DNA from: Trichoplax sp. H2
Lineage: Eukaryota
Reading direction: 5' to 3'
DNA length: 64,000 bases
Assembly (NCBI GenBank): GCA_003344405.1
Contig: NOWV01000128.1
Coordinates: 124,001-188,000, forward strand
Below are positions 1 through 64,000 of this stretch, piece after piece. The translations under genes and the position numbers were made by a program. Below the pieces are notes generated by a model. That model did no database searches and was not told where the DNA came from. It saw only the letters and a program-made list of their open reading frames with translations. Every line of letters starts with the position of its first letter. Within the stretch, counting starts at the first letter, position 1.

Positions 1-510
1 TTAAATGACGAATGAATAAATATTGAGTATATATGGGAGAAAATGCGATTTAATTTCTTATTTAGCTGATTCTCAGACGGGTCTTAAAGATAGATTGTAC
101 AGTACTTATACGAATAAGTGACATTTGCTAGAGCTATTAATTGAATTTTTATACTCGCAATATATTTTTACTAAAGGCTAAATAAGTACTTGAAATCTAT
201 ATTGGTCAAAAGGTGAAGAAATCTGTTTGCACTTCAGAAGCTACATTAAGCCAAAAAATTGTAGAAATTAAAGCACTGTTAAGTGATTCTAGGATTTTAG
301 AATGTATCTTACAGATACTACACAAGCACTATAAACATTTGCAGAAACCCTCATTTCAGCTGGAAAACCTTGATAATATACTGGCTTGAGACTCTAGAAA
401 CTGTAAACTATAAACAAAATTTACTGCCTGTAAGTTTTTTAACTGCTCTTAAATTAACAATTAAATTGCAATTTTAGTGTAGCTAACATATTAGTAATTA
501 AAGCCCTTAC

Positions 511-647
511 CTAATACAAAAGGATATTCATCTTCTACGACAGTCTCTTCCATTTCGACTATATTCCAAGGTAGTGATAAAGCCGATGAATATTCTGTTG
601 CAAATAGGATAAAATGTAGGTCCGATAGTTTAATATCAGATGGTTTT
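511..647 (-). other. Isolated candidate coding exon of an unidentified gene or pseudogene
   Basis: Flanked by ctacAG and G|GTAAGG. One open frame (KPSDIKLSDLHFILFATEYSSALSLPWNIVEMEETVVEDEYPFVL). No convincing phase-compatible neighbouring exons were found. Confidence 0.3.
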
Positions 648-1118
648 CTGTAGCGGTGATTAATGGATTAAATGTAGAACTAAATTTATTCTAAAATAGC
701 CTAGTGTAAGATACACTGAGGGAACGAGATTGAATATTTTGAGCGAAATTGATAAATTATAAAAGTGTTATCTTGGTTTCAGGTTAGTGCTAGGCAAAAT
801 TAGATGGATAGCAATGTTGTATTTTTAAATAAACTCGACTAGTACGACATAAAGAATGAGGTTTTGCATTATTGCAGCTGTAATAAATCTATAGCTTAAA
901 TACGTAGGTTTATCTCTGTGGATCTTTAGCGATTCGTAGTAGATTTTCAAGTTTTTAATTCGGTTATTCCCTTGGAAAGCTTTAATCATAATTAAATGTT
1001 TCATAATACAATTACAAGGGAACATTATTTCCTATAAAAAGTGCTGACAGAGCTGAATCAATTTTTGAATTTGTCATGAACTTTCGAAATTATGGTGGGT
1101 AAAGAACTTAGGTCTAGT

Positions 1119-4100
1119 CTCGGATATAGAAGTAACTGTGATTAAAACCGAAGGTCGCGGAAAGCTTCCATTGCTTCATGATGATATTTCTATGGTCAGA
1201 CATCATAAGTAGTAAGAGTAATTGGACTATAATAAATTTGAACGTGTAATGATGTGAAAATTTTCATTTACAAACGTTGAGGTAATCGCAATTTGTTCCA
1301 TTGCAGAAATGCTGGTCATGTAGGTCAGTTTTCTAATCATACTTCGCTATCGAGTTAAAGAAAACAGAAATAATAGTTTTAATAATTTAATGAAGGTTAA
1401 TTTTTATAATTCTCCTTCAAGTGCTTGTATTGTACTTATTCTAGCATTAAAAATATGATTATTTGGTTGATTACAACAGAAGATTTTAGTTAGTATCTTG
1501 GTATATTGTAAATCCGACTGCTTTATTCGGGCAAGAATTTAAGATAATCGACAGCATGATTTTTTTTTACAATGAGATATTGTGAGGTTGTAGTTCAAAC
1601 GTTGTAATAGAATATATATGTGGCTAATTTTGATCATCAATTACAGTAAAAGTTAATGTCATTTTATGATTTCATGCTGTATGAAACCGAATGTTCGATA
1701 TGTGCTCTAATTAAGATTGTTGTTCTATCTTATCGTATACTGTAAAAATCTATAATTTTAAGTTAAACTACGATTATATTAATTTAGAAATTTCGGTAAT
1801 CTAGGGTATAATATATAATTAATGTGTATGCTTGATTGCTAGTTTAATTTGGAGTAATTTAGAACGATAATTGGATAGTTTAATGTCACCAGCTGCACTG
1901 CGTAGCACACAAAAGGTGGCGTAGTTCGATGGTTTAGTGAAGTTGAAGATAGAGAAGAGAACAAAAGTCTGGGATAATCATGAGTTATCTCATTAATTGG
2001 TAGTTTGGTTGATTTGTGATTTATGTAGAGTATACTTTTAAATACGGTATAGTTTATTTTTGGTAGAGTAAAAGTTAATATTCACTGCACTGTAGTATAA
2101 CTCAAAATATGCTATGTATTATCTGTAGTTAACAATTTACACTGTGGAAATCTCGTTATCCTCTGTTGGATTGGGTTGGATTATATTGCAGAACTACACT
2201 AACTAGAAGTAAGATGCGCGTATTCTTATTACTCAGCCGCATTTGTAAAGAATTTCCTCCTGCTGTGTTTCCTACATCATAAAAGCTATTTCAAGCATCT
2301 ATTTCGTTAAGTTAGTTCTACTAGTTACAAGGTAAGCTTGCGCGCGTTACCTATGCTACTTTACTATAATTATTCGACTAGTTCTCGCTAATATATCACG
2401 CTGTAAATGTACATGGTTATCCATCTCATACTAGCTACAATAAAGACTACTATTTACTAATTTATTTCTCTCAGAATTTTTTGTAATCATGATAAACACA
2501 TATTCTTCCGAAGCATCACAGTCAATGAGAATCTTTTAAAGTTACTTAGCAATTCAAGACAGATTGTCTGCTTAAGTTTTGTAATTTANNNNNNNNNNNN
2601 NNNNNNNNCTTGATACGTGGTTCAAGGAATTGACTTATTGATCGTATATTGCGTTATCTTGTTGCAAAGCTGTTTTGTGACACTCGGATATAGAAGTAAC
2701 TGTGATTAAAACCGAAGGTCGCGGAAAGCTTCCATTTTAATCTATTACTTCATGATGATATTTCTATGGTCAGACATCATAAGTAGTAAGAGTAATTGGA
2801 CTATAATAAATTTGAACGTGTAATGATGTGAAAATTTTCATTTACAAACGTTGAGGTAATCGCAATTTGTTCCACTGCAGAAATGCTGGTCATGTAGGTC
2901 AGTTTTCTAATCATACTTCGCTATCGAGTTAAAGAAAACAGAAATAATAGTTTTTATAATTTAATGAAAGTTAATTTTTATAATTCTCCTTCAAGTGCTT
3001 GTATTGTACTTATTCTAGCATTAAAAATATGATTATTTGGTTGATTACAACAGAAGATTTTAGTTAGTATCTTGGTATATTGTAAATCCGACTGCTTTAT
3101 TCGGGCAAGAATTTAAGATAATCGATAGCATGATTTTTTTAACAGTAAGATATCGTGAGATTATAATTCAAACGTTGTAATAGAGTATATATGTGGCTAA
3201 TTTTGATCATCGATTACAGTAAAAGTTAATGTCATTTTATGATTTCATGCTGTATGAAACCGAGTGTTCGATCTGTACTCTAATTAAGATTGTTGTTCTA
3301 TCTTATCGTATACTGTAAAAATCTATAATTTTTAAGTTAAACTACGATTATATTAATATATAATTAATGTGTGTGCTTGATTGCTAGTTTAATTTGGAGT
3401 AATGTAGAATGATAGTTGGATAGTTTAATGTCACCAACTGCACTGCGTAGCACATAAAAGGTGGCGTAGTTCGATGGTTTAGTGAAGTTGAAGATAGAGA
3501 AGAGAAGAACAGTTTGGGATAATCATGAGTTATCTCATTAATTGGTAGTTTGATTGATTTGTGATTTATGTAGAGTGTACTTTTAAATACGGTATAGTCT
3601 ATTTTTAGTAGAGTAAAAGTTAATATTCACTACACTGTAGTATAACTCAAAATATGCTATGTATTATCTGTAGCTAACAATTTACACTGTGGAAATCTCG
3701 TTATACTCTGTTGGGTTGGATTATATTGCAGAGCTACGCTAACTAGAAGTAAGATACACGTATTCTTATTACTCAGCCGCATTTGTTAAGAATTTCCTCC
3801 TGCTGTGTTTCCTACATCATAAAAGCTATTTCAAGCATCTATTTCGTTAAGTTAGTTCTACTAGTTACAAGGTAAGCTTGCGCGCGTTATCTATGCTACT
3901 TTACTATGGTTATTCGACTAGTTCTCGCTAATATATCACGCTGTAAACGTACATGGTTATCCATCTCATACTAGCTACAATAAAGACTACTATCCACTAA
4001 TTTATTTCTCTCAGAATTTTTTGTAATCATGATAAACACATAATCTTCCGAAGCATCACAGTCAATGAGAATCTTTTAAAGTTACTTAGCAATTCAAGAC

Positions 4101-4128
4101 AGATTGTCTGCTTAAGTTTTGTAATTTA
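1119..4128. repeat. ~1.45 kb near-identical direct duplication (1119-2588 and 2683-4128) across an N gap
   Basis: Both copies begin CTCGGATATAGAAGTAACTGTG and end AAGTTTTGTAATTTA, with scattered SNPs and small indels. Copy 1 stops exactly at the gap. Confidence 0.95.
2589..2608. other. Assembly gap (20 N)
   Basis: Run of N. Confidence 1.
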
Positions 4129-4905
4129 ACTAGTATATTTTTTTTCACAACTTGAAAACATCAAAACAAAATCCTGTCTCACAGTGTATGTTACTAATTT
4201 TACTAAACTAATTTATTAATCATACCAGAATTGGAAAATAGCTTTGCAGTTTTAGCAGTCCGGAAGACTACCAGTTTGAAATTTTCTAGAGATGAATGAA
4301 TAAATAATGGAGCCCGTGGTAAACTTAGATGGAAAATATTTAGGACAATGGTCAGATATTAGTGCATGTACATCAGTTGGATCTTTATAGATCTAACATA
4401 GAATTACACTAGTTTAAAGAGGCGCTACTTGCAAGAATTACTATTCAACTCTTCATTATATGAACTTATAATATATTATTAGCATGACAATTAAGAAATT
4501 TTATTTCCATTACTCAGAATCAATAACAATGCATTCGAAAATAATGATGTGAGTTTGCAATAGGAAATATAATCATAAAACCCGTTACTTTTTGCTTACG
4601 ATTGAGCACAGCAGAAATAATATTTGCGTCGATTAAGAACACTTGATAGCCCAATTTCGAATTCCTTTCGTCATTATTCGTGATATTTCTGTAGTATTAA
4701 AATTCCTAGTAGCCTGCAGACTTAGAATATCATTGCATGGAACACCAATACTGCGGTTGGCTAGAAACCCTCATCGAAAGCGTAGTTCCTTGATAGTATG
4801 TTGTCTGGTATACTAAGTGTAAATTTACTGCTGTAGTAGGTTATGTATCGTAGATATTTTTAGTGGCTATACTAGCAAATACCCATCGTGGTCAATATAT
4901 TTCTG

Positions 4906-6280
4906 ATGGTTTCTTTGCCATTATTAGCCACAATTTACAACTGCTTTATTCACCACAGAGGATTATTCTACATCACATAATACTTACCACAAGTTTACTA
5001 GAAAATTTTCTTTGCGTTAAGAGAAAATAATCTTGATGTTGATGATAACTTCATTAGGTAAGTATACCAAGCCTACTATGGTAATTTATATACTGCTTAT
5101 CTAACGAATACATTATACTTTACACATTCGCTGATTGGAACCTTTATTTTAGAGATTATAATAAAATTCCTAGTAGCTTTTGAAATTAGTAAATAAATAC
5201 GCCGATATCAATTATTTCATTACTTGATTGATAGCTTAATAGTTAATTCTTTAAAATCTTTTTCAGTATAAAATACTGCAATACTTACTGAATTATTTGA
5301 AGAAGAGCTCGGAAAAATGATAAGAAGTAAAGTTGACTGTTACCAAATGTTGCACCTAAATGATTTATTAGTTCTGTCAAAGGTCTTTTCAATAGTAGTT
5401 ATATTCAACACCACTATTACTATTAATAGCGGAACCCTCTAATGGAGATTTAAAAATTGGTAATTTTCTGCAAACTTTGGAAATTTGAGATATAATTCTA
5501 TATAGAACTCCACCACAGCATTTAAGATTAAGACGTTACATGGTGACCACCACTAGTAATGAAAGAAGGCTTACTGTGACAAATAATCCGATATGAATTA
5601 TTCATTTCCGGATATATTCGTAGATGTGGCCCTGTCATGTACTGTAATTCTGCAGAATGAATGTTTTTAGACATAATACCTAAGTGTTTATGGTTTCCAA
5701 TTACATTTACTAAATAAANNNNNNNNNNNNNNNNNNNNGATGGTTTCTTTGCCATTATTAGCCACAATTTACAACTGCTTTATTCACCACAGAGGATTAT
5801 TCTACATCACATAATACTTACCACAAGTTTACTAGAAAATTTTCTTTGCGTTAAGAGAAAATAATCTTGATGTTGATGATAAATTCATTAGGTAAGTATA
5901 CCAAGCCTACTATGGTAATTCATATACTGCTTATCTAACGAATACATTATACTTTACACATTCGCTGATTGGAACCTTTATTTTAGAGATTATAATAAAA
6001 TTCCTAGTAGCTTGGGTATTGGTAATTTTCTGCAAACTTTGGAAATTTGAGATATAATTCTATATAGAACTCCACCACAGCATTTAAGATTAAGGACGTT
6101 ACATGGTGGCCACCACTAGTAATGAAAGAAGGCTTACTGTGACAAATAATCCGATATGAATTATTCATTTCCGGATATATTCGTAGATGTGGCCCTGTCA
6201 TGTACTGTAATTCTGCAGAATGAATGTTTTTAGACATAATACCTAAGTGTTTATGGTTTCCAATTACATTTACTAAATAA
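4906..6280. repeat. Direct duplication (4906-5718 and 5739-6280) across an N gap, with a ~275 bp indel
   Basis: Both copies start GATGGTTTCTTTGCC and end TTTACTAAATAA. The segment ~5180-5455 is absent from copy 2. Confidence 0.95.
5719..5738. other. Assembly gap (20 N)
   Basis: Run of N. Confidence 1.
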
Positions 6281-8582
6281 AAAATACTTGCAAAATCAGT
6301 AAAGGTACAGTAACAAAACGCTCATCTAGAGACTAATGATAAAATAGTGTTACTGTTAATTATTAATAACATGGATGCAAAAATTGATCAGACATCATAA
6401 ATTTTGATAATAAGACTAGATTTAGTATAGCTTAGCATGATACTTAAGGTTCAGCAGAACCTCTTCTGAAGAACTTCAATGACCTCTGTAGAGATAGCGA
6501 TCGTTACTATTTATAATATTTCACTGTCATTATTTTCATGCTAAATCACTGTAAGAGATTATTATCGGTCACATAATTAGCTATCTTGACAGTTTCGTAA
6601 TCCCTAGAGATATCCAAAGTGGAAAATATTGATTATTATTGACATTTTGTTTACAATTGAATCGGTCTTGAGCAACAATCTTCAGATTTGCTTCAAATAG
6701 TATTGATGTTAAAAAAATACTCAAACAGGGATATGATAATCCCACGAGAGAATTGTAGTCAAAAATTCTACTTGTTATAAAGTTAGGTTCAAAGAATATA
6801 ATAATGAATTTAATCTAAGTAATTTTAGGCATGCTTACACATCATGATATATTATGGTCTATAACAGCACTGGCTTGGAGATACGGCAAAAACATTGTAG
6901 TAGGCCTTCAAGTTTAAAAATCCGTAACTTATTTTTAGTTTTAAATTAAACGATACTAGGTTTTCCCTTATTAAAACAGTATTACCGTAGTAGGACAATA
7001 CTTTGAAAGCTAAGCATCCCGCAGACAATCGCCTTCCCCACAAGTCTTTTCTCTGTATCTCGCTGGTCCCAAGGGAATTCTGTTTTTATAGGAGATGGCC
7101 TTCCGATACGACTTGTTTAAGAATGTCCAATCAGTAAAATATATTGCGAAAGCTATAACCACCAATCGTTAGAAAGAGTCAGTCTCACTTATTTGCTACC
7201 ACGACGCAAAATTGGACTCAAGCTTCCTCGCTAAGTTTCAGACCCAGCTTTTGACATTTTCAGGGTAAAACGCTTACAGTTAAATTATTTTATGTAAGTA
7301 CAGTATATCGTAAATGGAAGAATGCAGATTTAGTGCTTTAGGACTTGTATATTGTAATATTAATAGTGGATGAAAAATAATTTAAAACCCGACATTGCTT
7401 TAACTAGTAGCCACTTCGAATACTAACTAAGGAAAAACACTAGATTATTGTAATTTTAACAAAAATTTACGAAAATTACTGAAAGTAATACAGAAAGGTA
7501 CAATAATTGCCTTAGCCAATCAAGACATGAGAAAATGAAGATTAGTCATGATTTAGGAGTAACCAACATTTTAGCATTATATCTTCGGTATTCTCTACAA
7601 TTTCAACTACTTGACTATTGATCTATCGAATTGTAACCCTTTTTTCATGCTGCACAGAGCAATTAGTGAAATCAGACTAAAAAATTGTCTATCTGAAGAA
7701 TTCTAAGTTAAACTAATAGTTATAATTAATCTCCTAGATTTTAAGATTGACTTTATCCTATATTTTCAACACTACTGAATTAATACTAGTCACATTTGAA
7801 CCATAAATTAAGTCTTTCTACAGCATACAGCTTACAACTTAAAAAATGAAACAGAATAGCATCCCAAGTTTGAATCTAGATCAAGCATTTGAATTCACAT
7901 CGGATTCTGTGATAAAGTCTACAACTTCTACCATAATTTCTGATCAACAGTCACTACAGATTTTATCTTAATTGAAGCTAAAATATCGTAGATACTAAAT
8001 AACCTAGCGGTTAAATGACAATTTTATAACATAATGCTTATCAAAAATTATACTATCAAAATATTACTTAATTAGAAGCCAAATAAAGTAGTAGGTTTTA
8101 CCTTATGCTCAATTAATAAACGAAATCTAATAAAATTAAACTTCGGTAAATTAGTTACTTATAAATCCACAGTATCTATTTTAAAGAATATGGTACTTAT
8201 CTACCAGCCAGAGGACTTTTACACAGAGCTACTCGATATCAAATCTTTACACTTAAATCTTAGGAATAAGACAGTGCTCCGTTGATAATACCCTGAAATA
8301 GCTACGCAAGAATTAAGGAACAACTTTACGATTTATACTGTGCTAAGTTCACTGTATTCCTATGGGTGTAACACGTATTTTGATCAGTAGCAAATAGAAA
8401 CGATCCGCTAGTCAATCGTTTACCGCTGCAAATCGTGAAAACGTTCGAATACAATCTTCACTGTGCTGTTTCTTTGTATAGTCTGTCATATCGTTCGTTA
8501 TAATAACGAAGCAACATTTTTATTGCTGCTACTATCGCGGCAAATTCTTATTTCTGTCAAATTCTATTTACCCCTCATAGCA

Positions 8583-10131
8583 ATGAAAACTGAACTTATT
8601 ATAATTGCCACTCTCATTCTGATCGTTGCATCAGCAGCCAGTGAGGGTGAAGAATTTGATGATAAACATATCACAGAATTGCTTGATGAACAAGACCCTT
8701 TTTATTTGGAGGAGATGGATATAATCGATACTGACGCAGACGGAAATGATATGGTACCTGAGGTATTTAAAAACTGTTCACTATACTTGTTTTGTGTATC
8801 CTTTGAACAATTATTTCAAGATAAATTAACTAGCTACTCTTTTCAGTCTAAACTTAGTTTGTAGTCACTCTGAAGTGCGTACTTTGGTACAGAATCTTAA
8901 CCCAAAGTGGAGTGTCTATCGATAACATAAATGATTAAAAAATTTGTCTGTTTACATTATATTGTATCTTTCTATATTCGAAATCATTAAAAGCGAGTTA
9001 GGATCAAGATATTGTTAAATATAAAATTTTTAGAACTGATGCTATTTTAAATTTTCTATTCCTTATTATGCGACATATGGCGCCCATATCGTGCCCGTAA
9101 TTATATCACTTCAGTCGAACTTCGTAAGTATGACATAATCATCTATTTAAATCAATTCTATTTAAAAGTTTTATTTGTGCAATGGTGATACTTTTAATTT
9201 GGTCTAGTATCAAAGACTGATATTATAGCATATATTGTAGAGAAGTTTTACAGTACGAAAATATTACATATACGTATTAAGAACTAATTTTATTATAAAT
9301 TTTTCTTTCATTCATACTCTATGCTGTCATTATAACCTTTCTGATGATGACTTGCTTACAAGGCTGTAAGTCTAACAAAATCATCTACGATTTTAATTAC
9401 TTAACACCTTTACGCGTAAATAAATTTCTTTATTATGATTTCGACATATCTAAATATCATCAAAAATGAAACATATAAATGATAGTGTGTAACGTATACC
9501 TAGCTTTATTACAAGATATGGTTAAATCTTAATTTAAGAACTGATGTTTTTATACAAATTTTATTCGTCTCTTCTATATGACATCAACAATATGGTTTCA
9601 ATCATCATTACAAATGCAGCCTGTAAGTTTAGGATATTTATATACATTTTCAATTTAAGTAGTATTATAAATTAATTTCTTTTATATATCTTGATATCAC
9701 TAATATCATCAAACATCAAATATCTTACTTAAAATGATGGATTATATCATAGCTTAACTTTGTAATAAAATAGTATTTAACATTAAATTTAAGAACTGAT
9801 TTGATTATACAATTTTTTTCTTATATACCCTATGCAATATTGATATCATGAAATTTAATCATCATTTCCATTGTAGCCGGTAAGTTCGTCCTAATCATGT
9901 ATAATTTTCTCTGTATAATCGTTTGATCAAACATTTTATTTCTTATTTCGATTTCACATAATCTCTTAAATCTTTAAAACACTGAAATAATAGTAAGCAT
10001 CATAAATCAGTTTTATTACAAAATAATGTTAAATCTAAATTTAGCAGCAGATTTGTTAATTAGCATAGCAAATTTATAATTCATTTTGTGTACTAACAAT
10101 AGCATCACTATCCTCTACGTAGATCAGATAA
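8583..10131 (+). CDS. Small secreted prepropeptide (signal peptide plus acidic pro-region) with a microexon-encoded C-terminus
   Basis: Exon 1 (8583-8762) encodes MKTELIIIATLILIVASAASEGEEFDDKHITELLDEQDPFYLEEMDIIDTDADGNDMVPE, then GAG|GTATTT. Microexons: 9115-9123 TCGAACTTC, 9363-9365 GCT, 9620-9622 CCT, 9877-9879 CCG, each AG...GTAAGT. The last exon starts at 10123 after TACTAAC. The simplest splice gives ...MVPE-SNF-A-P-P-IR*. The C-terminal frame is uncertain. Confidence 0.7.
8990..10122 (+). repeat. Degenerate ~250 bp tandem repeat of intron-plus-microexon units (about 5 units)
   Basis: Recurring blocks AAATTTAAGAACTGAT, TTATACAAATTT and GTAAGT..AATCAT. Acceptors are spaced 248, 257, 257 and 246 nt apart. 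Confidence 0.85.
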
Positions 10132-13100
10132 TGAATTATCTTGCTTACTTTATAGTATATTGATTTACAGATATGGGTAGAGTTGATGGACATCTGATTT
10201 CTAATTCTTGATAAGCGACTTTCGTCGCGACAAATTCACGGAATTATTTCTAATGTAGCGTGTGTACAATCTAAAGCTAAATCGTGAAATGCAACCATAA
10301 TAATTTTTTCGATTATTTTAAAATGCTTGCGAATTCAAAACAAAAACGTAACAAACTGTATTGGAAAAAGTGGGTAAAGTCCAGCTATAAATCGGTTAGG
10401 AACTATACTGAATGTGTAATGTCTTTAAATTTATGAGTAGGTTTATAAATGTCTTACAGATCAGTATTTACTATACCGCTTGAACTTTGCCAGTATAATC
10501 TTCAGTTTTTTAAAGCAAATTTCATACACGCTATGTCTATATAGGTAGCAAACATGCATTATTTAATTATGAACAATTGTATAAAACCAGATAACATTTT
10601 TGGATAAAATTCTTTAATTTATCGCATACCCGAGACCTATCATATAATGATACGGTTGTACGATTTTTTTCAACAAGACGCATACTAATAACTTCTACTT
10701 CATTAATAATCTGTATCAAATTGATTAGAATGATAAGAAATGAAAAACCCATGCTATGTGGTAAGAAATTTACTTTGCTATATTTTCTATTTATTATCAA
10801 TGAAACTCCAGTACCTTTTCTATCAAAGAGGGTGGCTTATCTTTATTCAGTTTATGAGTACATCAAAATATTTGTAATTAATATTGTTAAACAGATAAAA
10901 AAATTCAGATTTTCTACTATTTTAAAATATAAATTATTCACTGCCGTTGCATACAGTTTTTAATTAAAATGAACTAAAATCAAGAATAACAATTTAAGAG
11001 CTGATGATAGCTGTATCATTGTTAGTAATGCCATTCTTAACGAACTACTTAGGTATGAACAGCAATCTATTTGCCTGCAACAAAGTAATAGATTATTAAA
11101 GAGCGAACGAGATTGGAGATGATAGAAATATGAAGGGCTTCAGAATTGCAAGAGAATCATGACATAAAGCGGGCGGTAGTTAATAGGAAGTAGAAGCATG
11201 CTTTCTCTTACCATATGCTCATAATAAGAATTAGCTAGCATAGATGGATATAAATATAATAGTAGAATTGTAGGCAATCGTAAAAGCGATTAGAATTCAA
11301 TACTTTTAGTAAAGGTTCTAAGTAAAATCACCTCTACGTAGTTTCTGCTTTCATAGATTTTTACTTTCGTGAATGTAAGATTGTGAAGCTAAAATAAAGT
11401 GAACTTTTGAAATAAAGTAATACTGGGTAAAAGTTTGTATTATCTTGTACAAAACAAAATATAATCTACTGGATGCAATTGATCTTTACTATTCTGTCCT
11501 ATGGATTGCGTTTACCTAACTAATAAAATCATAACAAGGACAATTTCTAAATTGGATTTCTACCGGAAGTATTTTTACCAATGTTCGTTTATTTTAAATT
11601 TAAGAGATCTTCTTTCAACTTCATATAAATTTATCACTCCTAATGTTAATCGAATTTATGCTTGCCAAAAGTTCCAATAAGTTGTCGTTACTTTCGGTCT
11701 ATCTTAACCTTAAATTTAACGTAACTATTCTGATTCAGTCTATTGAGCAACAATTCCCTCTTATTTATAATTATTAGCAAAAAATGATATATTCATAATT
11801 GTTATCGTAAGTGCAGCATGTAATTTTGACATAGAATATACAAAAATTCGTAAATTTGGAGTTGGTAAAAATAATGAGCCGTCTTAGTACTACTTATTTA
11901 CTCGGAATAAATATGCACTTTTGAGCTATTAGGTTTTATTATGTTATATTCCTAAAATTAAATCTATTTTAAAGATAAATCATTGCAAAATTCGGCAAGA
12001 GTTAGATGTAACAGCACTTATTGCAGGTGCATCATTTTTGTAACAATCAGTTTTAAGGAAATATCGGTTTGAAATCCTTGAAGCTATTGAATGCTAACTA
12101 AAGTCATCGTAAACACTGTAGCAATAATAATTTAAAATACTGTATCAATTCTAGTTATCACTGGAAAAGGTACAAATATGTTAAATTTTATATCAATTAT
12201 TCTTTCGAACGAAAATATGATACGACAAATCATATGATTGAGATAGCTAAAGGAAAATATTTAAGAGGGAAATTTCTTAATACTTACTATAAACGAAGTT
12301 ATTCGGTTTCGGTAGAGGATTTTAGAAATATCGTTTATTAGTGTCTAGTTTATCTTATCTTAATATGAGTACTTTTTTATCATAATTAAAGTCTCGCTTC
12401 ATAAACAGCACTAAATTTAATAAAGGAGTAAATATAAGACCATACTGTATTAACTCTATTACATAAACAACTATAAAATACATAGCCCGCATGCGCTCTT
12501 TCATTTGCAAGATGCAAGGCTAGCGAACACTAAGCCACTTCTTTACACTTACTAACTTGATTTTAAACGTAAATATTGTGCAATAGCTAAATAACTTACT
12601 AAGTTGACATGCAGCATCTTTATAACCTTATTCATTTGAAAATCTAGGAAATTTCTTTAAAAATAATTTCTCGATGTTACGATCATACCAATCATATCAA
12701 ATTTTGAAAATTCTACCATAATTACTCAAATAGTCTGCAAAGGTATACGCTGAAAAGCTTTCAGTAAGTATGCGTCCAAGATCATTCCATTTATAACGCA
12801 AGCTTTTAGCCGCTGCACGAAAATATTCTAGAGGATCTTTAAAGTAATTCTCAGTAAAAAGATTGACTTAAAGTACCTAATAATTAGAACGCTCTTACAC
12901 ATTGTAACAATCGTACAAAAATACCATCTTTTAATAGCAATCTGCTCAGAAATACTCCAAATTATTTTATCCAAAAATCCCGCGGATGGAAGTGTGAATC
13001 TGTTAATTTTATCTAGCTGTTCTATGCCTAACATGCATCAGTCTAGAACGACACTTAAAATTGATAGTAAGCCTCGATAGCATCATTTTTACTTTAACTT

Positions 13101-15527
13101 AATAAATAAATTATATAGTAAACCAGAATTATTAATAGCCAAATACGTAAGCAATTAAATAATGAAAACAGTATACTTGCTTAAGTTATTATGGCTCGAC
13201 TTTCATTTGAATCAGTACTAATTGTATCGGTCTATTGAGAGCTTTTTGATATGTTGCATATCATAAAATGGCGGCCATAAACATATTTATTTATAAGCAA
13301 TAGCCGATCTTGCAAGTGAAATTCAAGTCTGAATTTCTTCTATCGACTTTACTGTATTTCAAAGTGTTGAATTCTAAATACAAACACACTAATTTCCACT
13401 AATGTTATTAGCTTTTTATACTTGACTGAGTAAACTGCCTTAATCAATCATATACGGGGGTAGCTGTGGACATATTTTGTTATTTCGCATTGTGACCTAG
13501 ATTAGGATCTGGATCTATATAACAGCCCTTAAGGCTTGAGCCATTGTAGTACTACTGGATTTCTATTGCCCAAAGAATGTAGTAGCTAATGTTCGTATTT
13601 ATTTCCATATTATTGATTTCTTGAAGGTTAAAATAAAGCAAGATTGCGGTGAAGCTAATAGTTGTAGTATAATTTTGTAATTGCTTCAACACATCTAGTA
13701 GTAGTTGCATAAGAAATAAGTTAAAAATTATTAAGTAATTGGATTCACGTTGACCGTGAGTTTTAAATAGATAAATCAAGCTTACTACCCCATGTTTGAT
13801 CTCCTTTACGTGCAGCCTGGTGTAAGTACAACTTACGTCAATAGATTTCTTGTGGTTAATCACGATAGGCCTAATGCTGAAAAATCGTCAAAACTAATTG
13901 ATGTTAGGAATGATAGTGTTTGCGGTGCTTATATATGAAATCAGTTAGGTCTATGATCTGATATTGTGACAGATATTAATACTGATATCTATGAGCTCCA
14001 TTCAGCTGTCATAAACTGAAAAGTTATTTTATTTTCATTCAATGTAGATACTGCTGCTAGTTCGCAGACTTACTTCTCTCATCAGTCCTACATTACTGGA
14101 AGATGCTATTGCTAATACTAAGGCATTATGTCTTCCCTCTTGAGGCTATTCCTAACTGCCCTCTTATACCCGCTATAAACTCTCCATTTTCCTTTTGTTA
14201 ATATACGCTACATTAGAACATTCTTGATATCGCTGATTCTGTGCAGACCAAAACTACAGACTTACAGCCACTCCCTTACACTTACAAATACAAATTTAGC
14301 AAGTGCAAGTCGCTATGTCTAGGATACTAACATATGCACCATCGGTGGAGGACGAGATTATATAAACTCGAGCACTAAATTTACTATTCAGTTCCATTTT
14401 AATCATTTTTAGATCCACTTGATCATTATTGCTAGGAGTTTTCTAAAGTGCTTTTTAGTAGATTCTCTTACTAGGATTTATCTCAATAAAGTAAAGTCCT
14501 TAGACCTGTTACCCGTTGGCAGCTTATTTGTGCAGTCGAGAGTTAGTTCAACTATAATAAGTCGCCTAAGCCAGTTGGGGACACGAGTCGTCGTGACAAC
14601 AGCGTTTATGACCCGTTCGAAAAGGTAATTCGTAACAAAATAATTAAAAATTGCTATTTAATTTAGAATCTTTTTAGTCTTCAGATTTCATAAGAGCCTT
14701 TAGCTTACAATAATAATGGCACAGGTACATCTGTAACAATCTCACTGCTACTAAGTTAGGTTCGTAGTTTAAAGATCTTAAGGTCTAAGATACTGAAATA
14801 GATTTCTGTAATAGCGTTGAAACACATAAACTTCAAGATTTGGGCACTGTAGTGTATTTATTTTCACGGTAGTTCTTAGGCATGTTCTTAAATGTAGACA
14901 TTTTGTTACGTTCCGAATATAGATACCTCTACAGTCTATTTCAACTATGCTCAAATATAGCTTGTCATATTTAGTTATTTATAGCAACTACATTCTTTGC
15001 TATTTCCTACAATCATTTACTATCATGTAGGCTGTTTATGGTATATGATGTATCTAATTCTACAATCTTTTTCTCTCACTCTAAAACTATGAATACTGAT
15101 GATTTCTGCTACACATTTATTCAGTTGCACGTTTTAGGGTTAGTATCTACACACATTACTTCACGACAGCTTACATGCTGATCTACCAGTAACTACCACG
15201 CTGTACCTTGTTATTCTCTACAATAAATATCTTTCTTTCTAATATCCCCTCGTATCATTATTGCAAAATGTCTAAGGAGTCCATGTCCGTAGACTCTTCG
15301 TCATCACATGCACAGGCCTATAAGCTGTCAATCCCGGCTCTTAGCACTTGGTATAAGAGTGAATACTGAAAACCTTATGCACCGATTCATCATCAGCCAT
15401 GGCCCTCTAACACGCTTTATTTTAAGCAAATTAATATCGCATTATTTTAAAGGTTACAAAAAATTTATTGAAAGCTTATTACATTTAATAAATATTATTT
15501 GCAATTAATGTTTTAATGACTATAGTT

Positions 15528-17392
15528 CTAGTTTCTTCCATGATAATCGAACCATACCATTTTTTGTTTTTGGTCTGTGGCCTAGAAAGGCATTTTTTCA
15601 GTAGATTAGATTGATGCCATAAGAAGTACATTAATATTATAATACTAGTCTGCAATCACGGAATTAAATAATTATGGATGCTAACCTTCGTAAATGCCAT
15701 TAAACGCCAATACAATTCGTAAATTATATTAATTAACACGCAAGAATGATTATCATAGTTATATTTCTCTTGTTGCACTGCTATTCCATTTATTTCAAGT
15801 AGTTTATTGCCCAAAGCATCGATTAATTTTTGAAATTCATTCAAACTATGGACCTACGGAGTAATCGCAATGCATCGTGATTAGAGTTAGTAAATTATTC
15901 ATAATAAAGCTGATTTATGCTAGTATAACTAATAAAGTGAAATTTAGCCATCTCGTCTCCTATAGTAGAAAAGCTGTCTGTAAGTCTCTTAGTATGTCTA
16001 TTACGCTTATTATAATTATTAACAAGAATAGACAATTTATTACTTATGCCATCTACTTACCATATTAGTAAAACTGTTTTGAATGACATTATAAATTGTT
16101 GATATCTCACTCAAATCATCACTCCCTAGATTTTTAAAGGTGCAAATGCCTATGTTTATGCAGAGACATAAGATACTTTGATAACAGGTAGCAGAAGCAA
16201 ATTTGTTGAACTTCTCTTCCAGAATGTTGTATTTATTCTTGTGTTCTAATTTAGCGATGCCATTACGAGTAGCTATGTCAAACAGATTGTCGGTTATTTT
16301 CTTGTATTGAGTAAAGATCATAGCCATAGTTCTCCAATCTTCTAGAAATATTTCGTCGATTATATTACGTTCTGGTTGGATTATGTGAAATAGATTCTCG
16401 TTACACGGCTCTATATAGGTTTCAATTATTGGCTCTGTATTGGTATCAATTTCCATAGGCTCTATGCTAGGTTCTATTGTTGTACAGAATATATGAACAA
16501 ATACTGGACATTAGAATGCTATTGATAATTTCATAACGTGTGACATTATGAATTATCCTATATGAGCAGATTCTAACCTCTACTTTCAATATAGATATTT
16601 AGTGGATTTTTTCCCTGTAAAAACTCGGAAAATAAACAGGATTTAGTTAATGTTATAGCAAGCACTGAACATATATAAATATTTTGTGGATTTTTTCCCT
16701 GTATAAACTCGATTAAGCTAATGTTATAGCAAGTACTAGACATTGCTATTATAATTCGAATTAATATAAACCTTTATAAATGCCATTAGATATAAATACA
16801 ATCCTTGTAATGTATTGATTACTACGTGAGCAAAACTATCACGGAAATTAATATGTTTCGTTGTAGTTTGATTTCTTATAAGTGCATCTTTGCCCAAGTT
16901 ACCGATAAATAGTCGAAAATCGTCTAAAGCTTTAATCTGCAGTGTAAGCTACCAATAGGTTATGATAAAAAATAATCGAGTGAATATTCTAGATAAAACT
17001 AATTTATACTCTTCTAATTGATAAAATAGAAATACGTCAAGAAATTGAAATGTTGTTAATCATATTGCTTCTAGGATACTTTATTGCTTTACCGTATTAC
17101 TCCAACCGTAGACAATATCTTCGATTCTTGGCCTATCACACTGACCAAATCTCAGATAGTTCGCGTATAGGGAGACACAACAAGTAACAATATTTTCATA
17201 TGTCATCTCAGACAATAATTTATACTTATTCCACCGAGAGTGATAGCTGCAGTCAATATTGGAATTCTTAGCGATGCAAAGATCCTTAGCAAACCTTTCG
17301 ACTACCAATTTCTCAAATAAATTTTGGATTTTAACGATATCTTTCAACATTTTTTCCACTTCTTCTTTATTTGTCCCTTGAACTTCTAGCAT
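15528..17392 (-). CDS. Uncharacterised ~380 aa protein with two homologous domains (six exons)
   Basis: Exons 17392-17093, 16936-16772, 16614-16578, 16473-16061, 15853-15686 and 15581-15528 join in phase through GT-AG introns. Exons 2 and 5 are homologous (...LYLYLMAFIK versus ...LYWRLMAFTK). An AATAAA lies downstream at ~15464-15469. Confidence 0.7.
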
Positions 17393-17426
17393 AATAAAAA
17401 TTTAAAATACATTCACTTTACGCGCC

Positions 17427-17432
17427 CTTATA
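17427..17432 (-). promoter_or_regulatory. Candidate TATA box (TATAAG followed by GGCGCG)
   Basis: Lies ~35 nt upstream of the ATG at 17392. Confidence 0.4.
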
Positions 17433-20400
17433 TCGGGACACTGTCTCAATGGACTTTACCAAACAATAAACAAAGACACAATAATAAAGCCACTATCATG
17501 TGATGGAAAATTCTCCATCTTGATTGGTTCACTTGATCATCATAGCATTAAACCTACGTCATAGATTGAACTTTTACATTTTTCAATTTATGGCATAAAA
17601 GTTCTAGAAACTTCTTAAAATGGATGAAATAAATTGATTGCTTTATCGTCAGGCTCGCTGAAAGCATAGCAGTTGCCTACAAATAAGCCATTTGTGGTTG
17701 ATTTGCAGTTGATAAAATTAAAATAACTAGTTTAGTTAGCAGTAAATACCGTTATGATAACATGCCTTGGCTAATCCTACTGTGATAGGATTCTAGTCTT
17801 GATGTACTGTAGTACTTGACCAATTGATAGTTCAATCTCCATAAGGGATTGTGTAATGAAAGTACAGTAGATCACAAATAAGCAAGTCAAATAAAATTTT
17901 CAAAAAGGCGTTTCGGAAAATTTTAGTTGATCAAGACAGTTACCAAAAGTCAAGTCTGTCTGTAATGGGAGCACATCTCCGTAGTTCTCCAATACATTTC
18001 TATAATCTATTCGCGACTAGCCACTTGTTGAACAACGATCAGATTGGAGTTATCAAAAAGAATATATACTTAAACTGCTTCAATATCGTTACTCTTCCAT
18101 TAATTAAGGTCCAACGCTGAAAGGTGCAGGGTATCTTGACGATGGCAGTATATCTAATCATATCAATCTTATACCAAATTACTCAACTAGCTAATGTCAA
18201 TAATCTACAATTTTTAATATACGTCTAGTAGTCAGCAATTATCTAATATTATGTACTTTCAGTATAATAACCATTTTCTTGGTTTTTGGACTACAATTCA
18301 GCATACATTAAGGAAAGGTTTGATAGGTATGTTATGCCATGCCATGGACTTCTAAATCTAGAAGTTCAAGATGATGAAATATTTAAACTTCCAGTTTGCT
18401 ACATTACGGTAGTTAATGAAGTTAAATGGAACTTAATTTCTACTTGAGCTAATTACTTTGCTAACGTCATTCGGCTACAGCTTAACCTTTGTCAATCAGC
18501 AGACAGTAGAATTATTACGTAGAGCGTTGAACTTCTAGTTCGCATGAGTTACCTTACCTTTGCAACGATGTAGTGGCCTCCGTTATTTCAAGAATACGTG
18601 ATTAAAGAGCAATAAAGCTAAAAAATTTAAGCCAACTAATAGTTATCCAATTTATGAATAACTTTGACCTAATTTATTTGTGAAAGAAGAAATTTCAATC
18701 TTCAATTTGTTCGTTGCATATCTTTATAAAATTCTACATTACTGTAGCCATTGCGCAAAATTGGAGCAAATGGATACCTACATCGATATATTGGACTGCG
18801 TAGTATAGTCATAATTGATTGCTTTCATATACTTGAAGTATCTGCAAGTTTGATTACATTAACAAACATTTACTATATTAAGTTGATGTTTTGCTAAGTT
18901 GCCTTGTAGTGGCTTGAAAGATTTCATAGAAATTGCCTCTATCTTATGGTTTCTTACGCACTGCTAATCATTCAAAACTACATCTATGTATATGGAATCC
19001 TTGTAGAATTGGGTGCAGTAACTCATATATATGAGAGCTGCGTTTAAATAGTTAAATTAGATATAGATTAAAAATAAAAATGACTTGTAGCCAGTGTATT
19101 TGTAAAATACAACTTTATCCTAACTAACTCCAACTGCTGCTTTTACTGTATATGTGCCAGATTCAACATTGACTCTGTCAGACAATTTACAAGCGCAAGA
19201 CAGAATCAAAATAAATAAATTCTCCTTCCATTAGGTATAGGACAAAGTTATAGCGATGCATTCTAACATTGTTATTTGTCTAACATTAGTTCAATGATAT
19301 CTTACACCCACATCATGCACTAGTTATCTTTAATGATATATTACTCTGCCTTACTTCCTCCATTAATGTATCTATGAATTTTGTTCACATAGCTCTAGAA
19401 TGCGTTAACATAAAATAAGGGAGCCTTCGGCGATAATATGCGCGAAATGGTAACCTTAATTCTAAATTCTATTTCATAAATGCCACGAATTTCTGCATTT
19501 TGTTTATTTCATTGGGTAGAAGAAATGACATCAAGAGTCTCGAATGAATTTGTAATAGTGCGGAATAAAATAAAGGATTTTATTGAATCTTAATAATGAT
19601 AACGAAATAGCTACTCCAAAAGCTGATATGAAGAGGAAATCATTACTTACACTTGAAAAATGATTGAGATCAAGAGTAAGATTAGCTTAACAATAACAAG
19701 ACATATATATAAGATAGCATTGACCACGATAGACAACTTCAATAAACGCACACTGTTTAAAACAAATAGCTCAACTGACATCATTTAATACCTGATTTGA
19801 TAAATATTTCTAATTCGATCAATGAAAAATAACCATAAAGTTGATATAAGCCATATTTACTTTCACTGATTTGACACATTGATAAGCCAGCTAAACCAAT
19901 CAATCAGGAAAGATAAGACTACAGAAAGTATATACGGTGCATATCATATTTTAAGTTCTTTAGGATAGTCTTCCAACTGTAAATGAGGGCAACGTGGTGT
20001 TGATTTTCAATGAAACAGGCCTCAGTATTAGAATATCAAATTTTTATAGCCATAATAATTTGAAGACAATCTGTTGCAAAATCTTTTGAAATAACTGTAA
20101 TAGAATGTGATTGTCTTCGCTACGTCAAAGAGATGCAGAGAAAAAAATTCAAGTAATACTGCAACATAACTTTGTAACAATAACCAAGTATACATTGGTT
20201 TATGCCTGCACATAGCTATCTTGATATCACGTCATATGGGCACGATATTATGATAAAAAAATGTCTTTAATCTATCGAAAATAATTGTAATGAGGTCACA
20301 AATTAAAAGGTTTCTCAAAGAAAAGTTAAAATTAAACAATATCAAATTCAAGTACTGCTAACACTACATAAAAAAATCGCTACAATAGCTATATCTAAAG

Positions 20401-20550
20401 TAAAGATTCGTTCTTGATTATAAACAACTACTGCGATATGGAAAACGAAAATGTTCCTTATCTATGTAAGAAATTACAAATTTTGTGATCGAATCCCAGT
20501 CAGGGTGATAATGATCTTTGGAAAAAGATATAATCATTGTTCCGCTTTAT

Positions 20551-29721
<9,171 letters not shown>

Positions 29722-30701
29722 GATTGCAAGACATTGTTCGCGGTGTCATGCAAATCTACCAAGTCTTGCCGATCATGGCTCTATTTGAATTGAGACGTTT
29801 AAACTAAATTGAAAGCCCGTTATCCAAGTCTATACCAAGAACAATTTATTCATGACTTTTAATAGCTCTACCTACGACTACTGCAAGCAAAACTTGACGC
29901 TGATTTTGTATTACGCCTAGTAGACAGTACTGTCTTCAATGCCTGACTGGCTGATAAGCACAACTGTAATTCAGTCTTGAAAAGGAGCATGCCAATAGTA
30001 ATCCAGGCACTGTCTGTGTTACAATATGTAGGAAAGTAAAGTCATCCTTGGCAGGACTGAATACTATTTTCCTAATGGTTGAAGACGATAAACACCTTGA
30101 TGCAGATAAAAGTAAATGCCATCAACTGCCTTGCTCTGGTCATAATGCAGTCAGTCAAGGAGTTTTATCATCTTTATTGACTGACTACAGTATGCTGATT
30201 GACAATTTTCAATCCATTTTTTCAGTTGAAATAGACGAATTGCACACTAGCATTAGGATCCATTAAATTGGATCATTTTAGCGTATCTTACAAGGTGTAC
30301 TTGTATGAAAGTATTGCATGCATTTGTATTGTAGTCCTACTCTACAATCAGCGTATCTCAATTGGTGTTTATTTTCCGTTCTACTGTCATAGCAATCTTG
30401 CTGTCGCTACCACGAAAGCAACGCTGAATTGTCCGTCTACAAGCATTTCATAACGAAGCTATAACGTGGAAAACAAGTCAGTTAGCAAAACCTACCCAAA
30501 ATGCGGATAACGGGGCACAAAAATCGTTTACTCCAAATATCTTTTCCATCTTGTTTTGCAGTTGCAATCATTCAACATCCAACACCCACTTCGTGCTGCT
30601 TGATAGTGGGGTACAGACTTTACTTACTATTAAGTGCAAGCGATCAGTCTACAGTATACAGTATGATAGGTGCTGCTTGTGGGTTAGGCCAGTTTAACCT
30701 G

Positions 30702-30753
30702 GGACATGACACCAGGGGGGGGGGAGCGGGCCCGGCCCCCTTGACCAGTGTCC
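30702..30753. other. GC-rich G10/C5 hairpin at the edge of a repeat array
   Basis: GGACA..CAGGGGGGGGGG..GGGCCC..CCCCCTTG..TGTCC in an AT-rich background. Confidence 0.6.
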
Positions 30754-30839
30754 TTGATAACAAAGTCTACCCGAAAACCCGGTTTCAACCCGAAACGAGA
30801 GCGCAATACCGTACAGTGTTTGTATAGCGATTGCACTCA

Positions 30840-31685
30840 TTTCGGGTTCGAAAATCAACTATTTGATCGGATTTTTTTTCGGGTTCGGGTTGCGTTTCTA
30901 CCCGAGACTGTAATATGAGAAAATCCATCATGCCTGCAAAATTTTTGATTGGTTATTTATTTTATTTTTTAATGCCTGTAGAATAAGATCGTTAAAGGAA
31001 ACATGAATGATGTTTTGCATACTCTAAATGAATGATTGGCTTGAATCATAACTAGTATTTGGATTTGATCGGGTTTAGGTTGTATTTCTACTCCATTTCA
31101 GGACTCTACCCGAGACTGCAAAATCATAAATCTATTATGCCTGCAGAATTTTTGATTGATTCCATTTTAATACGTGTAGAATAAGATCGTTAGGCAAAAA
31201 ATGAATGATGTTCTGCATACTCTATTGAATCATAACTAGCGTTTTATCGGGTTCGGGTTGTATTTCTACTCCGTTTCAGGACTCTACCCGAGACTGCAAA
31301 ATCATAAATCTATTATGCCTGCAGAATTTTTGATTGATTATTTTTTAATACGTGTAGAATAAGATCGTTAGGCAAAAATGAATGATGTTCTGCATGCTCT
31401 ATTGAATCATAACTGGCATTCGCGTTTTATCGGGTTCGGGTAGTATTTCTACTCCGTTTCAGGACTCTACCCGAGACTGCAAAATCATAAATCCATTATG
31501 CCTGCAGAATTTTTGATTGATTCCATTTTAATACCTGCTAAATAAGATCGTTAGGCAAAAAATGAATGATGTTCTGCATACTCTATTGCATCATAACTAG
31601 CGTTTTATCGGGTTCGGGTTATATTTCTACTCCATTTGAAGACTACCTGAGACTGTAAAATCATCCATTATGTCAGCAAAATTTT
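30840..31685. repeat. ~180 bp tandem repeat, about 4.5 copies, with CGGGTTCGGGTT motifs
   Basis: Unit starts at ~30880, 31070, 31248, 31431 and 31609. Shared blocks are CTACCCGAGACTG and AGAATAAGATCGTTA. Confidence 0.95.
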
Positions 31686-31781
31686 GGATTATAATATAAT
31701 AATAATATTGAATATTTTTTATTATTATTATATTATATATGATTTATTCTACTGTACAGTATAGTAACTGGACTCTATTGG

Positions 31782-32565
31782 TAGAAAAACGTCGAATTGG
31801 TCAAGAGAGATACATTCGTATGGCAACAATGGTATTGTTTGGAATAGATGATAGTGGATTCGATAGCATCACGAAAACAGTACTACTTGACGCTTGGAGC
31901 GTACGCCTGTGGATTCTGCGCATTAGTGCACAGGCCTTTGCATTTTTGTAGTCCGTGATAGAAAAACATCGAATTTGTCTATAGGCATACATTCGTATGC
32001 CAACAGTGGTACTATTTGGAATAGATGATAGTGGAGCGCACGCCTGTGGATTCTGCGCATTAGTGCACAGGCCTTTGCATTTTTGTAGTCCGTGATAGAA
32101 AAACATCGAATTTGTCTATAGGCATACATTCGTATGCCAACAGTGGTACCATTTGGAATAGATGATAGTGGATTCGATACGCCTGAGGATTCTGCGCATT
32201 AGTGCACAGGCCTTTGCATTTTTAGTAGTCAATGATAGAAAAACATCGAATTTGTCGATAGGCATACATTCGTATGCCAACAGTGGTACTGTTTGGAATA
32301 GATGATAGTGGATTCGATAGCATCACGAAAACTGTGCTGCTTGGCGCAGGAGCGTACGCCTGAGGATTCTGCGCATTAGTGCACAGGACCTTTGCATTTT
32401 TAGTAGTCCGTAATAGAAAAACATCGAATTTGTCTATAGACATATATTCGTATGCCAACAATGGTACTGTTTGGAATAGATGATAGTAGACTTGATGGCA
32501 CAACGAAGACAGTGCTACTTGACGCTGCAGCATCCGCCTATCGATTCTGCGCATTAGAGCAAAAA
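31782..32565. repeat. 137-177 bp tandem repeat, 5 copies, ending ~85 bp before the PHB ATG
   Basis: Units begin TAGAAAAACATCGAATT and contain GGCATAC-ATTC-GTATGCC and GATTCTGCGCATTAGTGCAC. Confidence 0.95.
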
Positions 32566-32648
32566 CCTGGGCATCACATGGATGTGATGCAACATTTTGA
32601 CATGCGTATCGTCATACTGAATCATACAAGCGACGAAGCTGTGGGAAA

Positions 32649-35122
32649 ATGGCGACGAGATTTTTTAATCGACTTGGTCAATTAGGTGTTGCTCTGGCCA
32701 TTGGTGGTGGAGTGCTTAATTCTGCATTATACAACGGTAATACTCTAATAAGTAACATGTTCGATGATGGATAGAGTAGCTATCGCTTTGGTTGTAGCCT
32801 GTGTTATAGAAAATTCAATCATTGAAAGAGCAGCATACGCGTGCTGTTCCGACAGATAAAACCTCACTTAAACGACGTCTGGCACACAGAATTTTCATCA
32901 CTTTTGTAATAAGCTTATCCATTTCTTGTATTGGTAGTCTCTTTACCAAGTTCTATTAAAGTTTACTGTTATAGTAGTCAAACTATCATTTACTGCGGTT
33001 GTCATTTAGTAGTACGGCACGATCGTTATACAGTATTTGGGGGTATGTAAGCAAAGTCTGTTCAGCAAGCGTAGGATAAATCTTGCTTGCCGACGGTCAT
33101 ACTGTACATCCCTCAAGATGACCAATAACCCACAGTTAAGGCTAACCGTGATAATTTGAACTGCAGTTATACCCGATTGGTGGCGATATGCAGTATTTTC
33201 TGTCACAGATTTTAGCAATGTCCTCAAGTGATGCGATCGGGTAGAACCTTTCTGTATGTTCTTACTGTATATAAAGAGAAAGCAGCTGACATTCGTGCTA
33301 AGTTACCTACCTGCCGAATAGAGAGCGAACTTTGATAATTTAGTATGTATCGGAATGAACTGTTTGACTTTTGCCAATCGAAGAATTCGTAACCTGTAAA
33401 TTAGACCAATAGTACTTTAGTGATTTCTAGCTACTTTAGGATTCTTCCAACGTGATCATGCCTGCTTTTCCAATAGTCCAATTCATTTAAGCATGCAATG
33501 CCGCCGCTGCCTGAGACTATCAAACTATTTGATTGCGCCATTTCCTAGTAGCCATTGTCGGATTAGATAGGAATAGTAATATTTCCATCAAGTAACAACA
33601 TGTACTTCACATACATACCAGTACAGTAGAGACGGTATTCTTAAGATGTTTATGAATAAATGATCGAATGAACTACGCGTAAAACTAGAAGGTTTTACTG
33701 CGTGATAAACTCACTGTCAACTGTTTGTGTTTTTTTCTTGCAGTTGAAGGAGGACACAGAGCTGTAATCTTTGATAGATTTCGTGGAGTTTTACCCAATG
33801 TATCTGGAGAAGGAACACACTTTATCGTTCCATGGTTTCAAAGGCCAATCGTATTTGATATACGTAGTCGTCCTAGGAATGTTCCAGTAACAACTGGCAG
33901 CAAAGGTAAACCAATTTAGACTTCTTTCTTTGACTACAGTACTCTATACTCGCATTATTTATCCCATGATTGAACAATCGATTGACATTGTACTGGATTC
34001 GCTTACGCACAATGTAGATTTGCAAAACGTCAACATCACTATACGTATATTATTTCGACCGGTGGCTAAAACTTTACCAAACATGTATAAGAATCTTGGA
34101 ATTGACTATGATGAAAGAGTTCTACCATCAATCACGAATGAAGTCATGAAAGCCGTAGTGGTAAGTGATCTATCACGAGTAATGAGGTTGTTATTTTCAT
34201 CGCAATGCTGTTTATAATATGGAAGTAAGCAAAGATATTTTTTGATCGTTGTAGGCTCAATACGATGCCAGTGAACTGATCACCCAACGAGAAAATGTAA
34301 GATATATCGTATATTCTTCTTATTGGATGGAAACTACGTAACGTGGTATATTGCAAATATTCAATTTCTAAATAGAATTACCTTTTTGCAGGTATCACAT
34401 ATGATTAGGCAGCAACTAACTGAACGCGCAGCAAGTTTTGGAATACTACTAGACGACATTTCCATCGTAAGTAAAATCAATTCTCAACCATTTTTAAACT
34501 TACAAAGGCTTTGATCCTCTAAGAACGTCATTACTTCGATAGACTCATTTAACATTTGGGCATGAATTCACACATGCTGTCGAAATGAAACAAGTTGGTA
34601 AGTCATGAAACGAATGAAGTGGTTTACAATTTTGACATTTTTTGAAAGTTCTTTATTTTTTGAGACATTGATTTGAATGAGAGATATTTATCTTTCATTT
34701 TTTAGCTCAACAGGAAGCTGAACGCGCACGTTTCGTTGTTGAAAAGGTATGAATGCTTAATCTTCATAACGTAAAGATCATTGAACTCGCCCTTATAAGG
34801 CTGGCTTACATTCAATCCACTTTAGCTTCTTGAAGATCATGTTAGCTTGACTAAAAAGTTAATCAATCAAAACTAATGGAACTTTCCTTTATTCATAACG
34901 TTCTAGGCTGAACAGCAAAAAATGGCTGCTGTTATTACCGCTGAAGGTGATGCTCGTGGTGCTAAATTACTTGCAAGTGCATTCGCTGAAGTAGGTGAAG
35001 GTTTAATTGAATTAAGAAGATTGGAAGCGGCCGAAGAAATTGCACAAGTTTTAGCTCGCTCTCGTAATGTAGCCTATTTACCAAATGGGCAAAATGTTCT
35101 GATGAATTTACCAAACCCATAA
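32649..35122 (+). CDS. PHB1: Prohibitin-1 (8 exons)
   Basis: [45 protein letters not shown]...[22 protein letters not shown]...[14 protein letters not shown]...[14 protein letters not shown]...[15 protein letters not shown]. Confidence 0.97.
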
Positions 35123-36935
35123 CTATTTCTATATTATTAATAAATTAACTTCAGGCTAATTATAACATGCTTAAGTGTAATGCTTATGATTGTATACATG
35201 GATTCTGGATATTAATTTACGGCTTCATAGGTTCTCAGTGCCTATTCCTGTAAAAACTTACATTTGCTCATGCTGAGAAATGAATAGTAATAAAATAAAG
35301 AACAATTTTTGTCGGACATCTACTTGACGAGCAATGCTATTAATAATGTTACAGTAAGTCGGCGTACCGTGTTGAAATGGTACAAATCTTGCCAGTGGTA
35401 GCACCACACTCGATTAGGCAGGCCATCGTACAGCCACTTTTGGGATAGCAACGTTTAGGTCTACCAATCCATAACCGTATCATGATTTTGTTGCCTGAAT
35501 AGATTTTCAAGCATTGAGATGCATTGGGCAGCATAAATCAACCTCCTTATAAACTCACGTCAGTGTAGAACAAATTAAATTGGACATTTGATTGCACAAA
35601 CAACGTCAGTGTCCTCTCTATATCGTCGTTCTTGTTGTCTACAATTGCCATGAAGTTGTAAACTGTTTGCTTCCTACATACGCGTAGTGGTACCTAAAAT
35701 GATGAATTCCACTATAGTAAGTGACTACTATTCTGGTGCTACGTCTACCAAGAAACTACTGCAATGCATCCAACGGCATTGGAAGCAGTCCTACCATTCC
35801 AGTGCGAAGAATTCTATGTCAAATCATAACGCAAATGCACAATACACAGAAAAAAGTTCAAGATTGAAATTTTTATTTCAATCATTTTATAATACATACT
35901 TGTGAATCGGTAGATGTACACTGTATAACATGTTCACAACAAGAAGTAGTTAATAGTGTCAATGAATAAGTTTCGATAACAAAATGTTCTTCACCCATGT
36001 TTATTTATTAACATTGACTGCTGATACGTGTATTGACAACGGACTACTAGTAAATACGTATAGAAGCATCTTGAAAATGATGCTGGCAAAATTAATAAAT
36101 AAGTCAAAACTGTCGCCTAATTGATATATTTAACTCAATCGCTCGTTTCTTAGGCTTGCTATTGTTTTACATCGATTACAATAATGAATAAATCATTTGC
36201 AAAAGTAATTGGTAACGATCATTTTGATTGTTTATCTGCGTCCAAAGTAAAATAAGTCAACTGCTTTTGACTCTAATGCTATCTAGGATTATGCGAAGTA
36301 ATGATGGCGGTCAAAATGCCAACTGCAAAATGTCATCTGATGCTGCATGTCAATGCAGTAACCACTTGTCTACGATGAAGGTGAAACTTAAAGCAGTCAT
36401 TGGTTTAAAAATGATTTATAACCGACCACGATGTCCAACTCTAAAACTACCTAATGCATAACCAAAGTTAACTATGCTTGTAACGACGCAGCTAGGATGA
36501 CAATCCTATTGCAATTGCATTCATTCCTTCATTAATTCAACAGAAAAAAAATATAGTCAAACTGTTCACGCTACACCAAGATAAAAACTAGTGACGATAG
36601 CTGTCTTTAAAACTAACTAATAAATAAAATGGTCAGTGAAAAAAAAAGAAAATATAAGTTTACTAAATGGACTAGAGCTGTTGAAGAATGATTCCATTTC
36701 AAATCATAATCCATTCATCAATCAATCACTGAATAATAGATGTTGTAGAATTACTGATAGGCTGATATGTGCAATTCATCCGTAGCTTGAAGGCTAACGT
36801 GGATAGCATGATCCATTCATGAACTATCAAAATGACGTTTACTCGTCTTGTCAAGATGCTGTAAGCCATTATCCACCACAAGACTGCATGCACTTTGCAC
36901 AAGGCTACGCAAGGTAGCCAAGGTGATTGCCCTGG

Positions 36936-37169
36936 TTACGTCTTGGCATGGGCAACATCAACCGATAAATTCCAGTAATAGCTGCAATATTGATAGATAC
37001 GATAAAGATAACTTGGTAGGAAACGATACGTCGTATAACTAGACATGACAAAAATGGTGAGGAAGAGAGTATAGAATAGCACTTTTTCCCAAGTCTGAAA
37101 GGTTATAACGCTAGTGGATAACTCAAATAGAAAACGAAAGCGTTCCAATTTTCGACATAATACAGCCAT
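36936..37169 (-). CDS. SPTSSA: Serine palmitoyltransferase small subunit (SPTssa/b family), single exon
   Basis: 77 aa, MAVLCRKLERFRFLFELSTSVITFQTWEKVLFYTLFLTIFVMSSYTTYRFLPSY. It matches the family pattern (aromatic N-terminus, WE.xxF, one TM helix, YT.Y.F.P). Confidence 0.85.
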   Translation of the reverse strand: MAVLCRKLERFRFLFELSTSVITFQTWEKVLFYTLFLTIFVMSSYTTYRFLPSYLYRIYQYCSYYWNLSVDVAHAKT

Positions 37170-37438
37170 GGCCAATGTTGTGTAAAAAGTGGAATTGTTC
37201 TTGCTTGAAGCTCAGTTCAGCTAGTGGATCGTGTGTAACCAACTCGTCGATATCGACAAGATGGCGATGGAATGGTTTCAATCTTGCAGGAAAATCCAGC
37301 AATTCTTCCAATCTTGCAAGTTAATCCACCGATTTCAGTGAAGTAAAACAGAGCTCGGCAATGGAAGACAGCGTTTCCTCGACGTTTTCCTTTGGCTACT
37401 TTGCTCTTGTCGAGATTGACGGACGACGCGCTTCAATA

Positions 37439-37800
37439 CTGGTAGTCTGAACTCACTGCAACGAGCTACTGCGGTACGTACGTACTTACAGTTCGTGTCG
37501 CAATGGTCGTGTCACAATGGGTCATTCAAAATCTTTTATGTCTTTTGACCTGGTTTGCCTTCAGTGTCGTGTATTGAGTACAGTACTGGAGGGAGGCGTC
37601 ATCCAAGTGACGTGCGATCGCTCGTCACCGGTCGCTGGTAGTCTGAACTCACTGCAACGAGCTACTGCAGTACGTACGTACTGACGGGTCGCGTCACAAT
37701 GGGTCATTCAAAATGTTTCTGTCTTTTCACCCGGTTTGCCTTCAGTACAGTACTGGAGGGAGGAGTCATCCAAGTGACGTGACGCTCGCTCGTCACCGGT
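37439..37800. repeat. Two-copy ~197 bp direct repeat upstream of SPTSS
   Basis: CTGGTAGTCTGAACTCACTGCAACGAGCTACTGC...GCTCGTCACCGGT at ~37439 and ~37636. Confidence 0.9.
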
Positions 37801-38022
37801 TGTCACCCTACTCATTCACTGTTGACACGAGACGTGATCATTCAAACGGTCAAATCAGGTCATCAGAGGTCATTTCATGATTCATCGTACCATGTCACCC
37901 CATGAGCACTGTGATGGTGATTCGTGTACTAATGAAATCAAAATGGCAACCTTGGCGTGTTGATATTTGGATAGGGCCTTTTTTCCATTTTGATTGTACC
38001 TCAATTTTGAGAATGCATTTTG

Positions 38023-38310
38023 ACTGTGCCAAGTACAGTACAGCAGTGCTGTGCTGCCGATCAACTACGTTGAACTGTGCCAAGTACAACAGTACTGTGC
38101 TGTCGATCAACTACGTTGAACTGTGCCAAGTACAGCAGTGCTGTGCTGCCGATCAACTACGTTGAACTGTGCCAAGTACAGCAGTGCTGTGCTGCCGATC
38201 AACTACGTTGAACTGTGCCAAGTACAGCAGTGCTGTGCTGCCGATCAACTACGTTGAACTGTGCCAAGTACAACAGTACTGTGCTGTCGATCAACTACGT
38301 TGAACTGTGC
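38023..38310. repeat. 46 bp minisatellite, 6 copies
   Basis: ACTGTGCCAAGTACAGCAGTGCTGTGCTGCCGATCAACTACGTTGA starting at 38023, 38074, 38120, 38166, 38212 and 38258. Confidence 0.97.
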
Positions 38311-38595
38311 TTATTTACTTTGGACTTTTTACAGGACTTGATATTGCCGCAGGGGAAATGAATTCGGTTTTTCCCGGTACCTAGACAGTTTCGCGTAATG
38401 TCACTGGATGTCATGCTCAGGTACTCAGAAAGAATAGAGCATGACTTGTTACTACTCTACAGTACAGTAGAATGCATGAGTTCTAGTCCGTAAACGCCAT
38501 CATTTGAGACATTTCAGCACATCATCTGCAATATCATGCAAGAAAATCTGATCGGAAAATGGAAAAAAAACTGACTGCTTGAATAAAACTAAGTT

Positions 38596-39060
38596 ACTGT
38601 ACAGTATAATGTACTGTACAGTACAGTACTACAGTACAGTATACTGTAGAGTTGAGAAGAAAACAAAACCGAGTGCGTACTGTACAGTGTACAGTAGGAG
38701 AACTAGAGAACAGTACAAAAATGCATACTGTACATTGTATAGTACTGTACAGTACTGTACTATAGAGTTGAGAAGAAAACAAAACCGAGTGCGTACTGTA
38801 CTGTACAGTACTACACTGTGTACAGTGTACTGTACTGTACACTGTACAGGGTGTAGAAATTCGATCTAGATTTAAAAAAAACAGATAAAATGATCAAAAC
38901 TTTAAGCAGATATACAGTTTTATGGGTTTTATTCGAAAATAAATCATAAAAATATTCACTGACTTATCTAGAAAGAAATTCTACACCATGTACATTGTAC
39001 AGTAGTAGGACAACTACAGTACAGTACAAAAATGCATACTGTACACTGTACACTGTACAA
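38596..39060. repeat. ACTGTACAGT-rich low-complexity tract with internal duplications
   Basis: Dense TACTGTACAGTA. TAGAGTTGAGAAGAAAACAAAACCGAGTGCGTACTGTAC occurs twice and CAGTACAAAAATGCATACTGTACA occurs twice. Confidence 0.9.
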
Positions 39061-39230
39061 TATTACTATCTTCTGCTGACTCCTAACTGAGGCTGCCCAG
39101 TAGCATTCTACCACTCTTAGCATTAAATCTAGTTATAGTAAAAATTGAAAGAAGAGGCTTTAACATACCACAGCTGTTATTGTGTGCTCGTACACGGTAC
39201 AGTAACAGACACTCCTACCCTTAGTCCCTA

Positions 39231-39244
39231 GCTACCATGGCAAC
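39231..39244. promoter_or_regulatory. RFX X-box
   Basis: GCTACCATGGCAAC (reverse complement GTTGCCATGGTAGC) is close to the GTTGCCATGGCAAC consensus and lies ~450 bp upstream of a motile-cilia gene. Confidence 0.75.
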
Positions 39245-39696
39245 GACAACATAAACTCGTATTACAGGGAGAGCAATAAACCAGTGATGAATTCGCCATA
39301 TCTCATAACAAGTAGAGCTGTATCTTTCTATTTAATGGTACCGATATCCAGTATCCTACACGAACATAACCACAGCTATTTCACAGTTGATATCAACCAT
39401 TCCAAGAATTAACCAATCCCGATACGAAAAGGTATTACCATAGATGAAGATGTCCAATCTACCGTAGCTAAAAGTGCTTTCTAATAGTTTCTTAGATCAA
39501 CAAGGACTACCATTGATAATTTTGTGTAATGTATGAACTTGATTCAATCAACGATTAACTTGAACGACTGGTTGAAATCAATACATGCTTACGATACAAG
39601 TTGACAATTGATTGCAGTATTTCCAGCTTTGAGGATACTAATCGACGTTAATACTACGTATTCGTATTTTTATCTAGTCTTAGCAAAGGAGAAAAG

Positions 39697-42692
39697 ATGG
39701 TAGAACCACCATTGGTACAACGCACCATTTCGCCTACAAGCCAAAACGTAAGGATAATCCAGTTTTATCTTCAATTAAGGAAATACTACTACAGTCACTT
39801 TACAATTAAAGCAGTAATACCACTTTTATAAATGTTTTCTAAAGCGAAAACGATAATGTGCGATCTAGGAATGGAGGATCGTAGCCATGACGTAATTGAA
39901 TTTTTTTTGTAATTTCAAAAGCGTACAAACGATGCGTTTAAAAGCCATAAAATGAATCCTGCAGCTGATCCTCGGCTCATGAGGAGAATTATTGCAGAAG
40001 ATCCAGAATGGTATGACAAATTCACCCTTTTTTTTTACAATTGTACATGGTATACGTAACGTATATGTAGAATCATATAACGAAACGCTTTACTGATACT
40101 GTAGATATCAACCATTGAGTATATTGAACATTAAAATCCTAACCGTCTCAATTTTCTTTGTAGGAGTCTTGCTACTGTCCCACTCTTACGCGAATTGTGT
40201 ATTAAACATATTGTTGGTAATTTCAAAGGTACTAAATTGCAACTTGTTTTCCTTTCAATGAAAGTAATATGATGAAGATGAGTCACTGATTCATATGTTA
40301 CGTATCATGCAGAAAATCCCATCCTAGACGGATTAAATACTAAAGATAGAGCCAAAGTTTTACAGTTACTGCCAACGGATGTTCCGATAAGGTAATGGAC
40401 CATTGTCATAAAGTATACTATCAGTTTTATTCCATAGGCACTTGTTACTCGAAGTAAATTATCTTTATGGCTGTATTTTACGCTATCGGAATAGACTAAT
40501 AGAGAGTTATCTATGAATACTCTAGTATATCGGCTGGTTTAATTGAAGATGAGGGCTACTGGAAACGATGTTGCCAAGCCAGATGGCAGATATGTGATGT
40601 TTCCAAACATGGAGGAGATTGGAAGAGAATGTTTTTCGAAAGAAATTTAGAAGGTAAGTAAACCATAGGTGAATATATACTGCATGTTATCAAATACGCA
40701 ATTTTTTTTAAACATCTCGTTACCATGACCACATTAATAAGTTCATTTTTGATAAATTGTAGATCTCATTGAACATTTCGTTCCTGATTCTACCGATCCA
40801 TCCATGGTAATTCTAAAAATGAATACTACTCGAATACTTTATAAACTATCAATTGAATCATTCCTGTTTAATATTAACAATCAATATGCTAAATTCACAT
40901 CATCACACATCATCTTTATTTATCCAGTTATATGATGTTATGAAATTATCAGCAAACTTTATCAGATGCTTGAATATAAAGCAGCTATTACCACCAGTGA
41001 AAAGTGGTTCCAAATTTGAAGATATTTCCGATACGTAAGTAAACTTGACTCAATACTTTCCAATTTATACAGTGTTATCATAACGAACATTGGCCGCTTT
41101 CTTATTTTTAGAAACAGTGATGCTGGTGAAAGTCCCGATGTCGATCATTTCGATTTTAATGAAATTATTAGTAGACTGACAAATCTCCAAGAGCTTCATG
41201 TAACATATGGGTAAATATTGACTAATTTTAATGACTACTTAGTGTTAAGTGTACTTACATTATTGCCTTTTATGTTCTACATCGTTTATTCAAAGTGTGC
41301 GAGACTGTGGAATGAATTTTGAATGGAATCTCTTCAAATTTACGCCCAAAGACTGTTCTCTGTTAGCTAAAGTAAGCCATAATATAATCAAGGATGTTTC
41401 TAAGGCAGATGGCCAGCAGCGTTATAAATATTATTATATTCCTTTCTTTTATAAATTTTAAAATATTTCATGTTACTCATACATATAAGATTCAAGTTCA
41501 ATCCAACTTTTAAATTTTACCATAAAATTCTCTCTTCTCGTCCATTAATCTACAATAAGTAATATATCTAACAATGTCTTAAGATTTACTATAAATCAGT
41601 AGAGTTCCTTTAAATAACTATATTCTTACATCGTATGAAGCACATTACCGTATATTAAATCTTGAGTACATGTTCAATATACCCGGCTATACAGTACAGT
41701 ACACATTCTAACGCAAATGAATACCATTTATTTCTACTTATTAGGCAGTCAAAAACTGTCGTACCCTGAAAGTACTGCGTTTACATAGAAGTGGTGTTAC
41801 CGATGAATTAGTCAGAGTTCTAATAAGCCATTTACTGGATCATCCTGCATTAATCGCACTCGGTAAGTCAAGTGCGATAGTTTTCATAGTCAATTTATAT
41901 CATATTCTGACAAAATGTCTTCTATTGCTATGCTTTTATAAAGATCTATCTTATAATAAAATAAGTGATAGTGGTGCCAGAGCAATTGGAAAATTTTTAA
42001 ACGGTCATAGTAAGCTTATTCATCTTAACTTATGCGGTAATCAAATTCACGGACCGGGAGCTTCTGCAATTAGCCACGCATTACAAAAGAATGCAACTTT
42101 AAGAACTCTAAATATCCGAGTTAACAGGTTACAGCCTAGATATAATTTTTAAAGTTTATGCTCTTTCTTAACCCTATCATAACTTTTCATTGCAATTGTA
42201 TAGATTAAGTGATGAGGGAGGTCAGGCATTGTGCAAAGCATTAATGAAAAACAAAATTCTTTCCCTTATGGATATCGGAGCAAATGATTTAACAGAACCG
42301 ACAGCAATGGCTTTAGCCAAGGTAATCTTAAGATAATCAATCTAACATAGTTATTCATGTTCAAATATAAATATTTCTTTCGTTATTTATTTCCAAAAGG
42401 TTATTCTCCATAATAAAGTAATTACGTCCATAAATCTGTCTTGCAACAAACTCGGACCGGTAAATCAAATATTTATGTTAGAATTGTATTTAGAATCATG
42501 CTACTTGAACTTATTTTCATTAACGCTTTTATTGGAAAGGATGGGGGAAAAGCACTGCAAGAGAGCATGGAAGAAAATCATAGAATTATCAATATGGATT
42601 TAAGATTGACTGAAGTCGGCCAGGAAAGCGAATACTGCATCAATCAGGTCTTAAAGCGTAATAAAGAAAACCTTATACATAGATTTCATTAA
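39697..42692 (+). CDS. TCTE1: T-complex-associated testis-expressed protein 1 / dynein regulatory complex subunit 5 (LRR protein, 14 exons)
   Basis: MRRIIAEDPEW|SLATVPLLRELCIKHIV, EDEGYWKRCCQARW, GGDWKRMFFERNLE, YGVRDCGMNFEWNLF, LRR repeats and DLRLTEVGQESEYCINQVL. Confidence 0.93.
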
Positions 42693-43733
42693 AAATAAAA
42701 TTTTAAGACCCTGTGCTAGATTAATTGGTTGTAATAATTTTACTCTGACTTGGTATGAGGTGTAAGCTTTGGCCGCGTACTCGCAGTATCCATACGTATA
42801 TTATGTAAATTTATAAATATTTTAAAAATTACTTACATCTAGTTTTTCACTGAAACTTTTAATCATTTATATTAACATTTGACCAATGTACAAACGATTA
42901 TACTTCATATACAGTATTTAACAAACAGTCTAGCAATACATTTCATATGTCAATTAATGATCAACCATCATTTCTGGATAGAAATTGAAGTATAGCAATG
43001 CCATATATAACGGTAGAATACTTTTCAAATTATGTAACAATTTATTGCTAACCGTAAGAATTTCATTGATGCCAAATTTTAGCCAGATAATGATTTACTC
43101 GTATATACAGGACTGTTTTTACGTAACGTTTATGTCAAATTTGAAATAAAACCTCTATGCAGTAATCTGGAGCTGATGGTATAGCCAAGGTATGCGAAAA
43201 TAAAATTCATCAACGCAATGATAAGTTTTAAGGAGATGATCGATTCATGTCCTAAAGAGCGATTGATCAATTAGGGGACTCGGAATATCCAAATAAATTG
43301 ATTTCATCTTAGGCAACATATAATGCTATAACTTCGTGATGGTCCAATTATTTAAATATTTTTATTCGAAACAAAATAAACTACCCATGAAATAGTTACC
43401 AGCTTCCATTCAACCTATTTTAAATTTATATAATTAAGGTGTATCATGTCATGCATATTAACACCAAGAGTACAAAATGTTTACACTAAAAGAAATTCAC
43501 GTAATAAATTAGATTAAATAGTATAATCACATCCATATAATGTACTCTAGTTCACCAGATACAAGAGGAACAATGAAAACTTGAAATAGACTAGAAATGG
43601 ATAAGACCACTTTAGTCAATTGTAAGAGCAATATTTTTATTTTGCCTGTGGCCAAAACGAGCTCTACATAAGCAATGTTCATATTTATTACTTTATGATG
43701 GAATTAGAACTAGCTAACAGCAACACTCAAATT

Positions 43734-46700
43734 CTAAAATATTGCCTTTAGAAGTTTATTAACAAAATCCATGTTTTGGTCTCCGGCAATAACGATATCA
43801 TATTTTGCCTTATACGAATCTAACAATTCGTTCACCTAACAAGTATACACATTTTTGAATTTAGAATGCAATCAAATATTGGCATGCAAGTGTCTTTGAC
43901 ACATATTGTTATGATATGTCAGCAAAATGCTCTACGTAAAATCAAAGGTTTAAAATCGAATTATACATTTACCTTTGTATTTAGAAAGCCAATAGAAACT
44001 TGATTTCGTAAGTAATCAATACCATCAGCCATATTCAAATCACCTTCCGTATCGCCCATCAATATCAAATTGTAACGTTCCTGTGTACATATATGATTAC
44101 AGAAAGTGCAAGGAGTTAACAATCTATCGTGGTAAGGTCGTACCTAGTATGATAATGTTTATTACTTTGTTCTTTTTAAAATAAGACGAATTGTGTTCCG
44201 AAGCTCTAGTCTTATCAAATGAGTGAATTACATCCTCCTGAAATCCGATAAGACTTCCCTATCCAAATAAAAATGTGCCCTTAATAAATCGCAAGTAATC
44301 ACCATCAAGGTTAAAAGACGAAACGAACTGAACTTTACATCGTCACTATAGATCATCATATTTGACAATATTTCCATATTTTCATAGAACATCGATTGCT
44401 GATGAAACCCTTCTCGGATAATATCTAACTCATTACGCGTATGTAAGTATCAAAATAAAGACAAATAGTTAGCAAACTAACTAAATGGTATGTAGTATAT
44501 TGAACCAAATGAGCAAATTAATTGCAAAAATGATAATAAAGAGTTACTTTATAGAGAGCGTAAAATTAGTTACTAAAGCCCCGTCTATAAGGTAATCCAA
44601 CTCTCACCTCCTAAGCCAGCTGATAATATTAATACAGGAATATTATGTCGTTTCAAGGTGGCCATCAGTTCATCCGTTCCCTCTCTGTAACATAATAACA
44701 TTAAAAATAGAAAAGGAATGCGTTCAATTAATAATCATTTACAAGATAGTATCGAAGTACTTAAAATAATACATGAGTTAAAGATTTTAGATGCATTACC
44801 GTAAACGTATACTAGACACTTTCAAGAGCTTGCTCAAATCATTTCTGTAAATATTTGCGCTAACCATCAATTTCTCTGCTTCTTTCCACCTAAACGTGTA
44901 AAATTACATTTCAAATATAATTAGTCATAAATCATTAACAAAAACCAGCAGTGCAGCATAAAAGCTTTATATTTGAAGACGATTTGCTGTAAACGTTTGC
45001 AACTTATAGAGAAATTTCATCGCATACATGTCACTTTTTTATTACAATTCCTAATGCTAACCATGTTGCCATATATGCTGTTTTCTCTTCAAATGTGTAT
45101 TTACTAAATAGAAAATTCAAAATTACTATCTGATGTAAAAAACAGCTTTAATACTGGTTTTAAAGACACAAAATAAATTTCCAAATATAAAAAATTTTTA
45201 CTCTGAAATTTCAATCCCATAGTAATAATCTCTCAATGATTCAGCCTAAAATAAAATTGGAACTGATCAGTAAAAGAATTGCATAAGAAATAGTCTACAT
45301 GGTAAATACTTAATGTTTGCTGCTTTATTAACTTTGTGTATTTAATCCATATCTCAAAGGATTGAAATCATTAGCGAATTAATATAATAGGAATTCACTA
45401 TAATTCACTGGTAATATACAGTAATAGGCTGCATACTATTAGCGTAGATAGCAGATGTATCAATCACTTATAGAGTATTTTTTGAATCATCTAATGAAAA
45501 TGCAAGACAATTTACATAGTCTGGGTATATGTAATGTAGCAAGATAAGTTTAGTCTAACCGCGTCTCTTATTTTCTTGTCAACGAGAGGATTACTATCAA
45601 TAACGCCTTCATAAAGTAAACCGAGTTAGTAACTTTAAATTTTAAATTAAGAAAAATATTTCAATACCATATTCGAAAGTAATTTAAGTAGTAAGAATCG
45701 TTAGTTTTGCAATTACGATAACGATTTGGATATTGAAATATAGAACATATCAAGGTGAATATTTAGAATACAGTACAACAAGTTTCAATTACTGTATGTT
45801 AGCGAAATTATAGCCAATGAGCATATTATACAAATGCATCGACTTTATATCTATGCTACTACAGTTGTATTTTTTATGATATAGATAATTCTGTAAATGA
45901 AGCGATATCAAAAAGTCCATAACATTACCAAAGCTTGTGGCAGCTATTTCGCCTTTGTACATACGATATGTTAAGGTCCAATCATAATCTGTTATAAACT
46001 AAAATATATATAATAATGCCAATTATTTGCGGGCCAGTCAAGGTTCCAAAATAAATTTGATCGAAATGCGGTAATAGTAAATTATTCACAGTACCATAAT
46101 TCAAAATTAACCCTAATCATTTGCAATTACAGTATAAAATTCAATCTATTACATCAAGGACTATTTTGTTATAATGGATTTCTAAAGATACACAGTTATC
46201 CGCTTAATATCTCTACAATAGCATCTAAGTCAACTAAGACAGAAGGATTGACTAATGCTATACAAACCTGAAATTTGTCAGTTCCATCCTTAGCTATCAT
46301 CTGTAACTTGGCAATAGTCCCATCAACATCTCTGCAATATACAGCTGCATGTCGTAAGAGATTCCGTAACTACAGTAATTTATCATCAATAAAGAGTTAT
46401 TAATGCTCTACTACACCGTGGTAAAATGAACGGTAGCAGAGAATTTCTTAACAGCGATAAAGCCATACAAAAGTTACATAACATCGAAGTAGTACATTAA
46501 TTTTACGCTGAGAAGGCACCGACAGCATAAGATTCATGAAATATTACTGTGGAATGTAAATTATTCTGGATAATATTGGTGGTTATTATACGACAAATTC
46601 AATAGTAGATCCATGTTACGCTACAAGTATTTGAAAAATAAGAGACTGCTCCTCTATGTAGGGTATCCTGTACATTGTACGATTGCAGCTGCTGCTGCCT

Positions 46701-47703
46701 GCTACTCTTATCCAACAATAGATCATGATAGCGTAAAATAGCAATCCTACGCTACGACAGCATCACTATCCAACTTTGAAAGTAATCACATCAACATTAC
46801 TATAAGCTTGCAGTGAGGCAGAATTAAGTGTTAAACCTATCGTACGCTACTTCCTACAGCTCGCAACAAACAGATACAGTAGATGCAGTGTCTGCAGATA
46901 GAGTTCCTAGTATTATGATAGCATACAATGTTAATCCTTCTACATGATAGCATAAGGAATAAGCCTGTAGTCGTAATAAAATGAAATTTGTGATATTGAA
47001 AGAGCACAAAATATCCATCCAATAACGTAAGGCATGATACAGACAACGAGGATTGAAGATCGCCGTAGAATTGCTTAATTGAAGGCAGCGAATATTCTTC
47101 ATTGTTGATTGAATCAACCACTACTGAATTCGCGACTACACCATCTGTATTTACTGTATACTAGACTCTATGGTTGCATGGTGAGGAAAGATCGAGTAGC
47201 ATGAACTAAAACTCTACTTCACCCTCAGTGCAAACCCATTGCGTGGTCGTCCATGTTATCCCTCTATTTCGCATCATCGTCACTTGAATAAATATATTTA
47301 TTGACTAATCTACCGCCATCAACCAACCATAACGAACTACTCAGAGTATTCTAACAGTCTCATTAAGTAAGGAGTCAATCTATTACCATGGATAATCTCT
47401 ATTTCTATCATCATAGTCATAGTGATCGAATTACGGCCGATTGTCAGCCATGCTAGCATTTCATTGAGGGTTAATGCAGGCTGGCTGAACATCTTTAATA
47501 ACCTTGCTAAATTCTAGCTACTCCAAGAACACTCCATACCAAACAAACATCAATGTTTACCGACATCCAGTAGTCTATTTATTGACAGGATAATCTCTAT
47601 CCAGCCTTATACATGTGCATTTATATTAACCCTATCAATTCATCTTCATAAGACTAGAATATCAAACCTGATTGTATAATTGTGCGGAAGAACTGCTCGC
47701 CAT
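43734..47703 (-). CDS. NT5C3: Cytosolic 5'-nucleotidase III-like HAD hydrolase, copy A (12 exons)
   Basis: First exon MASSSSAQLYNQ|GT (47703-47668). Motifs ITDYDWTLT, YYYGIEIS, EEKTAYMATWW, LSAGLGD, LSNMMIY, MGDTEGDLNMADG, IGFLN and YDIVIAGD. TAG at 43734. Confidence 0.9.
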
Positions 47704-48857
47704 GATTTCTCTTGGAGGTATTTCCAGGTAGTTGCCTGTATGGCACCAAGTAGAATACAGAACAGGAGACTATGCGGGCTATATCATGTTTCCTAGCAGG
47801 TTTTTGGCCAATTCTAGCTCTCAATCGAAAGTTGCAGCTGAAACTGTCCTGCATTGGCAACACTATGGATTACTATGGCACCGTTGGCATGTTTTCGACA
47901 CTTTATTTTGATCGCCTGACAACTGGATTTGCTGGGCACTATCGAACTCGCCAAATATCCTATTTGCGACTCTGTACTACCTGCGGATTTGTAGATGTGT
48001 TGCATTACTACTAATATGAGCCCATGGTAGTTGCTAATTGTAGAAATTACAGTATCTAGCATTTCTGTGGACAGCATATCGATTGAAAATCAGGTAAAAA
48101 TGGACATAATCAGCAAAGATTACTGTGTGCAAGTGGGAGAGTATTTGATATCGATAAATAGACCACTGTAGTATAACTAATTCTTGTCAGTAGAGGTACC
48201 AAGTTGAATTACTGTAGTCAAATCGACCTTAACTTGCTATTCAATATATTCAAAACTGCCAGGGATTGCAAATAGCGAACGGAACCCAATAATAATAATT
48301 CAAAACATTGACTGCATGACCACTTGCCTTGAGCAACTTAGCCATGAATGAAATAATAAATATGATATAAATAATATACTTTTTCAAAATTATACGGTAT
48401 AAGTTAAGGTCTTTAATTTTACCAAGTCGAAGAATATTTAATTATACTGTGTGACTCAAGAAATACGATATAAGACAATAGAACAAGCTGTTAGGCGATC
48501 CAATTTTAATCATGCTGGTATAAAATTATAAAATTATTCAATAAGAAGAAAACAAGCTTATGCTTAATTTTTTATACATGTTATTGTGTATGCGCAATTA
48601 CATACTGCACAACAAATACGTAATCTAAGTATTACAGTATATCGTAAAGGTAAAATACATGTTAATAAAATAGTTTATCTATAAAAATTTACGCAAGAAA
48701 CCCTAACATCAAGTTCATTGATCACTTTCCAATTCAAGCTATGTATGCAGCCTGAGATCCTACTCGAAAATAAATAATGTTATGGTATTTGATGAAGAGG
48801 AGGATTGACTCAAGTTATAGATGGTCGGACTTTTCTCCAGATCTCCTGCGTGATGGA

Positions 48858-51800
48858 TTAATAGCTACTAACAGCGTGATCAAACATAGTCAGCAGGAGT
48901 TGATTGACAGATTCCATACTTTCATCCCCAACAATCACAATATCATATAGAGCCATATAAGTATCTAACAGTTCATCCACCTTACAAAATGGGTACATTG
49001 TGGAGTTAAAAATTCTAGTAAATATGGGCGAATTTGATCCGCATAAATACATCATTAAAAAGCAATCCATTCAGAGCTTTTTACCAGCTGTATTGTTACC
49101 TGTCCATTTAAAAAGCCAATAGTGACTTTATTTCGCGAGTAATCAATGCCATCAGCCATTTGCAAATCTCCTTCTACATCACCCATTAAAATGATGTTGT
49201 CTCGTTCCTATCGATGTATAAATGCAAAAGCAATGAACTTTATCAATATATCAAAGGAGATATCGACATTTATCACATGGTATGGTTAATTCAGTTACTT
49301 TGATCCTTTCAAAATATGACGAATGATACTCTGAAGCTCGAGCCTTATTCCGTGCATGTATGATATCCCCCTGAAAACCGACAAGTAGTCCCTGTATGCA
49401 GCAATAAAACGATAAAAATATTCCTGATCAATCTCAGATACCGTGAATCCCTGTATTAGTTAAGACTTTCACTATCAATCCGGATTGAAAGCTGTTGACG
49501 AAACTTACATCATCATTAAATTTCATCATATTTGAGAGTACTTCCATATTTTTACGGAATACAGATCTCTGACGAAATCCTTCTAGGATAATATCTACTC
49601 AACAGTTAAGTAGTGATACCAGAAACGGCCAATAAAATAGCACCCCAATTGGAAAAAAATTGAATGACAAACATATACATAAAATTGTCATCTTGAAAAT
49701 ACTATACGTTGTCTATATAAAATTCCGATAGCATAACTATCACTGATTGTCAATGAATTAAACATTTACCTCCTATACCAGCAGAAAATATTAATATTGG
49801 AATGTTGTACCGATCTAAAAAGGCCATCAATTCCTCAGCTCCTTGCCTTTAATATAGTATTAGACATAATGTCATGAAAAATCAATGGATAAATGATATA
49901 AAGTATTATTCATTAAAACGTGACATCAACTTCTTTAAGTCAGCGCCTAAAATTGAAGTAGTTTTCTACCGTAAACACAAATTAGATGTTTCGATGAGTT
50001 TGGGCAGGGACTCTTTATAGATATTTGCATCAACTATCAATTTAAATACTCTTTTCCACCTATACACAATAAAGGAAATAATGTTGTTCATAGTAAGACA
50101 ATGCATTTTTCATCAGCGACAGTTTAGTATGAAGCAACTGACTTTAGAGATAAATAAAGTCCTCATGTATGCTGCAAATTCCATAAAATCTACTACAATG
50201 TAAAGGTGTTGTAATTGTTAAAGATAATACTTGCCAAATTTCCATTTGATTGGATTTCTCTTCTAAAGAATAACTGCTGTAATTATACCATAATAAGGTA
50301 TTTCAGAACGTTGTACTGTACTAATAGTTATCCAAGCTTAAAAAATTGGAATAGTCAGCCTACGAACATATCCAATGATATTTATACCTTGAAGTAAAAG
50401 TTGAAATGTACTGCATTCTTGTAGCAATAATCTATAAAGATAGCAAAAGATGATCCAAAATTTGATGATGCCTCGTTAATAATTGGACAGTTTTCGTCCA
50501 TTAGCAAATGCATGAAATGTTATTACTTTCAAAACTAACAGGATGATAATACAGCAAGCAGTTTGCTATTGCTACGGCAAAGATTGAAGTATACACCATT
50601 GTAAAATATATGATTTTGCAAACAGAAGTTTGTATAGCATTGGCACCACGTTTAACTGTCATACTGTAAGACGGTAACATGCATTAATGTTATTCTTCTA
50701 ACCTTGTCTCTAATTTCTTTGTCAATTAAAGGATTGGCATATATAACATCTACAAAGCACAGGCAATCTTAGTCCTTCAATATTAATTTACCGAACCAAT
50801 ATTTCGATTATTAACGTAATGTATAGCATTTGCATGATAAGACTATTCCCACTATAAAATCAAGAACGATAGGACAGCATAGCAATGATATCATACTCTC
50901 ATAGTTGCATATTGTTTGGTACGCAAGCATGTAGGCTCATCTTCTTACCGAAAGTTGTGGAAGTTATCTCACCATTGTGCTCAAGGCAGGTTAAAGTCCT
51001 ATCATAATCGGTAACAAACTAAAATATAGAGAGCAAGGTCAGTTACATTATAGAATATACAATAGAAATAGTACCATGAAAGACCGCATTTTACATTCTC
51101 TAGCTATTAGGAGTGGATACAAATGGCATAGTAACATAGCGGATAGAGTATTTAAGCAGTACGCACTGGTAGATTTACGTAAGCACTGTATGTGGGTCAA
51201 TAAATGATTCGTTTTCAATACTCCATTTTTTTCCATTTTACCTTATGCGAGTGCACAGTAGTGGCAGTACGTCGTAAATCACTATAATGACCATCGATTG
51301 TAGTTTGTTAAAAAAGTAATATCCATAGCATACAAACCTGAAGTTTTCTAGGTCCACCCTTAGCTATAGACTTCAATTTTGCAAGAGTGCCATCAATGAC
51401 TCTACAGTGCATCGGTGATTGCTGTAGAAGTTTCCGTAACTACACATTCAATCATTGAAATAATGATGGAAGATTTAATATGCTATAAGTTTAAATAGAT
51501 CTATCCCATTATCCATCCACAGCTATTGGAAAAAGTCGACTTAGTATAATATTATAAAGGTAAATCGAGAATGACACAGCATAATTTGTCTTGATATGCT
51601 CGTATTTGCATGTAGAGCATCTAGAAAGTCATTTATTATCTGATCATTACTTTCAGAAATATTCGTATTCGTACAATATGCGAGAGATGCTGAAAGAAGA
51701 GTTGACATTGAACAGCATCCACTGAAATGGAAAAGCAAAGCAATCAACACTTGCCTTCTAATTAATAATAATTATTATTATACGGTACTGTACAGCAAGC

Positions 51801-52698
51801 TGTGGTCAAATAAACAATTTGTTTACTGCGCTACCCTAATGTACAGTAGACGGCTTGCTATCCTATTAGTACAGTACATGCTTATTCGACTATTTGCAAT
51901 CAAAGACCGATCTGTCCTCACTATATAGCCCCTTTCGGACTCAATCACTTTACTAGCTCTATGCGTAAAACAGCCTTAGTATATCCTCTACTGGCCTCTT
52001 CAATGAGCATGAAACGTTGTTATTAACATCAGGCGCTTTAACTACAGTATTGTCGTACCGGCAAAGTAGAATCGAATGTACAAGTGTAAATCCTATAACT
52101 TGATTTATCCATAAAATAGCAAAAGCGATAATTATTAAGGGCCATGAATCGTCTAGTAAAGTTGAGCAGCAGCAAGCATCATTGCTATATTTGTTGGTGT
52201 GTTTTAGCTCTTGGCATACTGTATTCCGTCATCATGGCTAGGGGAATGCATTCATCTGTAGGAAATAAGCATTAGCCATCACCTCGCCATAGGCATATTG
52301 TATATTGTAAAGGAATAGCTGATTGATTGCGAGTGCGATCAAAATAGTTCATCAGTCTACTGCTTAAGGCACCGTGTGGCAATAAAATGATTGTCATCAT
52401 AGAGTCATGAATCCATGCTAAAGGCATCATGGCTAGGGAAATGCAACCATCTGTAGGAAATAAGCAGTAGCCATCACCTTGCCATAGGCATATTGTATAT
52501 TGTATAGGAATAGCTGATTGATTGCGAGCGCGATCAAAATAGTCCCTCAGTTTACTGCTTAAAGTATAGTGTGGCAATAAAATGATTGTCATTATACAGT
52601 CATGAATCCATGCTAAACTCCTATGCAGGCATTAAGTGCATTTTCTAATGGATCATCCTAACCTGGTTGGACAAAGCAGCGGAAAGAGTTTCTGCCAT
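48858..52698 (-). CDS. NT5C3: Cytosolic 5'-nucleotidase III-like HAD hydrolase, copy B (12 exons, one GC-AG intron)
   Basis: First exon MAETLSAALSNQ|GT (52698-52663). Motifs VTDYDRTLT, EEKSNQMEIWW, FSAGIGD, LSNMMKF, MGDVEGDLQMADG, IGFLN and YDIVIVGD. Intron positions match copy A. Confidence 0.9.
52230..52615. repeat. Two-copy ~195 bp direct repeat in intron 1 of NT5C3 copy B
   Basis: CATCATGGCTAGGG...CATCTGTAGGAAATAAGCA...GTCATGAATCCATGCTAAA at ~52230 and ~52425. Confidence 0.92.
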
Positions 52699-53573
52699 GA
52701 TTCTTTTTTCTAATTCCTAGCGGCGTAGTTGCTCGTGTAGTCTCAAAGGATCGGCCGGTACTCCAAAGTTTATGACCTTTCCTTGTCCAGTACATTTATG
52801 CCGAACTTGGGAAGTTGCCGCCCACTGCGACTCCGTGAGGCTTTCCATAACACTGTCCGTAGCAGCGTTGTTGACAAAGCAATATTTCATTTTTCCAGGG
52901 CACCTTATATCTTACTGCACATCTTAAAGGCATCGAAATGGAAAGCATCGGATGCATTCATTCTTGAGTAGACCAACCACTTACTTGAACGTATACTGTT
53001 CCCTTCAACTAGTGTAAGTTAGTGGTGATGAGGTCGTTTTTTCAGTATATGATAGCTATAGTAAGAGAAGATTTTCTTTTACATCGGTGAGGTCGAGGTC
53101 ACAAGTTCATCACTGTACCTGCAGTAAAAGTGGGTGCAATACAGTAGGAAATGTTATAATTTGAGAGTGAATGGAAATGAATCTTTGTTAAAGGCATAGA
53201 AATGGACAACATCGTATGATTACGATCATCCGATTGATTTTGTAGCACTGTCGGAGTCAAAATAAGAGCTTGCTTCAGCTTCTGCAAAATTGATGCTGAT
53301 AGGTACACGTTGTAACTGTAGTAAGAGAAGATTTTCTAGGCCTTGCTCGCACCCAATACTTGACAAGTCGCTGACTGTATCTTTCATGTCCATTTGTGAT
53401 ACGTTTTTTATGATAATATAATGTAATTTTTGCAATCAAGCCATCCAATTGGATAGGGATCGATCCTTTCCTCCTCAAGCTTTGCTTATTGATCGAGGTT
53501 TACTTCAGGATTTCCATCAACAGACTGCAAGCTTCTCAGTCACGTGATCATCAGTCCGTGAAGAGAGAACAAT

Positions 53574-54470
53574 GAGTGTCATCTGAAACGCATCCGAGAC
53601 GCACCTTGGGAATGAAGCCATAGGGTTGTCCACTTGACCACGGATCGTCCGTCTTTCCGTAACCCGAGGTGATGATATCATCGAGGCGACAGTCTGCAGT
53701 TGACATCACTGATGTCAACACCAGTCTGTTCTTTCCATCCGTCCGTAAAGTAAGCCATCGAGCAGGCATAGGAGTGTCATCCGAGATGCATCTGAGACGC
53801 ACCTTGGGAATGAAGCCATAGCGTAGTAGGCTAAGGTCTCAATCTAGGCCACTATCAGTTGTCCACGTGACCACAGATCGTCCATCTTTCCGTAGCCCGA
53901 GGTGACGATGTTATCGAGTCAACAGTCTGTAGTTGACATCACTGATGTCAACACCAGTCTGTTCTTCCATCCGTCCGTAGAGTAAGCTATCGAGCAGGCA
54001 TAGAAGTGTCATCCGAGACGCATCTGAGCCGCACCTTGGGAATGAAGCCATAGCGTAGTAGGCTAAGGTCTCAATCTAGGCGACTACCAGTTGTCCACGT
54101 GACCACAGATCGTCCGTCTTTCCGTAGCCCGAGGTGATGATATCATCGAGTCGACAGTCTGTAGTTGACATTGCTGATGTCAACACCAGTCTGTTCTTTC
54201 CATCCGTCCGTAAAGTAAGCCATCGAGCAGGCATAGGAGTGAGTGTTCATCCGAGACGCATCTGAGACGCACCTTGGGAATGAAGCCTTAAAAGCGTAGT
54301 AGGCTAAGGTCTAGGCGACTACCAGTTGTCCACGTGACCACAGATCGTCCGTCTTTCCGTAACCCGAGGTGATGATGTCATCGAGTCAACAGTCTGGAAA
54401 TGACATCACTGATGTCAACACCAGTCCGTTCTTTCCATCCGTCCGTAGAGTAAGCCACCGAGCAGGCATA
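53574..54470. repeat. ~235 bp GC-richer, palindrome-rich tandem repeat, 4 copies
   Basis: Units start near 53574, 53772, 54004 and 54241. They share GCACCTTGGGAATGAAGCC, CCACGTGACC and GTTGACATCACTGATGTCAAC. Confidence 0.96.
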
Positions 54471-54928
54471 CCGTAAATAACAATTCCCTATGGGGGGGTG
54501 GGGACCATAGTGGTACAGTCGACTGTATAGTGTATCGTGTACTCGACCGTGTCCTATACTGTGCCTAGTAATCGACATCGCGACTCAAGTTGAAGGTCGT
54601 CAACGCGTCCCATCGGCCTCCATTAGTCACAATCATTTCTTCCTACCTGCCTTCTCCTTGCCCCCAAAAAAGGCCAAAATTGGCCTTAAAATTCAAGATT
54701 GAAGAATATTGATTGCATTGGTAGCATTAAGGAATATCTTGTAGTCGACTTGATCACTTGAGTCAATCTCAACCTACTGGCAGAGTAGACAATCCATCGG
54801 ATAGTGGAGTATTCCTGGCACAGCGGTGACGAAACGTCGCACTCGCCATTGGCGATCCACGGAACGTGAGCAAATTATTATTGCTAGTAAACCACTTGAA
54901 TAAGCATGATTGTATCTTATGAGTGGCC

Positions 54929-54960
54929 ATCTAAAATCATCTAAAATCATCTAAAATCAT
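54929..54960. repeat. 10-mer ATCTAAAATC repeated three times
   Basis: Direct read of the sequence. Confidence 0.85.
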
Positions 54961-56327
54961 TAGCCATTCCCTGGTAAACCGATTGCCTTCTTGTCCATTC
55001 ATTTACTCTTGATAGAAGTAATCGACTGACTATCCTCTTGCTTGACAAGGCATATCCTGGTTGTTTGGTGATCGATTGGATGCGACGATAATTAATCGAC
55101 TACTTGTTCTATTAGACCATTGGATACTAAGAAACAAGTAAGTAGGGATAGATGGTAGAGAAGAACGAGATCGTATCATACAGTAGAATAAGCTGCACAA
55201 CTACAATCATACCAATAGCAATGAGGTTACTGCATGCCTGTACAGTAGAATAGGCGAGTCGAGTTGGGAGGCGGCCAGCAGTTGTCCAACATCCAAGTTG
55301 TTGAATGCTTGTTGTATCAATCTGCCATCCAATGGGAATGCCAATCCCATCAGTGGCTAGCAATTTCATTATTGATCATACTTTACATAAGATACCACTC
55401 GTAGCTTGATAGAGTGCAGTGCAGTTCATCAACCACCGATGCATGTACTTTCGTTTTGCGTAGGGTAATGCTTGAAATACAACGCTCCTCTGAAACTCTC
55501 ATCAACTCGATACTCTGATTAACTAGACGTATGCCAAGTTTCTTCCACTGTAAACGTGATAAAAATGATTATGGATTCCTTGTTCAGTTGGAATCCACGC
55601 ACAAAGCTGATAGTCTGGTCGTATTTACCCTACATTCCTCTGAATAATGAATCCACTCAATAATCTTGCTAAATTAAATCCACGCCTAAGCTGATACACA
55701 CGTCTAGCTTATCCAACATTCCTTTCAATAATCTACTCAGCAATCTTCCGAACCTAGTAGTAGGACGAGGCGTTGCTAGCATATGAGTAGTTTCGTTGTC
55801 AATGAAATGCTAACCTGCTACACTAGGTTTTACGCCATAGTTTTCTTCATGATTATTAACTTCATAGCCGTACTAATAGACACGTACGTAAATATGGGTA
55901 ACTAGCTCCATATCGACACAGTTCACAATCCTTTTTTGATATCCAAAGACGCCCTCCATCTTCGTACAGTGCTGAATAGATCATCCTACTTTACGATCAA
56001 GTCAATCATTCGTTAATCAATAAATCTTAGTAACACACATGTAGGTATTGTTAGTTCTCTTCTGGCTTTCAATCAAACTACCGTTGGATACATTGCCTTC
56101 GATTAAATTCTTCCTAATTATAATTATCATCGACACCGCAATCGGGCAAAGAGGCTACGCATAACACCCATATTTGTATACTTCATTATACGCGTACTTA
56201 ACTCAATAATTAATCTTACCAACTTTGACGCATTTAGAGTCGAATCCTTTTGCATTTTCGTAAACAATTACTGTTTCTTCAAATCCATCATAGGCTGATC
56301 AATACGGTGGTAACAACCAACAACAAT

Positions 56328-59300
56328 ATGGCAGACAGTTGTGACAGTCAAACTGAAAGTGTTACTCCTATCAATATTTGCGATTTTTACTGGCGATCAC
56401 GACTATGCTCCAATACTTACAGACATGGTGATCCTTTGATCGAGTTTTCTATCTTATGGCCAGATAGTGCCACTTTGCAAGACTTTCTTGAAAATATAAC
56501 TATAACACAAGCAGAACTCAAGGATTTTTGTTTAATTGCTTTGCGCTGTGGCCCATTTGATGTTATCTCCTGCTTGTTGAAACGTGGATTCTTACCAAAT
56601 GGTCAACAAGAGATCTTTGGCAATTATAACTTTACTATGCTCCATGTCGCTGCTTTAGCAGGAAACCTTCCTGTCATGAAGGAATTATCGAAGCAGTATT
56701 CATCCATGAAGAGAATGAAAGATGAATTAGGTAAAATGGCATTCGTATTAATAGATGTTAACTATGACATTCAACACCCTGATCTAGATTTACTACGATA
56801 CATGTTTTATCATTGATGCTTCAGTATCTACAGTACTTGATGAGATACAAATATATTCATAGTATTTATCATCTAAAATCTGGACACTAGTTTTAGTCAT
56901 AAGCCTTGCCTGTCATGATATCGAAGCTATAGCGAGCCTACATCAACTGAATCATATTATTCATCGACATGCACATAGAGTAGATATACACCTATGGTAA
57001 ACACCAATCCGATCTAGACAAATCTATACAACACAAAGTAGACTTTCATAACTATAAATTGACGAAAGCAATCAAATCACCTGTAATCTACATAAATAGG
57101 ATTACATTTGGCATCATTATGTTGTTATTCTTAAAAGGTCGATTACCCGAAGAGATAGCCTCGATCGATTCTAAAGGATCAACTATAGTAACAGACAGGA
57201 AACGTAACGGTAAGAAAAATAAATTACGTTCACCTACTGATACTGAAATAAAAGAAATATTCCAATGGCTACGTGATCCAAATTGCTACGATGAATTCCT
57301 ATTAAAAATGCAGGTAAGTCTATAATACAATATGCTGCAAGAACTCGACATTGAATCTTTTACAAGCAATAACCATTACTGACGCAGTGGTGTACTTGTC
57401 ATGACACGATGTGGATATGATATATGCAGTGTTGTGCCTCTTGGAATCCATAACATTATTTTCCTTCGTATACTATTTCAGTTAATTGAATTGGATGTCA
57501 ATCGGATAAAAGATGAAAACGGCGATTTAATGTTGCACGTGGCTGTCACTCAAGGTAAGCATTAGTTTATGCTGTACAATATACTTTGAACTATAATTGA
57601 AGTGAATGATCTGATGAATTAAATATACGAGTAATTAACATCGACTTTAACCGTGAAATCCGAGAGTAAAGAAGCCTAACTAATTCTAAAGCTGTAATAC
57701 ATCAGTATCTTCAATTCTTGACCATGTATTGACTCCGTATGGCTGTTTAGCCTTAAGTTACTACCGAGTAATATAGCATATCTTGCACGAAGCATATTTT
57801 ATTTATTTTTATCTGTTACCAAGCTATTACCTTAGCATAGCAAATACATCTATTCTAGGAATTAGTCATATACCGTTTATTATGGCTTTGGTATACCTGC
57901 ATCATGCTTCTATTGAAGCGACCAACGAAAATGGCCTAACACCGTTATGCGTAGCTGCGAAATGTAGCCATTCAATGTTAGCCGACGTAAGTAGCCTAAA
58001 TACAGGAATATCAAATTAACATCAGAAGGAATCGTGTAACAAGATAGCATGATTACATTTCATAGTTCATCTAGACTATTAATCTTTTACATAAAGTAGT
58101 AGATACTTATCTCTTAGTGTATTGAAAGAAAAACGGCGATAAACATGATCTTTCCAATTTGTTTCAATTTATTGCTACCATATAATCATCATTATCATTT
58201 TATACATTATTTTCAATTTCTTCAAAAAGACTACCAGCTTATGAAGTTTAAAGTTCACTACTTGCTAACCTTTGTTATGTTGTCAATGTGAATACAAATT
58301 CAGTTTCCATTAGTTTGCGTACTGATTATCACTGCAAAAGTATATCAATTTGACTGACCATTATGCTCTCCCTTATTTAGATCTTGATATGTGTACTTGG
58401 TGCAAGCCCAAATACCTGTAATTCTCGAATCGGCTGGAGTCCTCTACATTATGCTGCTGCTAGAAATGATTACGATACAGCACGGTATGTATCTATGCAA
58501 AGTTCTAGCTACTTACTATTTATACTCTAGACCACATTAAAGGAATAATTAAGTGTAATTTAGTTAGGTATTGTCATAAATGCTAACTGATCCTTCTATT
58601 TACTAGATTCTTAGTCATGAGAGGCGCAGATGTAAATGTTGAAGATGAAAATGGAAGAAGACCAGATGATGTAGCCGAACGAAATGGGCTCTGTTATGCA
58701 TTATTGCAGACAGGAAGATCGAACCGTATCGAAAATTTAATCCAGAAAATTATGCAGGTAGACTAGAAAAACTGTAAACTTGCCGATTTAAAGTATACTT
58801 CCTTGAATGATATTTTATAACGAATTTCTTCACTCGCATATCATATTTGGATGATAACGAGTGAAAATCTTTATAAAAATGTTATGAATTATATTAATTA
58901 TAGGATTGCCTTCGTCAAGAAGACCTTAGGCAATCAGATTTATGCTTAACTGATGAGAATGATTGCACTCTATTGATGGTAGCAGTAAAGCAAAATAGGT
59001 AAGTGGTTACAGAAATACTTACGAATATATTCGCTTAAATTGAAACATATTACTATGTTTCAACCATCTTTCAAAGAAATGCCTAATTGTCTAACATTTA
59101 CTTAGTCTTCAAAGCATCGAAATATTAACCCGCTACAAGCATTGTCCTCTTGATGCACAGGACGGGAAGGTATGATACAATCAACCCAATAACCTATAAT
59201 TTTGTACGTCATTGTTGCATAGTGAACAAGTCCAGTTCATTGCAGTATTTTGACAAATGATAATTAACGTGCATCATAAAGCATGACATATGGTAGTACG

Positions 59301-62300
59301 TAAATATAGGAGATAGAAGAAGTATGTATATTGTTAATTTTGTATAAGCTAAAGTTAATCGTCTAGTAATACCAATGGCTATAGTATTCCTATTTAAATA
59401 CTTTTAAATTAATAATCACTAAACAATTTAAAGCGGCAATTGATAACATGCTACAATAGTAGTCTTTGCAAATAATTATCTTTGCATTCACTCTACAGAG
59501 CTATACAGTGATCTTACGTAATATTACCTTATAAGTATTGGAAAATGTAAACGCAAATACATCACTAACGCACTGATTCAGATTTATTTGTATCCAGTTT
59601 TTAAGAACTGCGCTATCACTCGCTATCATGGATGGAAATTTGGAAGTCACAAAATTACTATTAGAGTTTGTATTTATAATACCATGATGCGTACATGTTG
59701 TGCAGTAAATAATATTATTTTATAAACGTAATGAGGACGAATTAATTCGCAGAAGAAACTGTCAAGTTCGAATTGCCGATATTAGTGGATGGTTACCTTT
59801 GCATCATGCCGCATATAATGCTCATGAGGAAATTGTTTCGCTAATTTTAAGTAGCAACGACAGATTAGTGGTAAGGAGAACTTGTAGCACGTTATGTTAA
59901 TTTATTCACCATGTCCCAACGTTCCGAAGCCGTAGTACTTTCTGGTTATGCTAACGTACATTTCATTTCTGCAGGGTTTATCCAAAGCTCAACAATTATG
60001 CCAATCTACTAAGATAGGATTAATTATCACTGATGCTCAACTAAGGTAGGATCCTTTTTTCAGCATTGCCATTTCTTGTCTTACAAGGAAAACTCACCGT
60101 ATTATTTCAACGTTGATAATTATAACACGGGACAGACGGCGAAGGGAAATTGTAAAACCTATGGTCTTTGATTGTTGTACAAATGGAGATTGCGATAGAC
60201 TGTATTCTATCTTAGAAGAAGGAGACAACCTAAGCAATTATGTATGCTATACGCTATAAAAATTTTTGGGTCTATTTAATGTGTTATTGCTTATCGTAAA
60301 AAAGTGACTAGACGTATTAAATTGAACTTCCTTTTAGGTAAATTCTAACGAAAACCCGATTTTCATAGCTGCTCATAATGGTTATACAGGCATTGTTAAA
60401 ATTTTAATTGAGGTAGCAAAAAATTTAATACAAGTATTCTCTATCATTGTCTTTACCTAATATCTACATTTAGTGCTGATTCTGCGATAAGTGCATAATA
60501 TTAATTTTGCGGTTTTAGAACGGCGTGGATATTAGATGTAAAGAACCTAACAGCGACAACACCCTTTTACATATCGCTGCACAAGAAGGTCATAAGACAC
60601 TGGTAGAATTTCTAATTCCATATATTAACCCCGGCAAAAATAAACGTAAACTAGCCCCTATTGATGTCAATGCACTAAATTCGACTGGGTTCACCGCACT
60701 ACAGCTAGCAGCTGATAAAGGTTAGGCTTGTGATACTGTTATACACTGCTGACTAATTTAAAGGGCTAATGAGATTGGATGACAATTTCGTCAATCATAA
60801 ATAGGCCATCGCGAAATTCTCAGGATCTTTCTTGAAAATGGCGCATCGACGGCACTACTGGATGTAAATGGAAACCTATACTGTAGCGAATTTGACGGGT
60901 TGCAAGTTTTGATTGACAATAGCCGGAAAGAGAGAATGGAATTGTAAGTCAATACTTAATGCACGCCAACTAATTAAAAATTTAGGTGCGCAAGTGTGTT
61001 ATGTTATCTACTCTCTACAAATATGTATGCGCAAGTATAGTTCAACGTAAATTTATCTCTCACTTTTATTACTTTACCTTGGATTTTCTAATTTAATTAA
61101 TACATATGCGTATTTCATCGCTAGATTTAAAAGGTTTTGCAAGGATAAATCTGGTTTAACCAAATTACGTTCTGAATGGCTGGTAACTAATATTTAGATT
61201 ATTTACTTTTTCTTTATAACATTTTGACGACAATTCGCTGTTTTATATACTGTATATTTTCGAATGTGATTTCTGAGCAGATCCCATTTGACTATAATCT
61301 ACGGGATGAAAACGGTGACACCTTCTTAATGTACGCTGCATATTGTGGAAGACTAGACGTCATCAACTTTCTATTAGAACCAACTGTTAAAACCAAGAAT
61401 GCTGTCTTTCTGGACTTTCAAAGCGGTAGCACTACACCAGCTAGCGACGGCCAAGTAAGGGCATCCTTCTTAGCTCTATAATTAAATCGAAATATTGGAT
61501 TGTGTAGGTTTTCGGTATCAGGCAATGATGTAATACGTTAACATTTTACATTGCCAAATTATTCTTTCTTACAGCGAAGTTCACCAGGCACACCAGTTGG
61601 CCCGTATACCCCAGCCAGTTTAGGAAGAAGCCCAGAACTTAAGTTCCAACATAACGGAAAAACTGGCGGAGGGCCTGCGAGATCTCGTTCTGCGACAGAT
61701 AGCAGTATTGAAGGAGAGACCGCTAGAACTCTAGCTGCCGCAAATAATTATGAACAGATCAGTGATGCAACTATCCGTCGCCGTTTGTCATTGAGACGTA
61801 ATGATAGTGCTTTTAGCCGTTGGTCAATGGAAGACTCTAACGCTGACTCTGAATCCTACATTGAAGGGCAAAATATTGACGTTCGATTATTGCCCAGTAA
61901 CGAATTTGTTTGTGCTGTTAATCCTCGAGACGGTTATACAGCTTTACATCGTGCAGTGCAAGGCAGTGACAGTAACGTTGGTATCGTGAAAGTCTTAATT
62001 AACGCCAATAATGAATGTTTAAACATGTCTGAAAATTCAGGAAATACAGCTCTACATTTGGCTTGTCAATTACGCCGGAAAATGATAATAAAAGCACTCT
62101 TGGTAAGCCAATTACTAGTTTGACTTCCTGCTAACTGATATAGAAGTTGAATAAATTTATGGATAATCCACACTTTACTGATTGTGTAACATAATGTATT
62201 AATAATCATGTATTACTTTAACATCTATGTGCAAGCCTAACTGAAACATGTACAGCCTATTATTGTTTTTTGATAAGGGAAAAGTGATAAAAATTTTTAC

Positions 62301-62780
62301 CGCGTTTATTTCGTTAATTTTGGTAGTAGTATTGATCATAATATCGGTAGATATCAATTCGGCATCAACATCACTATATACCTAATACTGTGCCACCTCA
62401 TAGCTACAATTTTCTACTAAATAGAACTTTCGAGAGTTAGACGTCAACATTCAGAATGAAAATGGTCTCTTGGCTGACGATTTAACGGCGCTAACAGCGA
62501 CCAAGCAAAATATTAAAAAATTGCGTGATGAACGTACTGATTACCAGTAAGCTTGCAATTGACTCTTTGATAACGCATTAATTTGGTTATAATAATACTT
62601 AAATGCTTCAATGAACATTTACGTTACGTGTCATGGATAGATTTTCTATCAACAATAACCACTGAATAATTCATTGTTAGTCATAGAAAGCCGACGGATC
62701 AAGCTGATGAAGTAGCAGTCAGTAGTGATGGGACTTCTATCGATTTTGATGTTTTGAATGCTGTATTTAAGTCCCTTTAA
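56328..62780 (+). CDS. Multi-exon ankyrin-repeat protein with a Ser/Pro/Arg-rich insert
   Basis: Many ANK motifs (TMLHVAALAGN, GLTPLCVAAK, GWSPLHYAA, GWLPLHHAA, NTLLHIAAQEGH, GFTALQLAA, GYTALHRAV, GNTALHLAC) in GT-AG-joined exons. Ends ...VFKSL* at 62780. Confidence 0.88.
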
Positions 62781-64000
62781 AAAGGCTGAGCAAGAGAAGC
62801 AGCATGATAATTTATACCTAAAAGCTTAATATTTAAAATTGCTATTCGGTATAAAACAGTACAAATTGTGAATTCCATAATGACGAAGTAGCCTAAATTT
62901 TAATCAATACTTTAAAACTTAAAACCTTATGAATATGTAATTGATATTGAAGATATCGATTTTATTTCATAGCTTAATCTGATAAAATTATCTCCTACGA
63001 ACGTTTACTCAGCCAATTGACTAGTCTACATGTAAGTTATTGTATGATTGTATGAATTATAATATCACTAGCTCACCCTAAATGCGTTCTTTAAAGTAAG
63101 ATTAGGCTTGATTAATAGTAACAATTTCACGAAATGTCAAATGTTTTGCTTTGTAAGAATTTAGCTTATTGTAATATAATGTATTAATTAATAAGTATGC
63201 ACTATAATGGTAAGTGCATTTACAGTATGAAAGTAAGTATTATGATTTAAGTGAAGAAAGTTTTATATAGAAAGAGTTGTAAAACGTTTAACAATACAGA
63301 TCCGTATGTATACTCATGTGAATTTCCAAAAAATTGCTATTCTAATATTTTAGTTAATTAATGGCTTAAATGAACATTAATTTTTTGGAGATTTTACCTC
63401 ATACAAACGAATGAACATAATTCGATGGTTTATGTTAATATATTAAAATAATATCGTAATTTAATATAATTACGTCTCTGTTTAAAATTTATAAGATTAG
63501 TAATTGTAATCGCGATCTCATTTGGTATGCCAGATTTGCCCTATTTTTATAATTAAGTGCTCGTAAATTAAATTATCTCGATTTCATTAGAATTAGATTC
63601 ATTTGAAAGATTAAAATACACGAATTTATACTAAGCGTTTAAGAAGATTTTGTTACTCTATTTAAAAGCAGAAGAGCATGCGATACTACGAAAATGTAAT
63701 AGTGTAGTAGTACCTATTTACATTGCATATATCACGTGTAACAGTTATAACCGGGTACATACTGAATAAGTGTTTGTACGTGATTAACTAAACTGCATAC
63801 TTAGTATTTTAAAATTGTTGATTTATTGGTCAATCATACAGCACTAACGCAACATTCTGTTCCTACTCATTGGGTAGCAACTAATATAGCCAATACAGTT
63901 GCTTTTTCAGCTTTAAGAATATCTAAATTTGTCAGGCAGTCTACAGCCTTACCTGTTCATTCATGACTATTATTGACATCCAAGCAAGCCTAGAGCTGTG

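Follow-up and report, generated by a model that had tools for sequence, protein, structure and literature searches.

A gene for a predicted secreted protein, on the + strand of Trichoplax sp. H2, carries four micro-exons of 9, 3, 3 and 3 nt that are spliced consecutively into its mRNA, as read from public RNA contigs. It lies in a stretch of 64,000 nucleotides of contig NOWV01000128.1 (positions 124,001 to 188,000), hereafter the window, in whose coordinates all positions are given. We put at about 0.85 the probability that this is a real, expressed and unannotated Trichoplax gene which includes all four micro-exons, grew by tandem duplication of an intron unit, and is spliced stepwise from distal branch sites. 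Its exon-intron structure, the homology of the units, their invariant strong donors and the AG-free zones before their acceptors are demonstrated below. Exons of a single codon lie at the physical limit of the spliceosome, and such a gene is a rare natural test of how they are recognised.

Gene structure and RNA evidence

Three runs from three studies, here called X2, X4 and X5, carry the four micro-exons in order and directly behind exon 1 in spliced contigs. In X2 (record 9, 705 nt) and X4 (record 10, 475 nt), position 8762 is joined to 10370/71 with 17 letters in between, and in X5 (record 13) the 18 loose letters that follow 8762 at the contig end are those of the four micro-exons. The letter that separates the two counts is the last G of micro-exon 4, which the aligner set on 10370; given the acceptor AG at 10369-10370, it belongs to the micro-exon. 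Within these letters the contigs differ from the window at one position per run only: 9117 G>A in X2 and X5 is synonymous, and 9364 C>G in X4 turns the Ala of micro-exon 2 into Gly. The X2 and X4 contigs also splice 10394/10729 and 10760/11053, both as GT..AG. The preliminary description of this DNA had predicted four AG|micro-exon|GTAAGT sites to be used one after the other; every one of these motifs is where it was said to be, the ATG is at 8583, and the spliced letters follow the predicted order. The acceptors read cttcAG (9115), acaAG (9363), tgcAG (9620) and tgtAG (9877).

Only the X5 library is recorded as RNA. X2 and X4 are labelled RNA by guess, and they were taken as cDNA because seven GT-AG introns are absent from them. 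All of this evidence consists of assembled contigs, those of X2 and X5 at a depth below 5; stretches without cover in the three runs were not counted as evidence, and all runs compared are near-identical to the window. X5 also holds an unspliced contig over 9201-9742, at a depth equal to that of its exon contig, and thus contains pre-mRNA or DNA. The guessed labels and the low depth might suggest that the contigs are chimeras of the assembly or belong to a contaminant or a different locus, the AG|NNN|GTAAGT sites having arisen by chance. Such an artefact is hardly credible, however, when the same 17-18 letters come from three runs of three studies and match the concatenated window sites but for one position each, when flanking sequence and window share 99-100% identity, when the remaining joints are all canonical GT..AG, and when the window holds no second copy of exon 1. 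A further run, X1, covers all 30 bins in a DNA-like manner; its contigs break off at 9363 and at 9620, a sign of possible variants within micro-exons 2 and 3.

Table 1. Gene features in window coordinates.
Feature	Position	Strand	Details
Alternative upstream 5′ exon (3′ end only)	5297..5326	+	donor GTAAAG at 5327; spliced to 8581 in X4
Proximal leader	8283..8582	+	continuous with exon 1 in two runs; one upstream ATG, 8362
Exon 1, coding part, 60 codons	8583..8762	+	spliced contigs X2, X4, X5; translation
Intron 1, 352 nt	8763..9114	+	weak donor GTATTT; last ~112 nt homologous to the unit (profile 9001-9112, E 5e-5)
AGAACTGAT motif, unit 1	9032..9040	+	upstream edge of 79-nt zone; candidate branch A 9039, 75 nt before acceptor
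Micro-exon 1, 9 nt	9115..9123	+	Ser-Asn-Phe; donor GTAAGT; between joints in X2 and X4, loose end in X5
Intron 2, 239 nt	9124..9362	+	copy of ~250-bp unit
AGAACTAAT motif (same motif), unit 2	9280..9288	+	candidate branch A 9287, 75 nt before acceptor
Micro-exon 2, 3 nt	9363..9365	+	GCT, Ala; donor GTAAGT; spliced contigs; GGT (Gly) in X4
Intron 3, 254 nt	9366..9619	+	copy of ~250-bp unit
AGAACTGAT motif, unit 3	9537..9545	+	candidate branch A 9544, 75 nt before acceptor
Micro-exon 3, 3 nt	9620..9622	+	CCT, Pro; donor GTAAGT; spliced contigs
Intron 4, 254 nt	9623..9876	+	copy of ~250-bp unit; closest to intron 3 (71% identity, z 16)
AGAACTGAT motif, unit 4	9792..9800	+	candidate branch A 9799, 77 nt before acceptor
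Micro-exon 4, 3 nt	9877..9879	+	CCG, Pro; donor GTAAGT; spliced contigs
Intron 5, 491 nt	9880..10370	+	first ~178 nt unit-homologous (9880-10057, E 1.3e-7), remainder unique
Exon 6, 24 nt	10371..10394	+	8 codons, WVKSSYKS; donor GTTAGG; joints in X2, X4
Exon 7, 32 nt	10729..10760	+	NDKK, then TGA 10741-10743; donor GTAAGA; joints in X2, X4
Exon 8, 3′UTR	11053..11328	+	contigs end between 11218 and 11328

In the form carried by the X2 contig the gene has eight exons (exon 1, then 9, 3, 3, 3, 24 and 32 nt, and the last exon), and nine once the upstream exon of X4 is added. The X4 contig has 53 loose letters ahead of 8581 and extends to about 5274: an 18-mer taken from these letters has its sole window match at 5302-5319, and 30 of them correspond, by eye, to 5297-5326, where GTAAAG follows; the acceptor upstream of exon 1 is catAG at 8579-8580. 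Elsewhere X5 record 13 spans 8283-8762 and X2 record 9 spans 8408-8762, both without a joint, and this proximal leader is either an alternative start or a retained 5′ intron. From the ATG the frame runs to the end of exon 1 (GAG|GTATTT, 8762/8763) and stays open across all exons up to the TGA, giving a product of 78 residues whose codons 61-66 are the four micro-exons. The stop codon lies only 17 nt upstream of the last exon junction, so that under the usual 50-55-nt rule the mRNA should escape nonsense-mediated decay.

How these micro-exons are used is another matter. The preliminary description had the transcript end with an exon ATCAGATAA at 10123-10131, yielding a mature peptide of eight residues, SNFAPPIR, that combinatorial skipping of micro-exons would tune residue by residue. 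The four lengths are indeed multiples of 3, as it had noted, so any combination keeps the frame, and 12 distinct tails are possible; the codon of micro-exon 2 is polymorphic between runs (Ala/Gly), and this is how flatworm micro-exon genes are said to operate (PMC5825161; 10.1101/2020.04.08.031872). A diversification device of this kind is nevertheless improbable here. The only joint made from 8762 in the contigs of these runs is the one to 10370/71, both inter-joint strings have their full 17 letters and the X5 end has all 18: no skipping was seen, two of two array-spanning contigs having all four micro-exons and the third ending just past them, in contigs that can hide rare isoforms. The acceptor at 10122/10123 is used by no spliced contig. 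Micro-exon 4 instead joins 10371-10394 and then 10729-10760, which refutes the ATCAGATAA exon as the main form and makes the tail 18 residues long, through exons 6 and 7. Nor is the ATCAGATAA site at a demonstrably homologous position, since the homology between intron units stops at about 10057.

The repeated intron unit and its splice signals

The micro-exons sit in homologous units of ~250 bp, which fits the proposal that the gene grew by duplication of an intron-plus-codon unit. Against shuffles, pairwise alignments among units 2-5 give z values of 3.6-16.3, units 3 and 4 being 71% identical, and a profile made from introns 2-4 alone recovers the end of intron 1 as well as the beginning of intron 5 (Table 1). 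The same profile detects no further copy in the 64-kb window at E below 0.1; the unit is not a dispersed repeat, and there is one array only in the window. In the alignment of introns 2-4, 119 of 300 columns are invariant (40%) and so are the donor hexamers, in agreement with the earlier remark that perfect donors were kept in a repeat that had otherwise drifted. The word AGNNNGTAAGT occurs six times on both strands of the window against 1.72 expected (1 of 100 shuffles reaches six), and three of the six occurrences are in the micro-exon array, 257 nt apart. The array escapes Tandem Repeats Finder at a minimum score of 30, its copies having diverged too far, and the homology shows in alignments and profiles instead. 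The homologous codon of the units reads Phe, Ala, Pro and Pro; relative to the other acceptors, that of micro-exon 1 is displaced 6 nt upstream from the homologous position, and the alignment of unit 1 has +6 nt insertions.

Two further candidates were considered. The segment 9880-10131 could be read as the remnant of a fifth unit, its donor lost and new AGs acquired, a reading weakened by the fact that profile homology ends near 10057; for that same reason the three AGs within 10053-10120 may be in unique ancestral intron sequence. A scan of the window also returned other clusters of AG-N(1-15)-GTRAGT sites, for example at 13850-14282 on the - strand; that one we attribute to chance, as by eye it has neither periodic homologous units nor an open frame.

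All four micro-exons are followed by GTAAGT, against 0 of the 11 other donors examined, namely 0 of 4 elsewhere in the gene (GTAAAG, GTATTT, GTTAGG and GTAAGA) and 0 of 7 in a neighbouring ABCC gene, whose old and partial gene model gives approximate junctions, of which 7 of 13 were resolved and the others left out of the count. An ABCC exon in the window is 98% identical to T. adhaerens TRIADDRAFT_30988, which marks this DNA as T. adhaerens-like.

The acceptors are preceded by AG-free zones of 79, 79, 79 and 81 nt, each starting at a AGAACTGAT-like motif that lies 75, 75, 75 and 77 nt from the acceptor. Over their combined 318 nt these zones contain 0 AG, where the remainder of these introns predicts 14.8; a single zone of the given composition would lack AG with a probability of 0.04-0.13, and only 1.9% of the AG-to-AG gaps in the window reach at least 70 nt. 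As the units share ancestry, the donor and AG-free-zone statistics do not amount to four independent trials. Long AG-free zones are also found upstream of exon 1 (67 nt) and exon 6 (92 nt), so the zones may be a trait of the gene and not of its micro-exons, and introns 2 and 4 have branch-like motifs 18 nt upstream of the acceptor as well. RNAalifold predicts no conserved pair (0 pairs) in the four motif-to-donor segments.

The array might be real and yet functionless. Within a permissive linker, unequal crossing-over would have duplicated a piece of intron together with its codon, and splice signals of this strength would be no more than the gene needs in order to survive. Small, linker-like residues (Ala, Pro, Pro) were added between the acidic region and the tail, and one of them varies between Ala and Gly; the contigs, which can hide rare isoforms, show no skipping, and the array is single in 64 kb. 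On the other side, the perfect donors and AG-free zones of all four units and their spacing of 75-77 nt survive a divergence of ~30%, which shows that inclusion is under purifying selection, and therefore that the residues, or at least the reading frame, matter. We give this neutral stutter somewhat less than an even chance; it does not conflict with what our preferred explanation says on structure.

How, then, would a single codon be recognised as an exon? Under that preferred explanation, a segment of ~250 bp with a codon-sized exon in its middle was duplicated in tandem to about four copies (9001-10057), one residue being gained per duplication. Exons so tiny cannot be defined as exons, and we infer that the introns, of ~240-350 nt, are recognised by intron definition and removed one by one. 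After each step the growing exon end, lengthened by 3 nt, would again face a perfect GTAAGT, in a process resembling recursive splicing that would leave one codon behind each time. The AGAACTGAT-like motif, 75-77 nt upstream, is the candidate branch site; a branch so far back would keep U2 off the U1-bound donor located 3 nt past the acceptor, which would explain the AG-free zone. For such sequential, recursive-like splicing there are precedents in Arabidopsis, where a stepwise intron-definition or recursive model has been proposed for the 1-nt exon of APC11 (PMC4674806) and strongly conserved GTRAGT donors are reported at the 1-nt exons of VPS55 (PMC8831610). With introns that drifted by ~30% around a fixed donor hexamer, motif and AG-free spacer, the array amounts to mutagenesis carried out by nature and indicates which signals a one-codon exon needs. 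It also illustrates a simple route to the gain of single residues, the duplication of an intron with a codon inside.

Predicted protein and its relatives

The predicted product, a pre-pro-protein of 78 residues, comprises a signal peptide, a strongly acidic region of 42 residues and a basic tail of 18. After the initial MKTE come 12 hydrophobic residues and an ASA|A motif, and the 9-residue Kyte-Doolittle mean rises to 3.5 over residues 5-16; by hydropathy and the -3/-1 rule the N-terminus is likely a signal peptide. Residues 19-60 include 17 D/E against 1 K/R. An exon with a signal peptide and an acidic stretch ahead of the micro-exons had been anticipated, and exon 1 indeed has a hydrophobic N-terminus and a very acidic region. 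The net charge of the tail is low, about +3, its last two residues are Lys-Lys, and the protein has no cysteines.

Among 1.84e9 representative proteins, the search with exon 1 has a sole match, TrispH2_008524, a hypothetical protein of 66 residues from Trichoplax sp. H2. The match is borderline (E 4.2e-4, helped by composition), with 42% identity over 48 residues and 23 invariant columns. It covers the signal peptide and the acidic region (EEFD, DE..P, D.ID), and the two proteins have the same signal-plus-acidic layout. A word-based protein search with exon 1 returned no match among proteins of 33-105 residues, a profile of exon 1 and TrispH2_008524 recovered only TrispH2_008524 itself, and Pfam assigns 0 families to either protein. 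The preliminary description had proposed tBLASTn as a way to paralogues; run on the 64-kb window with exon 1 and with TrispH2_008524, it gave none, and exon 1 has no further copy there. In the literature searched, neither the accession nor the locus tag of TrispH2_008524 was found. The preliminary description also expected ORF finders to miss the gene, and gene finders have done so, as the collections searched contain no matching protein; with a secreted-protein gene of a much-studied animal missing from these sets, similar genes have probably been overlooked in inventories of the placozoan secretome and peptides.

Likeness to neuropeptide and arminin-type precursors had also been suggested, and it is one of architecture only: like placozoan and cnidarian peptide precursors and arminin-type ones, the protein has a signal peptide, an acidic stretch, a short C-terminal peptide and a terminal Lys-Lys. 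In neuropeptide precursors the peptide is flanked by basic cleavage sites, is often present in several copies, and often carries a C-terminal Gly for amidation. The Trichoplax protein instead has one copy, lacks an internal dibasic site as well as any K/R pair where acidic region and tail meet, and has no amidation Gly before the KK, with a tail of about +3 only; neither the protein search nor Pfam found a sequence relation to peptide or arminin precursors. We would guess that the protein is a peptide or granule component secreted by a gland cell or peptidergic cell of placozoans, and that its family is small and confined to them.

Comparison with known micro-exon systems

An operational definition asks a micro-exon gene for at least seven exons, at least half of them micro-exons, in a run of at least four (10.1101/2020.04.08.031872); the Trichoplax gene has eight exons, five of which are micro-exons (9, 3, 3, 3 and 24 nt), all consecutive, at 9115-10394. 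It shares with the micro-exon genes of flatworms (Schistosoma, Echinococcus, Hymenolepis) a first exon with a signal peptide followed by a run of symmetric micro-exons, growth through exon duplication, and a tendency to be missed by gene finders and aligners; by hydropathy and the -3/-1 rule, its product is predicted to be secreted or membrane-exposed, as are those of the schistosome type. The differences are nonetheless clear. About 80% of the flatworm coding sequence is in short symmetric exons (PMC5825161), against 18% here (42/237 nt); flatworm exons measure 6-36 bp (PMC5825161) or 3-81 bp (PMC10526429), and here three successive exons have 3 nt. Flatworm introns are long, whereas the Trichoplax units are short and homologous. 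Schistosome-type variants arise by skipping (PMC5825161), which is not seen in our contigs, where rare isoforms may hide, and the host here is a free-living non-bilaterian. No sequence relation to a flatworm family was found either: the exon-1 search of 1.84e9 representatives matched the Trichoplax protein only, and Pfam nothing.

The bicycle and megacycle effectors of aphids are likewise secreted, with many small internal exons of uniform phase; bicycle genes evolve fast, and their relatives are known by gene structure and not by sequence (PMC9168663). Their exons are almost all of phase 2, about 17 on average, and encode CYC motifs (PMC9168663), in contrast to the phase 0 one-codon exons, eight exons and absence of cysteines here. 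The architecture of micro-exon genes, linked until now to flatworms that live as parasites and aphids that feed on plants, also occurs in a free-living non-bilaterian. It is conceivable, if doubtful, that a separate kind of micro-exon gene evolved in placozoans, unconnected with those of flatworms and aphids, in which codon-by-codon duplication of a unit lengthens a secreted protein and inclusion is constitutive and recursive-like. Each unit would then supply its perfect donor together with a distal branch site and a spacer free of AG, and TrispH2_008524 may belong to the same family with other unit numbers. If true, the array would exceed every known run of single-codon exons in length and offer a minimal system, made by nature, for the exon-independent pairing of splice sites. 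On microexons in Trichoplax, the literature searched mentions only the 1-bp exon of mitochondrial cox1; on tandem or consecutive micro-exons it yielded no array of 3-nt exons, and the supplement of a recent placozoan cell atlas may hold the gene model.

Single exons of 1-3 nt, equally too small for exon definition, are known from Arabidopsis APC11 and VPS55 (1 nt), RPS24 (3 bp), Drosophila hth (3 bp) and mouse Ncam (3 nt). They are isolated in conserved genes, unlike the three 3-nt exons which in Trichoplax follow a 9-nt exon as paralogous copies of a unit; RPS24 has three successive micro-exons, of 3, 18 and 22 bp (PMC12207440). The ratchet points of Drosophila share with our array an acceptor that nearly abuts a consensus donor; they restore a 5′ splice site at each step (10.1101/006163), as the array would do. 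They are zero-nucleotide sites that subdivide very long introns and leave nothing in the mRNA. In the Trichoplax gene the introns have ~250 nt, and acceptor and donor are not directly juxtaposed as in a recursive splice site: the 3 or 9 nt between AG and GTAAGT stay in the mRNA.

Tiny exons in the mature transcript

The structure of the gene follows from contigs assembled out of public sequencing runs. A search of these runs with exon 1 listed 24 of them, 19 with at least part of the stretch, across seven named studies, and the contigs of four (X1, X2, X4 and X5) were compared with window positions 7000-13000. In X1 every bin is covered, as DNA would be. In X2 (record 9, a 705-nt contig of depth 4.33) and X4 (record 10, 475 nt, depth 92.7), position 8762 is joined to 10370 with 17 letters in between, and in X5 (record 13, 498 nt), whose library is recorded as RNA-Seq, 18 terminal loose letters stand behind 8762. 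All three strings are the four micro-exons in the predicted order, with one mismatch to the window per run: X2 and X5 have A for G at 9117, which leaves the Ser unchanged, and X4 has G for C at 9364 in micro-exon 2, which turns Ala into Gly. Since 10369-10370 is AG, the G that contig mapping places on 10370 is the last letter of micro-exon 4, and 10371 opens the next exon. The X2 and X4 contigs share two further junctions, 10394 to 10729 and 10760 to 11053, both GT..AG. Although the RNA label of these two runs is a guess, the contigs can hardly be anything but cDNA, because they are without seven canonical introns. The micro-exons are therefore present in mRNA in three runs from three studies. 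As a side observation, X1 contigs end exactly where micro-exons 2 and 3 begin (9363 and 9620); together with the G of X4 at 9364, this is a hint of polymorphism in the one-codon exons within the species label.

Coding features of the focal gene, in window positions
Feature	Position	Strand	Site or product
Exon 1, coding part	8583-8762	+	ATG at 8583; 60 codons (60 residues); ends GAG/GTATTT at 8762/8763
Micro-exon 1	9115-9123	+	AG/9 nt/GTAAGT; Ser-Asn-Phe
Micro-exon 2 (3 nt)	9363-9365	+	AG/GCT/GTAAGT; Ala
Micro-exon 3 (3 nt)	9620-9622	+	AG/CCT/GTAAGT; Pro
Micro-exon 4 (3 nt)	9877-9879	+	AG/CCG/GTAAGT; Pro
24-nt exon	10371-10394	+	eight residues, WVKSSYKS
Last coding segment	10729-10740	+	NDKK

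Joined by their coordinates, these exons give an open frame of 78 codons ending with TGA at 10741-10743, 17 nt upstream of the last junction, which suits a normal mRNA. The preliminary description had placed every splice motif correctly, and RNA (the X2, X4 and X5 contigs) supports its core, real one-codon exons built through unit duplication. Its C-terminus is refuted: instead of using a last exon ATCAGATAA at 10123, the contigs splice to 10371, so that the proposed peptide SNFAPPIR is wrong from the seventh residue on. Tuning by exon skipping is unsupported, as no joint leaves 8762 other than to 10370/10371 among the contigs compared. At its 5′ end the transcript takes two forms: X4 has an additional exon whose end at 5326 (donor GTAAAG) is joined to 8581, and the contigs of X2 and X5 run unspliced back to 8408 and 8283, respectively. 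The upstream exon of the X4 form (5320-5326 joined to 8581) supplies an ATG (5318-5320) in frame with the main one, which would add four N-terminal residues.

The product begins with a hydrophobic stretch (residues 1-18, gravy 1.99, ASA/A motif), followed by an acidic region (residues 19-60, 17 D/E vs 1 K/R) and a basic end (last 18 residues, 4 K and 1 D, pI 9.8). Pfam gave no match for it. Among 1.84 billion representative proteins, the only match at E up to 0.001 is P0087 (TrispH2_008524), a 66-aa hypothetical protein of Trichoplax sp. H2 with the same signal-plus-acidic layout (E 4.2e-4, 42% identity over 48 residues). A profile combining both proteins retrieved no further member in the size range of 33-116 aa, and neither the representative proteins nor Pfam gave a sequence relation outside Trichoplax. 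No equal protein is present in the collections searched, which may not include newer placozoan annotations, so the gene appears unannotated there. It lacks the usual marks of neuropeptide-type precursors; we guess that gland or peptidergic cells make it as a secreted peptide or granule protein.

Repeat units and conserved splice signals

Counting both strands, the window holds the pattern AGNNNGTAAGT six times, where 1.72 occurrences are expected (six was reached by 1 of 100 shuffles), and three of the six make up the array, with a spacing of 257 nt. Tandem Repeats Finder reported no array. The ~250-bp units are nevertheless homologous, with a mean column identity of 64% in the alignment and pairwise z scores against shuffles of 3.6-16.3 for units 2-5, units 3 and 4 being the closest (71% identity). 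A profile built from introns 2-4 alone matches intron 1 over its final 112 nt (9001-9112, E 5e-5) and intron 5 over its initial 178 nt (9880-10057, E 1.3e-7), and the homologous block therefore spans about 9001 to about 10057. It consists of about four periods, each with a central tiny exon, and is flanked on both sides by unique intron sequence. The profile has no further window match below E 0.1, and the array appears to be a local tandem duplication rather than a dispersed element. Homology to the unit is not demonstrable beyond 10057, and thus not for the position of the exon proposed at 10123.

Only 119 of 300 columns are invariant across introns 2-4, yet the donor hexamers are. GTAAGT follows 4/4 micro-exons, against 0/4 other donors of the gene and 0/7 resolved donors of the neighbouring ABCC gene (13 junctions tried, 6 unresolved). 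The acceptors are preceded by AG-free stretches of 79, 79, 79 and 81 nt, whose upstream edge is formed by AGAACTGAT (AGAACTAAT in unit 2), the internal block conserved best within the unit, with a branch-like A 75, 75, 75 and 77 nt before the acceptor. Together the four zones hold no AG in 318 nt, vs 14.8 predicted from the rest of the same introns, and the chance of none given each zone's own composition is 0.04-0.13; as with the donors, these units of common ancestry are not four independent trials. Gaps of at least 70 nt make up only 1.9% of the AG-to-AG gaps in the window. In unit 1, micro-exon 1 owes its 9-nt size to an acceptor placed 6 nt upstream of the homologous position; in the alignment the zone has gained 6 nt by insertion, which keeps the 75-nt spacing. 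AG-free zones also precede exon 1 (67 nt) and exon 6 (92 nt), introns 2 and 4 have branch-like motifs 18 nt upstream as well, and no RNA fold conserved across units was found. We give even odds to the AGAACTGAT-type motif being a distal branch site with an AG exclusion zone, a concept described elsewhere (PMC1431707).

Splicing, origin and related genes

How could exons of three nucleotides be spliced at all? They would be too short for bridging by exon definition, and two spliceosomes would be unable to occupy both sides simultaneously; it is therefore likely that splice sites pair across each ~250-nt intron and that the introns are excised singly. After each step, the growing exon end plus one codon would stand before a perfect GTAAGT. 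Such stepwise donor renewal resembles ratchet-point recursive splicing (10.1101/006163), except that one codon is left behind here. For the 1-nt exon of Arabidopsis APC11, a model of this kind has been put forward (PMC4674806), and GTRAGT donors are reported as conserved at plant 1-nt exons (PMC8831610). The array probably originated by tandem duplication of a ~250-bp segment with one codon-sized exon, each event adding one residue, and units 3 and 4 (Pro, Pro) would be the youngest pair.

A tapeworm preprint defines micro-exon genes operationally as having at least 7 exons, at least half of them micro-exons (<70 nt, divisible by 3), with a run of at least 4 (10.1101/2020.04.08.031872). With 8 exons and 5 micro-exons, all 5 consecutive, the focal gene is a micro-exon gene by this rule. 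It differs from schistosome micro-exon genes, in which ~80% of the coding region is reported to lie in 6-36-bp exons (PMC5825161), in that its micro-exons make up 18% of the coding region. No skipping was seen in the contigs compared. Single 3-nt exons are well known from Ncam and Drosophila TnT (PMC8042270), and further ones from hth and RPS24. In the main texts of open papers, we came across no earlier account of 3-nt exons following one another or of nuclear micro-exons in placozoans. New here is a placozoan member of the micro-exon genes in which single-codon exons come in a run.

Neighbouring sequence

The window is AT-rich animal DNA (G+C 28-44% per 2-kb step). It carries a minus-strand ABCC/MRP-type ABC transporter gene at ~21000-28000, of which one exon is 98% identical to Trichoplax adhaerens TRIADDRAFT_30988; the DNA is therefore that of T. 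adhaerens or a very close placozoan. The seven resolved introns of this gene measure 46-322 nt and have AG-free zones of 9-63 nt. An assembly gap of ~21 N at 5719-5739 sits within the 5′ intron of the X4 transcript form, and its flank (5741-5800) repeats sequence ~800 nt upstream (4906-4960; gatggtttctttgccattattagcc...), which looks like a duplicated gap flank. At 12226-12627 the summed depth of X1 is 6-10x higher (844 and 555 vs about 80-140), and the run also shows numerous loose ends there and a joint, 12371-12472, that is non-canonical. A repeat in several copies or a mobile element is the probable cause. At 31800-32600 (-), 38550-38900 (both strands) and 52270-53840 (-), in the GC-richer part, long frames free of stops contain peptide-like strings that recur within them (e.g. 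...SSIPNSTTVGIRMYAYRQIRCF..., ...CTVYSTVQY...); these frames look like tandem or satellite-type DNA repeats rather than genes. Ordinary neighbours of the focal gene are three exon-like plus-strand frames which, by eye only, resemble prohibitin/band-7 (33891-34217), leucine-rich-repeat (41745-42692) and ankyrin-repeat (56238-62123) proteins.

Follow-up and report, generated by a model that had tools for sequence, protein, structure and literature searches.

The window analyzed here, a 64,000-nt (64-kb) stretch of the Trichoplax sp. H2 genome, harbors on its plus strand a small gene in which the first coding exon is followed by four microexons of 9, 3, 3 and 3 nt that are spliced in series. The gene model was built from RNA contigs of runs from two studies; contigs of four runs (X1, X4, X6 and X11, the last being RNA by its record) were aligned to the window. 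Its features are the following:

7264..7293, plus strand: last part (3′ end) of a non-coding exon further upstream, with GTAAGT behind it and splicing to 8581 (loose contig ends in X6 and X4)
8581..8762, plus strand: first coding exon (exon 2), ATG at 8583, 60 codons (contigs X6 8581-8762 and X11 8283-8762)
9115..9123, plus strand: microexon 1, TCGAACTTC, 9 nt, Ser-Asn-Phe, between AG 9113-9114 and GTAAGT 9124-9129
9363..9365, plus strand: microexon 2, GCT (Ala), then GTAAGT (loose contig ends; tabulated entry in X4)
9620..9622, plus strand: microexon 3, CCT (Pro), then GTAAGT (loose contig ends)
9877..9879, plus strand: microexon 4, CCG (Pro), then GTAAGT (loose contig ends; X6 contig)
10277..10368, plus strand: 92-nt AG-free zone before AG 10369-10370, AG-free in a fraction of 0.0009 of 20000 zone shuffles
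10371..10394, plus strand: probable fifth microexon, 24 nt, with a 3′ end given by a splice joint, a presumed 5′ end and a presumed connection to microexon 4
10729..10760, plus strand: exon following the 24-nt exon, with a stop TGA at 10741-10743 in the presumed frame, spliced on to ~11053

The exon at 8581-8762 encodes a hydrophobic N-terminus that, judged by eye, resembles a signal peptide, with an acidic stretch behind it. The loose ends preceding 8581 in X6 and X4 match the window at 7264-7293 except for 1-2 letters. In contigs of both X11 and X6, the exon ends at 8762 and is continued by 18 letters that correspond to microexons 1-4 with one synonymous difference; these letters open with microexon 1, in which G9117 is read as A, and an X6 contig links microexons 1-3 to 9877-10058. 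Another haplotype carries GGT (Gly) as microexon 2 (SNP 9364 C>G). Run X1, which is DNA-like, shows even depth over 30 of 30 bins, crosses the boundary at 8762 unspliced and has no loose end with joined microexons there, and thus the joined form is RNA and not a processed copy residing in the DNA. Two partly spliced contigs were found among those listed, one from X4 with exon 2 and microexons 1-2 joined and intron 3 retained, and one from X6 with exon 2 and microexons 1-4 joined and intron 5 retained, which suggests that the introns around the microexons, 239-352 nt in length, are removed mostly in the 5′ to 3′ direction. A form skipping a microexon was not seen among the contigs listed.

The exon after microexon 4 is probably the 24-nt exon at 10371-10394. 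A GT..AG joint, 10394|10729, was found at a depth of 96.7 in X6 and 263.7 in X4, and a loose end behind 10767 matches 11060 onward. No contig joins 9879 to 10371 in the four runs, an absence that proves nothing, X11 cover ending at 9765; the link is drawn because of the depth, the start of an X6 contig at 10370, the 92-nt AG-free zone, the open frame, and the fact that the downstream exons alone contain no ORF of more than 25 aa. The five microexons of this model would provide 14 of ~78 residues. With the exon-2 protein as query, no word-sharing candidate of 33-105 residues was found among 5.8 billion proteins that could represent a prediction for the gene, and the sole match among 1.84 billion representative proteins was a Trichoplax sp. 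H2 hypothetical protein of 66 aa (E=4.2e-4). The main text of PMC12013895, on placozoan secretory cell types, contains neither any of four short stretches of the predicted peptide nor mentions of microexons. As a separate observation, an ABC-transporter exon in the window shares 98% identity with a T. adhaerens protein, while identity reaches 100% for many exons.

The microexons lie in an array of a ~250-bp repeat unit, with a mean column identity of 64% over five units. Tandem Repeats Finder returned nothing over 7000-12000 because the units are too diverged; they were recovered using MAFFT and a repeat search. Upstream of each microexon the initial annotation had described a CTRAT motif, a T-rich tract and an interval free of AG, and all of its coordinates proved correct. 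CTRAT starts at 9036, 9284, 9541 and 9796 and has its A at 9039, 9287, 9544 and 9799, that is, 75, 75, 75 and 77 nt upstream of the G of the acceptor AG (9114, 9362, 9619 and 9876), and each copy is enclosed in AGAACTRAT (at 9032, 9280, 9537 and 9792). AG is absent between motif and acceptor in all four units, the AG-free stretches measuring 79, 79, 79 and 81 nt, and the nearest AG 5′ of each zone is the motif's own. The tract, located at +13..+31 from the motif's A (~63 to 44 nt before the acceptor), contains 15 pyrimidines out of 18 in every unit. The first AG downstream of the motif is the acceptor used, as the contigs carry exactly 9+3+3+3 letters after those AGs. The A of the motif is a putative branch point:

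9029..9040, plus strand: unit 1 motif, TTTAGAACTGAT, putative branch A at 9039
9052..9069, plus strand: unit 1 pyrimidine tract, 15 of 18 pyrimidines, 62 to 45 nt before the acceptor
9034..9112, plus strand: unit 1 AG-free zone, 79 nt
9277..9288, plus strand: unit 2 motif, TTAAGAACTAAT, putative branch A at 9287
9300..9317, plus strand: unit 2 pyrimidine tract, 15 of 18 pyrimidines
9282..9360, plus strand: unit 2 AG-free zone, 79 nt
9534..9545, plus strand: unit 3 motif, TTAAGAACTGAT, putative branch A at 9544
9558..9575, plus strand: unit 3 pyrimidine tract, 15 of 18 pyrimidines
9539..9617, plus strand: unit 3 AG-free zone, 79 nt
9789..9800, plus strand: unit 4 motif, TTAAGAACTGAT, putative branch A at 9799
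9813..9830, plus strand: unit 4 pyrimidine tract, 15 of 18 pyrimidines
9794..9874, plus strand: unit 4 AG-free zone, 81 nt

AGAACTRAT occurs five times on the plus strand of the window, the fifth copy being at 21929, where a rough estimate from base composition gives ~1 match per strand by chance. AACTGAT or AACTAAT heads the AG-free zone in all four units, with one mismatch, at position 1, by the rule of PMC1431707. An alignment of the four units gave a mean pairwise identity of 0.47, which rises to 0.71 in the splice-site block and to 0.92 in the motif block TTAAGAACTGAT, the best 12-nt window of the alignment. Neither a stable nor a shared fold was found between motif and donor (z = 0.85, -1.19, 1.08 and -0.27 for units 1-4), and a search of Rfam over 7000-11500 at E up to 1 gave 0 matches, so that the conserved block is not accounted for by an intronic snoRNA or any other known RNA. 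As a whole, we consider it reasonably probable that the locus is an expressed Trichoplax gene whose product is a small, acidic, secreted protein, that its array was generated when a ~250-bp unit of 'intron plus microexon' underwent tandem duplication, that its four consecutive microexons encode Ser-Asn-Phe, Ala, Pro and Pro, and that its live units carry a distal 3′ splice-site module consisting of TTTAAGAACTRAT with its A 75-77 nt upstream, a tract of ~18 nt, an unstructured AG-free spacer, the first AG, 3-9 nt of exon and a perfect GTAAGT. Every live unit has the motif, the tract, the AG-free zone and the strong donor, and the two dead units described below have lost them jointly.

The conserved block measures 12-13 nt, longer than a branch site requires, and it could be that TTTAAGAACTRAT acts instead as a protein-bound intronic splicing enhancer, e.g. 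for a STAR/KH-type factor recognizing sites like ACUAAY, with the true branch points located closer to the acceptors. SF1 and Quaking have been reported as competitors for ACUAA branch sites (PMC13004596). The motif has a U2-pairing score of 8-9 out of 12 and is not distinct from other A/T-rich heptamers, such as TACAAAT at -61 in unit 3 (score 9) or TATTGAT at -33 in unit 4 (score 9); the latter and a second CTGAT in unit 2, at -18, are proximal yUnAy candidates. However, the only strong pyrimidine tract adjoins the motif and lies upstream of the proximal candidates in each of the four units, units 1 and 3 have no CTRAY nearer to the acceptor than 75 nt, and the AG-free zone begins exactly at the motif in four units out of four, which is where the scanning model would put it relative to a branch site. 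An enhancer with proximal branch points thus seems unlikely to us, and we retain the distal branch point as the working interpretation.

The layout of the distal module exceeds what would be expected by chance, though less strongly than appears at first sight. In the 15-nt bin at -62..-48, the mean pyrimidine fraction is 0.83, versus 0.48-0.58 in 22 control introns. The AG-free zone of control introns has a median of 41 nt (range 9-90, n=23), as compared with 79-81 nt here; zones of at least 79 nt were found in 2 of 23 controls versus all four units (Fisher p=0.00085), and a GTAAGT donor in 1 of 23 versus all four (p=0.00028). Across the window, AG gaps of at least 79 nt number 43 of 3611 on the plus strand and 35 of 3592 on the minus strand. 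Within the units, the second AG gap upstream is only 23, 26, 21 and 18 nt long (units 1-4), versus 79-81 nt for the first. CTRAY is present inside the zone plus 15 nt in five of the 23 control introns, with its A 16-63 nt from the acceptor. The scan for this layout that had been proposed in the initial annotation, run on both strands of the window, returned 41 AG-N(3-30, multiple of 3)-GTRAGT look-alikes; a zone of at least 79 nt occurs among them only in the four units and in one other, at 12732, and CTRAY heads the zone only in the four units (0 of the other 37).

Part of this pattern may have a simpler origin. The units are diverged copies of one ancestor, and thus do not represent four independent events, so that inheritance may account for the 75-nt spacing and for some of the AG-free zone. 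One could go further and assume that no special mechanism exists, and that motif, spacing and AG-free stretch are relics of a duplicated AT-rich, G-poor unit whose exons are recognized through ordinary signals and strong donors. The array is indeed AG-poor (0.036 versus 0.056 AG per nt) and includes other long intronic AG gaps of 113, 88 and 107 nt, and the probability of the zone in each single unit is modest, in the range of 0.02-0.21: for units 1-4, it amounts to 0.026, 0.023, 0.21 and 0.09 if AGs are spread evenly, and to 0.04, 0.13, 0.05 and 0.09 on zone shuffling. In a hand count on the four-unit alignment, indels were not clearly rarer in the zone than they were in the 5′ half. A clear constraint is not visible in the polymorphism either: among the variants listed, those of the diverged haplotype are not depleted in the zones (~6 in 144 nt versus ~13 in 355 nt), and a hand count of the same variants gave no depletion in the motif. 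A common haplotype carries 9545 T>A, which turns the unit 3 motif into CTGAA and adds an AG that follows the putative branch A at a distance of one base; as for a relation to the retention of intron 3, both haplotypes occur as unspliced contigs in X4. In addition, a perfect TACTAAC is found at -74 in one control intron, 26567..26424, whose AG-free zone is just 30 nt long, which may mean either that the scanning rule is loose in this species or that the model of that gene is wrong. Against an explanation by relics alone, the motif block has been kept at 0.92 identity in units that otherwise stand at 0.47, the second AG gap is short in all four units, only the look-alike at 12732 among the other 37 has a comparable zone, and two further copies in the array have followed a different course:

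9977..10140, plus strand: dead unit 5, motif decayed to AGCAGCAGAT (10043-10052), donor decayed to AGATAA, AGs at 10062, 10067 and 10101
10157..10250, plus strand: dead unit 6, nearest to unit 1, motif decayed to AGAGTTGAT, AG at 10214 in the former zone

Unit 6 was recognized by local alignment to 9009-9107 (z=3.5 versus 200 shuffles); alignments of units 2-5 to 10123-10400 did not rise above shuffles (z = -0.82, -0.51 and 0.57, unit 5 overlapping the target). Both dead units have lost the motif, contain AGs in the zone (three and one, respectively) at about the density predicted from composition, and are without a donor. The joint loss of motif, AG-free zone and donor in both of them is a natural control, and we regard a pure relic origin as decidedly improbable, the distal module being the reading that we follow below.

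A still weaker case can be made for a swap to a proximal branch point before a normal exon, as put forward in the initial annotation, with TACTAAC (10091-10097) as the branch site of a terminal exon that would start at 10123 and add Ile-Arg and a stop: the decayed motif AGCAGCAGAT, TACTAAC and the AG at 10121-10122 are all present, TACTAAC is scarce in the window (6 on the plus and 10 on the minus strand) and sits 26 nt before that AG, and the frame would close two codons into the exon, but no joint to 10123 exists in the four runs (rare forms drop out of contigs, so that minor use is possible), the depth of X6 shows no step there (10.2 then 10.1, versus 125 for exon 2), C10093 of TACTAAC is polymorphic and reads G at full depth in X6, X4 and X1, in the repeat alignment the site falls on the acceptor of a unit with a decayed donor, and the high-depth joints are found only further downstream, at 10394|10729, all of which makes such an exon very improbable. 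Unit 5 makes better sense as a dead copy of the repeat lying within an intron of 491 nt.

If the distal module operates as its anatomy suggests, the distal branch point and the tract would serve U2AF65 and U2 as their site of assembly across the short intron, the AG not being required, and this assembly would leave AG-NNN-GTAAGT free for U1. The second catalytic step would then take the first downstream AG, following the published scanning model, and the spacer would consequently have to remain AG-free. Removal of the introns mostly from 5′ to 3′ would mean that each one-codon exon is ligated first to the exon upstream of it, and that this exon lengthens with every step.

How exons too short to accommodate U1 and the 3′ splice-site factors together are recognized is a mechanistic question that has been studied almost solely in bilaterian neurons, where a dedicated factor, the eMIC of SRRM3/4, is needed. 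At this locus, four microexons confirmed by RNA, of which three consist of one codon, are available in an animal reported to predate the eMIC. Since these microexons share compact, sharply delimited cis elements, and since the two decayed copies constitute built-in negative controls, a minigene of ~1.2 kb would allow distance, tract, AG exclusion and donor strength to be addressed. The gene also shows that placozoan gene catalogues can miss small secreted proteins. A full-text search of the literature for Trichoplax or placozoa together with microexon gave just a mitochondrial case. Tentatively, one might see in the repeat unit a self-sufficient, copyable 'one-codon exon cassette' that is read constitutively by a non-bilaterian core spliceosome without an eMIC-type factor, and whose duplication lengthens a secreted peptide codon by codon. 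Should this be true, the cis layout on which the bilaterian eMIC programme later drew would either predate that programme or arise easily by convergence, and microexons of this kind would lie unannotated in a family of placozoan secreted-peptide genes to which the 66-aa Trichoplax sp. H2 relative would belong.

Several known systems invite comparison. Recursive splice sites place an AG beside a strong GTAAGT and are used stepwise from 5′ to 3′, the donor becoming active after removal of the upstream intron; at ratchet points the AG abuts the GT, nothing is kept in the mRNA, and very long introns are subdivided. The Trichoplax units resemble recursive splice sites in having an AG near a strong GTAAGT and in what appears to be a stepwise 5′ to 3′ use. 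In contrast to ratchet points, 3-9 nt between AG and GTAAGT are kept in the RNA contigs, and the introns are of 239-352 nt.

The anatomy of the units also fits the distant-branch-point pattern as described by Gooding et al. 2006 (PMC1431707), in which the 5′ end of the AG exclusion zone carries the branch sequence and pyrimidine tract and the first downstream AG is used. As in those exons, normally spaced AGs lie upstream of the zone, and the zone far exceeds the next AG gap. The cases covered there come from human or rat and are for the most part cassette exons that are regulated and ordinary in size, with zones measuring 100-400 nt (PMC1431707), whereas here the zone is of 79-81 nt, the host is a placozoan, the exons are of 3-9 nt, the layout is repeated four times by duplication, and the branch point is putative.

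In microexons dependent on the eMIC (SRRM3/4), long AG exclusion zones have been described together with strong branch sequences of the CUAAY type and pyrimidine tracts of considerable length (PMC8797185), and mammalian microexons are reported to have strong 5′ splice sites (PMC8797185; PMC12871342; PMC10250204). The steric-relief idea that accompanied the initial annotation is not new, as it is already in print for bilaterian microexons: a longer distance from branch point to 3′ splice site has been proposed to give room in vertebrate and fly microexons (PMC12871342; PMC10250204; PMC8797185). The Trichoplax exons share with eMIC microexons their very short length together with a long AG exclusion zone, a branch-like sequence and a long tract, but their putative branch distance of 75-77 nt differs from the median predicted branch distance of ~45 nt (versus 34) given in section 20 of PMC12871342. 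TGC occurs in the last 30 nt of three units out of four, is absent before the 24-nt exon, and is found in 4 of 23 control introns. The downstream intron is reported to be spliced first in 58% of cases (PMC10250204); eMIC microexons are neural, alternative and mostly downstream-first, whereas in Trichoplax the two intermediates are upstream-first and a skipped form is absent among the contigs listed. Because the same layout accompanies eMIC dependence in bilaterians, the layout alone does not show eMIC independence, which follows solely from the published statement that the eMIC domain arose in bilaterian ancestors (PMC8797185), an origin that would place the Trichoplax exons outside the eMIC-dependent class.

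No sequence relation to the schistosome micro-exon gene (MEG) family emerged among the 33-105-residue candidates in 5.8 billion proteins or among the 1.84 billion representatives. In MEGs, 10-20 microexons form most of the protein, and their lengths start at 6 bp and have their mode at 15 bp in the body text of PMC10526429, the abstract of which gives 3-81 bp. As in MEGs, a signal-peptide-like exon is followed by microexons in multiples of three (9, 3, 3, 3 and probably 24 nt), and the product is a small secreted protein overlooked by automatic annotation. Unlike MEGs, the Trichoplax gene would derive just 14 of its ~78 residues from five microexons, and three of its exons are only 3 nt long.

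The four microexons of the array are real. Contigs of four sequencing runs (X1, X4, X6 and X11) were compared with positions 8200-10800; X11 is an RNA library according to its record, and X6 comes from another study. In both X11 and X6, one contig reaches 8762, the end of the first coding exon (exon 2), and continues with 18 letters: those of microexon 1 (with one synonymous difference from the window), then GCT, CCT and CCG. Another X6 contig links exon 2 and microexons 1-3 to 9877-10058, a stretch comprising microexon 4 and the next intron, which is retained. In an X4 contig, 8762 leads into microexon 1 and GGT, the form of microexon 2 in an allele with SNP 9364 C>G, after which comes intron 3. 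Both of these partly spliced contigs are upstream-first. X1, which is DNA-like, has even depth over 30 of 30 bins and crosses 8762 unspliced, with no such continuation, which means that the DNA of this run does not contain the joined form. The exons that frame the array are the following.

7264-7293, plus strand: 3′ end of an upstream non-coding exon, matching loose contig ends before 8581
8581-8762, plus strand: coding exon 5′ of the array, with ATG at 8583 and 60 residues
10371-10394, plus strand: probable 24-nt exon, with AG at 10369-10370 before it and joint 10394/10729 after it

Over 9449-9620, haplotypes about 4-6% apart occur together in X1 and X4. Among the haplotype changes, 9117 G>A is synonymous in microexon 1, and 9364 C>G, by turning Ala into Gly, replaces the only residue that microexon 2 encodes. 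On a common haplotype, 9545 T>A changes the unit 3 motif at the nucleotide immediately 3′ of its putative branch A and creates a new AG.

The gene harboring the array seems to be unannotated. Its coding exon is predicted to encode a hydrophobic, signal-peptide-like start (judged by eye) and an acidic tail. No word-sharing candidate of 33-105 residues was found among 5.8 billion proteins, and 1.84 billion representatives yielded one weak relative, a Trichoplax sp. H2 hypothetical protein of 66 aa (40% identical, E=4.2e-4). That protein likewise has a signal-like start and an acidic stretch before ending abruptly, and its gene model may lack microexons too. One X11 contig runs from 8283 to 8762 and then into spliced microexons. 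It includes the 3′ portion of the 1287-nt intron that precedes the coding exon but lacks the microexon introns, and the cover of 8283-8580 could represent intron retention or an alternative start.

The array lies in an AT-rich region (G+C about 29% in 8001-10000) and consists of diverged tandem units of about 250 bp each, found by alignment and repeat search; Tandem Repeats Finder did not detect it. The initial annotation had proposed a fixed distal branch point and an AG-free zone before each microexon, and its coordinates all proved right when the sequence was re-checked. AGAACTRAT starts at 9032, 9280, 9537 and 9792 (one further plus-strand copy occurs in the window, at 21929), and the A of CTRAT lies 75, 75, 75 and 77 nt from the G of the acceptor AG (9114, 9362, 9619 and 9876). 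The AG of the motif itself is the last one upstream, leaving AG-free stretches of 79, 79, 79 and 81 nt, and exons of 9, 3, 3 and 3 nt directly follow the acceptors, each succeeded by GTAAGT. All four units carry a pyrimidine tract (15 of 18 positions at +13 to +31 from the motif A), which is situated 63-44 nt upstream of the acceptor, and the final 45 nt ahead of the AG are not pyrimidine-rich. The top 12-nt window of the unit for conservation is TTAAGAACTGAT, at 0.92 versus a mean of 0.47 and 0.71 for the splice-site block. The 6 extra bases of unit 1 between motif and donor equal its 6 extra exon bases, and the constant 75-nt spacing may be inherited from the ancestral unit. Folding from motif to donor gave no stable structure, and Rfam no family match. 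TGC occurs within 30 nt before the acceptor (9085-9112, 9333-9360, 9590-9617) in three of four units versus 4 of 23 control introns; the pattern is reminiscent of the UGC element known from eMIC-dependent exons, but the counts are too low to carry weight.

The upstream layout is in part beyond chance. As controls, 23 introns of a minus-strand ABC-transporter gene were rebuilt from a predicted protein, so that some intron borders may be inaccurate; the median length of the AG-free zones in these introns is 41 nt (range 9-90). A zone of at least 79 nt was present in 2/23 controls and in 4/4 microexon units (p=0.00085), and GTAAGT donors in 1/23 and 4/4, respectively (p=0.00028). About 1% of the AG gaps in the window are this long. 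When both strands of the 64-kb window were scanned for AG-N(3-30, multiple of 3)-GTRAGT, only the four microexons and a site at 12732, out of 41 matches, had such a zone. On the other side of the balance, the array is AG-poor throughout, with further long AG gaps inside, the probability of the AG-free zone is no lower than 0.02-0.21 per unit, and all units descend from a single ancestral copy. The joint probability falls between about 0.05, if dependence is full, and about 3e-5, the product of the shuffle values. More weight is carried by the conservation of the motif, the position of the tract, the ratio of the first to the second AG gap, the donors, the dead copies described below and the lack of structure or a known RNA family.

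At the fifth site, the AG at 12732-12733 (plus strand, within 12646-12769) closes an 84-nt AG-free zone and is followed by 30 open nucleotides and GTAAGT; it may mark another microexon, of some plus-strand gene. The control gene, an ABCC/MRP-type transporter (20554-27843), has at least 23 short introns (46-322 nt), mostly with weak donors; a Trichoplax adhaerens protein matches one of its exons at 98% identity and many at 100%, which makes the window placozoan. Its intron 26567..26424 contains a perfect TACTAAC 74 nt before the acceptor, yet an AG-free zone of just 30 nt. Long AG-free stretches near the window start are paired, with identical first letters, at 5070-5152 and 5904-5986 (plus strand, 834 nt apart) and at 1227-1625 and 2801-3198 (minus strand, about 1570 nt apart), and point to further tandem duplications.

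U1 pairs with donor positions -3 to +6, and the acceptor AG is contacted by U2AF35. In AG-NNN-GTAAGT the two sites would overlap, and a branch site and tract located 45-77 nt upstream would let U2AF65/U2 assemble clear of U1. Each codon-sized exon would first be joined to the growing upstream exon, as both partial contigs, being upstream-first, suggest. We somewhat favor the existence of such a distal 3′ splice-site module, with the motif A as putative branch point; points that weaken this reading are that a simple branch score did not single out the motif among candidates and that the common haplotype with 9545 T>A alters the unit 3 motif. Independence from the eMIC, the SRRM3/4 domain of bilaterian microexon splicing, is plausible. 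In the distant-branch-point model, as described in PMC1431707, AG is not required in step 1, step 2 uses the first AG by linear search, AGs 12-15 nt or less from the branch are skipped over, and a first AG gap much larger than the second is a hallmark. The layout, with the motif as putative branch site, fits this model, the ratio of the first AG gap to the second being three to four in each of the four units.

The second half of the initial interpretation, a switch to a proximal TACTAAC and a normal exon at 10123, is not supported, unlike the distal module, which stands as likely. No joint to 10123 occurs in the four runs, X6 depth is level across this position (10.2 then 10.1, versus 125 in exon 2), and at C10093 within the TACTAAC all depth of X6, X4 and X1 shows G, all of which speaks against a switch at the 10122 acceptor. 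High-depth joints are found further downstream, at 10394/10729 (GT..AG; 96.7 in X6, 263.7 in X4) and at about 10760/11053. Microexon 4 probably splices to 10371-10394, because the AG at 10369-10370 closes a 92-nt AG-free zone (matched in 0.0009 of shuffles), an X6 contig begins at 10370, the expected merge point of spliced and unspliced paths, the presumed frame is open over WVKSSYKS with a stop after NDKK in the next exon, and the downstream exons alone contain no ORF longer than 25 aa. None of the contigs of the four runs bridges 9879 and 10371. One X4 contig (depth 14.3) is unspliced over 10366-10712 and continues with letters as at about 10817; this skip of about 104 nt, without GT..AG ends, could reflect either a haplotype with an indel or an artefact of assembly.

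Units 5 and 6 are dead copies and constitute built-in negative controls of the locus. In unit 5, the decayed motif and returning AGs recorded by the initial annotation were found, with three AGs in the one-time zone, and the donor position reads AGATAA. Unit 6 occupies 10157-10250 and can be aligned to unit 1 (z=3.5); it has AGAGTTGAT at the motif position and an AG at 10214. Motif, zone and donor having been lost in both, they are kept only where a microexon is used. An X4 contig (depth 6.4) omits 9982-10148 with CT..AC ends, equivalent to a minus-strand intron GTAAGC...TTTCAG, which suggests a low-level antisense spliced transcript over unit 5; the TACTAAC falls within this intron.

For bilaterians, both the layout and the idea that it gives steric room are already published. 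PMC8797185 describes long AG exclusion zones, strong CUAAY branch sequences, long pyrimidine tracts and UGC motifs for the eMIC-dependent exons of flies and mammals, and dates the origin of the eMIC to bilaterian ancestors. For neural microexons of human and chick, PMC12871342 reports a median predicted branch-point distance of 45-47 nt versus 34 nt, and its authors suggest that the longer distance provides physical space. SRRM4-dependent microexons, according to PMC10250204, are mostly spliced downstream-first, whereas both partly spliced contigs here are upstream-first. Schistosome micro-exon genes, as described in PMC10526429, share the plan of a signal-peptide exon and microexons in multiples of three, but sequence and scale are not alike. 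Full-text searches of the main texts of available papers on Trichoplax or placozoa and microexons returned only a mitochondrial cox1 micro exon, and a search on tandem or consecutive microexons and 3-nt exons gave no comparable array, the nearest being RPS24, whose three microexons measure 3, 18 and 22 bp. What is new here is the placozoan host, the extreme form, with three one-codon exons in succession and the module at 75-77 nt, and the duplication of the cassette with dead copies alongside.
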